Source: an uncultured Gammaproteobacteria bacterium
GTDB taxonomy: Bacteria; Patescibacteriota; Patescibacteriia; UBA1558; GWA2-36-10
NCBI GenBank assembly: GCA_964633905.1
Contig: CAZWIT010000001.1
Span: 65,535-129,534 of the forward strand
Reading direction: 5' to 3'
Length of the DNA: 64,000 nt
Position numbers and translations under genes: made by a program. Positions 1 through 64,000 of the stretch are shown one piece after another. Under the pieces are notes generated by a model. It saw only the letters and a program-made list of their open reading frames with translations. It searched no databases and was not told where the DNA came from. How positions within the stretch are numbered: position 1 is the stretch's first letter; every line of letters starts with the position of its first letter.

Positions 1-211
1 TAAAAAAGAAAAAACCGCAGTTTCAGAAGCCAGAAAGATGAAAGTGCCGGTCATTGCTTTGACTGATACCAATGTTAATCCCGAATTAGTAGATTATGCT
101 ATTCCGGCTAATGATGATGCCGTAAAATCAATTGAAGTTATTACTAATTTAGTAGCTGCTACTATCAAAGAAGCAAAAGCTGCTAGAACTCTTGCTACTC
201 CCACTAAATAA
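1..211 (+). CDS. rpsB: 30S ribosomal protein S2, C-terminal fragment (5' end lies outside the window)
   Basis: In-frame ORF ending at TAA 209-211 immediately upstream of tsf. Conserved rpsB-tsf gene order. C-terminal S2-like sequence (…LTDTNVNPELVDYAIPANDDAVKSIEVI…). Confidence 0.7.
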   Translation, partial: KKEKTAVSEARKMKVPVIALTDTNVNPELVDYAIPANDDAVKSIEVITNLVAATIKEAKAARTLATPTK

Positions 212-236
212 GATTAACAATCTCAAAAATAAAATT

Positions 237-1013
237 ATGCCAAATTTAGAATTAGTTAAAAAAATTAGAAATATTACCGGTGCCGGCATGTCGGACATTA
301 ACAAGGCTTTAACTGAAGCTGAAGGTGATGAAACTAAGGCGATTGAAATTTTAAGAAAAAGCGGACAAAAGATTGCTGCTAAAAAAGCTGATCGTGCTAT
401 TAATGAAGGAGCGATTGCTTTAGCGCAAGTTGCTAATAAGATTGCTGTAGTTGGGCTTGGTTGTGAAACTGATTTTGTTGCTCAAAACCAAGATTTTATT
501 GATACGGTAAATTCTTTAGCTCAAGAATTAATGCAAACTGGCAAAGAAGCTTTTGTGGAATCGGCTAATCACAAAATTCAAAATGAACTGATTGTTAAGA
601 TTGGTGAAAATTTACAACTGGCTAATTTTGATTTAATTGAAGGCAGTATTTTAGGCAGCTATCTGCACTCTAATAAAAAAGTGGCAGCCGTGGTAGTTTT
701 GGCCAGTGGCAGTGCAGAACTTGCTAAGGACATTGCTATGCATATTGCTGCTATGGCACCAAAATATTTACGTCCCGAAGATGTGCCAGCTGAAATTGTA
801 GCCAAAGAAAAAGAAATCTATACTGAGCAGTTAAAAACGGAAGGCAAGCCAGAAGCCATGTGGGATAAGATTTTGCCTGGAAAACTAGCTAAATTTTATA
901 GCGAAGTTTGTTTATTAAAACAGCCTTATATTAAAGAAGATAAACAAACGATTGAACAATTATTATCTGCTAATAAAGCAGTTCTAGAAAAATATTATTA
1001 TTTCTCATTATAA
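237..1013 (+). CDS. tsf: Elongation factor Ts
   Basis: The ORF-track ORF begins at 192; the likely true start is ATG 237 (MPNLELVKKIRNITGAGMSDINKALTEA…). UBA-like N-terminus and EF-Ts core motifs are present, and the gene follows rpsB. Confidence 0.9.
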   Translation: MPNLELVKKIRNITGAGMSDINKALTEAEGDETKAIEILRKSGQKIAAKKADRAINEGAIALAQVANKIAVVGLGCETDFVAQNQDFIDTVNSLAQELMQTGKEAFVESANHKIQNELIVKIGENLQLANFDLIEGSILGSYLHSNKKVAAVVVLASGSAELAKDIAMHIAAMAPKYLRPEDVPAEIVAKEKEIYTEQLKTEGKPEAMWDKILPGKLAKFYSEVCLLKQPYIKEDKQTIEQLLSANKAVLEKYYYFSL

Positions 1014-1116
1014 AATAAATTTAAAAAACCACTCTGTTTATTAGGGTGGTTTTTGTTTACCCTTGTTATTATCGATGTTATTTGCCATAATGTTAGTGCT
1101 AAATAACATATATATG

Positions 1117-1944
1117 CGCATTGCTAAAATACAATTACATAAACTAGATAAAGACTATTATTTTTTACCAGAATTTTCTACTAATAATGCCCAAGCTCAA
1201 GTTGGGCAGATGGTAGTAGTAAATACTCCTTTAGGTGAGGACATTGGTAAGATTATTTTTATTGGTGAAAATGATAATCAAGATTTAGATCCAAAAGAAG
1301 AATTGAGTTCTTTATTGCGCCCAGCTAGTAGTAAGGAATTGGAGCAGCTGAAAGAGAATGAAAAAAATTATCCTCATTATTTGAAGGTGTGCCGCCAGCT
1401 ACTCGAACAAAGTAAACTCAAAGAAATGAAGTTAATTGAAGTAGCTGAATCTTTTGATTCTAGTCGTTTAACTTTTTATTTTATTGCTAATACCAGAGTA
1501 GATTTTCGAGATTTGGTTAAAGGCTTGGTGTCTAATTTTCATAAAAAAATTAGATTACAGCAGATTGGTGTTAGAGATGCAGCTAAAGCCGAGGGCGATT
1601 TTGGTCCTTGTGGACTTAATCTTTGTTGTCGTTCTTGGTTGCATACCTTGGGCAATGTTAATCCTGACTTAATCAAGAATCAGTCTTTATCACATCGAGG
1701 TTCAGATCGTTTGACTGGTGTTTGTGGTCGCTTGAAGTGCTGCTTGCGCTTTGAAGATGAAAGTGATCGTTGGACAGATGGTAAGGTGCCACAAGTAGGT
1801 GATAATATGAAAATTAAAATTGGTAGTGGTAAAGTGGTAGCTGTTCATCCTGAAAAATTAACAGTTGATTTAGAGATTAATGGCGATATTGTGGAATATC
1901 CTTATACCGAAGGTAATCAATGTAAAGTAGCAAAAAGTAAATAA
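1117..1944 (+). CDS. PSP1 C-terminal domain protein (YaaT/RicT-like)
   Basis: Conserved PSP1 block: RLTFYFIANTRVDFRDLVKGLVSNFHKKIRLQQIGVRD…CGRLKCCLRFE with cysteine cluster. The likely start is Met MRIAKIQ (1117), not the track start 1063. Confidence 0.75.
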   Translation, partial: RIAKIQLHKLDKDYYFLPEFSTNNAQAQVGQMVVVNTPLGEDIGKIIFIGENDNQDLDPKEELSSLLRPASSKELEQLKENEKNYPHYLKVCRQLLEQSKLKEMKLIEVAESFDSSRLTFYFIANTRVDFRDLVKGLVSNFHKKIRLQQIGVRDAAKAEGDFGPCGLNLCCRSWLHTLGNVNPDLIKNQSLSHRGSDRLTGVCGRLKCCLRFEDESDRWTDGKVPQVGDNMKIKIGSGKVVAVHPEKLTVDLEINGDIVEYPYTEGNQCKVAKSK

Positions 1945-1977
1945 ATTTGTTATACTATTAGAGTAAAAATAAAAAAT

Positions 1978-2982
1978 ATGGCAAAAAAAACAATCAAAGT
2001 AGCAATTAATGGTTTTGGTCGCATTGGCCGAGCCGCTTTTAAAATAATGCAAGAATCACGTCGTTATCAGGTAGTAGCGATTAATGACTTAGCACCAGCA
2101 GATACCCTTGCTTATTTATTGAAATACGATACAGTTTATGGCCGTTATGATAAGAAAATTTCCGTAGTAGCAGGTAATATTATTGTTAATGGTAAAAAAT
2201 ATTTAGTAACAGCTATTCCTGAGCCAAAAAAATTACCTTGGAAAAAATTAGGCGTAGATGTAGTTTTAGAATGCACGGGTAGATTTGTCAAAGGCGATGA
2301 AGCCATTGACCATATTAAAGCTGGTGCTAAAAAAGTAATTTTATCTGCTCCAGCTAAAGGCGGTAGCACGGAAACTTTTTTATTGGGAGTTAATGAACAT
2401 AAGTATGCTGGCCAAAAAATAATTTCTAATGCTTCTTGTACTACTAATTGTATCGCACCAGTAGCGCAAATCATGGTTGATAAATTTGGGGTGGAAAAAG
2501 CCATGATGACCACAATTCACTCTTTTACAGCTGATCAAAAATTAGTTGACAGTCCTCACAAAGATGCTCGGCGTGGTCGGACAGCTAGTCAAAATATTGT
2601 GCCAACTTCAACGGGCGCGGCTATTTCTACTGGCCAAGTAATTCCGGAAATGGAAGGTTTATTTGATGGCTTATCAATTAGAGTCCCAACCCCAGTAGTA
2701 TCTTTAGCTGATTTTACTTTTGTTTTGAAAAAAAATGTGACAGCTGAAGAGGTTAACCGAGCTTTAAGTCGGGCGGCTAATATGCCTAGATTTAAAGGTA
2801 TTTTAGGAGTTACCGATGAAGCAGTGGTTTCCTCTGATTTTATTAAAGATTCAAGAAGTTCAATTGTTGATTTATCTCTGACTAAAGTAGTAGGTGGTAA
2901 TATGGTAAAAATTATTGCTTGGTATGATAATGAATGGGCTTATTCTAATCGTTTGGTGGAAATGATTGGGCAAATTCAATAA
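1978..2982 (+). CDS. gap: Glyceraldehyde-3-phosphate dehydrogenase
   Basis: NGFGRIGR Rossmann motif, active-site SCTTNC and the length (334 aa) are all diagnostic. Confidence 0.95.
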   Translation: MAKKTIKVAINGFGRIGRAAFKIMQESRRYQVVAINDLAPADTLAYLLKYDTVYGRYDKKISVVAGNIIVNGKKYLVTAIPEPKKLPWKKLGVDVVLECTGRFVKGDEAIDHIKAGAKKVILSAPAKGGSTETFLLGVNEHKYAGQKIISNASCTTNCIAPVAQIMVDKFGVEKAMMTTIHSFTADQKLVDSPHKDARRGRTASQNIVPTSTGAAISTGQVIPEMEGLFDGLSIRVPTPVVSLADFTFVLKKNVTAEEVNRALSRAANMPRFKGILGVTDEAVVSSDFIKDSRSSIVDLSLTKVVGGNMVKIIAWYDNEWAYSNRLVEMIGQIQ

Positions 2983-3057
2983 AATAAATAAAAATCGCCT
3001 ATTAGGCGATTTTTTGTTATAATTTATTGGTAAGTATTTATTTTAAAATTTTAAATT

Positions 3058-3744
3058 ATGGTAAAAGTTAAAAAAGTAGTGGCTTCTTTACGAGAAATTG
3101 TTTTTGGTTTGGAAGATGGTATGGTATCTACTCTGGGTGCAATCACCGGTATTGGTATTGGCAGTAATAATCATTATGTGATTATTTTGTCTGGCTTGGT
3201 AATTATTTCAGTAGAGTCTGTTTCTATGGCAGTTGGTGCATATCTAGCTAATCGTTCAGTAATCGAAGTAGAAAAAAGAGAAATCAAACAAGAAAAAGAA
3301 GAGGTGAACAGTAAGCCTAGACAGGAGCGTCATGAGCTAGAACATATTTATCGTCAGTTAGGTTGGCCAGCAAAACTAGCTACTGATATGGCGCAAGTGG
3401 CTAGTAAAAATAAGAAATTATTTTTAGAAGAGATGATTAGTCATGAATTGCGTTTGCCTTTGCGCCCTAAAGATCATTCTTTGCTTTCGGCTTTTTTTAT
3501 GTTTATTTCTTATATTTTAGGAGGACTAATACCACTATTTCCTTATTTTTTTTGGTCTAATTATCTAGCGATGTTTTTGTCTATTATTTTTACTATGCTC
3601 GGTTTATTTATGTTAGGAATTTGGACAACTAGAATTACTGGCCAGAGTTGGTGGAAAGTTGGTATGCGCATGATTTTATTAGGGGGAGTAGCCATAATTA
3701 TTGGTTGGTTAGTAGGGCGGTTGTCACCACTAGCCATTGGATGA
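3058..3744 (+). CDS. VIT1/CCC1-family membrane protein (putative iron/manganese transporter)
   Basis: N-terminal FGLEDGMVSTLGAITGIG motif typical of the VIT family. C-terminal TM helices. Confidence 0.7.
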   Translation: MVKVKKVVASLREIVFGLEDGMVSTLGAITGIGIGSNNHYVIILSGLVIISVESVSMAVGAYLANRSVIEVEKREIKQEKEEVNSKPRQERHELEHIYRQLGWPAKLATDMAQVASKNKKLFLEEMISHELRLPLRPKDHSLLSAFFMFISYILGGLIPLFPYFFWSNYLAMFLSIIFTMLGLFMLGIWTTRITGQSWWKVGMRMILLGGVAIIIGWLVGRLSPLAIG

Positions 3745-3756
3745 TAAGATAAGCCT

Positions 3757-5139
3757 ATGCCAATTTATTTTTATAATAGTTTAAGTAAGAAAAAAGAAGA
3801 GTTTAAGCCCATCAAAAAAGGGCAAGTTGGTTTGTATACTTGCGGACCAACGGTTTATAGTTATCCGCATATTGGTAATTTTGTGCCTTATATTTATTGG
3901 GATGTTTTAAAGCGTTTTTTAATATCACAAAAATATAAAGTTAAGCACATAATGAATATTACTGATGTTGGTCATTTAGTTTCGGATGGTGATGAGGGTG
4001 AAGATAAGATGGAAAAGGCCAAAAAAATAGAGAGTAAAACTGCTTGGGAAATTGCTGATTATTATCTTAATATTTTTGAAAGTGATGCTAATAAATTAAA
4101 TATTTTAGCACCAACTAAAACTTTACGTGCTACCAAAACTATCAAAGAGCAAATAGATTTTGTAAAAATTTTGGATAGTAAAGGATTTTTGTATAAGACT
4201 AGTGATGGTATGTATTTTGATACTAGTAAGATTGATGACTATGGCGTACTGGCTAATTTGCAAAATGTAGATTTACAAGAAGGGGCGCGGGTAGAAAAAA
4301 ATAAAGAGAAAAAAAATCCTACTGATTTTGCGGTATGGAAATTTTCGCCTAAAGACAGTCAACGTGATATGGAGTGGGATAGTCCTTGGGGCAATGGTTT
4401 TCCGGGTTGGCATCTAGAATGTTCGGTTATGAGTCGGATGACTTTGGGCGATACTTTTGATATTCATACGGGTGGTATGGATCATTTGACTGTGCACCAT
4501 CCTAATGAAATGGCGCAATCAGAAGCAGTGACAGGCAAATTGCAAGCCAATTTTTGGTTGCATAATGCTTTTATGAAATTTGATAATCAAAAGATGTCCA
4601 AATCTCTTGGTAATATTATGACTTTAACTAATTTAGAGGCTAAGCAGATTTCACCTTTAGCTTATCGTTTTTTACTTTTGCAAAATAACTATCGTACGCC
4701 TTTAAATTTTTCTTGGGAATCGCTTATGGCTGCTCAGACTGGCTTGATTAATATTATTAAGACAATTGCTTTTTTAGATAAGGCTACTAAGCCCAGTAAA
4801 AAAGTTATGGCCGATTTTTATGAAGCCTTAGCGGATGATTTAAATACTGCTAAAGCTTTAGCAGTATTACAAAGTTTATTAACAAGTTCCGAAAGCAGTG
4901 GTGTAAAATTGGCTACAGTTTTTAAGATGGATGAAGTCTTAGGCTTAGACCTAAAGGAATATCAAAAGCAAGCTTTGCAAATACCAGTACTAGCTAAAGC
5001 TTTGTTAAAGCAAAGAATTTTAGCTAGACAAAATAAAGATTATCAGCAAGCTGACCAGCTTAGAAAAGATTTACAGAGTTTGGGCGTAGAAGTGCAAGAT
5101 ACAAGTAAAGGGCAGCAAGCAATTAATATTAAATTTTAA
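3757..5139 (+). CDS. cysS: Cysteinyl-tRNA synthetase
   Basis: Class I HIGH-like (HIGNFVPY) and KMSKS (KMSKSLGN) motifs. Zn-binding CGPTVY. 460 aa. Confidence 0.95.
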   Translation: MPIYFYNSLSKKKEEFKPIKKGQVGLYTCGPTVYSYPHIGNFVPYIYWDVLKRFLISQKYKVKHIMNITDVGHLVSDGDEGEDKMEKAKKIESKTAWEIADYYLNIFESDANKLNILAPTKTLRATKTIKEQIDFVKILDSKGFLYKTSDGMYFDTSKIDDYGVLANLQNVDLQEGARVEKNKEKKNPTDFAVWKFSPKDSQRDMEWDSPWGNGFPGWHLECSVMSRMTLGDTFDIHTGGMDHLTVHHPNEMAQSEAVTGKLQANFWLHNAFMKFDNQKMSKSLGNIMTLTNLEAKQISPLAYRFLLLQNNYRTPLNFSWESLMAAQTGLINIIKTIAFLDKATKPSKKVMADFYEALADDLNTAKALAVLQSLLTSSESSGVKLATVFKMDEVLGLDLKEYQKQALQIPVLAKALLKQRILARQNKDYQQADQLRKDLQSLGVEVQDTSKGQQAINIKF

Positions 5140-5295
5140 ATAAAAAAAACAGCTCAGCTTTTCCTTAAAAACTGGGCTTTTTTGTGTACAATTTTTATAT
5201 TGACAAAAATTATAGGAGTGCTAGCATATAGGCTTATCTAGCATAAAGGATGCTAAGTTCTTCGGAAGTAGTATCAAGGGGGTATAGGCAATTTG

Positions 5296-5370
5296 CCGCG
5301 CGTAGCTCAGCTGGACAGAGCACTCTCATTACGAAGAGAGAGGTCGGAGGTTCAAGTCCTTCCGCGTGCC
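5296..5370 (+). tRNA. tRNA, probably Val (anticodon TAC)
   Basis: Cloverleaf: D-arm GCTCAGCTGGACAGAGC, T-arm GGAGGTTCAAGTCCTTC, anticodon region CTCTC-ATTACGA(A)-GAGAG resembling E. coli tRNA-Val(UAC). The anticodon loop appears to be 8 nt and the acceptor stem has a mismatch, so it needs a tRNAscan check. It overlaps a spurious ORF 5250..5876. Confidence 0.6.
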
Positions 5371-5372
5371 CC

Positions 5373-5420
5373 CGGGCTCGCTGGCGTAAAAAAACGTCAG
5401 CGAGCCCTTTATTTTTGACA
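5373..5420 (+). terminator. Rho-independent terminator after the tRNA
   Basis: GGGCTCGCTGGCG-taaaaaaa-CGTCAGCGAGCCC stem followed by TTTATTTTT. Confidence 0.7.
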
Positions 5421-5504
5421 AAAATTTTTAATTATGTTAATTTTGCTTGTCGATTGTTATTTGTAAATTCCTTACTATTAGTCTCAAAACAAGGGAGGGT
5501 AAGC

Positions 5505-5876
5505 ATGTCTTTTGAATTGAAGATGGGCTTGTTTACATTAGCCATACTACTATTTACCTTAGGTTTATTGGTAATTTTGCGTATTAAATATCGGCGCGAT
5601 CGGCGTCCTTTTCGGGCGCGCCAAAGAGCAATGACTTTTACTTCTGCAACTTGGAAAATCTATGAAATCAAGATTTCTAGGATTTTTATTACAGCGACGA
5701 TTCGCTTGGCACATAATCCTAGTTTGCGTTGTGAAGAGTTGGAGTTTGCTTTGGATCATCCTGATACTAAGCTTTTGCGGCAAAAGATGGCTTTAGAACT
5801 AATTAATTTTACACATACCGATGAGGCAGTAAGTAAGGATTTATCCAAGCGCAGTAGCTATCTGCGCGTAGCTTGA
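5505..5876 (+). CDS. Small membrane-anchored basic protein, unknown function (SD-bearing cassette)
   Basis: Strong SD AAGGGAGGG 6 nt before ATG 5505, which is unusual for this genome. One TM helix then an Arg-rich region. Own promoter-like TTGACA(5423)-17-TAATTT and terminator at 5898-5930. The ORF-track ORF 5250..5876 is an artefactual 5' extension through the tRNA. Confidence 0.5.
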   Translation: MSFELKMGLFTLAILLFTLGLLVILRIKYRRDRRPFRARQRAMTFTSATWKIYEIKISRIFITATIRLAHNPSLRCEELEFALDHPDTKLLRQKMALELINFTHTDEAVSKDLSKRSSYLRVA

Positions 5877-5895
5877 TTGTTACTCAATTTTTTGG

Positions 5896-5935
5896 ACCCT
5901 AGTGGTAGTGCTAGGGTTTTTTATTTTAGCTAATA
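5896..5935 (+). terminator. Intrinsic terminator
   Basis: GACCCTAGTGGTAGTGCTAGGGTTTTTTATTTT hairpin plus T-run. Confidence 0.6.
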
Positions 5936-6006
5936 TATTTTGACTGAAAAAATATTTTGTAGTATTATTCACATAATATCAAACAAAATCTTATTATCAA
6001 CAAGTT

Positions 6007-7050
6007 ATGTCAAAACAAGAAAATTCAGCAAAAAAGGAGCGTATTTTAACTGGCATGCGACCAACTGGCAGTCTGCACCTGGGACATTATGTTGGCGCTT
6101 TAGAAAATTGGATTAAATTGCAGAATGAGTATGACTGTCATTTTTTGATTGCTGATTATCAAGCCTTTGGTGATTATGCGGATAATATTTCTAAAATCAG
6201 AGATTCGGTTATCCAAGTAACAATAGATTGGTTGTCAGTTGGTTTGGATCCAAATAAAAATACTTTTGTTATTCAAAGCTATGTGCCAGAACACGCAGAG
6301 CTAGCCATGCTTTTGAGTATGATTACTCCTAGGGTATTAATTGATCGTAATCCAACTTTAAAAGACGAATCAGCTTTACAAAAAGATATTTCTTTAGGTT
6401 TTTATAATTATCCGGCTAGCCAAGCGGCTGATATACTTTTACCAAAAGCAAATTTAGTGCCAGTAGGCGAGGATCAGTTGCCTCACATTGAGCTTACTCG
6501 GGAAATTGCTAGAAGATTTAATCGTATGTACGGCGAAATTTTTCCTTTGCCCAAAGCTTTAGTAGGTAGGGTGCCGCGTTTAATAGGGATTGATGGTAAG
6601 GCTAAGATGAGTAAGAGTTTGGGTAATTGTATTTATTTGTCAGATAGTGCTGATTTGGTCGAGAAAAAAGTCAAAAAAATGTACACTGATCCAACTAGAC
6701 TTAAAGCCACTGATCCAGGTCATATTGAGGGTAATGTAGTTTTTACTTATTTAGACGCTTTTTATCATGACAAAACAGAGCTTGATAATTTAAAGAAAGA
6801 ATATCGGGCTGGTAAGCTAGGCGATGCTCAAGTAAAGAGTCTTTTGACAGGAATATTAAATAATTTTTTGGAGCCAATTAGAGAAAAAAGAGCTTTTTAT
6901 CAAGCTCATCCAGAAATGATTAAAGATGCCTTAATTGAAGGTACGCAAAAAAATAAAAAATTAGCAGCAACTACCATGGCCGAAGTTAAAGAAGCTATGA
7001 AAATAACAGCTTACGAAGACATTAAAAATATTAAAAAAATAATTTTATAA
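6007..7050 (+). CDS. trpS: Tryptophanyl-tRNA synthetase (housekeeping copy)
   Basis: TGSLHLGHYVGAL (HIGH-like) and KMSKSLGN motifs. AT-rich native codon usage. No SD. Confidence 0.95.
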   Translation: MSKQENSAKKERILTGMRPTGSLHLGHYVGALENWIKLQNEYDCHFLIADYQAFGDYADNISKIRDSVIQVTIDWLSVGLDPNKNTFVIQSYVPEHAELAMLLSMITPRVLIDRNPTLKDESALQKDISLGFYNYPASQAADILLPKANLVPVGEDQLPHIELTREIARRFNRMYGEIFPLPKALVGRVPRLIGIDGKAKMSKSLGNCIYLSDSADLVEKKVKKMYTDPTRLKATDPGHIEGNVVFTYLDAFYHDKTELDNLKKEYRAGKLGDAQVKSLLTGILNNFLEPIREKRAFYQAHPEMIKDALIEGTQKNKKLAATTMAEVKEAMKITAYEDIKNIKKIIL

Positions 7051-7059
7051 ATTATAAAA

Positions 7060-7106
7060 AGAGTCCACCTCCGCCGTTTGGCGGATGGCGGACTCTTTTT
7101 TGGTTG
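7060..7106 (+). terminator. Intrinsic terminator after trpS
   Basis: GAGTCCACCTCCGCC-GTTT-GGCGGATGGCGGACTC followed by TTTTTT. Confidence 0.7.
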
Positions 7107-7213
7107 ACATTATTGTCTATTTTTTATAATCTATATTTAGTTTTATATGATCTTTAACATATATATATTTTGTTTTTTGTGGGGCTGGCACAAAAGAGAA
7201 AGGTAGGTGCTCC

Positions 7214-8356
7214 ATGGTTGGTGTAGATAGAGAAAGGTTAATTAATTTATTTTTTGATCTAGTTAGGATAAAAAGTCCTTCTGGCGAAGAGAGGGAGTTA
7301 GCTGTATTTATTTCAAATCTGTTGGAGCAATTGGATTTTTCGGTTACCAGTGATGCTTATGGGAATATTGTAGCCAAGCTTGCAGGCATTGGCGAGTCAA
7401 TAGTATTGTGTAGTCACATGGATACTGTGCCTATTGGTGGTGATTTTATTAGGCCGCAGATTGTTGATGGAAATAAGATTACTAGTGATGGTAATACTAT
7501 TTTAGGTGCGGATAACAAAGACTCGATAGCTGCTATTTTTGAAAGTATTTTTTTGGCTAGAGAAAATAAGTTATCTCATAGGCCAATAGAGCTAGTTTTT
7601 ACTAGGCAGGAAGAGTTGATTTCTCTTGGTGCTAAACAGCTAGATATGTCACTTATTTCTGGAAAGAATTGTATTATTTCAGATAATGCCGCGCCCTATG
7701 GCTTGATTACTTTAGGTGCGCCATATAATTATAGATTTAATATTGTGATCAATGGTAAGCGTTCTCATGTTAAAGAGCCAGAGCGTGGGGTTGATGTTTT
7801 TAAGATTTTGGCTAGGGCGATCGCTGTAGAAGGGTTACCCTTGGGCAGAATTGATGATTGGACTACTTCTAATTTAGCTCAGGGCTTTCTTGGTTTGGAT
7901 GGAGAGATAACTAAGGCAGATTTGAAGGTAGAAAATTTGTCAGACTATCCTAGAAATACTGTGCCAGACATTTGTTGCCTATTTGGAGAATTAAGAAGTT
8001 TAAAAGTTGAATCTTTGAAATTAGCTACAGATAATATTCGTATAGCCTTAGAAAAAGCAACAGCTTTTTATGGTGGCACCATTGATTTCCAGATTAATTC
8101 CGTAGCTGACGGATATTTGTATGATAAAGAAGATCCTCTAGTTGTTGAGATTGTATCCATTTTTAAAGATCAAAATATCGAGCCTCGATTTTTTGAATCA
8201 GTTGGCGGATCTGATGCCAATGTTTTAATTCATAAAGGCCTTAAGACCGTAGTCATTAGTTCGGCACATAGAGATAACCACAAAAAGACAGAATTTGTTT
8301 TGATAGATGAACTTGTATTGTTAGCAGATTTTTATTTGCGCGTAATATGCTCTTAA
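7214..8356 (+). CDS. M20-family metallopeptidase (ArgE/DapE/PepT-like)
   Basis: N-terminal LVRIKSPSGEE…, HMDTVP metal-binding motif, overall M20 architecture. Upstream TTGACA(7104)-TATAAT promoter. Confidence 0.75.
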   Translation: MVGVDRERLINLFFDLVRIKSPSGEERELAVFISNLLEQLDFSVTSDAYGNIVAKLAGIGESIVLCSHMDTVPIGGDFIRPQIVDGNKITSDGNTILGADNKDSIAAIFESIFLARENKLSHRPIELVFTRQEELISLGAKQLDMSLISGKNCIISDNAAPYGLITLGAPYNYRFNIVINGKRSHVKEPERGVDVFKILARAIAVEGLPLGRIDDWTTSNLAQGFLGLDGEITKADLKVENLSDYPRNTVPDICCLFGELRSLKVESLKLATDNIRIALEKATAFYGGTIDFQINSVADGYLYDKEDPLVVEIVSIFKDQNIEPRFFESVGGSDANVLIHKGLKTVVISSAHRDNHKKTEFVLIDELVLLADFYLRVICS

Positions 8357-8413
8357 CAATATAATTAAGCTATTTTTTGAAAAACCGATGTGATATCACA
8401 TCGGTTATTATAT

Positions 8414-9226
8414 TTAAGTAATTTTATTAATTATTTTTTTTACTTTATTTTTGGAAATTCTTTGTTGCCAGCCTTTGACGTTGATTTCATTATTTTTATT
8501 ATTACCTTCTTTTAGAGAAGTGCTGACAATAACTCCATTAGCATATTGTAATAATGTTTTAATATTTTTATGGTCAGCTCCGCTACCGATAAATATTGGG
8601 AAATTACCAACGCTATTTCTTAATTTTTTTAACTCATCAAGATTAGGCGCTTGGCCAGTCCAATTGCCAGTAATAATTAAAGCATCAGAGCCGCTCTTAA
8701 TTGCCATTTTTGCAGATTGATATAAATTGTATTTTGATAATATTTTTGAGTGCTTAACGTGAATATCGGTAAAAAGTAAAATATTATTTGCTTTTAATTG
8801 TTGGCGGTATTTAACAGCTTGTTTATATACAGGCTCAACTAAACCGCAACTGGTACGAACTTTATCTACAAATACAGGTATTCTAATAAATTTTAAATCT
8901 AAAGTTTTGGCAATGCTTAAGCTTGTTTTATAGTCATTCCACAGGGTGCTAATGCCGATTGGTAATGTGCTTTGTTTTTTAATTTTTTCTCCTAAATAAG
9001 TCATGGCGACAATAGTTTCAGGGTTTACCATTATTTGGTGGGGGATATCGTAATTATTTTCAAAAATAACAGCATCAACTCCACCATCACTAAAGGCTTT
9101 AAGATCACTTAAGGCATTCTGGCTAGCGATTTTAAAACCAGGGAAATCAGGATAAGCTAAAAGTGGGGGAAAATGCAGAGCCCCAATGATAATATTTTTA
9201 TTTTTTTTGAATATTTTTTTTAACAT
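8414..9226 (-). CDS. BtpA/SgcQ-family TIM-barrel protein
   Basis: Start MLKKIFKKNKNIIIGALHFPPLLAYPDFPGFK… is typical of the BtpA family (PF03437). Native AT-rich composition. Confidence 0.75.
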   Translation of the reverse strand: MLKKIFKKNKNIIIGALHFPPLLAYPDFPGFKIASQNALSDLKAFSDGGVDAVIFENNYDIPHQIMVNPETIVAMTYLGEKIKKQSTLPIGISTLWNDYKTSLSIAKTLDLKFIRIPVFVDKVRTSCGLVEPVYKQAVKYRQQLKANNILLFTDIHVKHSKILSKYNLYQSAKMAIKSGSDALIITGNWTGQAPNLDELKKLRNSVGNFPIFIGSGADHKNIKTLLQYANGVIVSTSLKEGNNKNNEINVKGWQQRISKNKVKKIINKIT

Positions 9227-9278
9227 AATTTATTATTTATAATAATAGCATAAAATTTAAAATGTATATATATTTAAA

Positions 9279-9308
9279 TGCGCTAGGCAAGTGTGAACTT
9301 GCCTAGCG
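9279..9308. terminator. Perfect 12-bp stem hairpin between convergent/tandem minus-strand genes
   Basis: GCGCTAGGCAAG-TGTGAA-CTTGCCTAGCGC. Lies just downstream (on the minus strand) of the TrpD-like gene stop. Confidence 0.6.
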
Positions 9309-9323
9309 CATTGTATCACAATC

Positions 9324-10487
9324 TTAATTTGGTAACATCTTAGCTACCAATCTCATCGTTTCAAGGGCTTGGCCACTTTTGAGAGCAGCTTCAGCCATTT
9401 TGAAACCTTCGGCAAAAGATTTGCAATAACCAGCTAGGTAGTAGAGCAAGGAAGCGTTCGCATAGACAGTGCTCATGCGTTCGCCGTTAATTTCTCCAGA
9501 CAGGAGCTGGAGCGAATATTCGCCTTTATTGCCAATCGGGCGCACAGCTTCCAGTGGGATAGGGTGAATACCAAAATTTTCGGCACTAAGCTCGTATTCC
9601 AAAATTTCTTCATTACGCAATTCAGCAACTTGAGTACCACCATGGCACACAGAAGCTTCGTCCATACCAAAGATTCTTGATTCATCAGCAAAACCACGAA
9701 TAAATAGGCCGTGCTTGAGATGTGTTAAGCCTTTCTGATTAAGAATCAAATAAACTTCAGCTACGACGCGAGGCGGGATCAGTTGATTCACGCCCAGAAC
9801 ACGCCTGGTCATGAGTTTAGTGGATATAGGATTAGTGATGGGTCCGATGATGTCATTCATATGGGGTAGTTTAGCAAAGCTATGGGTTTGCAAATGAATC
9901 TTTTTGTAGCGAGTATCAAGTGCTTCCGTATACCCAAAATTATATTTTCTCAATGCTTCCATTACTTTGTCTTTGTCGGCAAAAGTATTAATGCGACAAA
10001 TTTTAGAAACAAAATCAGAACTACCATAAAGACCTTTATCAGCATTGGCAGGGGAACCGTGTTTGCACATCGGTATGCCATCAGAGGCAGCAATAAATGC
10101 TGACACCGTGCTAATATTAGCGGTAACGATCAGATCGCCACCCATGCCGCAATTATCCATTGCAAATTCCATTTCCGGGTTCAAGAATCCAAATTCGGAT
10201 TTAGCAATATCATGTTCAAAAATAGCAGCACAGATACCAGCAATTTGTTCAGCTGGACTCTTGGGCAGTGGATGACCGTGATGTTCTTCAAGACGCTTGT
10301 TCCATTGCCAGTTATAGGTAGCTTGGCTGTGCAGAGCGCAAAGGACAGCCACGCTTTGTATCTGCGCAAGGGCATTACCAGCGCATCCATCTAGCGTGTA
10401 GACACCCAAGGCGTAAGCTTCGTCATATGTCAAAGGAATATTCTGATAAGCATGATCTTTGAGTAGGTGCTTGACATCGATGGGCAT
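9324..10487 (-). CDS. Glycosyltransferase family 3 protein, anthranilate phosphoribosyltransferase (TrpD)-like paralog
   Basis: GMGGDL (the TrpD GTGGD PRPP motif) and CKHGSPANADKG (TrpD KHGNR region). SD AAGGAG 8 nt before ATG (MPIDVKHLL…). Elevated GC (~48%). The track ORF 9324..10532 includes a 5' extension. Confidence 0.7.
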   Translation of the reverse strand: MPIDVKHLLKDHAYQNIPLTYDEAYALGVYTLDGCAGNALAQIQSVAVLCALHSQATYNWQWNKRLEEHHGHPLPKSPAEQIAGICAAIFEHDIAKSEFGFLNPEMEFAMDNCGMGGDLIVTANISTVSAFIAASDGIPMCKHGSPANADKGLYGSSDFVSKICRINTFADKDKVMEALRKYNFGYTEALDTRYKKIHLQTHSFAKLPHMNDIIGPITNPISTKLMTRRVLGVNQLIPPRVVAEVYLILNQKGLTHLKHGLFIRGFADESRIFGMDEASVCHGGTQVAELRNEEILEYELSAENFGIHPIPLEAVRPIGNKGEYSLQLLSGEINGERMSTVYANASLLYYLAGYCKSFAEGFKMAEAALKSGQALETMRLVAKMLPN

Positions 10488-10519
10488 TGTTGGTGCTCCT
10501 TCTTTTAGGCTAGTTGCCT

Positions 10520-11023
10520 TTATCCCAACCACTCTATTAGCTTGTCCATTCCTAGTCTCACGGTATTGTGAATAGATATTATAACCATTTGATGAGATTC
10601 GGAATCTTTATTTCCATTAGGGTCTATTATGTCACTAACATCAGTGGATAATTCCCCGAATAATCTTATTTTATAAAAATATTGGGGGAATTGTTCTTTA
10701 AGTTTAGTCAGTATGTAAGAATCCATGGCCAATATTTGTTCAGCCTGGTGAATTATGTCGTTATCTATCGGAGTAGATTTTTTATCAATAGGTATTTCTA
10801 TACCTATATTATCCAGGTATGGTTTAGCCAAATTATATTCTTCTGAGTAATCACGAAGATTAAGATGTTTTGGTAAGGGTAGACCCATTGTGCCTTGTAA
10901 GCTTCTAGAAACTACACTTATAGTATCTTCTTTGCCTATTTTTTTTATTTCTTTTTGCATACATAATTCAGCAATCACTGAGCGATATATATTGCCTTTG
11001 CAGACTATTAAAATGGTTTTCAT
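10520..11023 (-). CDS. Low-molecular-weight protein tyrosine phosphatase / ArsC-like (CX5R P-loop)
   Basis: VCKGNIYRS P-loop near the N-terminus and a C-terminal DP motif. SD AAGGAGG 8 nt upstream. First gene of a minus-strand operon with the TrpD-like gene. Confidence 0.7.
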   Translation of the reverse strand: MKTILIVCKGNIYRSVIAELCMQKEIKKIGKEDTISVVSRSLQGTMGLPLPKHLNLRDYSEEYNLAKPYLDNIGIEIPIDKKSTPIDNDIIHQAEQILAMDSYILTKLKEQFPQYFYKIRLFGELSTDVSDIIDPNGNKDSESHQMVIISIHNTVRLGMDKLIEWLG

Positions 11024-11149
11024 TTCTTTAGCCTCCTTGTTTTGCGGGAAATTTGTAATATCGTTTTACAACCTAAGCTATAATGTTAAAGAGCAAGTCG
11101 ATAAATTAAACATAAATGTACGAAAAAGTCAATAAAAAAACTTCTTATC

Positions 11150-11425
11150 CTCTTGTTACAAATATAATATTTGTACTAAAAGGACGAGAAGCTTCCCGTG
11201 GTACCACCTTTATTATTTTGATTGTTATGACAAATTAAAAAATCTGTCAGTAAAACAGATCAAAATCACTTTTACCGACTCAAGCCCCATTAGCTTATGC
11301 TTATGGCGACATCAGTTAGCCCATGATTACGGAGGCTGCCGAGTTATCACTAACGCAATAACCATCTCTGCGTGCCCAACCCCGCAATTTGCGGGACACG
11401 CTTCATAGATTTTGTAATTTTCAAA
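11150..11425 (-). ncRNA. Candidate T-box riboswitch leader (minus strand) upstream of the phosphatase/TrpD-like operon
   Basis: The minus-strand RNA contains AAUAAAGGUGGUACCACGGG. This matches the T-box antiterminator consensus AAUUAGGGUGGUACCGCGG at 18/20 positions. It lies in a GC-richer, hairpin-dense ~270-nt leader between a candidate minus-strand promoter (TTGACA at plus 11460-11465 as complement) and the ATG at 11023. A terminator helix could not be folded convincingly by eye. Confidence 0.4.
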
Positions 11426-11480
11426 GTATTAATATTATCTTATATTTTATTATTATTTTTGTCAAGCTTGTTATTAATGC

Positions 11481-11515
11481 CTTGACATAAGCCTTTTTTT
11501 ATGTATAATACCATT
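11481..11515 (+). promoter_or_regulatory. Consensus sigma70 promoter for tRNA-Trp (TTGACA-16-TATAAT)
   Basis: cTTGACAtaagcctttttttatgTATAATacc, ~20 nt upstream of the tRNA 5' end. The minus-strand -35 TTGACA (complement of plus 11460-11465) lies just upstream, ~16 nt away (back-to-back, not overlapping). Confidence 0.6.
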
Positions 11516-11537
11516 ATATTTAGTTCATGTCATTGGT

Positions 11538-11612
11538 GGGCGCGTCGGTTAATTGGTAAACCACTGGTCTCCAAAACCAGGACTGGGGGTTCGAGTCCCT
11601 CCGCGCCTGCCA
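11538..11612 (+). tRNA. tRNA-Trp (anticodon CCA), CCA encoded
   Basis: Acceptor GGGCGCG/CGCGCCU, D-arm GGTTAATTGGTAAAACC, anticodon stem-loop CTGGT-CTCCAAA-ACCAG, T-loop TTCGAGT, discriminator G, 3' CCA. Confidence 0.85.
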
Positions 11613-11634
11613 CCCTAAAATATGGCTCAGATCT

Positions 11635-11660
11635 AGCTCAGATTTGAGCTTTTTATTTTT
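11635..11660 (+). terminator. Intrinsic terminator after tRNA-Trp
   Basis: AGCTCA-GATT-TGAGCT followed by TTTTATTTTT. Confidence 0.6.
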
Positions 11661-11827
11661 GACAATTATTTAGAATTATGGTAATTTCATAGGCAATTTA
11701 AGGTACATTGATAATATAAAGAAAGTACCATTTTCTATACAAAAACTGATATTTTTAGCGATTTTGGAAATATAGTTTTTACTTGTTAACTTCACCACAA
11801 CTAACACAGGAAAACGGAGGTGATGAC

Positions 11828-12862
11828 ATGCAAAATAAGCGTATCCTGACAGGTATGCGTACGACCGGCAGATTGCACCTTGGTCATTTTGTTGGCGCGT
11901 TGCATAGTTGGCTGGAATTGGAAAGAGAATATGAATGTTATTTTTTGTTAGCTGATGTTCAAGCTCTTACTACTCATTTTGATCGCGTGGCTGAGATTGA
12001 GGAATCAGTACGACAAGTGGTCATTGACTGGTTGTCGGTTGGCCTTGATCCCAAGCATTCTGCTTTTGTACTGCAATCAGCAGTGCGGGAATATCCGGAA
12101 CTTACTACCTATTTAGCCTTGCTAACCAGCATGGCTGAGCTAGAGAGAAATCCTACGCTAAAGGACGAGATCAAGCAACACGGCATGTCTTCAGTGAATT
12201 TGGGATTTATGATGTATCCTGTTTCACAGGCAGCTGATATTTTGCTATTCACTCCTGATCCCAGTGATCCGGAAGCTGAACTGCTAGTGCCAGTTGGCGA
12301 AGATCAGGTGCCTCATATTGAAATGAGTCGCGATTTGGCGCGGGCTTTTAATCGCCAATATGGCGATACTTTTGTTTTGCCTAAAGCTAAGGTTGGTTTT
12401 ATTCCGCGTTTGGGTGATTTGAGCGGTGGTCAGAAGAAGATGGGTAAAAGCTATGGTAATGCTATCTACCTATCTGATAATAGTAGCGATGTTTCAGAAA
12501 AAGTTCGTCTGGGTACCACTGATCCTAATAAGGCTAGAAAAAATGATCCGGGTAATCCTGACATTTGTCCAGTTTTTTCTTATCAGCAAATCTTTAATGA
12601 ATCAGAAGAGTTTCAGATTCGTAAGGATTGTATAGCTGGTAGTTTGGGTTGTGTTGATTGTAAGGCCCGCTTGGCTCAATCAATCAACACTTTTCTAGAG
12701 CCAATGCGTGATCGTAGATCAGATGTTGAACAAAAACCCGATATTGTTGCTGAAGCTGTTTGGTCCGGCACCAACCGTGCTTGTGAAATTGGTCAGAGGA
12801 CCATGGAGGAAGTGCGGCGGGTAATGCACCTGGACTACCCAAGTCTTCCCAAGCCGTCCTAA
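11828..12862 (+). CDS. Second tryptophanyl-tRNA synthetase paralog (TrpRS-II), higher GC, KMGKS variant
   Basis: TGRLHLGHFVGAL and KMGKSYGN (KMSKS→KMGKS). ~60% identity to the copy at 6007. RBS GGAGGTGA 5 nt before ATG 11828; the track ORF 11783 is a 5' extension. GC ~45% against ~35% background. Confidence 0.9.
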   Translation: MQNKRILTGMRTTGRLHLGHFVGALHSWLELEREYECYFLLADVQALTTHFDRVAEIEESVRQVVIDWLSVGLDPKHSAFVLQSAVREYPELTTYLALLTSMAELERNPTLKDEIKQHGMSSVNLGFMMYPVSQAADILLFTPDPSDPEAELLVPVGEDQVPHIEMSRDLARAFNRQYGDTFVLPKAKVGFIPRLGDLSGGQKKMGKSYGNAIYLSDNSSDVSEKVRLGTTDPNKARKNDPGNPDICPVFSYQQIFNESEEFQIRKDCIAGSLGCVDCKARLAQSINTFLEPMRDRRSDVEQKPDIVAEAVWSGTNRACEIGQRTMEEVRRVMHLDYPSLPKPS

Positions 12863-12877
12863 GGGAGGTTAGTGGTC

Positions 12878-14281
12878 ATGGAAGAAACCAAAATGTTTTC
12901 CGGTCGATGGCCCCTGGTGGGGGCCAAAGACGACACGATCCGAGCTTTCTTGGATCAGCAGTTTAAGGAAACTATTCGTTGGGGTGAAAGCGAAGTCCTG
13001 GGTTTTCCCAGTATGTCGCCACACCCTTTGGGTTTGGATATTTTGCAACAGGGTTTTCTGTTGCACGCTAACAATATTATGACCCTGACTCGTAGTAGGG
13101 GAGAAAAAGGTTTTGCTGGTTTTCAAAATATCGAGCGTGATTTGATTAATATGGTTGGCAACCTGTTGGGTGCCAAGCAAGTTGACGGCTACGTTACTTC
13201 TGGTGGAACTGAAGCTAATATGATGGGTTTGTGGGTTGGTCGTGAGAAGCTACGGCACACTGTTGTTGATCCGAGTGATAATCGGGTAGCGGTGTTAGCT
13301 TCGTCAGCTTCCCATTATAGTCTGCGTAAGGCTTGTAATCTTTTGGATTTGGGCGAGGGTATTTGGACTCCTTGTGCCAAGCCTTGCTTGGATCCTATTG
13401 GTAATAAGCCGATTAAGCATGTTTTTCATCCGTCAAACAATGGCGGTGGCCTGCATTTCATCAAGTGCGATGAAAGTGGTCGTATCGATGTTGTTGAATT
13501 GGAACGACGCATTTGTCATTTGCGTGAGCATTACGGCATTCGTCGTTTCCTGATTTTTTTGAATGAAGGTACGACTTTGACTGGCGCTATGGACAATGTC
13601 CAAAGCGTCGGCTCTCTAGTTTCTTGTTTGCGTAATGAAGTTTCGCAGCAGTGGGATTTTTATATTCATGTTGACGCTGCTTATGGTGGCTTTGTTTACC
13701 CCTTCTTGCGTGAAACGCAAGACATGAATTGGGGTTTTCGAGTGCCTCAAGTTGATTCTATGACAGTTGATCCGTATAAGATGGGGCAGTGCCCCTTGGC
13801 TGAAGGGATTTTCTTGTGTCGGCGTTCCGAACAAGGTGATGGTCCGCAATGCTATATCGAGCGTTCGGCTCATTATGTTGATGGTGCTCAAGATGATACT
13901 TTGATTGGTTCGCGTGCCGGCGCTTTTGCCGCAGCTTGCTGGGCTGTTTTCCAGCGAGAGGGTTCGAGCGGCTTTGCCGGTATGCATTCCGCATCTTTGC
14001 TGCAACGTGACTATTTGGCTGATCGTTTGGCCAAGTTGTCTTTGCAACCTCAGTGTCATTTGAATATGGTATCTTTCTATTTTCCTCAAGATCTGAATAG
14101 TGCTGTTTGGCGTCGGATGGCTGATTTGGTTACCGACTATCGTTTGATGTGGGATTGGTTTAGCCGTGATCCTGAGGATCCGGAAGATCATCCCCGCAAG
14201 ATCGTCAAGTTTAATATTACTCGTGACGTAAAAAGCGAGTGGATTGATAACTTCATTTCCGATTTGGAGAAGATTTTTTGA
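12878..14281 (+). CDS. PLP-dependent group II amino-acid decarboxylase (aromatic/tyrosine-decarboxylase-like)
   Basis: SGGTEANMMGL (S-G-G-T-E-[AS]-N signature) and TVDPYKMG (PLP-lysine region of MfnA/SPL-like decarboxylases). SD AGGGAGG 9 nt before ATG. GC ~52%. Translationally coupled to the upstream trpS paralog (16 nt gap). Confidence 0.8.
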   Translation: MEETKMFSGRWPLVGAKDDTIRAFLDQQFKETIRWGESEVLGFPSMSPHPLGLDILQQGFLLHANNIMTLTRSRGEKGFAGFQNIERDLINMVGNLLGAKQVDGYVTSGGTEANMMGLWVGREKLRHTVVDPSDNRVAVLASSASHYSLRKACNLLDLGEGIWTPCAKPCLDPIGNKPIKHVFHPSNNGGGLHFIKCDESGRIDVVELERRICHLREHYGIRRFLIFLNEGTTLTGAMDNVQSVGSLVSCLRNEVSQQWDFYIHVDAAYGGFVYPFLRETQDMNWGFRVPQVDSMTVDPYKMGQCPLAEGIFLCRRSEQGDGPQCYIERSAHYVDGAQDDTLIGSRAGAFAAACWAVFQREGSSGFAGMHSASLLQRDYLADRLAKLSLQPQCHLNMVSFYFPQDLNSAVWRRMADLVTDYRLMWDWFSRDPEDPEDHPRKIVKFNITRDVKSEWIDNFISDLEKIF

Positions 14282-14417
14282 TAATTCCTGATTTTACAAA
14301 GGAAATATGCAAAGGGGGCACTTAAAGTGCCCTCTATTTTTATTATTTTTTCTTGACAATCTTTATTCAAAATTGTATCTTTAAACAAGACGGCTTAATT
14401 ATTTAGACGGCTTAATT

Positions 14418-15803
14418 ATGTTGCTATCAACATTTATCTTACTGCTTGTTTGGCTAATAAATTTTTCCTTATTGATATTTATTTTAGTTCAAAAAAATCG
14501 TCCGCGGCGCTGGCCAATATTTACTATGGTAGCGCTGCTTTTTATTTGGCAAGCTTCAGAGTTAGCTAATATTTTTTTATTTTTGGACAGTCCTTATCTC
14601 TTGTTGTCTGTACGTTTTGGTCTGCTGCCAACTTTATATTTAGCGCCAACTTGGGTTTGGCTAACTTGGTCGCTATTTGATCACTGGTCGACAACTAAGC
14701 TATTTAAAAAAATATTATGGTTTGTGCCAGCTATTATTTTGTCGCCATTGGTTTTTACTGACTATAATTTGAGCAAAGTTATTTTTGATAAAGGAGAATT
14801 ATCTTATGTACCTGGTCCGATTTATATTTATTTTGTTTTATATTTTGCCTTATTGATGGCCTATGGTTTGTATTATTTAATTCGTAATCGCAAAACAGCA
14901 GCTAGTATTGTCAAAAGACAAATTGATTATATTTTTATTGCCACTGCCTTAGTAGCTCTTTCTGCTATTTTGTTAAACGTAGTTTTACCTTTATTAGGTG
15001 TTTCTAATTTATATTATATTGGTGTTAATGTTTCTATATTTTTCACAGCTATTGTTACTTATGCCTTATTTCATGAAAGATTTTATGATTTAAGGATAGC
15101 TAGTTATCGGACAGTAGTTGATTTGTGGCGTTTGTTTATTACTGGTGCTATTTTTTATTTATTATTTATACTGCTTAAGCAGGTAATAGTAGTAGACTTT
15201 AATCAAGGTGCCAATATTATTGTTGGCTTCATTGTTTTAGGACTATTAGCACCAATTGTGTTTGAGGGAGTGAGTCGTTCTTTGGATTATTTGATTGTGA
15301 ATCCAGCTTGGGACTACACGCAAGCCCTGGATAATATTGCTAAAATTTTACGTTCCAGCCAAGATTTAAATTTTTTACTAGCTAATCTTACTAAGGAAAT
15401 TAGTCATATTATTGATTATAATGATATTTATTTGTATTTATCTAAGCGCCATAAGCCTGATATTTTTTATCAAGTCTTTCCTAGCGGTGAAAGATTATTG
15501 GCTCTTAATGAAAATCTCTGGCTACAAAAATTAGCTCAAGATAAAGAAATTAAGCAAACTGCCGAATTGGTTTATTGGCAAGGGGATTCGCAAATCACGG
15601 CCGAGCTTTTAAATAGTCATATTGACATTGCTTTGCCAGTGTTTTATAATCAACAGCTTTTGGGAATATTGTTAATAGATAATAAACAAAAACTATTATC
15701 CATACAACAATTGGAATTTTTAATTGAAGTTAATAAATATCTAGATATTGCCATTGGCAGTTTATTATTGTATGAGCAGGCCTTAGTAGGAAAGCAATCG
15801 TAG
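14418..15803 (+). CDS. Membrane protein: histidine-kinase-type 7TM sensor domain + C-terminal GAF domain, no kinase output
   Basis: N-terminal ~7 TM helices homologous to the N-terminus of the HK at 23314, then a GAF-like region (…QQLLGILLIDNKQKLLSIQQLEFLIEVNKYLDIAIGSLLLYEQA). Confidence 0.65.
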   Translation: MLLSTFILLLVWLINFSLLIFILVQKNRPRRWPIFTMVALLFIWQASELANIFLFLDSPYLLLSVRFGLLPTLYLAPTWVWLTWSLFDHWSTTKLFKKILWFVPAIILSPLVFTDYNLSKVIFDKGELSYVPGPIYIYFVLYFALLMAYGLYYLIRNRKTAASIVKRQIDYIFIATALVALSAILLNVVLPLLGVSNLYYIGVNVSIFFTAIVTYALFHERFYDLRIASYRTVVDLWRLFITGAIFYLLFILLKQVIVVDFNQGANIIVGFIVLGLLAPIVFEGVSRSLDYLIVNPAWDYTQALDNIAKILRSSQDLNFLLANLTKEISHIIDYNDIYLYLSKRHKPDIFYQVFPSGERLLALNENLWLQKLAQDKEIKQTAELVYWQGDSQITAELLNSHIDIALPVFYNQQLLGILLIDNKQKLLSIQQLEFLIEVNKYLDIAIGSLLLYEQALVGKQS

Positions 15804-15833
15804 GAAGAAATAATATTATATTAATATAATAAA

Positions 15834-16532
15834 ATGGAAAAATTTTTAATACAACAAAATTTAGTTTTATTTATTGTTGGCCTAGTTAATTTATTAATGG
15901 GCGTGTTTATTTTTAGTCGCGGAGTAAAGAATAAAATAAATTTGTATTTTAGTTGCATGACTTTGGCTAATTTTTTTTGGTCTTTAAGTTTAATACTTTT
16001 TAATTTAAGTTCCAATCAAGAGACATTGAGATTTTTTGCTAGCCTGCCCTATGCCTTTGCTTTTTTAGTGGTGGTATTTTTGTTTTATTTTTCTATATAT
16101 TTTCCTTATAAAATTTTTAATTTACCAAAAATTTATAAATGGTTATTAAACTTTATTGTGGTTATTGTGTTAGTTTATACTACCGTTTTTTATAGATTGT
16201 TCGTTGTAGAAACAATAATCTGGCCTGGTAATATGGCAAATTTTAATTTATTATCTTATGTAATATACACTTTATTATTAGTTTTATTAATGTTGGCGGC
16301 TCTTATATTTTTATTTTATAAATATCGTTTGGCGGAGGGTTTATTTAAATGGCAATTAAAAGTTGTATTTTGGGGAGTATTTTTAGGTACTTTTTTTGGC
16401 AGTTATTTTAATTTATTCTCAATGTATAATGATGATTTTGATTATGTTCATTTAGGCCCTTTATTTACATTATTTATTAATTTTATAGTTTTAGGTTTTA
16501 TTATAATGCCAAAGGATAAAATAAATAATTAA
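15834..16532 (+). CDS. Stand-alone 7TM sensor-domain membrane protein (paralog 1)
   Basis: 232 aa, all TM. Shares the KYRLAEGLFKWQLK… motif with the HK N-terminus and with the adjacent paralog. Confidence 0.6.
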   Translation: MEKFLIQQNLVLFIVGLVNLLMGVFIFSRGVKNKINLYFSCMTLANFFWSLSLILFNLSSNQETLRFFASLPYAFAFLVVVFLFYFSIYFPYKIFNLPKIYKWLLNFIVVIVLVYTTVFYRLFVVETIIWPGNMANFNLLSYVIYTLLLVLLMLAALIFLFYKYRLAEGLFKWQLKVVFWGVFLGTFFGSYFNLFSMYNDDFDYVHLGPLFTLFINFIVLGFIIMPKDKINN

Positions 16533-16535
16533 TTT

Positions 16536-17237
16536 ATGAATATTTTTTTAACAGTACAAATTATAACATTAACCTTTGCAACTTTAATTAATTTGTTGAT
16601 GAGTATTTTAGTGGCTAAGCGTGGCTTAAAAAATAAAATAAATAGGTATTTTAGCATTGTAACATTTTTTAATTTTTTATGGAGCTTTACAGTAATATGT
16701 GCTTTTTCTGGAGTTGCAATAGAGTTAGTTAATTTTTTTGATAAAACCACTAATTTTCTTAGTATTGGTATTATTTTATCTTTGTTTTATTTTTCTTTAC
16801 ATTTTCCCTATCAAAGAGAAGAAATAGATAAAGTTAAAACTACTATAATTTGGTTATTTACTATTTTATTATCCAGTATAATTTATACTAAGTGGTTTAT
16901 TATTAGTACTGTTTGGAGAATGAGACCATTTGATTATATTTCGTATTTTAATAGATATGGCTATTTTATTTATGTTACTTATTTTTTTATGTTAGCAATT
17001 TGGTCAATTTATTTATTATTTGTTAAATATAAACATGCTGAGGGTTTAGCTAAAAAGCAATTAAAATGGTTAATTTTAAGCATTAGTATTGGCTTATTTG
17101 GTGGCGCCTATTTTAATATATTGTTAAATTACTTAGGAGAATTTAGTTTAGGTTGGCTTGGTCCAATTTTTACTTTATTTATGAACATTACTGTTTTCTA
17201 TTTTATTATATCCTCTAAAGATAAGATTAATGACTAG
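16536..17237 (+). CDS. Stand-alone 7TM sensor-domain membrane protein (paralog 2)
   Basis: 233 aa. KYKHAEGLAKKQLKWL… motif. Tandem to the paralog at 15834. Confidence 0.6.
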   Translation: MNIFLTVQIITLTFATLINLLMSILVAKRGLKNKINRYFSIVTFFNFLWSFTVICAFSGVAIELVNFFDKTTNFLSIGIILSLFYFSLHFPYQREEIDKVKTTIIWLFTILLSSIIYTKWFIISTVWRMRPFDYISYFNRYGYFIYVTYFFMLAIWSIYLLFVKYKHAEGLAKKQLKWLILSISIGLFGGAYFNILLNYLGEFSLGWLGPIFTLFMNITVFYFIISSKDKIND

Positions 17238-18219
17238 AGCCAGGAAAAAAATATTATTACTATTGGCTGGTGGCACTTGGATTTCAGATAAGAATCAACG
17301 CTTATTAAGCATCCAAGAAAAAACAGACGTCCTGCCTTGGCTTAGTGTTTTGCCGGAATTATCAATTATGGCTGACTTAGAGCCTGTTTTTATCAGCGGC
17401 GAAGCAGAAACTTTGAATCCTTTAATTTGGGAAAAAATGGCTAAAGTTATTTTAGCCAAACAAGCAGAAGCAGATGGCTTTATTATTGTGAGTCGCAATG
17501 AGCAACTAACTTACACGGCTAGTGCTTTAGCTTTTTCATTGCCTAATTTTTCTAAAAATATTATTTTAACTGCTAGTTATTTAAGTGGCTTAGAATGGCA
17601 ACGCAATAAAGAATATTTAGTCAAGATTAAGGCTAAATATAGTGGTTTGGGCTTAAAGGCTAATTTAATTAATGCAATTCAGGCCTTAGATTATAAGTTG
17701 CCGCAGCCAGCTATTATGTTTGGCACGCGTTTGTTGCCTGGCTTGCGGGCTAATTTTGAGCCTAATAGTGATTTAAATTTATTTAGCAGTCTTGATAATA
17801 ATTATTGGGGTAGAGTTGATTTTGGTGTTAATATAAAAACAAATTTGCCGAATTATAAAACAAATTTGCCGAATTATAATAAATTACAAGCTGAAATTTT
17901 AATTTTAAATAATGTTAGTGGCTTGCCCTGCTTATTTTCCAAAACAGAAATAAAAAAGTATAAAGCTATAATCATCAAGGGTGAAGATGGGGCAATTTTA
18001 GAGCCCAGTAAATTAAAACAAATAAAAGATTGGACTAGACCAGTGGTTTTATATAATTTTGTTAATCACAATAATCAGGCTGGTATATTTTTTATTAATA
18101 ATTGCACTTGGCCAGCTGCTGTAATTAAAACTATGTGGCTGGCAGCTAATGTAAAATCAAATTTAGAGTTTGGTAAATTATTAAATAAAAATTTGATGGG
18201 TGAATATTTATTATATTAA
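17230..18219 (+). CDS. L-asparaginase family protein (type I asparaginase/GatD-like)
   Basis: N-terminal ILLLLAGGTWIS (asparaginase GGT motif). Confidence 0.75.
   Translation: MTRARKKILLLLAGGTWISDKNQRLLSIQEKTDVLPWLSVLPELSIMADLEPVFISGEAETLNPLIWEKMAKVILAKQAEADGFIIVSRNEQLTYTASALAFSLPNFSKNIILTASYLSGLEWQRNKEYLVKIKAKYSGLGLKANLINAIQALDYKLPQPAIMFGTRLLPGLRANFEPNSDLNLFSSLDNNYWGRVDFGVNIKTNLPNYKTNLPNYNKLQAEILILNNVSGLPCLFSKTEIKKYKAIIIKGEDGAILEPSKLKQIKDWTRPVVLYNFVNHNNQAGIFFINNCTWPAAVIKTMWLAANVKSNLEFGKLLNKNLMGEYLLY
17836..17877 (+). repeat. Perfect 21-nt tandem duplication inside the asparaginase CDS
   Basis: aaaacaaatttgccgaattat ×2, giving the TNLPNYK-TNLPNYN peptide repeat. Confidence 0.9.
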
Positions 18220-18263
18220 TTGAAGATCCGCCCAGTTAAATAAATTTAAATTTTTATAATATT

Positions 18264-18521
18264 ATGTCATTCTACACTTATGTATTGTTGAGTAAAGAGG
18301 ATAATAAATTTTATATAGGTTATACTAAAAATTTAAATTTAAGATTTAAGCAACACTTAGCAGGTCAAGTAGAATCAACTAAAAATAGGAGGCCATTAAA
18401 GATAATTTATTACGAAGTATGCTTAAATCAACAAGATGCAATAAAAAGAGAAAAATATTTAAAAACTTATTTAGGTAAATTATTTATATATAAGAGGCTT
18501 AAATCTTATTTAACGGGGTAA
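18264..18521 (+). CDS. GIY-YIG nuclease-domain small protein (UPF0213-like)
   Basis: FYTYVLLS…KFYIGYTKNLNLRFKQH GIY-YIG motif. Confidence 0.7.
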   Translation: MSFYTYVLLSKEDNKFYIGYTKNLNLRFKQHLAGQVESTKNRRPLKIIYYEVCLNQQDAIKREKYLKTYLGKLFIYKRLKSYLTG

Positions 18522-18523
18522 AT

Positions 18524-19096
18524 ATGAAAATATATTTTTACAGTCCACAAGCAAGTAGCGAGGCTAGTTTAGTGAGTAATTATTTAAAGCAGGCAGGTGT
18601 TTCATTACTTAGTAATTTAGCGCCGGTTTTGAAAAAAAACAAAGATAATAGCGAAGGCGCGTTGAAAGTAGATGCTTTGTTGATTTTAGCTAAAAATTTA
18701 GATACACAAGCAGCCTATCTATTGGCTTTAGTTTTGGCCCAAAATCGTCCAGTTTTATGTTTGTTGCCCAAAGGATCTAAATTAGATAGCACTTTGGAAA
18801 ACCTGAATCAACAAGCCAATTTTGCTAAAAAATTGCAAATTAGCTTTTATCAAGACAGCGATTTAAAACAACAAGTTATTGCCTGGTTGCAAACTTTAGA
18901 TCAGGGTAAATTGCGCAATTTATTTAATATTAAATATACTTTGCGTTTGTCAGGAAAAATTTCTGATTATTTAAATTGGAAAGCAAGTGATGCTAATATG
19001 TCAGGAGCAGATTGGTTGCGGCAGTTGATCCAAGATAATATGGATAACGACACTGCTTATCAAACAGTTTTAAAAAATAAATATAAGCTTAATTAA
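18524..19096 (+). CDS. Hypothetical protein, possibly nucleoside 2-deoxyribosyltransferase-like fold
   Basis: N-terminal KIYFYSP… and VDALLILAKN…NRPVLCLL resemble the NDT/DUF4406 pattern. This is a weak call. Confidence 0.35.
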   Translation: MKIYFYSPQASSEASLVSNYLKQAGVSLLSNLAPVLKKNKDNSEGALKVDALLILAKNLDTQAAYLLALVLAQNRPVLCLLPKGSKLDSTLENLNQQANFAKKLQISFYQDSDLKQQVIAWLQTLDQGKLRNLFNIKYTLRLSGKISDYLNWKASDANMSGADWLRQLIQDNMDNDTAYQTVLKNKYKLN

Positions 19097-19099
19097 ATT

Positions 19100-19918
19100 A
19101 TGATGGAAAATCAGCATCCGGTTAAGAATTTTTATGATTTGGATTATCAAGTTTCACTAAAGGCTAAACCTTTTTTTATCAAAGCCAAGGAAAATAATAA
19201 TACTTTAATTATTTTAGTGCATGGTTTTTCTAGTTCGCCTTATGGTTTGCATAAGCTAGCTGATAATTTGGCCAACTTAGGTTGGGACGTAGAAGCGATA
19301 TTATTAAAGGGTCATGGCGGCAGCTTTGAAGCTTTGAGGGATAGTAACAGTTTGCAGTGGTATCATTCTTTAGAACAGGTCTATTTTAAATATGCTAATA
19401 TTTATGAAAATATTTTTATAATTGGTGATTCTTTTGGGGCTAACATGTGTATGCAGTTAGCTTATCATCATCCTCGTATCAAGGGTATTGTAGCGATTAA
19501 TCCAGCTATTTTTATTAATAAAGAGCGCTATATTCGTTTAGCATTGCCACTGGCACGAATATTTATGAAGCGCTATAAAAAAAATTGGCATCAAGTTGCG
19601 GATTTAAAAAATGTTCGCGAAGCTGGTCGCCATGTTTATTTGCCAATTAAAAGCATTGTTCAGTTTTATCATTTTATTGACCATTTTACTAAAAAGACAG
19701 TAGCTCAAATATCAGTGCCGATTTTGATTATTCATTCTCGGCAAGACTCTGTTTCTAGTCCGCGTAGTTCGCAATGGATTTATGATAATTGGGCCAATGC
19801 TGATCGGCAATTATTTATTTTACAAAAAAGCAAACATGGTTTTGGCATGATTAATTCCAGTCGGCATGATTTTATTATGAATAAGATTGATAATTTTATT
19901 AGTAGGCGTTGTGTTTAA
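19100..19918 (+). CDS. Alpha/beta-hydrolase (esterase/lipase)
   Basis: LIILVHGF, nucleophile elbow GDSFG. Confidence 0.75.
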   Translation: MMENQHPVKNFYDLDYQVSLKAKPFFIKAKENNNTLIILVHGFSSSPYGLHKLADNLANLGWDVEAILLKGHGGSFEALRDSNSLQWYHSLEQVYFKYANIYENIFIIGDSFGANMCMQLAYHHPRIKGIVAINPAIFINKERYIRLALPLARIFMKRYKKNWHQVADLKNVREAGRHVYLPIKSIVQFYHFIDHFTKKTVAQISVPILIIHSRQDSVSSPRSSQWIYDNWANADRQLFILQKSKHGFGMINSSRHDFIMNKIDNFISRRCV

Positions 19919-19921
19919 ATT

Positions 19922-20227
19922 ATGTTAGCTAAAAAATTTCAACGTCATATTGAGGATTTTATTTGTGAGCATTGTGGTATTAAAGTACAAGGAAATGGCT
20001 ATACCAATCATTGTCCCAAGTGTTTATGGAGCAAGCATGTAGATATTAATCCTGGAGATAGAGCTTCGGCTTGTCAGGCCTTGATGAAGCCTATTGATTT
20101 AGAATCAAAAGGTGATGGACAAGTTATTACTTACCATTGCCTTAAGTGTGGTTTTGAAAGAAAAAATAAGGTAGCAGAGACTGATGATTTAGAAGAATTA
20201 ATCAAACTAAGTACTATTAAATTATAA
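19922..20227 (+). CDS. RNHCP-domain zinc-ribbon protein
   Basis: CEHCG…YTNHCPKCL…HCLKCG: paired CxxC motifs and an NHCP signature. Confidence 0.55.
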   Translation: MLAKKFQRHIEDFICEHCGIKVQGNGYTNHCPKCLWSKHVDINPGDRASACQALMKPIDLESKGDGQVITYHCLKCGFERKNKVAETDDLEELIKLSTIKL

Positions 20228-20319
20228 TAAAGAATTGCCCCGAAGTATAAAACAGCGGGGCAATTTTACTATTGTGGTAAAAAGTAAAATTATGGTAAAA
20301 TAATATTGAAAAAATAGAC

Positions 20320-22032
20320 ATGTCACAGACAATTACGGATGTTTTTAAGGAAAGCGTGGAAAAGTATGGTAAGCGAAATGCTTTGGCTTTTTTAAGTAAC
20401 AAAAAATACCAAACTATTACTTATCAAGCTTTAGATAATTATCGTTTGCAGATAGCTAAATGGTGGCAAGAATTGGGCCTACAAAAAGGGGAAAAAATAG
20501 CTATTATGTTACCTAATTCTCCAGAGTGGATTATTGCTGATTTAGCTGCTGCTAGTCTTGGTCTAGTAATTGTGCCAGTGCATAGTACTTTTAGTGGTAG
20601 TTATTTAGCCAATTTAGTTAAACATGCTCAGGCTGATTATTTATTGATTGATGGTACTAACTTTGCTAAACATAAAGATACAGTTAAAAATTTGTCTTTT
20701 AAAAAAATATTTTTAGTGAATAAAGAAGGTGAATCGCAGCATTTGTCCTGGCCAGTTTTAGACGCTGGGCTTTGTCCAGAAATCAAAAAGCCTAATATTA
20801 AGGCAAACGATTTACATATTATTATTTATACTTCTGGCACTACCGGTGATCCCAAAGGTGTGATGTTATCGCATCATAATATAGTGACTGATGCCTTGTC
20901 TGCTATTCGGCGCGTGCCGATCAATTGTCAGGATAGATTTTTTTCTTTTTTGCCTTTATCACATGCTTTTGAGCGTATGGCTGGCTACTATTGTCCGATT
21001 TTTGTTGGTGCTAGTATTTATTTTGCTCAAAGTCCTAAAACCATGGTTGCTGATATTAAGTTAGCCAAGCCTACGGTTTTGCCTAGCGTGCCTAGAATTT
21101 TTGAAAAGATTTACGATAAGATTTACGATAAGATTAGGAGTTCAGGGCAAATGCGCAAACAATTGTTTTATCAGGCAATTGATTTAGCGAGAGCTAGACG
21201 ACATGGTCGTTTGCCTTGGTCACAATTAATAAAATACAAAATTTTAAATATTTTGGTTTTAAAAAAGTTGCGTCAAATTTTTGGTGGTAGTTTACGTTTA
21301 GCAATTTCTGGCGGATCTTCATTAAATCCTATGATTGGTAAATTTTTTGAAAATCTTGGCATTAAAAATATCGAAGGTTATGGTTTGACTGAAACCAGTC
21401 CGATTGCGGCTATTAATAAATTGGATTTTTATAAGTACGGCACGGTTGGTCCAGCTATAGATTGTAATCGCATTAAGATTGCGGAGGATAAAGAGATATT
21501 AATAAAAGGCGATAATGTGATGTTAGGGTATTATAATAACCCTGAGGCTACAGCTGATGTGATGGTAGATGACGGCTGGTTTAAAACTGGTGACCTTGGT
21601 TTTATAGACAATGATGGTTTTCTGACCATTATTGGTAGGGCTAAAGATATGATAGTACTGTCTACTGGTAAAAAAGTATTTCCAGAACCAATTGAAAATG
21701 TTTTAAATGCTAATAAATATATTAGCCAAAGCATGGTTTATGGTAGTAACAGCAAACATATTTCTGCCTTGATTGTGCCGGATAAAGAGGAATTATCCAA
21801 GTGGTGCCAAAAGTCTGATTTGCAGTTTGCTTGGCCTGAAATTTTAGAAAAAACAGAGTTAAAAGAGTTTTATCAACAGCAAATAACTAAAGCTTTAGAG
21901 CACTTGGCAAATATTGAACAAATTAATCATTTTCAATTGTTAAATGAAGAATTTAGTCAGGAGAATGGCATGTTGACATTAACATTGAAATTGAGACGGC
22001 CTCATATTATGTCCAAATATATAATTAAGTGA
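20320..22032 (+). CDS. Long-chain-fatty-acid--CoA ligase (AMP-binding family)
   Basis: YTSGTTGDPKGV AMP-binding signature. 570 aa. Confidence 0.9.
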   Translation: MSQTITDVFKESVEKYGKRNALAFLSNKKYQTITYQALDNYRLQIAKWWQELGLQKGEKIAIMLPNSPEWIIADLAAASLGLVIVPVHSTFSGSYLANLVKHAQADYLLIDGTNFAKHKDTVKNLSFKKIFLVNKEGESQHLSWPVLDAGLCPEIKKPNIKANDLHIIIYTSGTTGDPKGVMLSHHNIVTDALSAIRRVPINCQDRFFSFLPLSHAFERMAGYYCPIFVGASIYFAQSPKTMVADIKLAKPTVLPSVPRIFEKIYDKIYDKIRSSGQMRKQLFYQAIDLARARRHGRLPWSQLIKYKILNILVLKKLRQIFGGSLRLAISGGSSLNPMIGKFFENLGIKNIEGYGLTETSPIAAINKLDFYKYGTVGPAIDCNRIKIAEDKEILIKGDNVMLGYYNNPEATADVMVDDGWFKTGDLGFIDNDGFLTIIGRAKDMIVLSTGKKVFPEPIENVLNANKYISQSMVYGSNSKHISALIVPDKEELSKWCQKSDLQFAWPEILEKTELKEFYQQQITKALEHLANIEQINHFQLLNEEFSQENGMLTLTLKLRRPHIMSKYIIK

Positions 22033-22041
22033 TTTAAAAAT

Positions 22042-23304
22042 ATGTTTTTTTCAAAATATAATTATATTAAAAATATTTTATTATCTAGAATTAAAAAAAA
22101 TGTTAAATCTGATTTAGAAATCATTAATATATTAAATTTATTAAAAAATAGTGTAGGCTATCCTGATATTAAGGTTTTAGAGTCTGCTACTGGTTCAGAG
22201 GTATTTGTTGATAATAAAAAAATATTAATGTTTGGGTCTTATAATTATTTAGGCTTAGCTAATAGAAAAGAGGTTATTGATAGTGCCGTTAATTATGTAA
22301 AAAAATTTGGCATTGGTACGGGCGGTGTGAGATTGTTGACTGGTAGTATGGTTATTCATGAAGAAATGGAAAATTTAGTTGCTAATTTTACAGGTCACAA
22401 TAACTGCGTTTCTATAGCTTCTGGTTTTGGCACTAATGCAGGTATTATTCCAGCTGTTTCTAACCTTCTAGGGTTTGGTAAATTAATATCAGCTAGAAAG
22501 TTGGTAATTTTTAGTGATGAATATAATCATGCAAGTATAGTTGATGGTTGTAGATTAAGTAAGGCTAAAGTATTAGTATATAAACATAATAATATCATTG
22601 ATTTGGAGGAAAAATTATCTAGGTATAAATATAATAGAAAGTTAATTATAACGGATGGCGTTTTTAGTATGGATGGTGATATAGCTAAGCTTGATAAAAT
22701 TCTAGATTTAGCAAAAGAATATAATGCTTTAACCATGGTAGATGATGCTCATTCAATTGGTGTTTTTGGAAAAACTGGTTCCGGAACAGCGGAACATTTT
22801 AATAGAATAGGAGAGGTTGATATTAATATGGGAACGTTTAGTAAGGGCTTGGGTGTATCAGGCGGCTTTGTTTCTTGTAGTAAGGATTTAGCAGATTATT
22901 TTAGAGTAGCTTGTAGAACATATATGTTTTCAGATTCATTATCGCCAGCCATTGTTGGTGGTGTTATTGGCTCTATTAATTATATAAAAGAGCATCCTGA
23001 AATTAGAGAAAAACTTCGAACTAATTATGAATATTTTAATAGTAATTTAAAAAAAATGGGTTTTGACACTTTTAATAGTAATACGCAAGTGGTGCCACTT
23101 TTAGTAGGTAGTGATTATAATACAATGTTATTTTTTAAAAAATTATTTGATTATGGTTTATTTGCGCCAGCTGTAAGATGGCCAGCTGTTCCAAAGAATA
23201 CTGGTAGGATAAGATTTTCAATAATGTCATCTCATAACAAAACACAGATAGACACAGCTTTAAATATGATAGAAACGGTTGGTAGACAATTACATATTAT
23301 TTAA
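22042..23304 (+). CDS. Alpha-oxoamine synthase family PLP enzyme (AONS/serine palmitoyltransferase/CqsA-like)
   Basis: Class-II aminotransferase fold. GTFSKGLGVSGGF PLP-lysine motif. 9-nt gap to neighbours on both sides. Confidence 0.85.
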   Translation: MFFSKYNYIKNILLSRIKKNVKSDLEIINILNLLKNSVGYPDIKVLESATGSEVFVDNKKILMFGSYNYLGLANRKEVIDSAVNYVKKFGIGTGGVRLLTGSMVIHEEMENLVANFTGHNNCVSIASGFGTNAGIIPAVSNLLGFGKLISARKLVIFSDEYNHASIVDGCRLSKAKVLVYKHNNIIDLEEKLSRYKYNRKLIITDGVFSMDGDIAKLDKILDLAKEYNALTMVDDAHSIGVFGKTGSGTAEHFNRIGEVDINMGTFSKGLGVSGGFVSCSKDLADYFRVACRTYMFSDSLSPAIVGGVIGSINYIKEHPEIREKLRTNYEYFNSNLKKMGFDTFNSNTQVVPLLVGSDYNTMLFFKKLFDYGLFAPAVRWPAVPKNTGRIRFSIMSSHNKTQIDTALNMIETVGRQLHII

Positions 23305-23313
23305 AAATTTTTT

Positions 23314-26121
23314 ATGTTTGGTTTGATTTTAGTTAGTTTTATAGTGATTGCTAGTTTTATTTTACCGTTTTTTGTTTTAAAGCAAAATACTAAGAGTAGA
23401 CTGCATCAATTATTTTTTATATTTGCTCAAACAAATACAGTATGGGCTATTGATAATTTGCTTACAGGGATTTATCCATTAGAGATATGGGTAAGAGGAA
23501 TGTATGGCATAGGAGCCCTTTTAGTTTCTAGTGGATTGGCTTGGTTTTTTTATCTATTAGAAGGTAAAATTAATATATTTAAATATTGTTTTGTTTATTT
23601 TTTTGGTTTTTTATTCTTTTTTCTATCCTTATTTACAGACTATGTTGTAAAAAGTGTCGATAAAATTTATTTTGGTTATTTTGATGGTCAGTTTGGGTCA
23701 CTTTTTTATATTTATAGTATTTTTTTATCTGGATCTTTAATATATATAGTCTTTAGACTTTTTAGAGCAGCTCATAGGAGTATTGGTATAAAAAAATTGC
23801 AGATGATGTATGTAGCAACAGGAGCTTTTATATTTGCATTTTTTGCAATAATATTAAGTTTTATTTTTCCAATTATATTTACTAACTTCTTTAGTCAGTT
23901 TGATTTGACTGGTTCTTTTATATTTTTACTTTTTATATCTTATTCCATAGTAAAGTATAGGCTAATGGATATAAGAGTAGTTTTAATTAGGAGTATTTTA
24001 TATACTTTTCTTGTTGCTATGGTTGCCAGTTTTTTTGCATTATCAGTTTTTTTATCTACTACTTATTTAGGTGAAGAAAATAAATCTAGTAACATTATTG
24101 TTTACATAATTACTTCTTTTATTATAGTTATTTTTTTAGATCCTTTAAAAAGAGCTTTTGCTAAAATTACAGACAGAATTTTTTATAAAGACCGCATTGA
24201 TTACCAAAAAGTTTCACAAAAAGCCAGTGCTGTTGTTGCTAAAGAAATTGATTTAGATAAACTTTCTTATGCCATATCTCATCTGCTAGCAACAGAATTA
24301 AAAATTAAAGAAGTTTCAACTTTAATTGCTAAAGATAAAAATTTCGTTTTACTTTCCAGTTCTCAAATCAGTAAGTCAGACTTTAAATTGAGCCCTAGTT
24401 TTATTAATTTTATCCAAGAGCATAGGGAATTTATTATTGTTGAAGAATTAATTAGAGAGCAGGGTGATATAAATAATGAGTCCCCATATTATCAGACTTT
24501 GGATATTTTTATCAGAGAAGCCGAAAGTTTTAATGTAGAAATGGTAGTACCAATTGCCGATGATAATAATATTGTAACAGCCATATTGTTATTTTCTGCT
24601 AAAAGTTCTGGCGATTTATATAATCAAGATGATATTAACTTTTTAAAAGTCTTAGTGCCACAAATTGGTACGGCTATCACTAAGTCTAAATTGTATGAAG
24701 AAGTTCAGATCTTTAATCGTGAATTACAGGCTAAGGTAGAGGACAGAACCAAGAGTTTACGCGAGGCCAATATTGGTTTAGAAGAGCGTAATAAATTTTT
24801 GACTACTATGCAGGTGGTGACTAATATGGTTAGTCGCACCCTAGATTTAAAGCAAGTTAATCAAAATATCGCCAATAGTATTGCTTTGGAATTAGGTTAT
24901 GTGGGTGGTATTTTAAGTTTTATTGATGAATCTAAGCATACTCTAAAAATAGGCGCTATTACTGATAATGAAAAAACGAAAGATGTTATTAGTATTTTGG
25001 GTCGTGATCCTAAAACTTTTGAAGCTCAACTTAATCCGGAATTTTCTTTGGGCGCGCAAACTGTTTTGTCTGGTAAAATAAATTTTTCCGATAAAATGTC
25101 TGATTTTTTCTCACCGCCGGTTGAAGTTGCGGCGATTGATAAAATACAGAAATTTTTAGGAGTTAAAACAGTGGTGGGTTTGCCAATTTTTTCAGAAAAC
25201 AAAATTATCGGTGTGATACATTTTTTGATGGCAGTAGAACGCCATCATATTTCGGCTTTGGATATTGAGACTATGACCGCTTTGACTAATCAAGTTGGAA
25301 TCGTGTCTCGTAATTTATATTTATACAATAATTTACAATCAGCCAATGCCGAATTACAAGAAGCTAATTTGCGTTTACGCGAGCTTGATCGGGCTAAATC
25401 TGAATTTTTATCAATTGCTTCGCATCAATTGCGCACTCCAATCTCGGCTCTCAAGGGCTATTTATCCATGATGATTGACGGAGATTTTGGTCCAGTGCCG
25501 GATAAAATTAAAGTAGTTATTAAAGATTTATTTGAGAGCGCTTCGCGTTTAGCACGTTTAATCAATGTCTTTTTAAATGTTTCCCGGATTGAGTCAGGTC
25601 GATTAAAATTAGACAAACATGAAGTTCAAGTAAATGATTTGATAGTTAGTGTTGTTAAGGAATTAAATAACCAGGCTTTACAGAAAAAATTAGAGTTGCT
25701 TTATGAAGAGCCTAAAAAAACCTTGCCTTTGATTAATGCTGATAGTGATAAATTAAGAGAAGTGATTTTGAATTTGATTGATAATTCTATTAAATACACC
25801 TTGACTGGCTCGGTAAAAATTTCAGTCAGTGTTGAGGCTAATGATTTTCATTTTGTGGTCAAGGATACTGGTATTGGCATTGATCCAGAAGAAGCCAAAA
25901 CTTTATTTAGAAAATTTGTCCGTGGCTCGGGTGTGGCGCAAATTCATACTGGCGGCTCTGGTTTAGGTTTATTTATTGCCCAAAAGATTATCAAAGAGCA
26001 TGGTGGTAAAGTTTGGGCGGAAAGCGAAGGCAAAGGTAAGGGTAGTACTTTTCAATTTGTTATACCAATCGATGGTAATGGTGAGATGGTAAAGATCGCT
26101 AGCGCTGAAGAATTTAAGTAA
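23314..26121 (+). CDS. Sensor histidine kinase: 7TM N-terminal sensor + GAF domains + HisKA + HATPase_c
   Basis: Multi-TM N-terminus. H-box ELDRAKSEFLSIASHQLRTPISALKGY. N/G-box region DNSIKYT…DTGIGI…GGSGLGL. No receiver domain. Confidence 0.9.
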   Translation: MFGLILVSFIVIASFILPFFVLKQNTKSRLHQLFFIFAQTNTVWAIDNLLTGIYPLEIWVRGMYGIGALLVSSGLAWFFYLLEGKINIFKYCFVYFFGFLFFFLSLFTDYVVKSVDKIYFGYFDGQFGSLFYIYSIFLSGSLIYIVFRLFRAAHRSIGIKKLQMMYVATGAFIFAFFAIILSFIFPIIFTNFFSQFDLTGSFIFLLFISYSIVKYRLMDIRVVLIRSILYTFLVAMVASFFALSVFLSTTYLGEENKSSNIIVYIITSFIIVIFLDPLKRAFAKITDRIFYKDRIDYQKVSQKASAVVAKEIDLDKLSYAISHLLATELKIKEVSTLIAKDKNFVLLSSSQISKSDFKLSPSFINFIQEHREFIIVEELIREQGDINNESPYYQTLDIFIREAESFNVEMVVPIADDNNIVTAILLFSAKSSGDLYNQDDINFLKVLVPQIGTAITKSKLYEEVQIFNRELQAKVEDRTKSLREANIGLEERNKFLTTMQVVTNMVSRTLDLKQVNQNIANSIALELGYVGGILSFIDESKHTLKIGAITDNEKTKDVISILGRDPKTFEAQLNPEFSLGAQTVLSGKINFSDKMSDFFSPPVEVAAIDKIQKFLGVKTVVGLPIFSENKIIGVIHFLMAVERHHISALDIETMTALTNQVGIVSRNLYLYNNLQSANAELQEANLRLRELDRAKSEFLSIASHQLRTPISALKGYLSMMIDGDFGPVPDKIKVVIKDLFESASRLARLINVFLNVSRIESGRLKLDKHEVQVNDLIVSVVKELNNQALQKKLELLYEEPKKTLPLINADSDKLREVILNLIDNSIKYTLTGSVKISVSVEANDFHFVVKDTGIGIDPEEAKTLFRKFVRGSGVAQIHTGGSGLGLFIAQKIIKEHGGKVWAESEGKGKGSTFQFVIPIDGNGEMVKIASAEEFK

Positions 26122-26287
26122 AGCTTGACGGTTATTTTTTCTTAGGTATATAATAAGTTTAGCTTAAGAAAAGCGACAAGATGGCAATTGTCAGATTTAA
26201 TTTAGGATATTTTACAGGCAATTATTTTAGATTGTTTTTTTAATATAAACAAAAACACAGGCAAGCTTTAATTATTAATTTAAAGTT

Positions 26288-27460
26288 ATGCCTCAAAAGA
26301 AAAGCGATTTTAATTATTTATTTTTAGTATCGATCTTTTTATTTATTTTTTTGCCGCAACTTTCTTTGGCTCTTGGGTCAAAGCAAAAAATAATACAGGA
26401 CAGTACCAAATACGTAGATAAATATTTTAGTAGTAATTTAAAAACAGGCGATCAGGATTTTATCTATTTAGGCGAACAAAAAATAGCCACCGTAGATGCT
26501 CAAGGCAATGTTTTTTACAATTTAGATGACCATTTGGCTTCGCCGACTTTGATAACTGATTCAGTTGGTCAAATTGTCTCTAGTCTTGATTATCAGCCTT
26601 TTGGCAAATTAAATTCGGCTGTTTCTAGTACTAATGATCATTATCAATTTAGTGACAAAGAGTTTGATGCTGAAAATAATTGGCAGTATTTTGGCGCTCG
26701 TTATTATGATAATATTTTGGGTCGTTTTAGCTCGCTTGACCCCGTTTATCTACAAAATGTTGGGCAATATTTGGCTGATCCGCAGCAGCTCAATAGCTAT
26801 GCTTATGCTCGTAATAATCCAATTAAGTTAATAGACAAGTCTGGAGAGAAAGTTTCGGAATACCAGCCATATAAGGCTAAAAATAATTTTTATAATGTAG
26901 GCGAAGCTTTTGGCGTATATCGTGGCTTAACATTAAAAAGCGGGGGAGAATTTACCGGCAGTGATAAGCACGAGTATCAATGTGTTGCTCTGGCTAAGGA
27001 CTTTGTCAAGCAACAATTTGATGTTACTATTGGCAGGATAGGGAGCGGTAGTAATTTTGGTAAGCAAGAAATACTTAATAGTTTTAAAAATGCAGGTAAT
27101 TTTGAGGTTTATAAAAATGGTGCTACAGTTATGCCGCAAGAAAATGATATTATTTCTTGGCAGGGCGGTGGCTATGGTCATGTAGGTGTTATTGCGGAAA
27201 TAAGTTTTGATCCAAAATCAGGCAGTGGTTATGTGTATACGCTAGAACAAAATGCTAGTAAAAATAGCGCTTTGTTTGCCCAAACACTGCAAAGAAATTA
27301 CAATAAAGCTGGTCAGGCTACTTATACTATTGGTGACCGATGGCAGAGTTATCAGGTGCAGGCCTGGGCTCGCTATGGAAACCAAAGCCAATTACCAGCT
27401 GAAAATTATTCACCAATTTTATATACGCCAGCTCCTAATTTATCAAAATATTATGAATAA
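26288..27460 (+). CDS. Secreted mini-RHS protein: signal peptide + terminal YD repeats/RHS core tip + C-terminal CHAP (amidase/peptidase) domain
   Basis: Signal peptide MPQKKSDFNYLFLVSIFLFIFLPQLSLALG. RHS core tail YFGARYYDNILGRFSSLDPV…NSYAYARNNPIKLIDKSGE. CHAP-like Cys (HEYQCVALAKDF) and His (GHVGVIAEI). Confidence 0.7.
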   Translation: MPQKKSDFNYLFLVSIFLFIFLPQLSLALGSKQKIIQDSTKYVDKYFSSNLKTGDQDFIYLGEQKIATVDAQGNVFYNLDDHLASPTLITDSVGQIVSSLDYQPFGKLNSAVSSTNDHYQFSDKEFDAENNWQYFGARYYDNILGRFSSLDPVYLQNVGQYLADPQQLNSYAYARNNPIKLIDKSGEKVSEYQPYKAKNNFYNVGEAFGVYRGLTLKSGGEFTGSDKHEYQCVALAKDFVKQQFDVTIGRIGSGSNFGKQEILNSFKNAGNFEVYKNGATVMPQENDIISWQGGGYGHVGVIAEISFDPKSGSGYVYTLEQNASKNSALFAQTLQRNYNKAGQATYTIGDRWQSYQVQAWARYGNQSQLPAENYSPILYTPAPNLSKYYE

Positions 27461-28151
27461 AAAATTATTATTTTTTTTAAGCCTAGTTTTTTTGTTAGCG
27501 ATTACTGTGGCTTTGTTAGTATATTATTTAAATAAATCAACGAATTCACATTTAACAAATCAAGTAAATAATATTTCTTGGTTAACATATAAAAATGAAT
27601 CTTTAGGTTTTCAGATTAATTATCCACAACAGATGGAGTTGTGGAATGGTAATTGTATCTTAGAAGATGGTCAGGCAAAAATTACCAATGGCTTAGTACC
27701 TACCAAAATGTTCGTTGATACTGCGGCGGTTTGGATTTCCTATGAATATTTTTATGAAAATGTTAATGGAGCTTGCAAAAGAATTGATAACTCAATAGCT
27801 CTCCTAAAGGAACAAAGTGCTTGGAAAATTGTTATAGCTGATAATATTAATAATGATAAAGATCTAGATATTTTTATTAAAAAATTCTATAAAAATTTTG
27901 GTAATTGTCAATTAGAAGAAAAGCGTCCTGCTATACAAAATGGCGTTTATGATGTTTTTACAGCTTATGATGGTAAGGACTTAGGAGAGTCAGAATGTTT
28001 TATTAATACTTGGTCAGTTATTAAATATTATCCAGCTAATAAAAAAGTGATTGCTTGGACAATTGGGCAAGAGCCATACTTTTGGTCTGACAATAGGGGA
28101 GCGATTACATTTGATCAAGCTATGGCTGATAGTTTTATGTTTTTACAATAA
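27453..28151 (+). CDS. Candidate immunity protein for the CHAP toxin (N-terminal TM/signal anchor)
   Basis: ATG 27453 overlaps the upstream stop (ATGAATAA). MNKKLLFFLSLVFLLAITVALLVYY… The track ORF 27252 is a 5' extension inside the upstream gene. Confidence 0.45.
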   Translation: MNKKLLFFLSLVFLLAITVALLVYYLNKSTNSHLTNQVNNISWLTYKNESLGFQINYPQQMELWNGNCILEDGQAKITNGLVPTKMFVDTAAVWISYEYFYENVNGACKRIDNSIALLKEQSAWKIVIADNINNDKDLDIFIKKFYKNFGNCQLEEKRPAIQNGVYDVFTAYDGKDLGESECFINTWSVIKYYPANKKVIAWTIGQEPYFWSDNRGAITFDQAMADSFMFLQ

Positions 28152-28314
28152 TATTCCAAATTTAAAAATCAGAAAAACTAAAAGCCTCTAGTATTAATTA
28201 GGGGCTTTTAATATTTGACAAGTTTTTTGCTTAAGCGTATATTTAATGTAGCTAGTATAGACGGCTTAAATTCTTGCGACGGCTATACAAATTGTCCGCT
28301 AAATTTAAATATTT

Positions 28315-28512
28315 ATGTTAAGAATAGCAAAAAGTAATTTATTATCAAAAATATATTGGCCTTTTGTCTTTATTTTGATAATTTTAATTTCTTTATTATT
28401 TTTAATATTTGGCTGGATTTTTTATTTAGCTGATTGTTTATTTTTTCAAAAATCTTTAGAGCGTAAAATCAAGAAAAGCGTTTTGGAGGATAAAATTATT
28501 TTAAACAATTAA
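28315..28512 (+). CDS. Small hydrophobic protein (65 aa)
   Basis: Single long TM segment. Its 3' end is part of the 64-bp direct repeat DR1. Confidence 0.35.
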   Translation: MLRIAKSNLLSKIYWPFVFILIILISLLFLIFGWIFYLADCLFFQKSLERKIKKSVLEDKIILNN

Positions 28513-28537
28513 TCAAAATTATATGTCGAGGTTAAAA
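28474..28537 (+). repeat. Direct repeat DR1 (64 bp)
   Basis: aaaagcgttttggaggataaaattattttaaacaattaatcaaaattatatgtcgaggttaaaa, 62/64 identical to 31140..31203. Confidence 0.9.
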
Positions 28538-28551
28538 TTATTTAATACCTT

Positions 28552-31068
28552 ATGTCTTTAAATAAAGAATCATCATTTAGTTTTGATAACGTTTTTAATG
28601 AAAAAACGGAGTTTGTGCAATATACTCTGGATACTTATAACCGTATTTATAATTTACCTACAATCAAATACGAGGGGGATGTTTCGGATGAATTATTTGC
28701 TTATGTGCAAAAAAGGAATTTTTTTGTACTTTTAGTTATCTATGATGGGAGTGGTCGTATATTTCTGGAAAGAAATTTACAAGAACAACTTTACTGGTCT
28801 TTGCCTGGTGGTAGCATTTTAAAAAATGAAGATATTCATACGGCGGTTAGAAGAATTTCTGAGAGAATACAAACAGATGGTAATAAAATGATTTTAGGTG
28901 AGATTGAACCAATTGCTTTTATCAAGAATAAATTTAATTGTCAGGATAATAGTTTTGTGCATCATGGTATAGCCTTTACTGCTAGGATTAGAAATTTTAA
29001 AGAGATTAATTGTGACGAATCTTTGGGGGCATTTATTCATCCAACTGATCAAGAGATTGATAAAATTAATAGGTATGCTAATCAGCAGGTGGTAAAATTA
29101 GTCTTGAGCAGATTAAAGTTTTTTGATACGCCTTTTCCAGAAATAGAGGTTGCTACTAATGAAAATTGTGCTTGGCGATATTTTATTCATAATAAGTTCG
29201 TTAAAAAATTTATTTTAACTTCAAGAATCAAGAAAAGATCAGAATTTTTAGATAAAATAAAAAATCTAATCGGTGAAGCTGGTAGTTTCATAGATGTCTC
29301 TTGTGGTGATAGTGATATTATTAATAGTGTTAATAATGAAAAGTTTAATTATTTGGTGGCTAATGATATTAGTTGGAGTCAAATAAAGTCTATTCAGAGT
29401 AACGATAAGAAAATTATTTTTACTAATCATAATGCGACTTATTTACCATTTAAGGAAAATTCTTTTGCTGTAGCATATTGCGCTAATACCTTGCACCACA
29501 TGTCTTCTAAAAAAGAGTTGTTAAAATTATTGGATAGTATTTTTAGAGTTGCTGAAAAATTGATTATTGTAGAGATAGAAAAACCAAATAATTCAGGCCT
29601 TATTCCATATTTTTTACATAAATATTGGTATGCCGGTTTTTTAAAAGATGTTGGTGGCGCTTATCTATCACGTCAAGATTTTTATAGTATCATTTCTTCA
29701 CATTTTGAAAAAAATGCTAGTATAAAATTTGATAATTTTTCCAATATTCAAGGAAATTATTTGATAGCCGAAATATCAAAAAAGAAAAAATCAGACTTAT
29801 CAACTCGAAAAATTATTGAGGTAGAGGCTAAATATATTTGTAAGGATATTTTAGCATTAATTAAAGAGTGCCAAAAAAAAGGTTTTATTTTACAAAAAGA
29901 CTTGTTGGAAAAAGATGAATATTTTACTGATATTAATGGGCAATTTGTTAAAGATAGAACTTGTTTAAGATTGCGTAGTAATAATGATAAACTGGAGTTG
30001 ACTTTTAAGGGCAAGTCCCAAGTGCCATCTAATTTTTATTTGAAAGAAGAGCATAATATTATTTTAGACATTAGACAATATAATGATTATCAAGAGATGA
30101 TTAATTCTTTAGGTTATCATAATTATGTTGAGGTCAAGAAAAAGCGTCGGGTATACCTTAAACAAGAAGTAGACTTTGCTATAGCTGTAGTTTTAGATGA
30201 GTTGCAAAATATTGGTTCATTTGTAGAATTTGAGATTAGTTATATTCGCGGCCAAAATTCACATTCAGAGGATGATTTTGTCAATATTTTTGATAAAATA
30301 GTAGATGAATTTAAGGTTTGTGGTTTAACGCCAGCGGACGAACCTTATCGGGATTATGTCGCGAAATTTTATGCTAATAATATTTTAAATAAAGATAAAT
30401 TAAGCACTATTTTATTTGATTTTGATGGCACAATCGCTCCATCTGAACAGATTTTTTTTGATGCTTACAAAAAAACAGCGACAGAGTTTTTTGGGCAACA
30501 AATCTCAATAGATGATTATCGTAAATTTGAGTTGGATCAAGAAGGCTGGTTATTTGATCATCTTTCAGCTGGTTCCATAAATGGCAATAGGATTTTTGGC
30601 AAAGAAACATTTATGGAGGCAGTTTATCTTGAATACGAAAATTTATTAGTTAAAATATTTAATAATAATAGTTTATTTTTAAATTTACATGGCATAGAGA
30701 TGCTAAAAAAGAAAGGCTATAAATTAGGGTTGGTTTCTTCCTCTAAAAGAAAATATATTGATTTAATATTAAATAATCTAAATCAAAATGGATTATTTGA
30801 TGTTATTATAGCCAGAGAAGATGTTGATAATTTGAAGCCTACACCTGATCCTTATTTGTTAGCTATGGATAAATTAGCAGTTAAAGCAGATGAGTGTCTG
30901 GCTGTAGAAGATTCTAACAAAGGTATTATGGCAGCAACCCAAGCTAAAATTAATTGTGTATCAGTTCGTAAAGATTCTATTTATGAAGAATATAATAATA
31001 GTAAATACGGTGATAGATCATTTGCTAGCGTTTTGCAAATTTGTTTGATTTTGTTATATGCAGATTAA
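28552..31068 (+). CDS. Multidomain protein: Nudix-like + class I SAM-methyltransferase-like + CYTH (triphosphate tunnel) + HAD hydrolase
   Basis: Nudix-like LPGGSILKNEDIHTAVRRISERI. CYTH start IEVEAKYICK. C-terminal HAD motifs ILFDFDGTIA … LGLVSSS … VEDSNKG. Confidence 0.7.
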   Translation: MSLNKESSFSFDNVFNEKTEFVQYTLDTYNRIYNLPTIKYEGDVSDELFAYVQKRNFFVLLVIYDGSGRIFLERNLQEQLYWSLPGGSILKNEDIHTAVRRISERIQTDGNKMILGEIEPIAFIKNKFNCQDNSFVHHGIAFTARIRNFKEINCDESLGAFIHPTDQEIDKINRYANQQVVKLVLSRLKFFDTPFPEIEVATNENCAWRYFIHNKFVKKFILTSRIKKRSEFLDKIKNLIGEAGSFIDVSCGDSDIINSVNNEKFNYLVANDISWSQIKSIQSNDKKIIFTNHNATYLPFKENSFAVAYCANTLHHMSSKKELLKLLDSIFRVAEKLIIVEIEKPNNSGLIPYFLHKYWYAGFLKDVGGAYLSRQDFYSIISSHFEKNASIKFDNFSNIQGNYLIAEISKKKKSDLSTRKIIEVEAKYICKDILALIKECQKKGFILQKDLLEKDEYFTDINGQFVKDRTCLRLRSNNDKLELTFKGKSQVPSNFYLKEEHNIILDIRQYNDYQEMINSLGYHNYVEVKKKRRVYLKQEVDFAIAVVLDELQNIGSFVEFEISYIRGQNSHSEDDFVNIFDKIVDEFKVCGLTPADEPYRDYVAKFYANNILNKDKLSTILFDFDGTIAPSEQIFFDAYKKTATEFFGQQISIDDYRKFELDQEGWLFDHLSAGSINGNRIFGKETFMEAVYLEYENLLVKIFNNNSLFLNLHGIEMLKKKGYKLGLVSSSKRKYIDLILNNLNQNGLFDVIIAREDVDNLKPTPDPYLLAMDKLAVKADECLAVEDSNKGIMAATQAKINCVSVRKDSIYEEYNNSKYGDRSFASVLQICLILLYAD

Positions 31069-31139
31069 TTATTGATAAGTACATAAAAGTAGTCATTTTT
31101 TAAAAAATATATATTTATTAAAGTAACTTTATAAATAAT

Positions 31140-31203
31140 AAAAGCGTTTTGGAGGATAAAATTATTTTAAACAATTAATCAAAATTATATGCTGAGGTTA
31201 AAA
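31140..31203 (+). repeat. Direct repeat DR2 (64 bp), contains the start codon of the giant RHS gene
   Basis: Same 64-mer as DR1 with tc→ct at the ATG(c/t)(t/c)GAGG position. ATG 31189 of the RHS ORF lies inside it. Confidence 0.9.
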
Positions 31204-34200
31204 GCAAAATTTAAAATGAAAATAAAAATTTTTAGTTTGGCTATTTTATTGCTGCTCAATAATTTTGCTTATTTACCAAAAGTAAGCGCGCAGGCAAAAA
31301 TAGTTGAGCCAGTAATGCCAGCGGATTTAAATATAGACGAATCAGTTTTGTCTTTGCCAATACCAGAAGAAGTAAAGCCAATTTTGATTGATCCTGATTT
31401 AAAACCGGATTTATTGCCAATAGAAGAGCCTGGTGATATTTTGGCAATAGAGCCAAAGCCAGGCAATCTAGAAATAGAGACTTTGACCGAAGAAGATCCT
31501 GAACCAAATTTTGATAAAGGCGAAAACAAAATTTCTTTAGAAAAATTAAATTTAAAAACCGAAGGCAATTCTGGGGCTTTGGTTTATGATTTTCCTTTAG
31601 CTATTCCTCAAGGCAGAAATGGTTTGCAGCCCAATCTTGCCTTAAGCTACAATAATCAAGATACAGAAAAATTAAATCAGTTTGGCTATGGGTGGTCTTT
31701 AAATCTTCCCAGTATCAAAAGAATTAATAAAAAAGGTTCGGATAATCTCTATGCTGAATCTTTTTTTAGTTCTTCCTTATCGGGTGAATTAAAATTAGTA
31801 AATTCCCTTGATGGTCTGCATGGTGAATATCAAGCTGAAGTAGAATCTGGTGATTTTATTAAATATGAATTAACTGAAAGTAATTATTGGCAAGCAACTG
31901 ATAAAACAGGTAATATCTATACTTTTGGTGTTGCTACCAGTTCTCGTCAAGATAATCCTAGTGATCAAGCTCAGATTTACCAGTGGTTTTTAAGTGAAAC
32001 TCGGGACACTAATGATAATTATATAAAATATGAATATTTTAAGGATGCTGGTCAGATTTATCCTGATACCATAACTTATACTGGTAATGATACAACAGAT
32101 GGTATTTTTACTATTGAGTTTTTAAGAGAAACAAGAGCTGATAATTTAGACTCTAATAACACTGGTTTTAATGTTATTAATAATTATCGTATTTCGGAAA
32201 TAGATATTAGTATTAATGATAATTGGGTTAAAAAATATGAACTGGATTATATTACTAGTAATAACGGTCAAAGCTCATATTTAGATACTATTTTAGAAAG
32301 TGCTAAAGATGAAAGTAATAATATAGTTAGTTTACCAATAAATGACTTTGATTATCAGGAAACTGTTAAAAGTTTTACCTTAGAAGAAAATTATGAGTTT
32401 CCTTTAATTTTTCATTATGATTACGGTAACACTGAGAAAGACCAGGGTGTAAGATTGGCTGATGTTAACGGCGATGGATATATAGACGCAGTCCATGCTT
32501 ATTATCGTGAATATTATCAGGAAGAGCAGCACTACGTTCTTGATTATAAAGATGTATATATAAATGACGGCAATGGTCATTGGAATTTAGATGAAACTTA
32601 CAATTTCCCAGAGTATTTTTTATTTTATGATGGTGATCAGGGTGTTAGATTAGATGATGTTAATGGCGATGGCCTGGCTGATGTGGTCAGGGCTTATTAT
32701 CGTGAGTATGACCAAGAGGGACAACATTATATTAATGACTATAAATATGTTTACATTAATAATGGTCATGGTTGGGATTTAGATGAAAACTATGAACTAC
32801 CAACTTATTTTATTTCATATTACAAAGAAAGAGGCGTGAGATTAACGGATGTAAATGGGGATGGCTTAGTAGATTTTGCTAAATCTTACTATGTTTGGAA
32901 CGGTAGTACAGAGTATATATATAAAGAGGTCTATATAAATGACGGCAATGGTAATTGGAATTTAGATGAAAGTTATGATATTCCTGTATATTTTAATTAT
33001 ATGAGCTGGGGTACAGACAGCAATCAAGGTGTGGAATTAGCTGATGTAAACGGAGATAATTTAGTCGATATTTTAAGATCATCCCATATTGTAAATAGTA
33101 ATGAATATATTATTAAAGAGGTCTATATAAATGACGGCAATGGTAATTGGAATTTAGATGAAAGTTATGATATACCAGTGTATTTCTACTATATTAGTTG
33201 GAGTACTGTAGTTGATGAGGGTGTAAAGTTAATGGATATCAATAAAGATAATTTAGTTGATTTTGTAAAATCTTATGGAGTATCTAGTAACGAATATCAA
33301 GAAGTATATATTAACAATGGTCATGGTTGGGATTTAGATGAAAGTTATACTTTACCAATAGATTTTTCTAGAAGTGGAGATAGAGGTGTACGAATAGGAG
33401 ATGCTGATGGAGATGATATAGGGGGTTTGATTCAGGGTTTGCGTTGGTGGAATTCACAAGGGTCTCATGATGAACAAAAGGTTTATCTTAACAACGCCAA
33501 AATCGAATCTCTCTCTACTATTAAAAACAGTCAAGGCTCAGAAATAAATATTAGTTATCAGCCATCTACACAATATAAAGATCAAAGTGGCAATCTACTT
33601 AATCCTAACCTGCCTTTTGTAGTGCAAACAGTTAAACAAATCACTATTAATGATGGTTTAGATAATGAATCAACTATCGATTATCAATATAGTGATGGTC
33701 AGTATTATTATAATAATCCCGAGCAAAGAAAAGTAGCTGGCTTTGGTCAAGTAGAAAAAATTATTGATGATACTAAAACCATTACTTATTATCACCAAGG
33801 CAATGAATCAAATTCTAGCCAAGGCGAATATCAAGATAGCTATTATAAAATCGGCAAACCATATCGTAGTGAAACTTATGATAATAATAGTAATAATTTG
33901 CTTTCTCAAGAATTATATAAATGGGAAGAAACTGATTTAGGTCATAATAATAAATTTGTTTATAACACTTTAAAATCTAGCACTGACTTTACTGGAGCTA
34001 CTAAGTCAACAGCTATCCAATATAATTATGATTTAACTTCAGGAAATTTGTTAACGGAAAATAATCTGGGTGAAGTAGTTGTTAATACTGATACTGGTGA
34101 AATCACTAGTCAACTAACTGGTGATGAAAAAGATACAGCTTATGCTTATGCTGAAAATATAGAGGATCATATTTTAGCAGCACCAATGACTAAAGTAATT

Positions 34201-37200
34201 AGTGATAACTCGGATAGTAAAGAGCAAAATCTTTATTATGATAACTCTTTGGTTTTAGGACAAGTAGAAAAAGTAAATTTAACCAAAGAGGATTATCTTG
34301 AGCAAGATGTTGAAGTTAATAGAAATTTTAACAATCTTGGCTTAGTAACTGAAGAAATATCGCCTGAAAATGCTACTACCACTATTGCTTACGATAGTAA
34401 TAATTTATATCCAGCTTCTTCTACTAATGCTTTAAACCAAGTTAGTTATACAGAGTATAATTTACTCAATGGTCAAGTAGCAACTACAACTGCTTCTAAT
34501 GGACTGACAACAGTTAATAAATATGATGCTTTTGGTAGGTTAAAAGAAGTATGGATTTCTAATCCTGATAGTCCTTCAAATTTAATTAAAAAACAAGAAA
34601 TCAGCTATCAGGATATTACTTTACCAAGATATAAAGAAAGCAAAGATTATTTTGATAATAATCTCTACACTACTACGCGCGAGTATTACGACGGTTTAGA
34701 CAGAGTTATTCAGAAAAAAAGCAGCTTAGCTAGCACAAATGAGTTTACTACCCTTGATATTAGTTATGATTCACAAGGCAGGGTAGCTAGACAATCTTTG
34801 CCGTATATTACTAGTAGTATTGTCTACAGTAGTGCTGATTTATCAAAGCCTGCCAAAACTTATACCTATGACGCTTTAGGCAGAGTTTTGACAGAAGTAA
34901 CACCAGTGGGGGCTACTAACTATGATTATAATGGTTTTACTACTCAAATTACTGATGCTAATAATAATCGTAAGGATTTGACTAAAGATGCCTACGGTAA
35001 TTTAGTGCAAGTCAAAGAATACAATGGCGCCAGTGTCTATACTACAAATTACGAATATACTTTGACTAATAAGCTGAAAAAGATTACTGACTCGTCTGGT
35101 AATATTAGAAACTTTAGCTATGACGCTCTAGATAATCTAGCTTGGCAAGATATGGTGCACAAAACATCGGTTAGCAATCCGGCTAAGATTCAATACACCT
35201 ATGATAAAAATGGCAACGTCTTAACGGAAACATCTTTTAAGAATGATGCTATATCTTACACTTACGATGATATTAATCGACCCTTATTAGAAAAATTAAG
35301 TGGCAATACTAAAATTAGTTATACTTATGATCAACATGGCGATATTGGCCAGCTAAGTTTTGCCGATTATGGCAATGGCAATTCTAAGGCCTATGATTAT
35401 GATATTTTGGGTAGAGTCAAAACAGCTACTACCACCATTGCCAATGAAGTATTTGTCATGGAGTTTGACTATAATTTAGCTGGCGCTTTAAAGATAATAA
35501 AGTATCCAGACAATAAGACAGTTAGCTACAACTTTAATGCTATTGGTCAAGTAAGCGGTGTGAATTTAGCTACTTCTACTTTGGCTACAAATATCACTTA
35601 TAATCAAAACGGCCAGATGACGCATGTAGAAAGGGCTAGTGGCGTGACTACTGATTATACTTATGATCCAGCGCAAGCTTTTCGCTTAACTAGAATTTTA
35701 TCTACCCAAGCTACTTCCACTTTGCAAGATCTTAATTATACTTATGATAACGTAGGTAATATTTTGACTTTAGTTGATAATGCTAATATGGATCTTAAAA
35801 AATCAGCTACTTATGCCTATGATGATTTAAATAGGCTACTCACAGCCACGGTCAGTTATCCTAATCATCCTGATAAAAATTATACGCAAAGCTTCACTTA
35901 CGACAGTATTGGTAATATGACCAGTAATTCTGACTTAGGCACTTTAAACTATAACAATGGTCAGCCACATCAATTATCTAGCTATGGTTCTAGAAACTTC
36001 CAATATGATGCAGCTGGTAATATGACTAGAAACGGCGGTATTAATAAATTCTCTTGGGACTATCGTAATCGTTTAAGTCTGTCTAACGACATTGTCTCAA
36101 ATAATAATACTTATTACCAATATGATCATAATAACCAAAGATTCTTAAAATATACTGAAGACTATGTCTTTATCCCTCCAGATATTGAAGAAACACCAAC
36201 GGTACAAGGCAGTATGATGCAGGCAGAAGGTTTGGATGGTGGTGAAGAACAGCTAGATGGAGTCGGTCATTGGGAATGGCAGAGGATAAAAGAGGATAAG
36301 TATATTGAAAATTATTTTGAAAAAAATGAGACTGATCAGACTAAAGCACATATTTATTTAAACTCTATCAAGATAGCAACTATTAATAATAATGATAATC
36401 CATATTATATTTTAGGAGATCATCTGAATTCTAGTTCAATATTAACAGATGGCTCTGGTGCTACGGCTCAATTGTCAGATTACAAGCCATTTGGTAGTAT
36501 TAACTATGATAACAAGCTCGTTGATTTGAAAAATGATTATAGTTTTACTGGACAGGAGTATGACGAAGAGTCTAGTTTGCAGTATTATGGGGCTCGGTAT
36601 ATGGATAATGAGATAGGGAGGTTTACTAGTGTAGATCCAGTAATAATTCAAGTAGAGTCTTTATCTAAAATATTAGCAGATCCTCAATCCCTAAATAGCT
36701 ATGTTTATAGCAGAAATAACCCAATAATATTAGTAGATAAAGATGGTAATTTTTGGCAAATATTTACAGCCGGAGTTGGGGCAGTAGGTGGTGCTATTTG
36801 GGGCGCCAAAGATAGCTATAACATGGTTAAGAATACTTTTCAGGGTAATTTTGACGCCGCTGCATATTATAGTGAAAGATCATTAAATAAATTAGGTACA
36901 GGTTTTATGGTAGGTCTTGGAGTTGGTGAGTTGGCCAAGCCATTTGTACAGACTTATGCGCCTAATACTTATAATGCTATAAATGGCAGTAAGTCTTTGC
37001 CTGTGTTAACTGATAAAGTTGGCGATCCTGGTCAAGGGTATTATCCTGGAAGAAATACGGGATTTAAATTAGATTCACAAGGGAGAATCTTAGACGGTAA
37101 AAATTTAGCTAATGGTAATTATAAAGTAGTAGTAAAAAATAACAATGTTATATTTGGCAAGGAAAAAAGCATTCCGGGCGGTGGTGATGACTTTAGTCAT

Positions 37201-37386
37201 GCAGATTTAGTAAATGGAGGAGATGTTAATTTTGCTGGTACTATGAGATTTAAAAATGGTCAACTACAATCATATAACGAATGGTCTGGGCATTATCAAG
37301 GAAAAGGTAATCAATGGGTGTTAGAGCAACAATTTGAAAAGTCCGGAATAAATTATAGAAATAAATTTGTAGATGTTTCGTATTAA
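31189..37386 (+). CDS. Giant RHS/YD-repeat polymorphic toxin (SpvB/TcB-like N-domain + FG-GAP propeller + YD repeats + RHS core + variable C-terminal toxin domain)
   Basis: Signal peptide. SpvB-like GNSGALVYDFPLAIPQGRNGLQPNLALSYNNQ…GYGWSL. Repeated DVNGDG FG-GAP blades. Many YD repeats. RHS core QYYGARYMDNEIGRFTSVDPV…NSYVYSRNNPIILVDKDGN. ~270-aa C-terminal domain of unknown type. Confidence 0.9.
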   Translation: MLRLKAKFKMKIKIFSLAILLLLNNFAYLPKVSAQAKIVEPVMPADLNIDESVLSLPIPEEVKPILIDPDLKPDLLPIEEPGDILAIEPKPGNLEIETLTEEDPEPNFDKGENKISLEKLNLKTEGNSGALVYDFPLAIPQGRNGLQPNLALSYNNQDTEKLNQFGYGWSLNLPSIKRINKKGSDNLYAESFFSSSLSGELKLVNSLDGLHGEYQAEVESGDFIKYELTESNYWQATDKTGNIYTFGVATSSRQDNPSDQAQIYQWFLSETRDTNDNYIKYEYFKDAGQIYPDTITYTGNDTTDGIFTIEFLRETRADNLDSNNTGFNVINNYRISEIDISINDNWVKKYELDYITSNNGQSSYLDTILESAKDESNNIVSLPINDFDYQETVKSFTLEENYEFPLIFHYDYGNTEKDQGVRLADVNGDGYIDAVHAYYREYYQEEQHYVLDYKDVYINDGNGHWNLDETYNFPEYFLFYDGDQGVRLDDVNGDGLADVVRAYYREYDQEGQHYINDYKYVYINNGHGWDLDENYELPTYFISYYKERGVRLTDVNGDGLVDFAKSYYVWNGSTEYIYKEVYINDGNGNWNLDESYDIPVYFNYMSWGTDSNQGVELADVNGDNLVDILRSSHIVNSNEYIIKEVYINDGNGNWNLDESYDIPVYFYYISWSTVVDEGVKLMDINKDNLVDFVKSYGVSSNEYQEVYINNGHGWDLDESYTLPIDFSRSGDRGVRIGDADGDDIGGLIQGLRWWNSQGSHDEQKVYLNNAKIESLSTIKNSQGSEINISYQPSTQYKDQSGNLLNPNLPFVVQTVKQITINDGLDNESTIDYQYSDGQYYYNNPEQRKVAGFGQVEKIIDDTKTITYYHQGNESNSSQGEYQDSYYKIGKPYRSETYDNNSNNLLSQELYKWEETDLGHNNKFVYNTLKSSTDFTGATKSTAIQYNYDLTSGNLLTENNLGEVVVNTDTGEITSQLTGDEKDTAYAYAENIEDHILAAPMTKVISDNSDSKEQNLYYDNSLVLGQVEKVNLTKEDYLEQDVEVNRNFNNLGLVTEEISPENATTTIAYDSNNLYPASSTNALNQVSYTEYNLLNGQVATTTASNGLTTVNKYDAFGRLKEVWISNPDSPSNLIKKQEISYQDITLPRYKESKDYFDNNLYTTTREYYDGLDRVIQKKSSLASTNEFTTLDISYDSQGRVARQSLPYITSSIVYSSADLSKPAKTYTYDALGRVLTEVTPVGATNYDYNGFTTQITDANNNRKDLTKDAYGNLVQVKEYNGASVYTTNYEYTLTNKLKKITDSSGNIRNFSYDALDNLAWQDMVHKTSVSNPAKIQYTYDKNGNVLTETSFKNDAISYTYDDINRPLLEKLSGNTKISYTYDQHGDIGQLSFADYGNGNSKAYDYDILGRVKTATTTIANEVFVMEFDYNLAGALKIIKYPDNKTVSYNFNAIGQVSGVNLATSTLATNITYNQNGQMTHVERASGVTTDYTYDPAQAFRLTRILSTQATSTLQDLNYTYDNVGNILTLVDNANMDLKKSATYAYDDLNRLLTATVSYPNHPDKNYTQSFTYDSIGNMTSNSDLGTLNYNNGQPHQLSSYGSRNFQYDAAGNMTRNGGINKFSWDYRNRLSLSNDIVSNNNTYYQYDHNNQRFLKYTEDYVFIPPDIEETPTVQGSMMQAEGLDGGEEQLDGVGHWEWQRIKEDKYIENYFEKNETDQTKAHIYLNSIKIATINNNDNPYYILGDHLNSSSILTDGSGATAQLSDYKPFGSINYDNKLVDLKNDYSFTGQEYDEESSLQYYGARYMDNEIGRFTSVDPVIIQVESLSKILADPQSLNSYVYSRNNPIILVDKDGNFWQIFTAGVGAVGGAIWGAKDSYNMVKNTFQGNFDAAAYYSERSLNKLGTGFMVGLGVGELAKPFVQTYAPNTYNAINGSKSLPVLTDKVGDPGQGYYPGRNTGFKLDSQGRILDGKNLANGNYKVVVKNNNVIFGKEKSIPGGGDDFSHADLVNGGDVNFAGTMRFKNGQLQSYNEWSGHYQGKGNQWVLEQQFEKSGINYRNKFVDVSY
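32923..33171 (+). repeat. Intragenic duplication inside the RHS propeller region
   Basis: A 57-nt identical stretch, aaagaggtctatataaatgacggcaatggtaattggaatttagatgaaagttatgata, occurs at 32923-32979 and 33115-33171, 192 nt (one blade) apart. Confidence 0.85.
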
Positions 37387-37408
37387 TTTAGATAAATAAT
37401 ATTAAATT

Positions 37409-37948
37409 ATGGACATAAAAGAAATTTATAAAAAAATTATTGAACTATCATCGCAGATTTTTAATAATGATGAAGAGCAACATAAGATTGATAATAAGAT
37501 AGAAAGATTGATTGAAGAGGTTAATATAAAACTAAGATCTTTAACTGATGAGGAAAAGGATAGATTGTTATTGCCATTTTTAAATGACTTCCATAGGTTT
37601 AAATATAGAACTTATATATTAAGGACTTTGGAAAATGTTTCCACATTTAATATTAACAATTTTTTATTAGGTGAGATTTTGTTGGAAAATGATGTGTCAG
37701 GGGTAATCCCATATTTACGTATTGTTTCTTTATCAACCGGTAAAGATATTATTAAGAATCAAATAAATGATATTTATATTTCTAACAAAGTTATTCCCGA
37801 AACAAAAGAATTTAATAATCTTTGTGTGTTACTATTTTATATTGGTATTAGACAAGATGTTGCTAATAAAATGAAGCAAGATATTAATAAATTAGGTCCG
37901 AATTCAAAGAAATTCATAACTCATATATTAGAGAACTATAAGTCATAA
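37409..37948 (+). CDS. Candidate RHS immunity protein 1 (hypothetical, 179 aa)
   Basis: Small AT-rich cytoplasmic ORF 22 nt downstream of the RHS toxin gene. Confidence 0.45.
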   Translation: MDIKEIYKKIIELSSQIFNNDEEQHKIDNKIERLIEEVNIKLRSLTDEEKDRLLLPFLNDFHRFKYRTYILRTLENVSTFNINNFLLGEILLENDVSGVIPYLRIVSLSTGKDIIKNQINDIYISNKVIPETKEFNNLCVLLFYIGIRQDVANKMKQDINKLGPNSKKFITHILENYKS

Positions 37949-37963
37949 TTTAAAATAGATATT

Positions 37964-38386
37964 ATGTTAAATTATGAAAATGTTTTAGAAAAATTATTAG
38001 ATTATGTCCCTAAATTGAATAATTATAATGATTATAAGTATATTTCTGACAATGGAAATAGGAATAATCAGTATGTAGTTTTTGGTGTATTGCAGAATTT
38101 TTTTAAAGAAGTCTTTAAGGAAAAGAAGATTAAGATTTTAGAAAGTATATCAAAATTTTTAGAAGAAGCCTGTTCATCTGACGATCTTAAACTTAAAGAA
38201 TTAGGGATGTTCGGATTTATGGAGAATCTTTACGGAAATCCTGAAGATTTTGATAAAGATATGTTGGATTACTTTGGTAAAAATACTAAACAAGTATTAA
38301 TTGATACAGTAGAACACAACTCCAAAATAGGCATGGAAGATAAGGAAAAAATTTATAAACTATTCGGTGATAAATTGAATAAATAA
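37964..38386 (+). CDS. Candidate RHS immunity protein 2 (hypothetical, 140 aa)
   Basis: Second small ORF immediately downstream, the typical toxin-immunity arrangement. Confidence 0.4.
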   Translation: MLNYENVLEKLLDYVPKLNNYNDYKYISDNGNRNNQYVVFGVLQNFFKEVFKEKKIKILESISKFLEEACSSDDLKLKELGMFGFMENLYGNPEDFDKDMLDYFGKNTKQVLIDTVEHNSKIGMEDKEKIYKLFGDKLNK

Positions 38387-38513
38387 ATATTAGATAATTG
38401 CTCAAAGAAGTAGTTAAATCAAAAATCTTTTCCCTTTAAAAATAATCTCAAAAATGTTATAATACCTCTGCCTCTAGTAGAGGTATTAGCCTTTAATTTT
38501 AAAGAAAAATACT

Positions 38514-38885
38514 ATGAAAATAAGCCAATCGGCTTCTTATTTTCTGATTATTTTGATCAGCTTGGCTTTGATTTTTACTTTTGTTAGTAATAAAAGTAAA
38601 AAAGAAGATAAAATATTATTACAGACATTGAGTTGTCAATCTGATAAAATTGATCAATCTATTTTAAGTTTAAACGCCAAAACTACTTTGATTGGCGCTT
38701 ATATTAATTTTAAAAAAGTGCCAATTACTCAAGCAGAAAAAGATCAGCTTAATAAATTAAAAGTTATGATTGATGAAAAAAGCTGGATTTTTGAAAGAGC
38801 GCAAGCACAAATTCCGACTGCTAGTTTATGCGAATTAATTCAATCGGAAAACATTGATTATATTTTTATTCCTCAATTCAACTAA
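38514..38885 (+). CDS. Hypothetical small membrane-anchored protein
   Basis: N-terminal TM (SYFLIILISLALIFTFV). Ends 1 nt before pgk. Confidence 0.4.
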   Translation: MKISQSASYFLIILISLALIFTFVSNKSKKEDKILLQTLSCQSDKIDQSILSLNAKTTLIGAYINFKKVPITQAEKDQLNKLKVMIDEKSWIFERAQAQIPTASLCELIQSENIDYIFIPQFN

Positions 38886-38886
38886 T

Positions 38887-40050
38887 ATGCAATTAAAAAC
38901 AGTTCAATCAATTGAAAAGCTAGAAGGGCAAAGAGTTTTGTTGCGCTTAGATTTAAATGTGCCTTTAAAAGATGGCCAAGTTGCCAAAGATGGTCAAGAG
39001 AGGATTATTAGATCTTTAGCAACTATCAAATATCTGCAAGACAAGGGTGCTAAAGTTATTATCGTAGCTCATTTAGGGCGTCCAGAGGGTAAGGCTGTCA
39101 AAAAATATTCTCTAAAGCCAGTGGCTTTAAGCTTGTCTAAGTTTTTGAAAACTCCAGTAGCTTTGTGGGATAAAGATATTGTTAGTTATCGTAAGGCCAG
39201 CGAGGAACTCGAGCCTGGTCAGGTTGTATTATTGGAAAATATTCGTTTTCAAGAACGTGAGCAAAAAAATTGTAAAAGATTAGCTAAAAAATTAAGCTCT
39301 TTAGCTGATGTCTATGTTAATGATGCTTTTGCTAATATTCATCGCCAAGATACTTCCATGTATACTATTACTTATTTTTTACCTAGTTATGCCGGCTTGC
39401 TTTTACAAGAAGAAATAAAATATTTAAGCAAAGCACAAGCCGAAGAAGCTGGTTTAGTAGTATTACTAGGCGGGGCTAAAGTTTCTACTAAAATTAAATT
39501 AATTAAAAAATTTATTTTATCAGCTGAAAACATCATGATTGGTGGCGCTATTGCTAATACTATGCTAGCGGCCAAGGGTTTGAGTGTAGGTAAATCAGTC
39601 AAAGATAAAGATTATTTAGATGTGGCTCGGCAATTATTGTATCGCAAAGTGCTGTTGCCAGTTGATGTGGTAGTTGCTTCTTCTTTAGACGGTCGTAGCA
39701 CTAGGATAGTGCCAGTTGATAAAATAGCAGCCAGTGATGTGATTATTGATATTGGACCGCAGACTGTCAGGCAGTATTTGAAAATACTAGCCAAAGCAAA
39801 GCTTATAGTTTGGAATGGTCCTTTGGGTTATTTTGAAAACAGTCAGGGCAGGCAGGGCTCTAGCACTATTATGAAAGTAATTTCCAAATATCGGGCCCAG
39901 ACTATTATTGGCGGCGGTGAAACAGTGGAACTAGTTAATTTATTAAAATTAAAAAATAATTTTTCTTTTATTTCTACTGGTGGTGGTGCTATGTTGTCTT
40001 TTTTGCAGGGTGACGTTTTACCGTCTTTAAATAGGTTAAAGAAAACTTAA
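38887..40050 (+). CDS. pgk: Phosphoglycerate kinase
   Basis: MQLKTVQSIEKLEGQRVLLRLDLNVPLKDGQ… The likely true start is ATG 38887; the track ORF 38854 is a 5' extension. Confidence 0.9.
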   Translation: MQLKTVQSIEKLEGQRVLLRLDLNVPLKDGQVAKDGQERIIRSLATIKYLQDKGAKVIIVAHLGRPEGKAVKKYSLKPVALSLSKFLKTPVALWDKDIVSYRKASEELEPGQVVLLENIRFQEREQKNCKRLAKKLSSLADVYVNDAFANIHRQDTSMYTITYFLPSYAGLLLQEEIKYLSKAQAEEAGLVVLLGGAKVSTKIKLIKKFILSAENIMIGGAIANTMLAAKGLSVGKSVKDKDYLDVARQLLYRKVLLPVDVVVASSLDGRSTRIVPVDKIAASDVIIDIGPQTVRQYLKILAKAKLIVWNGPLGYFENSQGRQGSSTIMKVISKYRAQTIIGGGETVELVNLLKLKNNFSFISTGGGAMLSFLQGDVLPSLNRLKKT

Positions 40051-40088
40051 AATGTAATTCTTGAGATTATAATTTAATAAGAAAAGCG

Positions 40089-40313
40089 ATGGATAAACAA
40101 TATTTTGTTTATATTTTGAGTAATCAGAATAATAATGTGCTATATGTAGGAATTACTAATGATTTAGAACGTAGGATTTTTGAACATAAACATAAATTAA
40201 TAGCCAGTTTTACAAAAAAATATTATGTTAATAAATTAGTCTACTATGAAGAATATGATAATGCTTATGATGCTATAGTTCGTGAGAAACAGTTGAAAAA
40301 TTGGCATAGGTAA
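40089..40313 (+). CDS. GIY-YIG nuclease-domain small protein (second copy)
   Basis: YFVYILSNQNNNVLYVGITNDLERRIFEH. Confidence 0.65.
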   Translation: MDKQYFVYILSNQNNNVLYVGITNDLERRIFEHKHKLIASFTKKYYVNKLVYYEEYDNAYDAIVREKQLKNWHR

Positions 40314-40387
40314 TGGAAAATTAATTTAGTAGAATCGGTTAATAAAAATTGGGAAGATTTAAGTAAAGAATTTATATAAATATCAAT

Positions 40388-40465
40388 TAGTCATCCTGAA
40401 CTTGTTTCAGGATCTCCAATTAACTATAGTAACTTGGAGATGCCGAAATAAATTCGGCATGACAA
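40388..40465 (+). repeat. Structured hairpin repeat element, copy 3 (GTCATCC-stem-ACTTGnT-stem-GGAT family)
   Basis: GTCATCCTGAACTTGTTTCAGGAT plus two further interlocked hairpins (ATCTCCAA…TTGGAGAT; ATGCCGAA-ATAAA-TTCGGCAT). 19/24 match to the copies at 48821 and 60790, with compensatory stem changes. Confidence 0.6.
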
Positions 40466-40483
40466 AAATAAATAATTAAACTA

Positions 40484-41755
40484 ATGCCGCTTAAAATAAA
40501 AAAAATAAGTGCTCAAGAAATTTTAGACTCACGGGGCAATCCAACCCTCGAGGTTAGTGTTGAGTTGGCTAATGGTTTTGTGGCTAGCGCTGGCGTGCCT
40601 TCTGGGGCTTCCACGGGCCGTTGGGAAGCTTTTGAATTAAGGGATGCAGATCAACATCGCTATGATGGTCTCGGTGTTTTAAAAGCGCTTAAAAACGTTA
40701 ATACTATTTTAAATGAAGAATTAAGTGGTTTGCAAGTTACTGAGCAAGCTCAAATTGACCAACTAATGATTGAGCTGGATGGTACTAAAAATAAAAGTAA
40801 CTTAGGGGCCAATGCTATTCTAGGTGTTTCTTTGGCAGTAGCCAAAGTTGCGGCTAAGGCTAATAATCTGCAACTCTATCAGTACTTGCGTCAATTGTAT
40901 AATAATAAATTAACTAAATATACAATGCCTACGCCAGTAGTCAATGTGATTAATGGTGGTAAGCACGGCAGTACTAATATTGATTTGCAAGAATTTTGGC
41001 TAGTGCCACATCAAGCTCATACTTTTGCTGATAAGCTAAGGCAAGCTAGTGAAATATTCCATGAGCTAGCAAATGTATTACATAATGTTGGTATGGATAT
41101 TGATCTGGGTAATGAAGGCGGTTATTCACCGGAAGCTAAAAGTCATCATCAAATTTTTGATTTATTGATGCAAGCAATCCATAAGAGTGGTTTTTCGGCA
41201 CCCGATGATATTGTTTTAGGTATTGATGCGGGGGCATCAGTATTTTATGATGAGATGGCAAGTACTTATCAATTAAAATTAGAAAAGAAAAAATATAGTT
41301 CGGATGAGCTAGCTGATTTTTATACTGAATTAATGCAAGCTTATCCTTTGCGTTTTTTAGAAGATCCTTTTGATCAAGAAGATTGGTCTGCTTGGCAGCA
41401 TTTTACTAAAGATGATTTTGTGACTAACCATAAAGTAAAAATTATCGGCGATGATTTATTTGTGACTAATGTTAGTCGTTTGCAAAAAGGTATTAAATTA
41501 AAAGCTGCTAATACAATTTTGATAAAACCAAACCAGATTGGAACGCTGACAGAAACTTTAGCAGCGATCAGTTTAGCACAAGCAAGTAACTACCAAATAA
41601 TGATTTCTCATCGTAGCGGTGAAACTACAGATACTACTATTGCCGATCTTGCAGTAGCTGTAAATGCTGAGTATATCAAAACTGGCTCTACTGCAAGGGG
41701 TGAGCGGATTGCTAAATATAATCGTTTATTAAGTATTGAAACTAGACTCAAGTAA
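40484..41755 (+). CDS. eno: Enolase
   Basis: EILDSRGNPTLEVSVEL…, 423 aa. Confidence 0.95.
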   Translation: MPLKIKKISAQEILDSRGNPTLEVSVELANGFVASAGVPSGASTGRWEAFELRDADQHRYDGLGVLKALKNVNTILNEELSGLQVTEQAQIDQLMIELDGTKNKSNLGANAILGVSLAVAKVAAKANNLQLYQYLRQLYNNKLTKYTMPTPVVNVINGGKHGSTNIDLQEFWLVPHQAHTFADKLRQASEIFHELANVLHNVGMDIDLGNEGGYSPEAKSHHQIFDLLMQAIHKSGFSAPDDIVLGIDAGASVFYDEMASTYQLKLEKKKYSSDELADFYTELMQAYPLRFLEDPFDQEDWSAWQHFTKDDFVTNHKVKIIGDDLFVTNVSRLQKGIKLKAANTILIKPNQIGTLTETLAAISLAQASNYQIMISHRSGETTDTTIADLAVAVNAEYIKTGSTARGERIAKYNRLLSIETRLK

Positions 41756-41762
41756 ATAATTT

Positions 41763-43346
41763 ATGCCAAGAATAAATTTTCATCGCAATGATAAAACAAG
41801 TGGGCCGGTAGTTTTGGCTATTTTAGATGGCTGGGGTATTAGTAAGGAAAATACAGGTAATGCTTTTGTTTTAGCTAAAAAACCAACTTTTGATAATTTA
41901 TTTAAAAAGTATCCACATGCAAAACTAGCCGCGTCTGGTGTCGAGGTTGGTTTGCCTGCTGGTCAGCCCGGAAATTCAGAGGCTGGTCATATGAATATTG
42001 GTGCTGGTCGGGTAGTTGAGCAGGATGCTGTTACTGTTTCCCGTTCTATTAATAATGGTACTTTTTTTAAGAACCCAGCTTTTTTGCAAGCCATCAAGCA
42101 TGTGAATAAACATAAATCTAGTATTCATCTGATGGGTTTGATTTCCAATGTTTCTAGCCCGCATTCTGATACTGATCATCTTTTATCTTTGTTAAGCTTG
42201 TTTCAACAAAAAACTAAACAACCGATTTATTTGCATTTATTTACTGATGGCCGTGATAGTCCAATTTTTGCTTCAGCTAAAATTTTAGCTCACTATCGTC
42301 ATATTTTTGATTCAGAGCGCGTGCATATTGCTACTATCATGGGTCGTTTTTATGCTATGGATAGAAAAAAGGCTTGGGATAGGACAAGGGCTGCTTATGA
42401 GGCTATGACTTTAGCCAAAGCCGAATTTTTTGCAGCTAATGCCGAGTCTGCTGTATCAGCGGCTTATGCTAGAGGTGAGAGTGATGAGTTTATCAAACCC
42501 ACAGTTATTTTAAATGGTAAAAAACCAGTAGCTACTATTGGTAATAATGACTCGGTAGTATTTTTTAATTTGCGTTCTGATCGAGCGCGACAGTTGAGCA
42601 AAGTTTTTGTTCAAGCTGATTTTGTCAAAAAAAATCCAGGTGCTTTTAAACCCAGTAAAGTTTTAAATAATTTAGTGTTTGTGGCTTTGACTGACTTTGG
42701 GCCAGATTTAGATAGTATTTTGACTGCTTATCCAGGTATAGATTTAGCTGATACTTTAGTGGCCAGTCTAAAAGATAAACGTCAGCTTTATATTGCTGAA
42801 ACCGAAAAATATGCCCATGTTACTTATTTTTTTAATGGCGGTTATGATCATGCGATTGTTGGTGAGACTAGAGTCAATATTCCTAGTCAAGAAGTAGATT
42901 CTTATGATATGTCTCCAGCTATGTCAGCATCACAAATTAGCAAATATATTGTTGATGTCTTACAAAATAAGCAATTTGATTTTGTAACTGTTAATTTTGC
43001 TAATCTTGATATGGTTGGACATACTGGCAATCTCCAGGCTGCTATTAAAGCCATTGAAGCAGTAGATTTGGCTTTAACTGATATTTTAAAAGCAGTTTTT
43101 GATCATAATGGTACTTTAATAGTTACAGCTGATCATGGTAATATAGAAGAGATGATAAATTTAAAAACTGGCGAAATTGATACCGAACATTCTATTAATC
43201 CAGTGCCATTTATTGTTGCTCAAAAAAATATAAAATATAAAATAAAAAGTAATGGCAGTTTGAGTAATATTGCTCCAACTATTTTAGAAATTATGAATGT
43301 TGATAAACCACTGGCCATGACTGCTAAATCTTTAATTATAAAATAA
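41763..43346 (+). CDS. gpmI: 2,3-bisphosphoglycerate-independent phosphoglycerate mutase (copy 1)
   Basis: ILDGWG, GNSEAGH (catalytic Ser), YAHVTYFFNGG, ADHGN. Confidence 0.9.
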   Translation: MPRINFHRNDKTSGPVVLAILDGWGISKENTGNAFVLAKKPTFDNLFKKYPHAKLAASGVEVGLPAGQPGNSEAGHMNIGAGRVVEQDAVTVSRSINNGTFFKNPAFLQAIKHVNKHKSSIHLMGLISNVSSPHSDTDHLLSLLSLFQQKTKQPIYLHLFTDGRDSPIFASAKILAHYRHIFDSERVHIATIMGRFYAMDRKKAWDRTRAAYEAMTLAKAEFFAANAESAVSAAYARGESDEFIKPTVILNGKKPVATIGNNDSVVFFNLRSDRARQLSKVFVQADFVKKNPGAFKPSKVLNNLVFVALTDFGPDLDSILTAYPGIDLADTLVASLKDKRQLYIAETEKYAHVTYFFNGGYDHAIVGETRVNIPSQEVDSYDMSPAMSASQISKYIVDVLQNKQFDFVTVNFANLDMVGHTGNLQAAIKAIEAVDLALTDILKAVFDHNGTLIVTADHGNIEEMINLKTGEIDTEHSINPVPFIVAQKNIKYKIKSNGSLSNIAPTILEIMNVDKPLAMTAKSLIIK

Positions 43347-43347
43347 A

Positions 43348-44925
43348 ATGAAAAGACCTCGCCCAGTAGTTTTGCTTATTCTTGATGGTTTTGGTATTGC
43401 GCCACCTTCGCGCGCTAATGCTATTTCTTTAGCTAAAACCCCAAATTTTGATAAATATTCGGTGCATTATCCAATCATGCCCATTGCTGCTTCGGGTGAA
43501 GCGGTAGGCTTGTCTTGGGGCGAGATGGGTAATAGCCAAGTCGGACACTTATCTTTGGGCTCAGGTTTAATTCCTTATCAAAATTTACCTAGGATTAATA
43601 AATCAATTACCGACGGCAGTTTTTTTAATAACGAAGCATTTTTAGCAGCCATCAAGCACACTCAAGACCATAATAGTGCTTTGCATATTTTAGGTTTAGT
43701 AAGTTCTGGTGGTGTGCATAGCTATAATGAACATCTTTATGCTTTGTTAGAATTAGCGCGTAAGCATAAAGTCAATCAGGTTTATGTGCATGCTTTTTTG
43801 GATGGTCGCGATACGCTCTATAATAGCGGTGTTAATTTTATTTCTAAATTACAAGAAAAATTAAGAAGTATTGGCGTCGGAGTTATCGCAACTGTGGGAG
43901 GGCGTTTTTATAGCATGGATAGGGATAATCGTTGGGATCGGGTTGCTAAAGCTTATGAGGCTATGGTTTTGGGTCAATCTCAAGATAAATATGACGATCC
44001 TATTACTGCTATTCAAGAGTCTTACAAAAAAAATATTTTCGATGAAGAAATGGTGCCCAGTGTTATTATTGATGACTTGGGGCAAGCTAAAGGTAAGATT
44101 AAAGACGGTGATGCAGTAATATTTTTTAATTTTCGTTCAGATCGGGCCAGACAAATGACAGAAGCTTTGACTGTTCCGGGTTTTGAAAAATTCCCTCGTG
44201 AATATTTTAAAGATTTATTCTTGGTGACCATGACCGAATATGAAAAGGATTTGCCAGTTAAAGTTGCTTTCCCACCATTGATAATCGATACGCCACTAGC
44301 TAAAGTAATTTCAGATGCTGGCTTAAAACAATTGCATATTGCTGAAACCGAAAAATATGCACACGTTACTTACTTTTTTAATGGCGGGCAAGAGCAAATT
44401 TATGCAGGTGAAGATAGGATTTTGGTGCCTTCTCCCCAGGTTGTGTCTTATGATCAAAAACCAGCTATGTCAGCACGGGAAATTACTAATAAGATTAATC
44501 AGGCTATTAAAGAAGGTAAATATGATTTTATTGTTGCTAATTTTGCTAATCCTGATATGGTGGCTCATACCGGTAATTTGCAGGCGACAATTGAAGCTAT
44601 TGAATTATTAGATCAATTAATTAATGAAATTGTAGAGGTTACTTTGTCTTATGAGGGCGTTGTTTTAATTACCGCCGATCATGGCAATGCTGAAGGTTTA
44701 TTTGATTTACAAACTGGTGAAATCGAAAAAGAGCATAGTAATAGTCCGGTGCCTTTATTTATCATTGGTTCGGAATTTGCTGGTAAAAGCGTTTTAACTG
44801 GTCTTACAAGCTCGGATCTTAGTCGCATTACGCCAGTTGGTGTTTTGGCTGATGTGGCCCCCACAATTTTAAAAATTATGGGTATTAAAAAACCACCAGC
44901 TATGACTGGCAGTTCCTTAATTTAA
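43348..44925 (+). CDS. 2,3-bisphosphoglycerate-independent phosphoglycerate mutase (tandem paralog, copy 2)
   Basis: ILDGFG, GNSQVGH, YAHVTYFFNGG, ADHGN. ~40% identity to copy 1. 1-nt intergenic gap. Confidence 0.85.
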   Translation: MKRPRPVVLLILDGFGIAPPSRANAISLAKTPNFDKYSVHYPIMPIAASGEAVGLSWGEMGNSQVGHLSLGSGLIPYQNLPRINKSITDGSFFNNEAFLAAIKHTQDHNSALHILGLVSSGGVHSYNEHLYALLELARKHKVNQVYVHAFLDGRDTLYNSGVNFISKLQEKLRSIGVGVIATVGGRFYSMDRDNRWDRVAKAYEAMVLGQSQDKYDDPITAIQESYKKNIFDEEMVPSVIIDDLGQAKGKIKDGDAVIFFNFRSDRARQMTEALTVPGFEKFPREYFKDLFLVTMTEYEKDLPVKVAFPPLIIDTPLAKVISDAGLKQLHIAETEKYAHVTYFFNGGQEQIYAGEDRILVPSPQVVSYDQKPAMSAREITNKINQAIKEGKYDFIVANFANPDMVAHTGNLQATIEAIELLDQLINEIVEVTLSYEGVVLITADHGNAEGLFDLQTGEIEKEHSNSPVPLFIIGSEFAGKSVLTGLTSSDLSRITPVGVLADVAPTILKIMGIKKPPAMTGSSLI

Positions 44926-44929
44926 AAAA

Positions 44930-45361
44930 TTAGTTAGGCCAAATATTGATTAGTAAAAAAGTAGTTACTAGACCCAAGATAATACCGACTAGTACTTCGC
45001 TGTTTTTGTGGCCAAAACGTTCTTCTAAAACCGGATAGTGATATTCCTTATTATCAGGTAGCTCTTTGATCAATTGGTTTATTAATTTGCTGTTTTTACC
45101 AATTTGCCAGCGGATACCAGTAGCATCACGGATAGTCAGCAGGGCTAAAATTAAAGCTAAAGCAAAGCTAGGCGAATCAAAGCCTTGAAATTTAGCCATT
45201 AGATAAACTAGGGAAGTAACAACTGCAGCGTGAGAAGAGGGCATGCCGCCGTAGCTAAGTATTGAAAACCAAGTAAATTTGCCTTGAAACATTTCAATGA
45301 CAACCTTGATTAATTGGTTTAAAATCATTACTATAAGGGGGATAAGAAATAGTTGATACAT
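44930..45361 (-). CDS. Divergent PAP2/DUF212-family membrane protein
   Basis: YGGMPSSHAA signature. Confidence 0.7.
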   Translation of the reverse strand: MYQLFLIPLIVMILNQLIKVVIEMFQGKFTWFSILSYGGMPSSHAAVVTSLVYLMAKFQGFDSPSFALALILALLTIRDATGIRWQIGKNSKLINQLIKELPDNKEYHYPVLEERFGHKNSEVLVGIILGLVTTFLLINIWPN

Positions 45362-45410
45362 AAGTTTTTATTATAATATAATCATTATAACAAATAATTA
45401 CTAAAATACA

Positions 45411-46166
45411 ATGAATTGGTGGCAGAGTATAATTTTGGGTATTAGTCAGGGCATTACTGAATGGCTACCCATTTCTAGTGACGGACATTTGGTTTTGCTA
45501 GAAAAAATAATGGCTGTGCAAGTTAATATTGCTTTTGATATTTTTTTACATCTAGGTAGTTTACTAGTAATCATTATTTTTTTCCGAGAGCAACTTAAAA
45601 ATTTCGTAAAAGATTTTTTTAAAAAACCAAGTAACTGGCCTGAGGACAGAAAAAAATGGTGGCAGTATTTTTTGATAAGTACTTTGCTTACTGGGATAAT
45701 TGGTTTGAGCATTTATCCTTTTATCGAAAATTTACGCACCTTAGAAATAGCTGCTTATGGTTTTTTATTAACTAGTTTATTTGTAGGGGCTAGCTTTTGG
45801 TCTAAAGAAAAAAGAGATTTTGGCTATATAATTGCTATTTTAATTGGCATTGTCCAAGGTTTGGCAGTCTTACCAGGTGTTTCTCGTAGCGGTTTAAGTT
45901 TGTCAGTAGCTTTACTATATGGCTTGAAGCGCCAAGCCGCCTTTGATTACGTTTTTATACTAGCGATTCCAGCGATCATTGCTTCTTTTATTTTATCAGT
46001 CAAAGATTTAGCTTGGCAGCCGGTTTATTTATTGGGATTTTTTACCACAATTATCGTTGGTCTACTAGCTTTAAATTTACTTAGGAAAATTGTCCAGCAT
46101 AATAAATTTTATCAATTTTGTTTTTATACTTTAGTATTAGGTATAGTAATTTTAGTTTTAAATTAA
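45411..46166 (+). CDS. uppP: Undecaprenyl-diphosphatase
   Basis: GISQGITEWLPISSDGHL motif. Confidence 0.85.
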   Translation: MNWWQSIILGISQGITEWLPISSDGHLVLLEKIMAVQVNIAFDIFLHLGSLLVIIIFFREQLKNFVKDFFKKPSNWPEDRKKWWQYFLISTLLTGIIGLSIYPFIENLRTLEIAAYGFLLTSLFVGASFWSKEKRDFGYIIAILIGIVQGLAVLPGVSRSGLSLSVALLYGLKRQAAFDYVFILAIPAIIASFILSVKDLAWQPVYLLGFFTTIIVGLLALNLLRKIVQHNKFYQFCFYTLVLGIVILVLN

Positions 46167-46167
46167 T

Positions 46168-47169
46168 ATGAAGATTTTTAAGAAGATATTATCACTCATT
46201 TTTTTAGGAGTATTAGTTTTTGCGCTTTGGTTTGCTTATAATCTATTTTTCAATAATGCTTTAAGTAAAGATCAGAGTTTTAGTATTGAAACTGGTCAGG
46301 GCGTTAATCAAATAAGCGCCAATTTATTTGATCAAGGTATTATTAGAAATAAATTTGTTTTTGAAACTTGGCTATGGTTAAAAAGGGAAGAAAATAAAGT
46401 AGTGGCCGGAGTTTATGATCTGCCGAGGGGGATTAGTATTTATCGTTTAAGTAATACGATCACTAAATTACCAGCCAATAGTCAACGTTCAGTTTTGCTG
46501 CCCGAAGGTTTAGACCGTAGGAGTGTTGCTGAAATTTTAAAAAATAAAGGTTTTGATGCCGATAAATTTTTATTAATTAGTGGTGATAAAGGGGAGTGGC
46601 AGACAGAATTTACTTTTTTGCGGGATGCTCCACGCATTGCTAGCTTAGAAGGTTATATTTTTCCAGACACTTATTTTGTTGATAAATATACAACAGTTGA
46701 GGATTTTATTAAGAAGACTTTAGCTAATTTTGATCGGAAATTAAGTGATAAATTAAGAGCGGAAATTGTTACTCAAAATCAAACCATCTTTGAAGTAGTC
46801 ACTTTGGCTTCTATTATTGAGCGTGAAGTGCCTAATGACTCTGACAAAAAAATGATTGCTGATATTTTTTTAAAGCGCTTAAAGATTAATATGGCTTTGC
46901 AGTCGGATGCCACTGTTAATTTTGTGACTGGCAAGGGTTTAGCTCAGCCGACCTATGCAGATTTGGAAGTTGATTCACCTTATAATACTTATAAAAACCC
47001 AGGCTTGCCTCCGGGCCCTATTTCTAGTCCAGGTATTAGTAGCATTGAAGCTGTTTTATATCCAACTCCTAATGATTATTATTATTTCCTAACTGATAAA
47101 GAAGGTAAAGTTTATTACGCCAAAACTTATGACGAACATTTAGCTAATAAGGCAAAATATTTAGACTAG
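46168..47169 (+). CDS. mltG: Endolytic murein transglycosylase MltG/YceG-like
   Basis: N-terminal TM plus YceG-like domain (…VTLASIIEREV…). Confidence 0.75.
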   Translation: MKIFKKILSLIFLGVLVFALWFAYNLFFNNALSKDQSFSIETGQGVNQISANLFDQGIIRNKFVFETWLWLKREENKVVAGVYDLPRGISIYRLSNTITKLPANSQRSVLLPEGLDRRSVAEILKNKGFDADKFLLISGDKGEWQTEFTFLRDAPRIASLEGYIFPDTYFVDKYTTVEDFIKKTLANFDRKLSDKLRAEIVTQNQTIFEVVTLASIIEREVPNDSDKKMIADIFLKRLKINMALQSDATVNFVTGKGLAQPTYADLEVDSPYNTYKNPGLPPGPISSPGISSIEAVLYPTPNDYYYFLTDKEGKVYYAKTYDEHLANKAKYLD

Positions 47170-47192
47170 GTTTTATTTATAATCTAAAATTA

Positions 47193-47225
47193 AAAAAAGA
47201 AGCCCGTCGCGTGTGCAACGGGCAA
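47193..47225 (-). terminator. Intrinsic terminator for the GC-rich cassette gene (minus strand)
   Basis: Minus-strand GCCCGTTGCACACGCGACGGGC followed by TTCTTTTTTT. Confidence 0.65.
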
Positions 47226-47257
47226 TCATTGAGACTTGCTCGGGGCCAGAGACTCTC

Positions 47258-47491
47258 TTAGTACTCGTCATCGATAGGAGTCAATTTTCCTTCGATGTGG
47301 TGGAAGTCCCCCACGCCGAGGTATTTTGCATCGTCCCAGTTGCTGGAGGGGGTTGCTTGGCCTTCCTCCACGGTCTTAGCCTCGGTAATCTCGACCACTT
47401 TACCTTCGATCTGGTAGAAGACTTTGTGATCCTGGTACGTCGCTACGACCTCGGCCTGTTTGGCCGAATAGAAGAGGTGAGTTTTCTTCAC
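47258..47491 (-). CDS. Hypothetical 77-aa protein, GC-rich (~55%) foreign-looking cassette gene 'A'
   Basis: SD AGGAGG upstream of GTG 47491. Codon usage and GC are unlike the host. Own promoter and terminator. The plus-strand ORF 47213..47548 is its shadow. Confidence 0.55.
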   Translation of the reverse strand: MKKTHLFYSAKQAEVVATYQDHKVFYQIEGKVVEITEAKTVEEGQATPSSNWDDAKYLGVGDFHHIEGKLTPIDDEY

Positions 47492-47548
47492 GGCCTTAGC
47501 CTCCTAGTTGGGGAACAAACTAACTTGACCAGTTTAGTTTTAAACTAA

Positions 47549-47577
47549 ACTATATCATATTATATTTATTTTGTCAA
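47549..47577 (-). promoter_or_regulatory. Promoter P1 (minus strand): TTGACA-17-(TG)-TATAGT
   Basis: Minus-strand TTGACAaaataaatataatatgaTATAGT. Extended -10 TGaTATAGT. Confidence 0.6.
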
Positions 47578-47603
47578 TAGTATAGTTATTACAATAATTT
47601 TTC

Positions 47604-47632
47604 TTGACAAATATTATTTTTTGCCTTATAAT
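47604..47632 (+). promoter_or_regulatory. rplJ operon promoter (TTGACA-17-TATAAT)
   Basis: TTGACAaatattattttttgcctTATAAT, perfect consensus. Confidence 0.7.
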
Positions 47633-47730
47633 ATTGCTACAATTTAGTAAATAGCCGCAGATAGTGGGTTTTTAGCTAATATTAGCTAGATATAAATCCT
47701 GCCGAGGTAAAAATTTCTTAGTTTTTATTG

Positions 47731-47754
47731 TCTGCGCTATGACGCAGATTTTTT
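47731..47754 (+). promoter_or_regulatory. L10-leader-like attenuator hairpin immediately upstream of rplJ
   Basis: TCTGCG-CTATGA-CGCAGA + TTTTTT, ending 16 nt before the rplJ ATG inside a ~140-nt 5' UTR. Confidence 0.5.
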
Positions 47755-47769
47755 AATAACAACAATAAT

Positions 47770-48294
47770 ATGCCCCAGAATAAACAACAAAAAGGCGAGG
47801 TTTTACAAAAAATTCAGGAAAAGATTGCTAAAAGCAAAACTATTTTGTTTTCGGCTGATCAGGGTTTAAATGTAAAAACCGTTGAAGATTTACGTAAAGC
47901 TTTAAAAGCAGAAGGCGCTGAGTATTTGGTAGCTAAAAAAACTTTAATTAAAATGGCCACCAAAGAATTAATGCCTAACGAAGAGTTAGATAAAATTGAT
48001 GGTTCAGTTGGTATGACTTTGTCTTATGAAGATGAAGTTAGTGGTGCTAAAATTTTACACAAGTTTGCCAAAGCTAACGAAAAATTAAATATTAGCGGTG
48101 GTATTTTAGAAAACAAGTACATTGATACCAGTGTGGTTCAACGTTTAGCTAGCTTGCCTTCCAAGCATGAACTACTTGCTAAATTAGTTGGTACTATTCA
48201 AGCTCCAGTTTCAGGTTTGGTAAATGTCTTAAGTGGCAATTTACGTAACTTGGTAGGAGTTTTGGGAGCTATTAAAGATAAAAAAGCAAATTAA
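47770..48294 (+). CDS. rplJ: 50S ribosomal protein L10
   Basis: MPQNKQQKGEVLQKIQEKIAKSKTILFSADQGLNVKTVEDLRKAL…. Confidence 0.9.
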   Translation: MPQNKQQKGEVLQKIQEKIAKSKTILFSADQGLNVKTVEDLRKALKAEGAEYLVAKKTLIKMATKELMPNEELDKIDGSVGMTLSYEDEVSGAKILHKFAKANEKLNISGGILENKYIDTSVVQRLASLPSKHELLAKLVGTIQAPVSGLVNVLSGNLRNLVGVLGAIKDKKAN

Positions 48295-48330
48295 TTAAAT
48301 ATTTTAATCAATAATTAAAAAATTAATATT

Positions 48331-48732
48331 ATGTCAGAAGAAAAGAAAGAAATAACAGTGCCAGCTAAATTTAAAGGCATTGTTGAAGAGATTGAAAAAA
48401 TGTCAGTTTTGGATTTATCTGAACTAGTTTCTATTCTAGAAGATAAATTTGGTGTTTCAGCTGCTGCCCCAATGATGATGGGTGCTATGGCTGCTGCTCC
48501 AGCCGCTGCTGCTGAAGAAAAAACTTCTTTTAGCGTTGAGTTAACAAACGCTGGTAGCAACAAAATTGGCGTTATCAAAGTAGTACGTGAACTTACTCAA
48601 TTAGGCTTAAAAGAAGCCAAAGATCTAGTTGATGCTGCTCCTAAGATGGTTAAAGAAGGTGTCTCTAAAGAAGATGCTGAAAAAATCAAAGCCCAATTAG
48701 TAGAAGCTGGTGCTACTGTCAATTTAAAATAA
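48331..48732 (+). CDS. rplL: 50S ribosomal protein L7/L12
   Basis: Ala-rich hinge [11 protein letters not shown] and C-terminal [25 protein letters not shown]…EAGATVNLK. Confidence 0.95.
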
Positions 48733-48745
48733 ATTTTTCTATTCA

Positions 48746-48860
48746 AAAACTGACCCATCTACGTCATTCCCGCGAAAGCGGGAATCCCATTGTTCTGGCA
48801 TATAGTCAAATTAATGGTAGATCCCGCATCAAGTGCGGGATGACACAAGGGTCAGTTTTT
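48746..48860. repeat. Structured hairpin repeat element, copy 1 (nested inverted repeats)
   Basis: Outer IR AAAAACTGACCC…GGGTCAGTTTTT. Inner hairpins GTCATTCCCGC-GAAA-GCGGGAAT and ATCCCGCA-TCAAG-TGCGGGATGAC (48821-48844). Sits between convergent rplL and the 694-aa gene. Confidence 0.65.
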
Positions 48861-48872
48861 ATTTGTTTAAAT

Positions 48873-50957
48873 TTATTGATTAACGGCTAGTAAATAGAGA
48901 TGTTGACCATTGAGTAAATAAATTGCTTGTTCGTTAGGGTCAATGGTTAGATCAAGTAATTGATCAAATTTTAGGGAAGTATATTGGTCTTTAATATTAC
49001 CGTCTTTATTTAAAATAACTACGCGTTGGTTACTGGGATCAATAATATAGAGATATTTAGAATCACGGAAAGTTTGGATAGTAGCCTGAGCGCCAATTTT
49101 TGGATTGGGTGTTTGGTAGTTAAATTCTTCTGTTTTTCCTTTGGTAAATTTTTTGATCTGACCTTGGTTATCAATAGTATAAATACTGCCATCAACTGTA
49201 AAACTAGAAACATCTTGTAGATTTACCGTTTCTTTTAACCAAGCTTGACCATTGCTAAAGCTATTTGCATTTTCTGGGTATTTAAAAAATTGATTGCCTT
49301 TAGCGTCTAAAACATAGAGATTGTTGCTATAGATGTTTAAATCTTGGACGCTAGTATTGCCGGAAGATTGGGATAAGGGGAAGTTAGCTTGTTTATTTTC
49401 GGTAATATCATAAATAAAAAATTGTTCACTATTACCAACTACTAGGCGTTGACTTTGGGGCCAGTCCGCTAAAAATTTGCCTTGATTAAAGTCAGAAACA
49501 GCGTTTAAGTTTCGGTCTTTTAGTAAATAAATTTTTTGACTATCCAAGATATAAAAATTGCCATCTTTTTGAACAATTTGTTGGGGGTTTACTAAAGTAC
49601 TTAAACTACTTAATTCTAATGGCTCGGGAACATCGTGAATGCGTCGCACTTCATTTAATTGTTTGCGAGTCTTTTCTTTAAAGGTAGCAATTTCTTCTTC
49701 TTGTTGTTTGCTAGTGAGTTTTAAGTTTTCTAAGGTTGTTTGGATTTCTAGTAGGATGGTTTCAGCGGCTATTTGGTCATTGTAAATCAGTTTACTATCA
49801 GCTTCAGCAAATTTACCATCAATTGAACTTATTAATTCTTGATAAACTTTATCTTTTTGACTAACTGATTTTTTTTGAGTTAAAAAAACTAAACTTTGAA
49901 TAAATATTAAGACTGTAGCCAGTAAACCGACTAAAGCAATTTTTTGGGCAGACTTTAATCTTTGCCACCAATTATATTTTTTATCAAAGGTATTTTTTAC
50001 TTCTGATAATACTTGCTCTTCCTTTTGTTTGCGCCAGTGTGGTGAAAAAATAAACAAAATACTATTTTTTATTTGGCGGTATAAAAATCTTAATACTTTA
50101 TAGACACTGATAAAAAATAAAGCTATTAAGGCAAAAAATCTTTTTATTTTTTGTAAAGGATTATTATTGTGTTTATGCTCAAAGTCTAAGCTAGCTTGGT
50201 GATGACTAGGTGTTTTAGGTCGATGATAACTAATAAGATCTGACTTTTTCTTTATTTCATCATTTGCTTCAATAGTAGTATTTGCTGAGGCTACTTGATC
50301 ATAATCTCCAGGACCACTATTTTTTATTACCACAGCGTTAAAGCTAACAAAATCAGGCACAGTAGCCAGGAGTGAATTAAGTTTGATTACTGTAGCTTGT
50401 GGGGTATAGCGTTTGGCTATTTGTCTAATTTTTTCTTGGGCAATATAGTCAAGGAGTGAGTTGGTAGAAATAATAAAAACATCGCCTTCTTCAAGTAAAC
50501 CGCTGTGAATGTCAGTAAAAGCTTTGCTGGGGCTAAAGTTTTGTTTTTTATGTAAAACAGCTTCTAGGCGGTGGCGTGATAGAGCAAGTCCGTTGATCTG
50601 ACCAATGTTTGATAAATGAATAGCTTCATTATTAAAAATGCCAATAGCCATATCTAAACCATATAACCAGTTGCGAATTTTGCTAGCGGCGCTTAATTCT
50701 GGTAATAGGCTGTTTATTTTTTGCAAGATATCTTCTAAAACAATCTCTGGATTAGAATTTTTGCTAGAACTAAGGATATTACTAGCTTCGCTGATAATTT
50801 GTTCTAAAAGTGCTTGCTGGTCTATTTTATTTTTTTGGACTTCTAGTACGATAAAAAGACGACCACAGGCCGCAGCATCGCTAATATAGTTGACAGATAA
50901 TTCACGAGCACTAAAGGCGTCGTGGCGGAATAATCTGTGATATCTTAAGTCCGGCAT
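48873..50957 (-). CDS. Large membrane protein: degenerate PPM/SpoIIE-like N-domain, 2 TM, coiled coil, C-terminal beta-propeller-like repeats
   Basis: …EEGDVFIISTNSLLDYI… (PP2C-like GDxxxxxSDGL pattern). TM helices FFALIALFFISVY / IALVGLLATVLIF. Repeated [FY]x[IL]D…N units in the last 250 aa. Confidence 0.5.
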   Translation of the reverse strand: MPDLRYHRLFRHDAFSARELSVNYISDAAACGRLFIVLEVQKNKIDQQALLEQIISEASNILSSSKNSNPEIVLEDILQKINSLLPELSAASKIRNWLYGLDMAIGIFNNEAIHLSNIGQINGLALSRHRLEAVLHKKQNFSPSKAFTDIHSGLLEEGDVFIISTNSLLDYIAQEKIRQIAKRYTPQATVIKLNSLLATVPDFVSFNAVVIKNSGPGDYDQVASANTTIEANDEIKKKSDLISYHRPKTPSHHQASLDFEHKHNNNPLQKIKRFFALIALFFISVYKVLRFLYRQIKNSILFIFSPHWRKQKEEQVLSEVKNTFDKKYNWWQRLKSAQKIALVGLLATVLIFIQSLVFLTQKKSVSQKDKVYQELISSIDGKFAEADSKLIYNDQIAAETILLEIQTTLENLKLTSKQQEEEIATFKEKTRKQLNEVRRIHDVPEPLELSSLSTLVNPQQIVQKDGNFYILDSQKIYLLKDRNLNAVSDFNQGKFLADWPQSQRLVVGNSEQFFIYDITENKQANFPLSQSSGNTSVQDLNIYSNNLYVLDAKGNQFFKYPENANSFSNGQAWLKETVNLQDVSSFTVDGSIYTIDNQGQIKKFTKGKTEEFNYQTPNPKIGAQATIQTFRDSKYLYIIDPSNQRVVILNKDGNIKDQYTSLKFDQLLDLTIDPNEQAIYLLNGQHLYLLAVNQ

Positions 50958-51128
50958 TTTACATTTGTTACGAATAATATTATACTATATTCAGCCGTTT
51001 TAGTAAATCACGTTTAAAAATTCACCTTTGAAATTTTGACCACAATTAGTAGTGGTAAGTAATAAATAATAGCTTATTTATTATTAAAAGATTTTATAGT
51101 AATTTTTTTACGTGATAAATATTTTTTT

Positions 51129-51749
51129 ATGCTTGAACAAATTTTTGGTTCAACAGCCAGAACAGAAATTTTAAAATTTTTTTGTGTGCATGCCCAGGAT
51201 AAAGTTTTTATGCGAGAGCTAGCACGGCTTTTAAATTTACAACTAAATTCCATTAGAAGAGAGTTGGATAATCTAGAAAATTTTGGTTTTTTGCATTCAG
51301 CAGAGGAAGGTGGCAAGAAATTTTATTATACTAATCAAGATTTCCCCTTATTTTTGGAAATAAAAAATTTAGTGCTTAAGGCTATTACTTTGGATGATAT
51401 GTATTTAGCTGATAAGATGTCTAAAATTTCTGGTTTAAAGCTTTTGGTTTTTACTGGTATGTTGACCAAGGCTCCGACTTTGACTGATGTTTTGATTGTT
51501 GGTAAAGTGAAAAAACAAGATTTTGAAAAGTATTTAAAGAAAATTTCGGAAGGCTTAGCTCATGATTTAAGATTTACTTATCTTAGCACCGAGGACTATC
51601 TTTATCGTTTGGCGGTAGTAGATAAATTTTTGTATGATATTTGGGCACATAATAAGATAGTGGTAGTTGATAAGCTTTCCAAAGAACCAAAACTAAGCAC
51701 TATTTCCGATTATAATTTTAAGCATTTTAAGGAGAATGAACAAAAATGA
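51129..51749 (+). CDS. Winged-helix transcriptional regulator
   Basis: N-terminal HTH ARTEILKFFCVHAQDKVFMRELARLLNLQLNSIRRELDNLENFGFL. Confidence 0.55.
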   Translation: MLEQIFGSTARTEILKFFCVHAQDKVFMRELARLLNLQLNSIRRELDNLENFGFLHSAEEGGKKFYYTNQDFPLFLEIKNLVLKAITLDDMYLADKMSKISGLKLLVFTGMLTKAPTLTDVLIVGKVKKQDFEKYLKKISEGLAHDLRFTYLSTEDYLYRLAVVDKFLYDIWAHNKIVVVDKLSKEPKLSTISDYNFKHFKENEQK

Positions 51750-52174
51750 TTTTAGTTTTAAATATCAAAGTTAAAGAACAGGCGCTTTGGCAGCTTTATC
51801 AAGATGATAAGTTGATAGCCAGTCAATTAGTTGCTAAATTTGAGCAGAATGATAGTTTTTTAGCTTCTTTAGACAAGCTTTTTGAAAAAACTGGCAAAAA
51901 TTTAAAATTAGTTAAATCTTTTATTTTATTAGTAAAAGAAGCTAGTCTAACACAGCTAAAATTAGCGACGGCTATTATCAATGCCTTGGCTTGGCTAGAG
52001 GCAAAACCAATAGCAGGTGAGTTTTTTTATCATTTAACTGAAGCTGAAGTTTTAAGTCAGCAGTTTGTTAAAATATCAAAGATAAAAGAGTTTACACCTT
52101 TAAAAGTTGAGTATTTACGGCCAGTTGATATTACCATTAGTAAAAAAGTTAATAAATTTAAGTTAACTAATTGA
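51746..52174 (+). CDS. Hypothetical protein (142 aa), 4-nt overlap with upstream regulator
   Basis: ATGA overlap. No recognisable motif. Confidence 0.4.
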   Translation: MILVLNIKVKEQALWQLYQDDKLIASQLVAKFEQNDSFLASLDKLFEKTGKNLKLVKSFILLVKEASLTQLKLATAIINALAWLEAKPIAGEFFYHLTEAEVLSQQFVKISKIKEFTPLKVEYLRPVDITISKKVNKFKLTN

Positions 52175-52377
52175 TCCGGGTATAAATTGGTAATAAGAAT
52201 ATATAAAAACAGTCATTATTGTCTGTTTTTTTATTTAAAATGGTTTACTAGACTGCTTGCGCCGTAAGGAGCTTAGTGGCTATATGGTGTGGATAAGTTA
52301 TTTTTTTTGATTTGGCAAAAAAGTTAAAAAATTGTTTAACATAAGCATTATTGTGGATAAGTAAAGCCTTTATTTTA

Positions 52378-52407
52378 TTGACATTTGCTTAGTCAGTGGG
52401 GTATAAT
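52378..52407 (+). promoter_or_regulatory. mraZ/dcw promoter TTGACA-17-TATAAT
   Basis: TTGACAtttgcttagtcagtgggGTATAAT. Confidence 0.65.
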
Positions 52408-52423
52408 GTATTAAGAAAGTAGA

Positions 52424-52440
52424 AAAGTGGTAAAAAGTGG
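52424..52440 (+). promoter_or_regulatory. MraZ-type operator repeats (AAAGTGG ×2, 10-bp periodicity) in the mraZ 5' UTR
   Basis: AAAGTGGtaaAAAGTGG between -10 and the start codon. This matches the Firmicutes/Mollicutes MraZ box AAAGTG[TG] with 3-nt spacers. Confidence 0.5.
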
Positions 52441-52472
52441 GGAATAACTAGTTTGAGCTGTGGATAAGTTTT

Positions 52473-52904
52473 ATGTTTATTGGCGAATACAAATACAACT
52501 TAGATGAAAAAAATCGCTTGGCTATACCTAGTAAGTTTCGCCAGCAATTTTCTGATGGCTTAGTTATTACCAAAGGTTTGGATAACTGTTTGTTTATTTA
52601 CACTGCTAAAGAATGGCAAAAATTAGTTGATAAATTAACCAATTTGCCGATCAGCCAAGCTAAATCCAGAGCTTTTTCTCGTATGATGTTAGCTGGTGCT
52701 ATGGATGTAATGCTTGATAAACAAGGTAGAGTAGTCTTGCCGGATTATTTAAAGGAGTTTGCTTCTTTAAATAAACAAATAGTTATAGCTGGTCTTTATA
52801 ATCGTTTAGAAGTTTGGGATGATAAATTATGGGCTAGGTATCAAAGAGTGGCTGATAAAGACAGTAATAATATAGCTGAGAGCTTGATTGATTTGGGTAT
52901 TTAG
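52473..52904 (+). CDS. mraZ: Transcriptional regulator MraZ
   Basis: MFIGEYKYNLDEKNRLAIPSKFR… with two SpoVT/AbrB-like halves (DKQGRVVLP). Confidence 0.9.
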   Translation: MFIGEYKYNLDEKNRLAIPSKFRQQFSDGLVITKGLDNCLFIYTAKEWQKLVDKLTNLPISQAKSRAFSRMMLAGAMDVMLDKQGRVVLPDYLKEFASLNKQIVIAGLYNRLEVWDDKLWARYQRVADKDSNNIAESLIDLGI

Positions 52905-52905
52905 T

Positions 52906-53874
52906 ATGCCGCCATTTAAACACCAGAGTGTTTTAAGTAAGGAGTTGATAGCTTATTTAAAACCACTTAGTAATCAGAATTTTATTGATGGTACCTTGGG
53001 TGGTGGCGGGCATAGTAAAGCAATTTTGCAAAAGACTGGGCCCAGTGGCAAAGTTTTAGCTTTTGAACTTGATGTAAGGGCATTGACGGCAGCTAAGCAG
53101 TATTTGAGTGAATATAAAAATCGTTTAATAGTTGTTCACGATAGTTACGCTCATTTAAAAAAGAATTATCAGGAACATAAAAATTTTGGTGCCGTTTCCG
53201 GCATTATTGTAGATTTAGGTTTATCCTCTGATCAATTGGATCAAGCGCAGCGTGGTTTTTCTTTTAAAGATCAAGGCAAGCTTGATATGCGTTTTGATGC
53301 TACTCAAGATAGTTTGACTGCTAGCGATATTATTCTGAACTGGTCGGAAGCAAATTTATTTAAAATATTCAAGGAGTATGGCGAAGAATTGCAGGCTAAG
53401 CGCCTGGCTAAAGGTTTAGTCCTTTGGCGAGAAGCTATATCAAAACAAAAACAAAAGTATATAGAGACTCCCATGCTTGTCTCCGCCATACTTCGAATAT
53501 TAAATATAAAAGAAAGTGATTTAAAAAAATTCCGTCGCCATCCCGCTACTAAAGTTTTTCAGGCTTTGCGGATAGCGGTTAATCAAGAATTAACAAATTT
53601 ACAAGCTTTTTTGCCACAAGCAGTTGAAATCTTGGCCCCAGGCGGACAGCTGGCTGTAATCAGTTTTCACTCCCTTGAGGATAGGATAGTGAAACAATTT
53701 TTTCAGAAATCAGCTCGTCCTTGCATCTGTCCGCCTGCTTCACCTCAATGTGTTTGCGGCTTAAAACCCAGTTTAAAAATAATTAGCAAAAAGGCAGTCA
53801 AGCCCAGTGAAGAGGAGATTTCCTTAAATCCTCGTAGTCGTAGTGCAATCTTAAGGCTTGCACAGAAAATATAA
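52906..53874 (+). CDS. rsmH: 16S rRNA (cytosine1402-N4)-methyltransferase RsmH
   Basis: HQSVLSKE…DGTLGGGGHS SAM motif. The likely start is ATG 52906 (MPPFKHQ); the track start is 52888. Confidence 0.9.
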   Translation: MPPFKHQSVLSKELIAYLKPLSNQNFIDGTLGGGGHSKAILQKTGPSGKVLAFELDVRALTAAKQYLSEYKNRLIVVHDSYAHLKKNYQEHKNFGAVSGIIVDLGLSSDQLDQAQRGFSFKDQGKLDMRFDATQDSLTASDIILNWSEANLFKIFKEYGEELQAKRLAKGLVLWREAISKQKQKYIETPMLVSAILRILNIKESDLKKFRRHPATKVFQALRIAVNQELTNLQAFLPQAVEILAPGGQLAVISFHSLEDRIVKQFFQKSARPCICPPASPQCVCGLKPSLKIISKKAVKPSEEEISLNPRSRSAILRLAQKI

Positions 53875-53897
53875 AAATAAAAACAAAAATAAAAAAT

Positions 53898-54218
53898 ATG
53901 TTAAAATCACAAACTTTATCAAAAATGTTGACAATTTTAAAAAAACGTAATGGTTTATGGTTGGCAATGATAGTCTTGTTGTGGATGTTTGGCTTAGTAG
54001 CTTCTAATCTTTCTACTAGTCAAAATTTAGAGCGTAATGAGTTAAGCAAGAATATTAGAAAATTAGAAGACGAGCAACGTATTTTGGATGCGGCCGTTAG
54101 TCAATTACAGGCTTTAGACCGTATTGAAAATGCCAGTCAGCGTTTAAATTTAGTGAAAGTTGATAATAAAAATGTAGCATATTTGACAGTGTCTGATGAT
54201 AAAGTGGCTTTAAAATAA
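53898..54218 (+). CDS. ftsL: Cell division protein FtsL-like
   Basis: Small bitopic protein with a coiled-coil between rsmH and ftsI. Assigned by position and topology. Confidence 0.55.
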   Translation: MLKSQTLSKMLTILKKRNGLWLAMIVLLWMFGLVASNLSTSQNLERNELSKNIRKLEDEQRILDAAVSQLQALDRIENASQRLNLVKVDNKNVAYLTVSDDKVALK

Positions 54219-54242
54219 ACTAAAAATTAGTTTTGGTAATCT

Positions 54243-56051
54243 ATGAATTGGGGACGCAACAGCTTTAATCAAACTATTATTACCAGAACTAATATTTTAC
54301 AGAGTATTATTTTTTTATTTATACTAGCGGTCATTGGCCGCTTGTTTTATTTGCAAATTATTAAAAATAAATATTATTTTGACTTAGGTTTATCACAACG
54401 TGGTGTTGAACAAGAAGTAAAACCTGAGAGAGGGAGAATATTAGCTTTAAGTTCTGAAACAGAAGCAGAACAGTTTTATCCTTTGGCAGTCAATAAAGTT
54501 TATTATGAGGTCATTTTAAATCCTAGTAAAATTACTCGACCTCAGAATATGGCGGATATTTTAGCTGAGACTTTAGAAATGGATAAAAATCTTGTTTTAG
54601 AAAAGGTGAAATTAGTTGATAAACGTTATGAATTGCTTGCTAAAAATATCAGTGAAGATAAAATTATCACTATTAAATCAAAACTAGAAGAGATTTTAAC
54701 TGATGTTAATCAGGGTAAATCAAGTAAAGATAAATTAAGGACAATTGAAGAATTAGGCATTAGTTTTAATAAAAGTGTTTTGCGTTATTATCCCGACAAG
54801 GAAGTAGGTGCTCATATTTTGGGTTTTTTAGGTTTTGCTGAAGATGGAGTAAGTCGCGTTGGTAAATATGGTTTAGAAGCCTATTTTGAAAAAGATTTAT
54901 CAGGCCAAACTGGTTGGGTTTTAGGTGAAAAAGATGTAGCTGGAGTACTACTTGCTGATAGCCAAGCCGAAGCAGCGGTTAATGGGGCTGATTTAGTTTT
55001 GACCATTGATCACACTGTTCAATACAAAGCTTGTAAGATGTTAGAAAAATCAGTAATAAAACACAGTGCTGATAGGGGTTCTTTGATTATTTTAGATAGT
55101 AGCACAGGAGCTATTCGGGCTATGTGTAATTATCCTAGTTTTGATCCTAATGAATACAATAAGGTAAGTGATGCTAATGTTTATAATAACTTAGCTGTTT
55201 ATCAAGCCTATGAGCCTGGTTCAGTTATGAAAGCTCTTGCTATGGCTATTGCTATTGACCAGGGTAAGGTCAATCCAACTACCATGTATGAAGACAAGGG
55301 TGAAATTAAATTCGCTAGCGGTCAAGTTATTCGTAATGCTGGTAATAAGACCTATGGTTTTGTTGATATGAAAAAAGTCTTAGCTTATTCTATTAACACT
55401 GGTATTGTTCGTGCTACTTCAGATGTGCCTAACAAAGTATTTCATGATTATATGAAAAATTTTGGTTTTGGCGAAGCAACTAATATTTATTTAAGTCAGG
55501 AAGTCAAAGGCGATATAGATGAATTAGAAAAAAAAGGTGATATTTATAAAGCTACTGCTTCTTATGGTCATGGTATTACAGTTACGCCTTTGCAAATGGT
55601 TAATGCTTTTAATGTTATTGCTAATCGTGGTAATCTGATGCAGCCTTATATTATTAACTCAGTTCGCTATAATGATAAAGTAATTGCTCAATATGAGCCT
55701 AAAATTTTACGTCGAGAAGTAATTTCTACGCAAACAGCCTCAACTCTATCTGCAATGTTGGTACACGTAGTAGATAGCGAACACGCTGTTGGCGCTCGCG
55801 TGCCAGGATATTTTGTTGCTGGTAAATCAGGCACAGCTCAAGTTGCTAGTATTGGAGCTAAAAAATATGATAGCAGTGTTACTATTCATAGTTTTATTGG
55901 TTTTGCTCCTAATGAAAATCCTAAATTCACCATGTTAGTAAAATTAGATAACCCTAAGACTGCTCAATACTCTGAAGCCACGGCTATTCCTTTATTTGGC
56001 GAAATTGCTAAATTTCTGTTAGAATACTATCGCATTCCACCCAGTCGTTAA
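54243..56051 (+). CDS. ftsI: Penicillin-binding protein (FtsI/PBP2-type transpeptidase)
   Basis: N-terminal TM, dimerisation domain, transpeptidase motifs (SVMK…, SIN, KSGT). Confidence 0.85.
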   Translation: MNWGRNSFNQTIITRTNILQSIIFLFILAVIGRLFYLQIIKNKYYFDLGLSQRGVEQEVKPERGRILALSSETEAEQFYPLAVNKVYYEVILNPSKITRPQNMADILAETLEMDKNLVLEKVKLVDKRYELLAKNISEDKIITIKSKLEEILTDVNQGKSSKDKLRTIEELGISFNKSVLRYYPDKEVGAHILGFLGFAEDGVSRVGKYGLEAYFEKDLSGQTGWVLGEKDVAGVLLADSQAEAAVNGADLVLTIDHTVQYKACKMLEKSVIKHSADRGSLIILDSSTGAIRAMCNYPSFDPNEYNKVSDANVYNNLAVYQAYEPGSVMKALAMAIAIDQGKVNPTTMYEDKGEIKFASGQVIRNAGNKTYGFVDMKKVLAYSINTGIVRATSDVPNKVFHDYMKNFGFGEATNIYLSQEVKGDIDELEKKGDIYKATASYGHGITVTPLQMVNAFNVIANRGNLMQPYIINSVRYNDKVIAQYEPKILRREVISTQTASTLSAMLVHVVDSEHAVGARVPGYFVAGKSGTAQVASIGAKKYDSSVTIHSFIGFAPNENPKFTMLVKLDNPKTAQYSEATAIPLFGEIAKFLLEYYRIPPSR

Positions 56052-56062
56052 ATATTAGTAAA

Positions 56063-57340
56063 ATGAGTAAAATTTTGAGAAAACCATTGTTTTGGCTATT
56101 AAAGTTACTGGCTAAGGCAACTATCAAAAAATACCAACCAAAAGTGATTGGCATTACTGGTTCAGTTGGTAAAACATCGGCAAAATTTGCAACTGCTGTT
56201 GTTTTGGCATCAAAATTTTCTATTCGTTATGGTAAAAAGAATTATAATAACGAAATTGGTTTACCGCTCACTATTTTAGGAGATGATCTTACTGCTGGAA
56301 AAAATATTTTTGTTTGGTTTAGGATTTTTTTAAGGGCTTTAAAAAATTTATTATTTACAGATAAAAAATATCCTCAAGTTTTAATTTTAGAAATGGGTGC
56401 AGATCGTCCAGGTAATATTGATTATTTGGTTGATATTGCGTCACCACATATAGCAGTAATTACAGCAATTGGTGCTAGTCATTTAGAGTTTTTTGGCAGC
56501 ATTGATAAAGTATTAATTGAAAAATCTAAGATTTTTAAAAAATTAAAATCAGGCGATTGGGCCGTTTTAAATAGTGATGATGTTTATTTACAAAAAATTA
56601 TTCCTCAGATTAAAAATAATATTCACACCTTTGGCACTAGTGCGGATAGTAGTTTGCAGATTGAACAAGTGCATTTAAGTAAAAAGAATGACAGTTATGG
56701 TACTAGTTTTAAATTAAAGTTTAAAGGTGCTGAAGCGCCAGTATTTTTGCCTAATGTCTTGGGTAAACAGCAGGCCGCAGCTAGCGCTGCCGCTGCCTCT
56801 GTTGGTTTGCTTATGGGTTTAAATTTAGTAGAGATTAGTCAATCTTTGATTAATTATAAATCAGCTTTAGGCCGCACTAATTTAATTAAAGGCATAAAAA
56901 ATACTTGGATTATTGATGATACTTATAATGCTTCACCGCAATCTTGTTTGGCAGCTTTAGAAATTTTAACAAATTTTCCGCTAGCTGGTAGAAAAATAGC
57001 AGTTTTTGGTGACATGAGAGAATTGGGTAATTTTAGCGAAGAAGGGCATAGGCAAGTAGGTGAGGCAGTAGTTAAATTTAAAATAGATTATTTATTTGTT
57101 ATTGGTGAAAAATCACGCGATATTGCTCGTAGTGCGCAAGACCAGGGCATGCCCGAAGATCATATTTATCATTTTCCGCAGACAATAGAAGCAGGTATTT
57201 TTTTACAAGAGAGGTTAAAAGACAATGATATAATTTTGGTTAAGGGTTCTAGGGGTAGTAAGATGGAGCAGGTGGTGTATGAGATTATGGCTAGACCATG
57301 GGATGCGGATGAATTATTAGTTGCTAAAGTTAGTCGTTAG
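56063..57340 (+). CDS. murF: Mur ligase (UDP-MurNAc-pentapeptide synthetase MurF-like)
   Basis: GITGSVGKTS P-loop, Mur ligase middle/C domains, position after ftsI. Could alternatively be MurE. Confidence 0.7.
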   Translation: MSKILRKPLFWLLKLLAKATIKKYQPKVIGITGSVGKTSAKFATAVVLASKFSIRYGKKNYNNEIGLPLTILGDDLTAGKNIFVWFRIFLRALKNLLFTDKKYPQVLILEMGADRPGNIDYLVDIASPHIAVITAIGASHLEFFGSIDKVLIEKSKIFKKLKSGDWAVLNSDDVYLQKIIPQIKNNIHTFGTSADSSLQIEQVHLSKKNDSYGTSFKLKFKGAEAPVFLPNVLGKQQAAASAAAASVGLLMGLNLVEISQSLINYKSALGRTNLIKGIKNTWIIDDTYNASPQSCLAALEILTNFPLAGRKIAVFGDMRELGNFSEEGHRQVGEAVVKFKIDYLFVIGEKSRDIARSAQDQGMPEDHIYHFPQTIEAGIFLQERLKDNDIILVKGSRGSKMEQVVYEIMARPWDADELLVAKVSR

Positions 57341-57397
57341 TAAGTTAGTTTTGATTGACAAAGATTTATTTTTTTGTTAGAAATATTAAAGTTTTTT

Positions 57398-57472
57398 GGC
57401 CCTATCGTCTAACGGTTAGGACGCGTGGTTCTCAACCATGCAATCAGGGTTCGATTCCCTGTAGGGTCACCA
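57398..57472 (+). tRNA. tRNA-Glu (anticodon CTC), CCA encoded
   Basis: GGCCCTATCGTCTAACGGTTAGGACGCGTGG-TTCTCAA-CCATG…GGTTCGATTCCCTG-TAGGGTC-A-CCA. Similar to E. coli tRNA-Glu. Confidence 0.85.
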
Positions 57473-57473
57473 A

Positions 57474-57550
57474 GGTCGCATGGCTCAGCTGGTTAGAGCG
57501 TCGCATTCACATTGCGAAGGTCCCTGGTTCGAATCCAGGTGCGACCACCA
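57474..57550 (+). tRNA. tRNA-Val (anticodon CAC), CCA encoded
   Basis: Acceptor GGTCGCA/TGCGACC, D-arm GCTCAGCTGGTTAGAGC, anticodon stem-loop TCGCA-TTCACAT-TGCGA, T-loop TTCGAAT. 1-nt spacer from tRNA-Glu. Confidence 0.85.
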
Positions 57551-57565
57551 TTATTGAGTAATTAA

Positions 57566-57592
57566 AAAAATCAACCGATCTGGTTGTTTTTT
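57566..57592. terminator. Bidirectional terminator between the tRNAs and the GC-rich cassette
   Basis: Palindromic CAACCGATCTGGTTG flanked by A-run and T-run. A further hairpin AAGACCC…GGGTCTT (57606-57634) and GC-rich hairpin (57652-57685) serve the minus strand. Confidence 0.6.
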
Positions 57593-57700
57593 GGTATAAA
57601 AAACAAGACCCTTATTTATACTCCTTGGGTCTTAGGTAGGAGTTGGTGGTAGGCGGGCCCGAAGCTTGCAGCTTCGAACCCGCCGTACCGGTCGGAGGTG

Positions 57701-58525
57701 CTAGCCGCGCCGCGCCTTGGCAGCCGCGAGCAGCTGGTTGGCGATGACACGGGCCTCGCCGTTCACGGGCTTCAGCGGCTCGTGATCCAGCTTGGCAATG
57801 GCTTCATCCTGCACCGTGAGGTCACGGATGACCTCGTCGATGCTCTCGACGTCCGGGATCGCGATCGCGATCCCCATGCCGCCGTGGTCTCTCATGCAGA
57901 CCAGGCAGAGCCTCCAGACCTTGTCGCCGAGCGGAACCTGGGGCACGCCGTTCTTCCCGAACACGGGAATCCCGGCCTTGCCATCGATGCCGGTGCCCAG
58001 CTTGGTGACCATCTGCAGGGTGTCGGCCTCGTCTTCGCTGCGCTTCGTCTTCATCTGTGAGACGAACTCGCAGACACGGATGAAGACGCGGTCGGACGGG
58101 TAGTCCGGGTTGGTGGCGTAGAAGGCCAGCGCCGCGTTGATGTCCTTGGCGTACTGGTCGTTCTCCATCGCCATCGCCGACTTCTGCTGCTGCAGAGCCT
58201 CGATGCAATCGCGGACCCGGTCGTGGTCATGGTTCATCATGCCCACGGCCTCGTCCTGGTCGGGCCAGATCCGCATGACGAGCATGCGGTAGCCGTCGCC
58301 CGGAACCTGCAGGCCGCGCCGACGGTCGTCGATGACGACCGACAGGGGCTTGGCGGTGCCGATGCCGTGTTCGGCCGCGCCGTCTTGGACGTACACGACG
58401 CCGTAGGCGTTGCGGTACTCGCTGCGGGTGTTGCCGGTGGCGGTGGTCGGAGCGGTGGCGGTGGTCGGAGCGGTGGCGGCGGGAGCAGCGGCCTTGGGGG
58501 CCTTGGTGTTGGTCTTACGAGCCAT
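57701..58525 (-). CDS. Hypothetical 274-aa protein, ~65% GC foreign cassette gene 'B' (Ala/Pro/Thr-rich N-terminal tail)
   Basis: Coherent high-GC3 codon usage on the minus strand. SD AGGAGG 8 nt before ATG. Own consensus promoter P2 and downstream hairpins. The N-terminus MARKTNTKAPKAAAPAATAPTTATAPTTATG… is low-complexity. No motif recognised. Confidence 0.6.
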   Translation of the reverse strand: MARKTNTKAPKAAAPAATAPTTATAPTTATGNTRSEYRNAYGVVYVQDGAAEHGIGTAKPLSVVIDDRRRGLQVPGDGYRMLVMRIWPDQDEAVGMMNHDHDRVRDCIEALQQQKSAMAMENDQYAKDINAALAFYATNPDYPSDRVFIRVCEFVSQMKTKRSEDEADTLQMVTKLGTGIDGKAGIPVFGKNGVPQVPLGDKVWRLCLVCMRDHGGMGIAIAIPDVESIDEVIRDLTVQDEAIAKLDHEPLKPVNGEARVIANQLLAAAKARRG

Positions 58526-58623
58526 CTTGCTTACCTCCTGAAAATTAGAATGTGCACATCCCCTAAAGTGACAACAGTACCAACAGTCAGTACGTTTATT
58601 AGGGGATTTTTCATTATATCATA

Positions 58624-58652
58624 TATACAAATATTTGTCAAGGGTATTGAAA
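58624..58652 (-). promoter_or_regulatory. Promoter P2 (minus): TTGACA-17-TG-n-TATAAT
   Basis: Minus strand TTGACAaatatttgtatatatgaTATAAT. Confidence 0.65.
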
Positions 58653-58713
58653 AGCCCCGGCACTAGGTGCGTCGGGGCTTGGGGCGAAGTGGTACAACAC
58701 AGTCGGCTTGCTA

Positions 58714-59091
58714 CTAGATGTAGCAATTGATCTTGACCCTGGAAATGACTTCTCCAGAGACGCGATCACGAAGTAGTACTTCGTAATTGCCCACCACCAA
58801 GGTGGCTTTGGGATCGTTCATGACTTTAGCCAACAAGCGGCCATTCTTATAGATTTCCATGTAGGCCAGCTTCCTGGCCTGGTTGGATACCATGCAGATG
58901 GGCTTTTCATCAGCCAAGCGGAGGCGGATCGAATCGCCATCGACACAGACGTAGCTAGTATCGATATAGCGCGGGTTGGGCCGAACCAGGATGGTCGCTT
59001 CCCCAGGCTTGGTGATCGGCTGCGAATTGCAGGCGGCAAGCAGAGTCAGCGAAAGAAACAGCAGGCTGGCGATCAGGAAGAACTTACGCAT
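58714..59091 (-). CDS. Putative lipoprotein, GC ~55%, foreign cassette gene 'C'
   Basis: Signal peptide plus lipobox LLAAC. SD AAGGAGG 6 nt before ATG. Own promoter P3. Confidence 0.55.
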   Translation of the reverse strand: MRKFFLIASLLFLSLTLLAACNSQPITKPGEATILVRPNPRYIDTSYVCVDGDSIRLRLADEKPICMVSNQARKLAYMEIYKNGRLLAKVMNDPKATLVVGNYEVLLRDRVSGEVISRVKINCYI

Positions 59092-59143
59092 CTTAACCCT
59101 CCTTGGTTTTTTGCCACTTCAATTGTCCTTAAAGAGCTTATAT

Positions 59144-59172
59144 ATTATATCATATATATTGATTATTGTCAA
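59144..59172 (-). promoter_or_regulatory. Promoter P3 (minus): TTGACA-17-TG-n-TATAAT
   Basis: Minus strand TTGACAataatcaatatatatgaTATAAT. Shares the 14-mer ATATATGATATAAT with P2. Confidence 0.65.
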
Positions 59173-59303
59173 ATATAATATATTAATCTTTTATAGCATT
59201 GACCCGCCTATGCTAAAGCTTCGGCGGGCGAGATGTGGTTTTTAAGAATAAATAGAAGTAGAGATGAGGTGTATTTTCTTATTAATGATTAGTTCTATTA
59301 ACC

Positions 59304-59397
59304 TTGACAATTAGCTTATTTTTTGTTAACATTTACCCCGTTAAATGCCGCGTGCGGCAATCGCGTTAAACGCGATTATTTAACGGGGTGAACCCCG
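59304..59397 (+). promoter_or_regulatory. rplU promoter + L21-leader-like structured 5' UTR
   Basis: TTGACA(59304)-17-TAACAT. Then CCCCGTTAAAT[GCCGCGTGCGGC][AATCGCGTTAAACGCGATT]ATTTAACGGGG. The GGGG can alternatively pair with the downstream CCCC (GGGG-TGAA-CCCC), giving mutually exclusive structures. Confidence 0.5.
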
Positions 59398-59420
59398 TAT
59401 TTATAAATTATTATATTATT

Positions 59421-59738
59421 ATGTTAGCAGTAATAAAAACTGGTGGTAAACAATACCCAGTCAAAGTTGGCGACAAATTATCAGTCGAAAAATTAGCAGT
59501 TACTGAAAATGGTGCTAAAGTTATTTTTGATGAAGTTTTACTTGTGATTGATGATAAAGATCAGGTAACTGTTGGTAAACCATTACTTGATAAAGTTAAA
59601 GTAGAAGCTAGTTTAGTTAAAAACTATAAAACTAAAAAAGTGGATGTCTTAAAATATAAAAATAAGACTCGTTATCGTAAACGTTTTGGACATCGTCAGC
59701 AACAAGCTGAAGTCAAAATTGAAAAAATTATCTTATAA
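59421..59738 (+). CDS. rplU: 50S ribosomal protein L21
   Basis: MLAVIKTGGKQYPVKVGDKL… The true start is 59421; the track ORF 59388 is an extension. Confidence 0.9.
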   Translation: MLAVIKTGGKQYPVKVGDKLSVEKLAVTENGAKVIFDEVLLVIDDKDQVTVGKPLLDKVKVEASLVKNYKTKKVDVLKYKNKTRYRKRFGHRQQQAEVKIEKIIL

Positions 59739-59741
59739 TAA

Positions 59742-59782
59742 AAAAGCCGTCCATTCGACTATGCTCAGGACGGTTTTTTTAT
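59742..59782. terminator. Bidirectional terminator between rplU (+) and recR (-)
   Basis: AAAAAAGCCGTCC-…-GGACGGTTTTTTT. Confidence 0.65.
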
Positions 59783-59786
59783 TTGT

Positions 59787-60383
59787 TTATAATTCTTTTC
59801 TATTCTGTAGAGCGGAACTTAAGGTAGCCTCATCGGTGTATTCAATATTTGCCCCCATAGGTATACCACGGGCTAGTTGGCTAATTTTGATGGGATATTT
59901 TTTAAGGAGCTTGCTCAAGTATAAAGTAGTAGCTTCTCCTTCTAGGCTTTGATCTAAAGCTAAAATTATTTCTTGGATATTATTTTTACTTAAACGAATT
60001 TCTAATTCTTTGATTTTGAGTTTATCAGGGGTTACTCCTTCTAAAGGGCTTAAGTAGCCGCTAAGTAAGTGGTAGGTGCCATTAAATTCTCCAGTTTTTT
60101 CAATAGCTTCTACATCCTGATTATGAGCTACAATACAAATTAGATTTTGATTCCTTTTAGGATCAGCGCAGATATTGCACAAACCTTGATCGCTTAGATT
60201 AAAGCATTGAGGGCAAAAACTGACTTGTGAATAGGCATCATCTAGAGCTCGAGCTAATTCTTTCATATCGGCTTTGCGGTGCAATAAATCAAAAGCTAGC
60301 CGGGTGGAAGTTTTAGGTCCAATACCCGGCAGTTTATCAAATTCGTTTATTATTTTTTGGATAAAGTCTGGTAAGTAAGCCAC
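59787..60383 (-). CDS. recR: Recombination protein RecR
   Basis: HhH N-terminus (LPGIGPKTSTRLAF), C4 zinc finger (CPQC…CNIC), Toprim. Confidence 0.9.
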   Translation of the reverse strand: MAYLPDFIQKIINEFDKLPGIGPKTSTRLAFDLLHRKADMKELARALDDAYSQVSFCPQCFNLSDQGLCNICADPKRNQNLICIVAHNQDVEAIEKTGEFNGTYHLLSGYLSPLEGVTPDKLKIKELEIRLSKNNIQEIILALDQSLEGEATTLYLSKLLKKYPIKISQLARGIPMGANIEYTDEATLSSALQNRKEL

Positions 60384-60394
60384 TTGCTTATAGA

Positions 60395-60688
60395 TTATTT
60401 TAAGCCAGACAAATCAAAGCCACCGTTTTGTTGCATAACAGTAGCCATTTTTCTCTGGATTTTTTTAATGCATTCAGCCAAGCCATCTTTGATAGCTTTT
60501 TCTAATTCAGCTTTTTTGTCAGGTGATAAAAATTCTTTTTTAATATCAATAGATTTTAATTCTTGATTGCCATCCATGACAATTTTGACAGCACTATTTT
60601 CGACTTCGACTATTTCTTTAGCTAAAATTGATTTTAAATCATTTGCTTGTTTGCGTAAGTCGTTAAATTGTTTTAATTTGTTGAACAT
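60395..60688 (-). CDS. ybaB: Nucleoid-associated protein YbaB/EbfC
   Basis: 97 aa, characteristic MQQNGGFDLSGL C-terminus. Lies upstream of recR. Confidence 0.85.
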   Translation of the reverse strand: MFNKLKQFNDLRKQANDLKSILAKEIVEVENSAVKIVMDGNQELKSIDIKKEFLSPDKKAELEKAIKDGLAECIKKIQRKMATVMQQNGGFDLSGLK

Positions 60689-60711
60689 ATTTTTATTAAT
60701 TATCCTTTCTT

Positions 60712-60815
60712 GTCATTCCCGTTCCGTATCAAGTACGGGATAAACTCCAGCGGGAATCTAAATTTTTATTTTTTAATTATTTTTTTGGGATCCAGCATCA
60801 AGTGCGGGATGACAG
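60712..60815. repeat. Structured hairpin repeat element, copy 2
   Basis: GTCATTCCCG…CGGGAATC and ATCCAGCATCAAGTGCGGGATGAC (60790-60813). Same two-module order as copy 1. Lies between dnaB and ybaB. Confidence 0.65.
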
Positions 60816-60820
60816 CGGGA

Positions 60821-62275
60821 CTAAGGGATATTTTGCCAGCCTAAGGTGGTTGGTAATTCTTCGCTACTTAAAGTTAAATCTATTTCACCGTGATTGGCTG
60901 GAGGCGGAGGAGTGTTTTGATTTTGTCCTTCACGCTCAGTATCTAAATTTTTGAAGCTGACTTTGTTTTCATCAAAGAATAAACGGACAACGCCAGTAGG
61001 GCCATTACGGTGTTTATCAACATGAATTTCGGCTAAATGTTTTTCTTCTTCTGGGCAGTCACCTCTAGTTTTATCTTTGGCGCGTCTATAAATAAACATT
61101 ACCACATCGGCATCTTGCTCAATTGATCCAGATTCACGTAAATCAGCCAGTTTTGGTATAGCCGGGGATCTATTCTCAACAGCACGGGATAGCTGAGAAA
61201 GCGCAAGTACAGGAATATCAAGTTCTCTAGCAATTTGTTTTAAGGCTCTGGAAATTTCTGATATTTCTTGCACTCTATTTTCTTGACGACCACCGCCATC
61301 CATTAATTGTAAATAGTCAACCACTAAAAAGCCAAGATTGTGTTCCATTTTTAAGCGTCTAGCTTTAGTGCGGATTTCCATGATATTAGCATTAGCAGAA
61401 TCATCTATAAAAATTGGTGCTTCTGAAAGTACCCCCATAGCCCTACCAATGCGAGGGAAGTCGTCGTCATCTTCTTTATCAGATAGTCTGCCGGTGCGCA
61501 TTTTCCATAAATCAACTTGAGCTTCTGAAGCAAGCAAACGATCGACTAGCTGTTCTTTTGACATTTCTAAAGAAAAGATGCCGACCGCTACTTTGGAATT
61601 TACGGCAATATGTCTTACCATATCTAGGGCAAAGGTGGTTTTACCCAAAGAAGGTCGAGCAGCTAAAATTACTAGATCGGAATTTTGTAAACCAGATAAA
61701 AGTTTGTCTAAAGCTGTGTAACCAGTGGGAATACCACGGGTACCTAAGCCACCCATTTTGTGTAGTTCGTCAATACGAGTAAAGGCTTCGCCCAAGACGG
61801 TTTTAATAGGTATAAAATTCTTTTTCAAAGATTCTTGAGAAATGGAAAATAGCTTTTGTTCGGCTCTATCTAATAGTTTTTCTACATCTTCAGATTCACT
61901 AAAGCTAAATTCGCTAATTTCTGAAGCAGCTTGTTCTAATTTTCTTAAAGTAGATTTTTTGCGAATAATATTAGCATAGGTCAAGACATGAGAAGCATTG
62001 GGCACAGCTGCAGTTAGATCAGCTAAGTAGGCTTTGCCACCAACCATTTCTAATTGTTTTTTTTCATTTAAGCGATTAGCTAGAGATAAAATATCAATTG
62101 GCTCGTGTTTTTCAAACAAATCTAAGATAGTTTGGTAAATAATACCATTAATATCTTTGTAGAAATCGCTAGGTTTTAAAGTATCACCAATTTTAATAAC
62201 AGCATCTTTATCGATGAGTAGAGCGCCTAAGATACTAGCCTCGGCTTCTAAATTTTGGGGAGGAATTTTTGGCAT
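60821..62275 (-). CDS. dnaB: Replicative DNA helicase DnaB
   Basis: N-terminal DnaB domain, Walker A ARPSLGKT, 484 aa. Confidence 0.9.
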   Translation of the reverse strand: MPKIPPQNLEAEASILGALLIDKDAVIKIGDTLKPSDFYKDINGIIYQTILDLFEKHEPIDILSLANRLNEKKQLEMVGGKAYLADLTAAVPNASHVLTYANIIRKKSTLRKLEQAASEISEFSFSESEDVEKLLDRAEQKLFSISQESLKKNFIPIKTVLGEAFTRIDELHKMGGLGTRGIPTGYTALDKLLSGLQNSDLVILAARPSLGKTTFALDMVRHIAVNSKVAVGIFSLEMSKEQLVDRLLASEAQVDLWKMRTGRLSDKEDDDDFPRIGRAMGVLSEAPIFIDDSANANIMEIRTKARRLKMEHNLGFLVVDYLQLMDGGGRQENRVQEISEISRALKQIARELDIPVLALSQLSRAVENRSPAIPKLADLRESGSIEQDADVVMFIYRRAKDKTRGDCPEEEKHLAEIHVDKHRNGPTGVVRLFFDENKVSFKNLDTEREGQNQNTPPPPANHGEIDLTLSSEELPTTLGWQNIP

Positions 62276-62377
62276 GGGAAATATTGTAGTCTTAGCTTAA
62301 CCTATTTTGTTTATTTTTTCAAGCTAAAATATAGACAGTTTATACTCATTTTAAATACAGCTTAAATAAATTTACCT

Positions 62378-62406
62378 TGACAATTGTCAAAAAATAATTT
62401 ATAATA
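62378..62406 (+). promoter_or_regulatory. Consensus promoter TTGACA-17-TATAAT upstream of the tRNA-Lys region (overlapping palindromic TTGACAATTGTCAA)
   Basis: TTGACAattgtcaaaaaataattTATAAT. The palindrome also gives a minus-strand TTGACA for divergent dnaB. Confidence 0.6.
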
Positions 62407-62429
62407 TTTCCGTATTTTTTAATTTTTTT

Positions 62430-62490
62430 GCGCCTAAGCTTAAGTCGGTAGATCCGCCAGCTGGCGGACTATTAAGCAAACGGTCGTAGG
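62430..62490 (+). pseudogene. tRNA-Lys 5' fragment / degenerate duplicate with a palindromic insertion
   Basis: GCGCCTAAGCTTAAGTCGGTAGATCCGCCAGCTGGCGGACTATTAAGCAAACGGTCGTAGG aligns to the first two-thirds of the intact tRNA-Lys 98 nt downstream. The D-stem is disrupted, and the palindrome CCGCCAGCTGGCGG replaces the anticodon-stem 5' side. No T-arm or acceptor 3' strand. Confidence 0.6.
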
Positions 62491-62527
62491 CGTGCATTGA
62501 ACATCAAAATTTATACTTTATTTATAT

Positions 62528-62603
62528 GCGCCTATAGCTCAGTCGGTAGAGCAGTTGCCTTTTAAGCAAACGGTCGTAGGTTCGATTCCTACTGGGCGCA
62601 CCA
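62528..62603 (+). tRNA. tRNA-Lys (anticodon TTT), CCA encoded
   Basis: GCGCCTA-TA-GCTCAGTCGGTAGAGC-A-GTTGC-CTTTTAA-GCAAA-CGGTC-GTAGG-TTCGATT-CCTAC-TGGGCGC-A-CCA. Confidence 0.85.
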
Positions 62604-62731
62604 TTCTTACAGCTTCATGGCTGTTTTTTTATTTATTAAAAATCCTTGACTAAGTATCTTTTTTATTTTATAGTATTTACCTATTTTGTTCCCCCCAGAA
62701 AGTAAAACCCAAAACGAAGGAGCGGATTGCT

Positions 62732-63118
62732 ATGCCAACTGACCTGCTGGATATTTTTCATATTATTAGTAACGGTTGTAAAGTAAAAGTTACTGAAGAA
62801 AAGACTAAAGAGATTAGGAAAAAAATTCGCACACTGGATGATCCAGAACAAATCAGGTCTTGCCTGCGTATTCTCTTGAGCTATTATCCAGAAGAAAGTT
62901 TGATCGAATTTTGTTTGGATAGCTTGTTTATGAATGCTCGTCCTAATTACTTGAGTGGTCCTAAGCATGATATTTGGATCAGAGAAGTGTGTAAATTAGC
63001 TGAAGCCATCAAAGATCTTCGTGTCCCATATTGGGAATTTGTTATGTATAGAAAGGTTAATTTCTATTGTCCGCAATTGGTAGATAAAATCTGGAAAGAT
63101 GGGGTGCCTGCTGGTTAG
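62732..63118 (+). CDS. Hypothetical 128-aa protein (SD-bearing, ~43% GC)
   Basis: Promoter TTGACT-17-TATAGT at ~62647-62675. SD GAAGGAG 9 nt before ATG. No motif recognised. Confidence 0.5.
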   Translation: MPTDLLDIFHIISNGCKVKVTEEKTKEIRKKIRTLDDPEQIRSCLRILLSYYPEESLIEFCLDSLFMNARPNYLSGPKHDIWIREVCKLAEAIKDLRVPYWEFVMYRKVNFYCPQLVDKIWKDGVPAG

Positions 63119-63253
63119 TAGCGCCTAAGGATATGACCCTGTTGTGTTTGAAGCGACAGGGTTTTTATTTGCCTAATTTTTTTTTAGCTTTAAAATTATG
63201 GCGAGTCTTTGTTTCTTTGTCAGCACATCTCTAGACAAGCAGGAGGTTGATCA

Positions 63254-63850
63254 ATGTTTTCCAGTGAAGTACTCAACACCAAGTGGTTGTTTACAAATAT
63301 TTTTGAGTGTTTGCAAATCAAGTTTGATGCACAAGAGATTAGCCTAGATAGGCCGATTCGGGCAGTTATTACTGCTAATAACACAGAACAAAGGCTTGAA
63401 AATCAACGTATGCAATATAATCGTTTTTTGTATCTACGTTTGGCTAAAAAAATATGGATTTTGTGTTTGGGTGCTAATGAAACCGATGATGGTGTTAATT
63501 ATATAGCAGATTTATCTGCTTTGCGTATTTTTGATACCAAATTGCAAGCTATGGAAACTATTGCTGAAATTAAGGCTAGACTTAGGTCTAGTCGCACTTT
63601 TCATTATTCCTTGCTTTGTGCTCGGGCTAGTAATGATTTACTTTTTCCTTTAGAAAGTATGCATTATGAAATGATGCAGGTTTTTTCTGATGTTGATCCA
63701 AATATTTTTTGGGTAGAAGCTCGTCATCGTGATCTTAGTTTTGGTGATAATCAATTTCGTGATCCTCATTTACAAGCTGGTTTTTATAAAGAAAATGCTT
63801 TGACACATTTTGTCAATTTAATGGCTAATGTTTTGGTAACGCCTGACTAA
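63254..63850 (+). CDS. Hypothetical 198-aa protein (SD-bearing)
   Basis: SD AGGAGG 7 nt before ATG. No motif recognised. Confidence 0.5.
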   Translation: MFSSEVLNTKWLFTNIFECLQIKFDAQEISLDRPIRAVITANNTEQRLENQRMQYNRFLYLRLAKKIWILCLGANETDDGVNYIADLSALRIFDTKLQAMETIAEIKARLRSSRTFHYSLLCARASNDLLFPLESMHYEMMQVFSDVDPNIFWVEARHRDLSFGDNQFRDPHLQAGFYKENALTHFVNLMANVLVTPD

Positions 63851-64000
63851 ATTTTGTGTAGAGATAAAATTTTGATAAAGTCTAGCCACTCTGGCTAGAC
63901 TTTTTATTTAAAATAAGCATTGACTTTGTTTATTTTTTATGTTATAAAATTTTATGCATTTTATCAGTCCCTTTCACTTGTTGGTCAAGCAAAACACGGA

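Follow-up and report, generated by a model that had tools for sequence, protein, structure and literature searches.

Patescibacteria (CPR) have tiny genomes with few recognisable regulators, and to my knowledge almost nothing is known of the way in which these organisms coordinate replication with division. The question is raised in a concrete form by a stretch of 64 kb from one of them (hereafter the window; ~33% GC), where the intergenic leader of a dcw-type operon, at 52288-52472, carries exact DnaA boxes on either side of a promoter and, between them, repeats of the MraZ type. The original prediction took this leader as a sign that the operon is under both MraZ autorepression and DnaA control or, alternatively, as part of a replication origin. 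What has to be decided is whether the elements of the leader are selected at all, and by which protein the boxes are read.

The elements of the leader and the genes of the operon are collected in Table 1, in which TGTGGATAA is the reverse complement of TTATCCACA; the DnaA consensus used throughout is TTWTNCACA.

Table 1. Elements of the mraZ leader and neighbouring genes, with their coordinates in the 64-kb window
Feature	Position	Strand	Remarks
Far-distal DnaA box	52288-52296	-	TTATCCACA on -, TGTGGATAA on +; exact match; lineage-variable
Distal DnaA box	52352-52360	-	exact; ends 17 bp upstream of -35; centre at ~-59 from the predicted transcription start
-35 hexamer TTGACA	52378-52383	+	promoter match 12/12; conserved footprint island
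R1 GTGG, putative MraZ box	52396-52399	+	in promoter spacer, abuts -10; conserved tgGTGGgGTATAAT; high information content
-10 hexamer TATAAT	52402-52407	+	kept as TATAATGTAt in relatives
R2 AAAGTGG, MraZ-type repeat	52424-52430	+	fits GTG(G/T) box with 6-nt spacers (PMC12957436)
R3 AAAGTGG, MraZ-type repeat, extended as GTGGGG	52434-52440	+	10 bp after R2
Proximal DnaA box, 5' leader	52459-52467	-	exact; centre at ~+49 from the predicted start; 23 bp after R3
mraZ, operon gene 1	52473-52904	+	Pfam MraZ 9.7e-40
rsmH	52888-53874	+	Pfam
ftsL/DivIC-like	53898-54218	+	Pfam
Class B PBP	54243-56051	+	Pfam
Mur ligase (murE)	56063-57340	+	Pfam
dnaB	60821-62275	-	

The layout is largely as it had been predicted. 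All three exact boxes are present in the same orientation and arranged as described, except that the far-distal one starts 90 nt, and not 95 nt, before the -35; both promoter hexamers are perfect (52378-52407), but the spacer between them is 18 nt long instead of 17; the two AAAGTGG repeats do lie in 10-bp phase between the -10 and the ATG, a third conserved GTGG (R1) having been overlooked. Transcription would start at about 52414, which puts R2 and R3 at about +14 and +24. As anticipated, mraZ heads the operon, and the downstream dcw genes (52888-57340) have an identical order in relatives. Both DxxxR motifs of MraZ are found (DEKNR, residues 11-15, and DKQGR, residues 82-86), with K13, R15 and R86 kept. 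The leader is preceded, on its own strand, by two ORFs to which no Pfam family corresponds (51129-51749 and 51746-52174). The presence of dnaB nearby and the lack of dnaA in the window also hold, the latter by tblastn, which gave no DnaA. AAAGTAG at 52416, considered as a further MraZ box, was rejected, for it is not conserved in relatives.

Far from being frequent throughout the genome, the 9-mer is rare. Four exact copies of TGTGGATAA occur in the 64 kb, three of them in the leader and all three in one orientation, the sole copy elsewhere (27620) falling within a coding region; shuffling leads one to expect 0.65 copies in the window, and in 100 shuffles a count of four was never attained. 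The leader, in other words, has three exact boxes in 180 bp where 0.65 are expected per 64 kb. Along the same line, the 200 bp preceding mraZ in 30 related species hold the exact box at a density of 10.8 per kb, and the other 180 kb hold it at 0.017 per kb, the excess over the rest of the loci being ~560-fold.

These species were obtained by a MraZ-based scan of GTDB species representatives, which returned 80 loci, 30 of them with a MraZ 75-99% identical, from Komeilibacteria-like Patescibacteria. Many clearly Patescibacterial contigs are titled 'uncultured Gammaproteobacteria bacterium' or 'Candidatus Saccharibacteria' (L001-L003, L009, L013, L017 and others); they were assigned by gene content and MraZ identity, the taxonomy labels of these TPA assemblies being unreliable.

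Each of the 31 species of the clade keeps the motif positions, which are met with again in a second class of Patescibacteria, as befits the original prediction. The proximal box is exact and forward in every species (31/31), at +57 from the start of the -10 (+46 in L009 and +56 in L026), and in one species an 11-bp deletion moves all the downstream elements jointly. Since the box is fixed relative to the -10 while the distance from the -10 to the ATG floats between 61 and 109 bp, it is tied to the promoter/operator and not to the start codon or the RBS, and a ribosome-binding role was rejected on the same ground. Just upstream of the -35, a distal box compatible with TTWTNCACA is again found in 31 of 31 species, forward only in 19, reverse only in five and as an inverted pair TTWTNCACA-N4-TGTGGATAA in seven, some species having a perfect 22-bp palindrome at this site. 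Its variants (TTATACACA, TTATGCACA, TTTTGCACA and TTTTCCACA) differ solely at W3 or N5. The distal and proximal boxes are separated by 105-108 bp in 23 species and by 96-98 bp, one helical turn less, in three; an analogue of the far-distal box at 52288 is present in nine of the 31, at variable distance.

The GTGG repeats keep their places too. R1 lies at -6 from the -10 in the window and in 29 of the 30 listed related loci (the exception, L009, has ATGG), and R2 and R3 are at +25 and +35 from the -10, each in 29 of 30 related loci. Examined column by column, conservation is confined to footprint islands, namely the -35, tgGTGGgGTATAATGTAt, aaaaGTGGt.AAAAGTGGGG and cTGTGGATAA, the DNA between them not being conserved; within the window's clade, T1 and ATAA are invariant at the flanking 9-mers and not at R1-R3. 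That the elements of the leader are real, selected cis-elements is virtually certain.

Some other candidates in and around the leader were set aside. The shared 11-mer TGTGGATAAGT is regarded as a coincidence, its 3' flank varying among relatives; a small hairpin-like element near 52257 was dropped, being present in three genomes only; and an element acting at the RNA level was rejected, with a fold z-score of -0.85 and with the motif also occurring upstream of the -35, hence in untranscribed DNA, which argues against such an element.

As to the protein that reads the 9-mers, DnaA is very probably the one. The substitutions tolerated at the distal site are exactly those at the degenerate positions of the DnaA box, W3 and N5, and the orientation of the site is free. 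The motif was then followed outside the clade. Public metagenome contigs were scanned for the perfect palindrome TTATCCACA-N4-TGTGGATAA, which gave at least 120 stretches, 80 of which were listed and analysed. In at least 13 of these 80 listed loci, of very diverse GC content, the palindrome lies within 500 bp of dnaA, and in at least 7-8 a short, divergent mraZ follows it at a distance of 150-230 bp, this mraZ belonging to Candidatus Saccharibacteria/Saccharimonadales, with a MraZ ~30% identical. In at least five of the listed contigs (L125, L140, L151, L154 and L166) the palindrome is ~100-450 bp from a DnaD/DnaB-like primosome gene, the family of which was judged by eye; the placement echoes the control by DnaA that has been reported for dnaB of B. 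subtilis.

The Saccharibacterial arrangement is also seen in loci picked solely for the length of their contigs and not by motif: in four out of four, TTATCCACA is followed 4 nt on by an inverted second box (TGTGGATAA in one locus, TGTGAATAA in two and the degenerate TGTGAACAA in L211), and the pair stands upstream of an mraZ promoter overlaid with GTGGGTA repeats. Seven further Saccharibacterial loci come from the motif scan (L106, L118, L126, L135, L149, L152 and L158). The MraZ of these bacteria is short (120-123 aa), the inverted pair is followed by a 2+2 array of GTGGGTA/GTGG (L208-L211, ~9814-9843), and the end of the dcw cluster adjoins the gene of a TrwB/VirD4-like type IV secretion coupling protein.

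In three loci (L117, L123 and L143) the motif can be examined at dnaA itself within the phylum. The DnaA of L123 shares a 90% cluster with the NCBI protein 'DnaA [Patescibacteria group bacterium]', those of L117 and L143 are related, and L123 has the order yidC, rnpA / dnaA-dnaN-recF, with the DnaA domain IV motif GGKDHSTIMH. The dnaA promoter region of each of the three contains an exact TGTGGATAA, which in L117 lies between -35-like and -10-like hexamers, and each has TTWTNCACA boxes just downstream of dnaA, eight of them in L117. It follows that canonical boxes are used by the DnaA of the phylum at the origin region, a conclusion whose scope is the phylum as sampled by these loci and not the window's own clade. 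The same three genes contain an inverted pair TTATCCACA-N4-TGTGGATAA at codon 96-97 (~1816-1837 in L117, 7026-7047 in L123 and 4585-4606 in L143), in a poorly conserved linker region encoding (I/F)IH(K/R)(P/A)VDK, and L123 has another exact box 21 bp beyond it; this intragenic pair may be an autoregulatory or origin-related site.

As far as the binding of DnaA, the binding of MraZ, the transcription start and the sign of regulation can be inferred from sequence, the promoter may work as follows. A consensus sigma-70-type promoter would drive mraZ-rsmH-ftsL-pbp-murE and would carry two classes of protein-binding site. The GTGG repeats, R1 included, fit a MraZ operator: they are direct repeats with a period of ~10 bp, in an array that is split and not contiguous, with one unit abutting the -10 and two just past the presumed start, and by analogy their positions appear suited to MraZ autorepression. 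The DnaA boxes would bracket this core, one ~17-20 bp upstream of the -35 and one in the leader, 23 bp after the last GTGG. Bound to them as a transcription factor, DnaA would probably regulate the transcription of mraZ, and the balance tips somewhat towards an effect of repression: a full match to the promoter consensus should need no activator, and down-modulation is proposed because DnaA negatively regulates the same operon via its promoter in B. subtilis. Abundant active DnaA, before initiation or when replication is blocked, would most likely lower the transcription of the dcw operon, with MraZ autoregulation layered atop, and the expression of division genes would thereby be coupled to replication status. 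Activation, too, would fit a consensus promoter that has a box upstream of it. Dual control by MraZ and DnaA, as originally predicted, is the best-supported explanation of the leader, given the comparative data and the precedent in B. subtilis.

A bolder form of the proposal, conceivable though unlikely, is that DnaA and MraZ act as one repressor complex of fixed geometry on the dcw promoter. One protein complex might read both R3 and the proximal box, given the rigid spacing of 23 bp from the one to the other, and the boxes, containing GTGG, could be shared or competitive sites; two DnaA, on phased boxes 105-108 (96-98) bp apart, would then clamp or loop DNA bent by a MraZ oligomer across the -10 and the start.

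The same spacing, rigid in essentially all species, may also be read with DnaA left aside, the 9-mers being outlying high-affinity MraZ sites, or dual MraZ/DnaA sites, under one oligomer extending over ~110 bp, and the match to DnaA being incidental. The DnaA box indeed contains GTGG, which is the MraZ core and speaks against a reading in terms of DnaA only; the GTGG cores lie roughly on one helix face, at -43, 0, +31, +41 and +64 bp from R1, and MraZ tolerates longer spacers at high concentration (PMC12957436). In other Patescibacteria the two motif classes blur: the repeats with 10-bp phasing have the sequence AAGTGGATAA/AAGTGGGGATAA, AGTGGATAA often stands before the ATG, and the central one of the 10-bp-phased units in L060, L069 and L077 is itself an exact box. 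MraZ of E. coli, too, reportedly binds a site overlapping a DnaA box, at the mioC promoter (Eraso et al. 2014, as cited in PMC4446571). Yet in the cryo-EM structure of MraZ base contacts are made at GTG(G/T) only, in boxes separated by six spacer nt (PMC12957436), and such contacts cannot explain why T1 and A6-T7-A8-A9 of the 9-mer never change in over 60 instances when, in the same species, these flanks do vary in the boxes of the array. Nor can they explain distal boxes that are inverted in five species and paired in inversion in seven, known MraZ arrays being direct repeats, or GTGC/GTGA variants (e.g. TTATGCACA and TGTGAATAA), which break the MraZ core and fit TTATNCACA; the proximal box, moreover, is 2-3 bp off the 10-bp register. 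I regard this explanation as improbable.

It is just as doubtful that DnaA binds but that the cluster serves replication, be it as part of an origin or as a titrating or recharging locus of the datA/DARS/DnaA-box-cluster type beside mraZ. Three exact boxes in 180 bp fit a common definition of a cluster, the 55-bp spacer between the two upstream boxes is AT-rich, and DnaA-box clusters away from the origin exist in B. subtilis. An origin at the mraZ leader, which had been the alternative offered by the original prediction, was nonetheless rejected and is unlikely. The window as a whole, and either flank of the leader in particular, has a positive GC skew, with no sign change and a monotonic cumulative curve, and neither dnaA nor dnaN, rnpA, yidC or rpmH was found in the window or in the 20-kb loci of relatives (within 10 kb); with no skew switch and no dnaA nearby, an origin at this site is not supported. 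In near-complete relatives, with contigs of 0.7-1.0 Mb, the gene order is kept, the locus is mid-contig and dnaA is absent within 10 kb, while the true Patescibacterial origin region in L123 has dnaA, dnaN, rnpA and yidC, none of which is near mraZ. Only two of the boxes, moreover, are conserved, the third being found in 9/31 relatives, and in every species the positions are fixed and helically phased with respect to the -35, the -10 and the GTGG repeats, as expected for promoter control and not for titration.

Finally, it is highly improbable that the 9-mer is the half-site of a clade-specific dimeric regulator, the candidate being the winged-helix protein encoded two genes upstream (51129-51749): most of the clade keeps its gene in synteny with mraZ, its CPR-restricted family bears the source names 'winged helix-turn-helix domain-containing protein' and 'predicted transcriptional regulator' and has weak HTH matches, and the distal site is a perfect 22-bp palindrome in some species, but the proximal site is always a lone half-site, the gene's own promoter is without boxes, L007, L019 and L022 retain the boxes with no such gene within 3 kb, Saccharibacteria have the box pair and other upstream genes, the same palindrome adjoins dnaA in many unrelated bacteria among the listed matches, and the substitutions tolerated are exactly those of DnaA. 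The winged-helix family itself is of ~200 aa, without a Pfam family, and is followed by a small ORF (51746-52174), the pair being syntenic with mraZ across the clade; in the window the gene lies downstream of a divergent ~700-aa protein (48873-50957, minus strand).

Beyond the operon, the window contains glycolysis genes, tRNA synthetases, histidine kinases, an RHS-type giant protein, rplJ/rplL, dnaB and recR, and several of its features are of interest in their own right. Directly after tRNA-Glu and tRNA-Val (57398-57550), in surroundings of ~33% GC, begins a sharply bounded island of 60-68% GC (57600-59000), with an ORF of 274 aa (57701-58525, minus) that has an Ala/Thr/Pro-rich N-terminus and no Pfam, Rfam or plasmid match; the island is foreign DNA that entered at a tRNA site, or else a chimera produced in assembly. 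Two full-length paralogues of cofactor-independent phosphoglycerate mutase (iPGM) are found in tandem (41763-43346 and 43348-44925), a duplication kept in L082-L087. A protein of 2065 aa with RHS repeat, SpvB and FG-GAP (31189-37386) is followed by small ORFs (37409-38386), one of them a DUF7674, and the whole (31189-38386) looks like a polymorphic toxin with its immunity genes. Upstream of a GAF-HisKA-HATPase kinase (23314-26121) stand three consecutive ORFs (14418-17237), each resembling histidine kinases in their N-terminal 7TM region alone (HisKA_7TM). A tRNA-like gene at 5295-5373 (Rfam tRNA, 42 bits), to which ARAGORN gives no identity but a four-base anticodon 'tacg', overlaps an ORF without family match (5250-5876). 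Of class Ib (Trp/Tyr-type) aminoacyl-tRNA synthetases there are two genes (6007-7050 and 11783-12862), the second beside tRNA-Trp in a stretch of 46% GC (12001-14000) that includes a pyridoxal-dependent decarboxylase and may have been acquired horizontally.

The principle of control of the dcw operon by DnaA is known, for DnaA has a role as transcription factor, with mraZ/ftsL among its targets in Bacillus. DnaA is reported to repress the B. subtilis operon yllB(mraZ)-ylxA-ftsL-pbpB after replication arrest (Goranov et al. 2005, as cited in PMC2533591 and in bioRxiv 10.1101/2022.02.09.479790), and current work on MraZ still cites the DnaA-yllB proposal (bioRxiv 10.1101/2022.02.09.479790). The operon is the same (mraZ-rsmH-ftsL-pbp), so is the proposed regulator, with MraZ autorepression through GTGG alongside, and the logic, from replication status to division genes, is shared. 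The present case differs in concerning Patescibacteria, in its perfect boxes at fixed positions that bracket promoter and operator in dozens of species, and in being proposed from sequence comparison.

MraZ autorepression has been shown for B. subtilis and Mycoplasma (PMC12957436; bioRxiv 10.1101/2022.02.09.479790). The operators of mra promoters in E. coli, B. subtilis and Mycoplasma consist of direct GTG(G/T) repeats with a 10-bp period, as R2 and R3 are 10 bp apart here; those operators have 3-4 contiguous boxes, whereas the array here is 1+2, with R1 31 bp upstream, and 2+2 in Saccharibacteria. With the clusters of dnaA promoters and oriC the mraZ site shares the 9-mer and the W/N degeneracy, as seen in the dnaA loci L117, L123 and L143, but its boxes are isolated and number 2-3, neither dnaA nor dnaN adjoins it and the skew does not switch there, so that it resembles a member of a regulon and not an origin. 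At mioC of E. coli, sites for DnaA and MraZ coincide or adjoin at one promoter, linking the regulators of replication and division; that gene is origin-proximal, whereas here the meeting point would be the dcw promoter itself. In the literature searched, no report was found that joins DnaA boxes with mraZ in CPR. What appears notable in these sequences is the phylum-wide conservation, the perfection of the boxes and the rigid architecture of the bracket.

The arrangement spans at least two classes, with MraZ only ~30% identical, and, together with the link between DnaA and mraZ in B. subtilis, this suggests that the connection is widespread and possibly ancient, and not a peculiarity of Bacillus. 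Saccharibacteria now amenable to culture and genetic manipulation have the same arrangement, so the idea is directly testable. Should a DnaA-MraZ complex of fixed geometry prove true, it would constitute a core cell-cycle switch and point to an ancient link between DnaA and dcw genes in common with Firmicutes. The dual control proposed here suggests, for its part, that even in a Patescibacterium with a tiny genome the division genes are wired to the status of replication.

Follow-up and report, generated by a model that had tools for sequence, protein, structure and literature searches.

Genomic islands and prophages have partial tRNA-gene repeats at their integrase attachment sites; these duplicate the 3′ part of the tRNA, enclose kilobases of cargo and are accompanied by an integrase. 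Tandem duplicates and pseudogenes of tRNA genes evolve in concert. GC-rich palindromes flank tRNA genes in the AT-rich mitochondrial genomes of fungi (the PstI palindromes of Neurospora and the GC clusters of yeast), where they form multi-copy families. The E. coli 3′ETS-leuZ sponge is reportedly a functional RNA made from the transcribed spacer of a tRNA operon. To our knowledge almost nothing is known about RNA processing and regulation in the genome-reduced, uncultured Patescibacteria.

The locus analyzed here comes from an uncultured Patescibacteria (CPR) genome of 34% GC. The window, i.e. the whole stretch of DNA studied, comprises 64,000 nt (GCA_964633905.1, contig CAZWIT010000001.1, positions 65,535–129,534, forward strand), and all coordinates below are those of the window. 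In it the tRNA-Lys(TTT) gene is preceded by a remodeled copy of itself. We think it probable (at around 0.55) that this is a tandem tRNA-Lys duplicate that became a structured leader element, conserved yet dispensable and with a putative role at the RNA level.

Anatomy of the copy and the tRNA-Lys transcription unit

The key features of the locus are summarized in Table 1. The copy matches tRNA-Lys exactly over the 19 nt of TTAAGCAAACGGTCGTAGG (19/19 positions, 62472–62490 in the copy and 62562–62580 in the tRNA), where 0 matches are expected in shuffled sequences. The D-loop sequence AGTCGGTAGA is shared 10/10 and the 5′ acceptor strand GCGCCTA 7/7, and a 34-nt repeat (D1) that includes ~11 nt of similar leader is 76% identical between the two. 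They are spaced 98 nt from start to start, as a first-pass annotation of this DNA had it, with the copy beginning at 62430 and ending 32 nt from the gene.

Two parts of the copy differ from the tRNA altogether. The 5′ strand of the D-stem, already marked as altered in the first-pass annotation, is rewritten to the 9-nt block AAGCTTAAG, which consists of A62436 and the segment AGCTTAAG, and within this copy-specific segment is an 8-nt palindrome, GCTTAAGC (62438–62445). In the anticodon stem, hairpin P3 stands in place of the 5′ strand. This replacement had also been recognized previously, together with a perfect palindrome CCGCCAGCTGGCGG that is indeed exact at 62454–62467 and unique in the window; its full extent is the 16 nt of TCCGCCAGCTGGCGGA, giving a perfect hairpin of 75% GC. 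The copy had been taken for the first two-thirds of the tRNA, lacking both the T arm and the 3′ half of the acceptor stem. The T arm is missing, but the 3′ acceptor strand is present and pairs with the 5′ strand. In the relatives GGCGC(A) aligns with the 3′ acceptor strand and discriminator of the tRNA, given a gap of ~19 nt for the T arm. The retained 3′ strand forms a closing stem with GCGCC, so that the deletions are confined to the T arm and CCA; as judged by alignment, the copy is a duplicate of the full-length tRNA minus these elements, not a 5′ fragment.

Table 1. Features of the tRNA-Lys locus, in window coordinates
Feature	Position	Strand	Basis
Sigma-70-type promoter TTGACA-17-TATAAT, 12/12 consensus	62377–62405	+	Promoter scan
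Initial transcribed region and U-rich leader, with conserved CCGTATTTT block	62406–62429	+	Alignment of relatives
T-arm-less remodeled tRNA-Lys copy (pseudo-tRNA leader element)	62430–62494	+	Repeat search, alignment to tRNA
P1 5′ strand, copy of tRNA 5′ acceptor strand GCGCCTA	62430–62436	+	Folding
Copy-specific segment AGCTTAAG in place of D-stem 5′ strand	62437–62444	+	Alignment
D-loop copy AGTCGGTAGA, identical to D-loop of the genome's own tRNA	62443–62452	+	Alignment
P3 hairpin TCCGCC-AGCT-GGCGGA, 16-nt perfect palindrome TCCGCCAGCTGGCGGA	62453–62468	+	Palindrome search
Anticodon loop, 3′ anticodon-stem strand, variable loop and start of T-stem, CTATTAAGCAAACGGTCGTAGG, 21/22 to tRNA	62469–62490	+	Repeat D2
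P1 3′ strand TAGGCGT, closes the element; corresponds to tRNA 3′ acceptor strand (GGCGC in relatives)	62487–62493	+	Folding, alignment
AU-rich spacer, doubles as leader of the real tRNA	62495–62527	+	Sequence, promoter scan, alignment
tRNA-Lys(UUU), encoded CCA, functional	62528–62603	+	ARAGORN; Rfam 73 bits
Intrinsic terminator ACAGC-TTCATG-GCTGT and T run, ends the tRNA unit	62609–62631	+	Terminator scan
Separate unit: promoter TTGACT-17-TATAGT 62646–62674, SD AAGGAG 62717–62722, 128-aa ORFan 62732–63118, terminator 63135–63163	62646–63163	+	
SD AGGAGG, 198-aa ORFan 63254–63850, terminator 63877–63903	63241–63903	+	

The tRNA-Lys unit is flanked by a divergent dnaB upstream, and by ORFans and then ArgRS downstream. 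Its sole good promoter lies 5′ of the copy and not between copy and tRNA. This promoter was overlooked in the first-pass annotation. It is kept in 7/7 aligned relatives; in those that lack the copy the distance from promoter to true tRNA is unchanged, and promoter and leader run directly into the tRNA. The promoter scan called no internal promoter between the copy and tRNA-Lys (62495–62527). The spacer has TTGAAC and TTGAAA motifs, which were rejected as a promoter by eye, the start site falling within the tRNA. The position of the −10 element places the probable transcription start at ~62412, and the last ~11 nt of the leader recur before the real tRNA-Lys. Bounded by this promoter on its 5′ side and by the terminator beyond the real tRNA-Lys, the element lies within the tRNA unit and outside the mature tRNA, and would be transcribed as the 5′ leader of pre-tRNA-Lys. 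Cleavage by RNase P at G62528 would free it.

Could the copy itself be an unusual functional tRNA, armless or with an intron? It retains an acceptor-like stem and a D-loop with GG, and L085 and L095, two of the related loci, have the anticodon-loop sequence CUUUUAA. Yet the T arm and anticodon stem are lacking, the 5′ anticodon-stem strand being a hairpin with a 4-nt loop, no CCA follows P1, and the window copy reads CUAUUAA. ARAGORN calls only the real gene in this region, and a search of 62300–62720 gave no match to the Rfam tRNA model (RF00005) over 62430–62494 at E ≤ 10. These negatives rule out the complete or intron-bearing tRNA that the first-pass annotation had considered, and the probability of any functional tRNA here is vanishingly small.

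Nor does the copy correspond to another known RNA, with no Rfam family matching over it at gathering or E ≤ 10 thresholds. There is no T-box at E ≤ 10, and the gene downstream of the copy is the tRNA itself. A terminator or attenuator requires a GC hairpin directly followed by a U tract; hairpin 62453–62468 is followed by CTATTAAG in the window and CTTTTAAG in the relatives, and was not called by the terminator scan. An antisense ORF of 32 aa (62399–62497, minus strand) is open in L095 (34 aa). We rejected it as a gene; it has no SD, L085 loses the ATG (leaving 20 aa with a TTG start), and all differences are non-synonymous.

The attachment-site question and the downstream genes

The first-pass annotation suggested a decayed attachment site or recombination scar, with a tRNA-derived small RNA as the other possibility. 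On the former reading the element would be the att-site remnant of a genomic island with the ORFans as cargo. The gene content between tRNA-Lys and ArgRS does vary among relatives: this locus has three ORFans (128, 198 and 135 aa), whereas L089, L091 and L095 have an Orn/DAP decarboxylase along with other genes. The ORFans are almost without homologues. The 128-aa protein has just 3, and the 198-aa protein has 5 among 1.84 billion representatives, with an unusable AF2 model (pLDDT 35.6). The consensus promoter and the two SD-bearing genes described previously were all found (Table 1). These two units appear to be neighboring genes, and nothing was found that links either to the element.

Against an island, the duplicate is upstream of the gene, only 32 nt away, and includes the leader. 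No integrase is present in the window or within 4 kb beyond tRNA-Lys, and the flanking genes contain no integrase domains; the gene order downstream of tRNA-Lys, followed past the window end as the first-pass annotation had proposed, is three ORFans and then ArgRS. A second copy of the 3′ 23–25 nt of the tRNA was sought with ≤3 mismatches in L085 and L001, which together reach ArgRS, and none was found. The downstream ORFans have no matches in Pfam, PHROG, PADLOC or NCBIfam, and none to phage or defense families. The arrangement recurs in relatives (L085/86/87, L088, L095 and L098), also where the downstream genes differ, which the first-pass annotation had itself held to speak against a scar. 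We regard the island reading as effectively refuted. The suggestion of a small RNA derived from a tRNA fared better, given the position inside the tRNA unit, the closed fold and the conserved copy-specific parts, with the role at the RNA level predicted only.

Distribution, conservation and gene conversion

The copy is found in the window and in L085/86/87 (97% DnaB identity), L088 (92%), and L095 and L098 (81%), and the lineages that bear it fall in two sister clades (A and B) of the DnaB tree. Three copies are complete (window, L085 and L095) and two are partial (L088 and L098); an attempt to reach the remaining 3′ half in L088 by way of a homologue of the 128-aa ORF led to a contig that begins inside the tRNA. 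Three Logan contigs end within the hairpin. Two sister lineages, L089/90 and L091/92, lack the copy within an otherwise identical promoter–tRNA unit, and the element is thus not essential. Among 80 GTDB dnaB loci (≤66% identity) there were two with tRNA-Lys beside dnaB, neither having the copy. No further members were found in JGI metagenomes, where a structure-agnostic pattern scan gave one chance match in a coding region. An nhmmer profile run over all fetched loci returned just the known copies, real tRNA-Lys genes and weak matches within apparent coding sequence.

The copy-specific parts are strongly conserved. Between the window and L095, AAGCTTAAG plus the hairpin match at 25/25 positions (16/16 for P3), where the background identity is 55% in the dnaB-proximal intergenic region, 68% in the leader and 69% in the spacer. 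By our own arithmetic the probability of 25/25 identity is ~3e-6 at 0.6 identity per site. The AGCTTAAG segment is identical in the window, L085, L095 and L098, and has one change in L088. The 3′ third of the copy and the spacer are only 56–68% identical between the window and the near-identical L085, and that part is therefore not constrained in sequence.

The tRNA-like parts behave differently. The D-loop of each copy matches the tRNA of its own genome, having AGTC-GG in clade A and AGCCTGG in clade B and the outgroup; genomes of clade B have AGCCTGGTAGA in copy and tRNA alike, and in L095 the leaders of copy and tRNA are identical over TTATTAACATGCGCC. Since D-loop and leader follow each genome's own tRNA, the alignments indicate gene conversion, which would keep the tRNA-homologous parts in step with the functional gene.

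The element could then be a functionless tandem pseudogene in neutral decay, conserved through gene conversion and retaining P1 only because an unpaired duplicate acceptor strand would be harmful. Gene conversion is evident, two losses of the element had no visible consequence, its 3′ third has strongly diverged between close relatives, and there is no covariation. Moreover, in L095 the interval from tRNA-Glu to tRNA-Val holds other partial, degenerate tRNA copies that bear GC hairpins, indicating that such debris arises repeatedly in the clade. But conversion could not maintain 25 nt that have no counterpart in the tRNA, and these are 25/25 identical compared with ~55–69% for neutral DNA. A perfect hairpin of 75% GC is also unlikely to survive neutrally in a genome of 34% GC. 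On balance we consider neutral decay unlikely, though a reading to be taken seriously.

Both copy-specific conserved blocks are perfect palindromes (GCTTAAGC and TCCGCCAGCTGGCGGA), located ~30–55 bp downstream of the inferred tRNA-Lys start in a divergent promoter region shared with dnaB. They might act at the level of DNA, binding a dimeric regulator or serving as restriction or recombination targets. Three natural variants bear on this, namely C to U in L085 giving a U·G pair, G to A in the loop in L098, and A to T at an unpaired position in L088. Each breaks the symmetry of the DNA palindrome, yet all three fit the RNA model of P1 and P3 with its hairpin and loop. A DNA operator would also have no need of the P1 strands, yet these are retained, and there is no regulator gene nearby. 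DNA-level sites are thus an improbable explanation.

It is similarly improbable that the hairpin is a small mobile GC palindrome, or one generated by template switching, comparable to the GC clusters of AT-rich organelle genomes, that landed in a duplicated tRNA with the element as a by-product. A second pseudo-tRNA, a 5′ fragment, lies upstream of tRNA-Val in L095 and has another GC palindrome (20 nt, CCTGCCTGCCGGCAGGCAGG) inserted in nearly the same position, directly after the D-loop, and the tRNA segment that was replaced (GCAGTTGC) is itself a quasi-palindrome. However, TCCGCCAGCTGGCGGA and CCTGCCTGCCGGCAGGCAGG differ in sequence. TCCGCCAGCTGGCGGA is present just once in the 64-kb window, and in the ~718 kb searched (window and fetched loci) its only other matches are weak ones in apparent coding sequence. 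Mobility would in any case explain the origin of the hairpin, not its lasting conservation.

Predicted fold, possible roles and relation to known systems

The leader RNA is predicted to fold into a closed structure, in which the duplicated acceptor strands form P1 (GCGCC with GGCG-Y) and P3 is the apical hairpin. P1 has a pair probability of 0.93–1.0 for TAGGCGT with GCGCCTA in the window and of ~1 in all three full copies, and is kept despite the very different sequence context of its 3′ strand in these copies (TAGGCGT, AAGGCGC and AGTGGCGC). P3 has a pair probability of 0.99–1.0 in the window and L095. It is weaker in L085, with ~0.95 for the four inner pairs, and 0.11 and 0.49 for the two outer pairs. 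Folding z-scores are modest (−1.3 to −2.3). No compensatory covariation was found among the three full and two partial copies, where one double change rests on a doubtful alignment. Folding of the full precursor predicts an alternative with swapped acceptor strands, the 5′ strand of the copy pairing with the 3′ strand of the tRNA, which illustrates the competition against which P1 would protect.

The history and action of a structured leader element would then be as follows. The tRNA-Lys unit (leader and gene) was probably duplicated in tandem and then remodeled, losing the T arm (~19 nt) and CCA, with the 5′ strand of the D-stem changed to AAGCTTAAG and that of the anticodon stem to the GC hairpin. 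The likeliest action is in cis, where P1 would sequester the duplicated 5′ acceptor strand. Unsequestered, that strand would compete with the 5′ strand of the tRNA for its 3′ acceptor strand. It is also possible that the leader, being structured, affects how the precursor folds, how it is processed or how stable it is, or that it remains as a small leader RNA. The whole element would be easily lost by deletion between the direct repeats, and together with gene conversion this would make it conserved but dispensable within a small clade of Patescibacteria.

A more elaborate role would be that of a riboregulator derived from tRNA-Lys and acting on its own tRNA, such that mature tRNA-Lys or a protein that binds it could feed back on maturation. 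The duplicated acceptor strands would allow two exclusive folds, local P1 plus cloverleaf versus the swapped fold, the latter being refractory to RNase P. The sequence GCUUAAG, which is specific to the copy and includes the lysine codon AAG, is complementary to UUAAGC of the copy's retained anticodon-loop segment and also to the anticodon loop of mature tRNA-Lys. The corresponding helix P2 (GCUUAA with UUAAGC) has a pair probability of just 0.02–0.25 in the isolated element, and is present only in the minimum free energy fold of the full precursor. We regard this as distinctly speculative; if true, CPR bacteria would have a class of cis-regulator, derived from a tRNA, that has not been described before.

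If selection underlies the conservation, these genome-reduced, uncultured Patescibacteria have put a duplicated tRNA to new use as a structured leader. The locus would then illustrate, in compact form, how a tRNA duplicate is exapted, how gene conversion links a gene and its non-functional copy over tracts of just 10–20 nt, and how precursors with duplicated acceptor strands avoid misfolding. If, on the other hand, this is just a pseudogene in slow decay, the case is an ordinary one. In practical terms, a partial tRNA repeat adjoining a tRNA gene need not mean an island boundary.

Our literature search found no described counterpart, and each of the related systems is similar in some respects only. 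As at attachment sites, a partial tRNA duplicate lies beside an intact gene with variable gene content on one side; the duplicate here is upstream at 32 nt, with leader and both acceptor strands and minus the T arm, and there is no integrase or 3′ repeat. T-arm-lacking mitochondrial tRNAs and YrlA (RF02553) are likewise tRNA-derived RNAs with a missing or altered arm. Those have preserved a functional anticodon arm, or else their T and D arms, whereas the anticodon arm is destroyed here, and the YrlA model touches only the real tRNA-Lys (E = 0.65). With the PstI palindromes and GC clusters the locus shares a short, perfect, GC-rich palindrome beside a tRNA gene in an AT-rich genome, L095 tRNA-Val being a second case, but here it is single copy per locus, is set in a tRNA-derived scaffold and has no others in the window. 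The parallel with concerted tandem duplicates is the origin by tandem duplication and the homogenization by gene conversion; the difference is that the upstream copy is without a separate promoter or terminator and is now a closed hairpin structure with conserved copy-specific sequence. Like 3′ETS-leuZ, it is a non-tRNA segment of a precursor that, freed by tRNA processing, could be a stable, selected RNA. Unlike 3′ETS-leuZ, this predicted RNA lies on the 5′ side and is itself derived from the tRNA.

The tRNA-Lys copy and its transcription unit

The tRNA-Lys(UUU) gene is preceded by a degenerate copy of itself, beginning at 62430, 98 nt upstream (start to start). The first-pass annotation had described this copy; it is real, although the description needs correcting on one point. 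GCGCCTA, the D-loop AGTCGGTAGA and an exact 19-nt block TTAAGCAAACGGTCGTAGG are common to copy and tRNA, and shuffled sequence is not expected to give a match of the last kind. The duplication also takes in about 11 nt of leader (repeat D1). No partial duplicates of other tRNAs were found in the window. The D stem is altered as described, its 5' strand now being AAGCTTAAG. The GC palindrome CCGCCAGCTGGCGG is exact and unique within the window, with a full extent of 16 nt (TCCGCCAGCTGGCGGA). It does replace part of the anticodon stem; the hairpin stands in place of GCAGTTGC, which covers the last part of the D stem and the 5' strand of the anticodon stem. The T arm is indeed missing, but the 3' half of the acceptor, also taken to be missing, is present: TAGGCGT pairs with GCGCCTA to form the stem P1. 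GGCGC(A) of the relatives aligns to the tRNA's own 3' acceptor strand and discriminator, given a T-arm gap of ~19 nt. Since the 3' acceptor strand aligns once this gap is opened, the copy is, from its sequence, a duplicate of the whole unit (leader, tRNA and part of the trailer) minus the T arm and CCA.

The only good promoter of the tRNA-Lys unit lies upstream of the copy, with none called between copy and tRNA, and a terminator follows the tRNA. We therefore infer that pre-tRNA-Lys carries the copy as its 5' leader, which RNase P would remove by cutting at the 5' end of tRNA-Lys. In relatives without the copy the same promoter and a conserved CCGTATTTT leader continue straight into the tRNA.

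ARAGORN makes no tRNA call over the copy and Rfam gives no match over it even at E<=10; it is neither a tRNA nor a known RNA. The suggestion of a decayed attachment site or recombination scar fails. No second copy of the tRNA-Lys 3' end was found, and the integrase sought beyond the window end is absent, a 135-aa ORF followed by ArgRS lying there instead.

Features of the locus and of related sites; positions are in the window unless a contig is named
Feature	Position	Strand	Remark
tRNA, 4-base anticodon 'tacg'	5295-5373		ARAGORN; Rfam tRNA 42 bits
tRNA-Glu/tRNA-Val junction	57472/57474		genes adjacent
GC patch	57600-58700		~58% GC
274-aa ORF	57701-58525	minus	within GC patch
dnaB	60821-62275	minus	one flank of the locus; ORFan set is the other
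12-nt repeat ACCTATTTTGTT	62300-62311, 62679-62690		exact, direct
Promoter TTGACA-17-TATAAT	62377-62405		perfect; upstream of copy
P1 strands	62430-62436, 62487-62493		
Divergent patch	62469-62527; L085:3745-3804		~60 nt; copy's 3' third and spacer
tRNA-Lys(UUU)	62528-62603	plus	ARAGORN and Rfam
Terminator	62609-62624		3' of tRNA-Lys
tRNA-Glu/tRNA-Val insertion	L095:7092-7318	minus	~225 nt
Same insertion	L096:5203-5426		
TTCGACTCGTCGCGTCTGACGCGACTTCGCTCATGG element	L095:2455-2652, L091:2535-2740, L095:7180-7235, L095:7000-7014	minus	
tRNA-Lys trailer hairpin	L089:2700-2779	minus	
GC-rich ORF	L100:254-667		~137-157 aa
Insertion sequence	L096:105-983		junction near L096:995

The window (GC ~34%) encodes PBP2, MurF, L21, RecR, YbaB and DnaB; Patescibacteria/CPR MAGs, at <=66% identity, are the closest GTDB species representatives by DnaB. 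Downstream of tRNA-Lys, the ORFs of 128 and 198 aa are real, fast-evolving ORFans with their own promoter and terminators. They have three and five homologues respectively and no family matches were found; the structure model, of the 198-aa ORFan, was unusable. Nothing ties them to the copy. The ACCTATTTTGTT repeats flank the entire tRNA-Lys unit, one within the conserved promoter region of dnaB and the second just past the -10 of the promoter that serves the 128-aa ORF. Clade A (L085, L101) keeps both, clade B does not, and the pair may be chance or a common regulatory motif.

Distribution and concerted evolution

DnaB homologues and their contigs were graded by DnaB identity to the window.

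Relatives compared at the tRNA-Lys locus
Contigs	DnaB identity	Copy	Remark
L085/L086/L087	97%	present	full
L088	92%	present	contig stops in hairpin
L095	81%	present	full
L098	81%	present	partial; hairpin loop AACT
L089/L090	81%	absent	promoter-tRNA unit same
L091/L092	80%	absent	promoter-tRNA unit same
L093/L094	80%		no tRNA-Lys at site; outside clades A and B
L100 (outgroup)	78% (79% in the tree alignment)	absent	tRNA-Lys elsewhere, other orientation
L009, L015 (distant)	59%, 56%	absent	tRNA-Lys adjoins dnaB

The DnaB NJ tree places the carriers in two sister clades: P0001-5 make up the carriers of A, P0007 and P0009 those of B (P0006 and P0008 excepted). The hairpin, the AAGCTTAAG block and a spacer motif are common to carriers of both clades. 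This implies a single origin of the copy, so that one gain and two losses is the simplest history. Losses are easy because direct repeats (leader plus GCGCCTA) flank the copy, and at the junction L089 and L091 have a clean tRNA.

The D-loop of the copy is that of the tRNA-Lys of the same genome; both read AGTC-GGTAGA in clade A, and the sequence is AGCCTGGTAGA in clade B and the outgroup. The leaders of copy and tRNA are identical across 15 nt in L095, and in the window the identical block reaches into TAGG. The simplest explanation of these sequences is that the tandem copies have been homogenised by gene conversion or template switching.

In three Logan contigs (L084, L088, L098), independent of one another and each from another sample, the sequence stops inside or at the GC hairpin, and other contigs break inside the tRNA. 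Low coverage or strain heterogeneity may be the cause, or the repeat and palindrome may have disturbed assembly. The strain of L096 has the same DnaB protein as L095, and its tRNA-Lys unit no longer adjoins dnaB. An insertion sequence with an rve-type transposase (292 aa) sits exactly at the expected -35 start of its tRNA-Lys promoter.

Insertions at tRNA loci

The insertion between tRNA-Glu and tRNA-Val in L095 and L096 contains a degenerate 3' copy of tRNA-Glu, which ends in CCA, together with a tRNA-like 5' fragment, GGGGCATATAGCTCAGTTGGTTA-CCTGCCTGCCGGCAGGCAGG-GAGCAC. CCTGCCTGCCGGCAGGCAGG is a 20-nt perfect GC palindrome, unlike that of the tRNA-Lys copy, placed just past the D-loop. The insert is thus a second pseudo-tRNA with a GC palindrome upstream of a real tRNA, so that tRNA loci in this group of genomes repeatedly give rise to partial duplicates with GC palindromes. 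The recurrence favours a mutational origin, through template switching or a GC-cluster-like process, and makes a functional reading less compelling.

Other structured or GC-rich sequences adjoin tRNA genes. A GC-rich structured element of up to ~165-190 nt, beginning TTCGACTCGTCGCGTCTGACGCGACTTCGCTCATGG, lies 3' of the tRNA-Lys CCA end in L095 and L091. In L095 the initial ~50 nt of the element recur after the tRNA-Glu pseudo-copy, and the initial ~15 nt after tRNA-Val. The L095 element has a fold z = -2.95; Rfam gives no match to the element, and the window lacks it. In L089, which lacks the upstream copy, the tRNA-Lys trailer has a hairpin GCTCAC-TTCG-GTGAGC, then GATGGCGCGGAC, which is similar to GCTAAAAGTGGCGC in the pseudo-copy of L085 and to the 3' acceptor end of a tRNA in degenerate form. 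The GC patch of the window lies just downstream of tRNA-Glu/tRNA-Val and their terminator, and may be horizontally acquired. Its ORF has an Ala/Thr/Pro-rich N-terminus and no match in Pfam, PHROG, PADLOC, NCBIfam or PDB. L082, which is this strain assembled independently in Logan, has the patch too, and the 97% relative has an ORF of different length there. The outgroup L100 (P0026), otherwise AT-rich, has another GC-rich insertion beside a tRNA gene, an ORF between tRNA-Lys and dnaB. Elsewhere in the window, the tRNA called with a 4-base anticodon has an anticodon stem CTCTC/GAGAG and an 8-nt loop ATTACGAA, and resembles a tRNA-Arg(ACG) whose anticodon loop is enlarged.

Constraint and possible role of the copy

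Between the window and L095, identity is 55% in dnaB-proximal intergenic DNA, 68% in the leader and 69% in the spacer, and the copy-specific AAGCTTAAG plus hairpin is identical at 25/25 positions. Conversion by the tRNA cannot account for the last value because these 25 nt have no counterpart there. Three variants are found: C to T in the L085 hairpin, yielding a U.G pair; G to A in the L098 hairpin loop; and A to T at a predicted unpaired position in L088. The RNA model accommodates all three, and the DNA palindrome loses its symmetry with each, which supports the RNA model weakly (we estimate roughly p~0.16, on the two hairpin changes). That the conserved parts act as a DNA-level operator is a minority alternative.

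The three full copies all retain P1, with its 3' strand in a different sequence context each time and a predicted pair probability of ~1. The GC hairpin (P3) likewise reaches ~1 in the window and in L095, but in L085 it is weaker, its two outer pairs falling to 0.11 and 0.49. Several points speak against strong function. The copy was lost twice, its folding z-scores are modest, the three sequences give no real covariation, and JGI metagenomes yielded no other members. The divergent patch is only 56-68% identical between the window and L085, the rest of the dnaB-tRNA intergenic region being 98-100% identical. This suggests recombination with a divergent allele, and that the 3' third of the copy is loosely constrained.

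In the predicted fold of the full precursor, the duplicated acceptor strands can pair crosswise, the 5' strand of the copy with the 3' strand of the tRNA, and the 3' strand of the copy with the 5' strand of the tRNA. Without a 3' strand of its own, the copy would compete with the acceptor stem of the real tRNA. Retention of P1 would insulate tRNA-Lys from its duplicate, and would thus give a selective reason for P1 without any trans function. The strictly conserved hairpin and AAGCTTAAG block point to more than insulation; they may stabilise the leader, modulate processing or, after release, let the RNA bind a partner. On sequence comparison, the element is best described as a tRNA-Lys duplicate that has probably become a conserved, dispensable, structured leader, evolving in concert with its tRNA. 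Its nearest kind is the tRNA pseudogene or spacer element, of which it is a variant.
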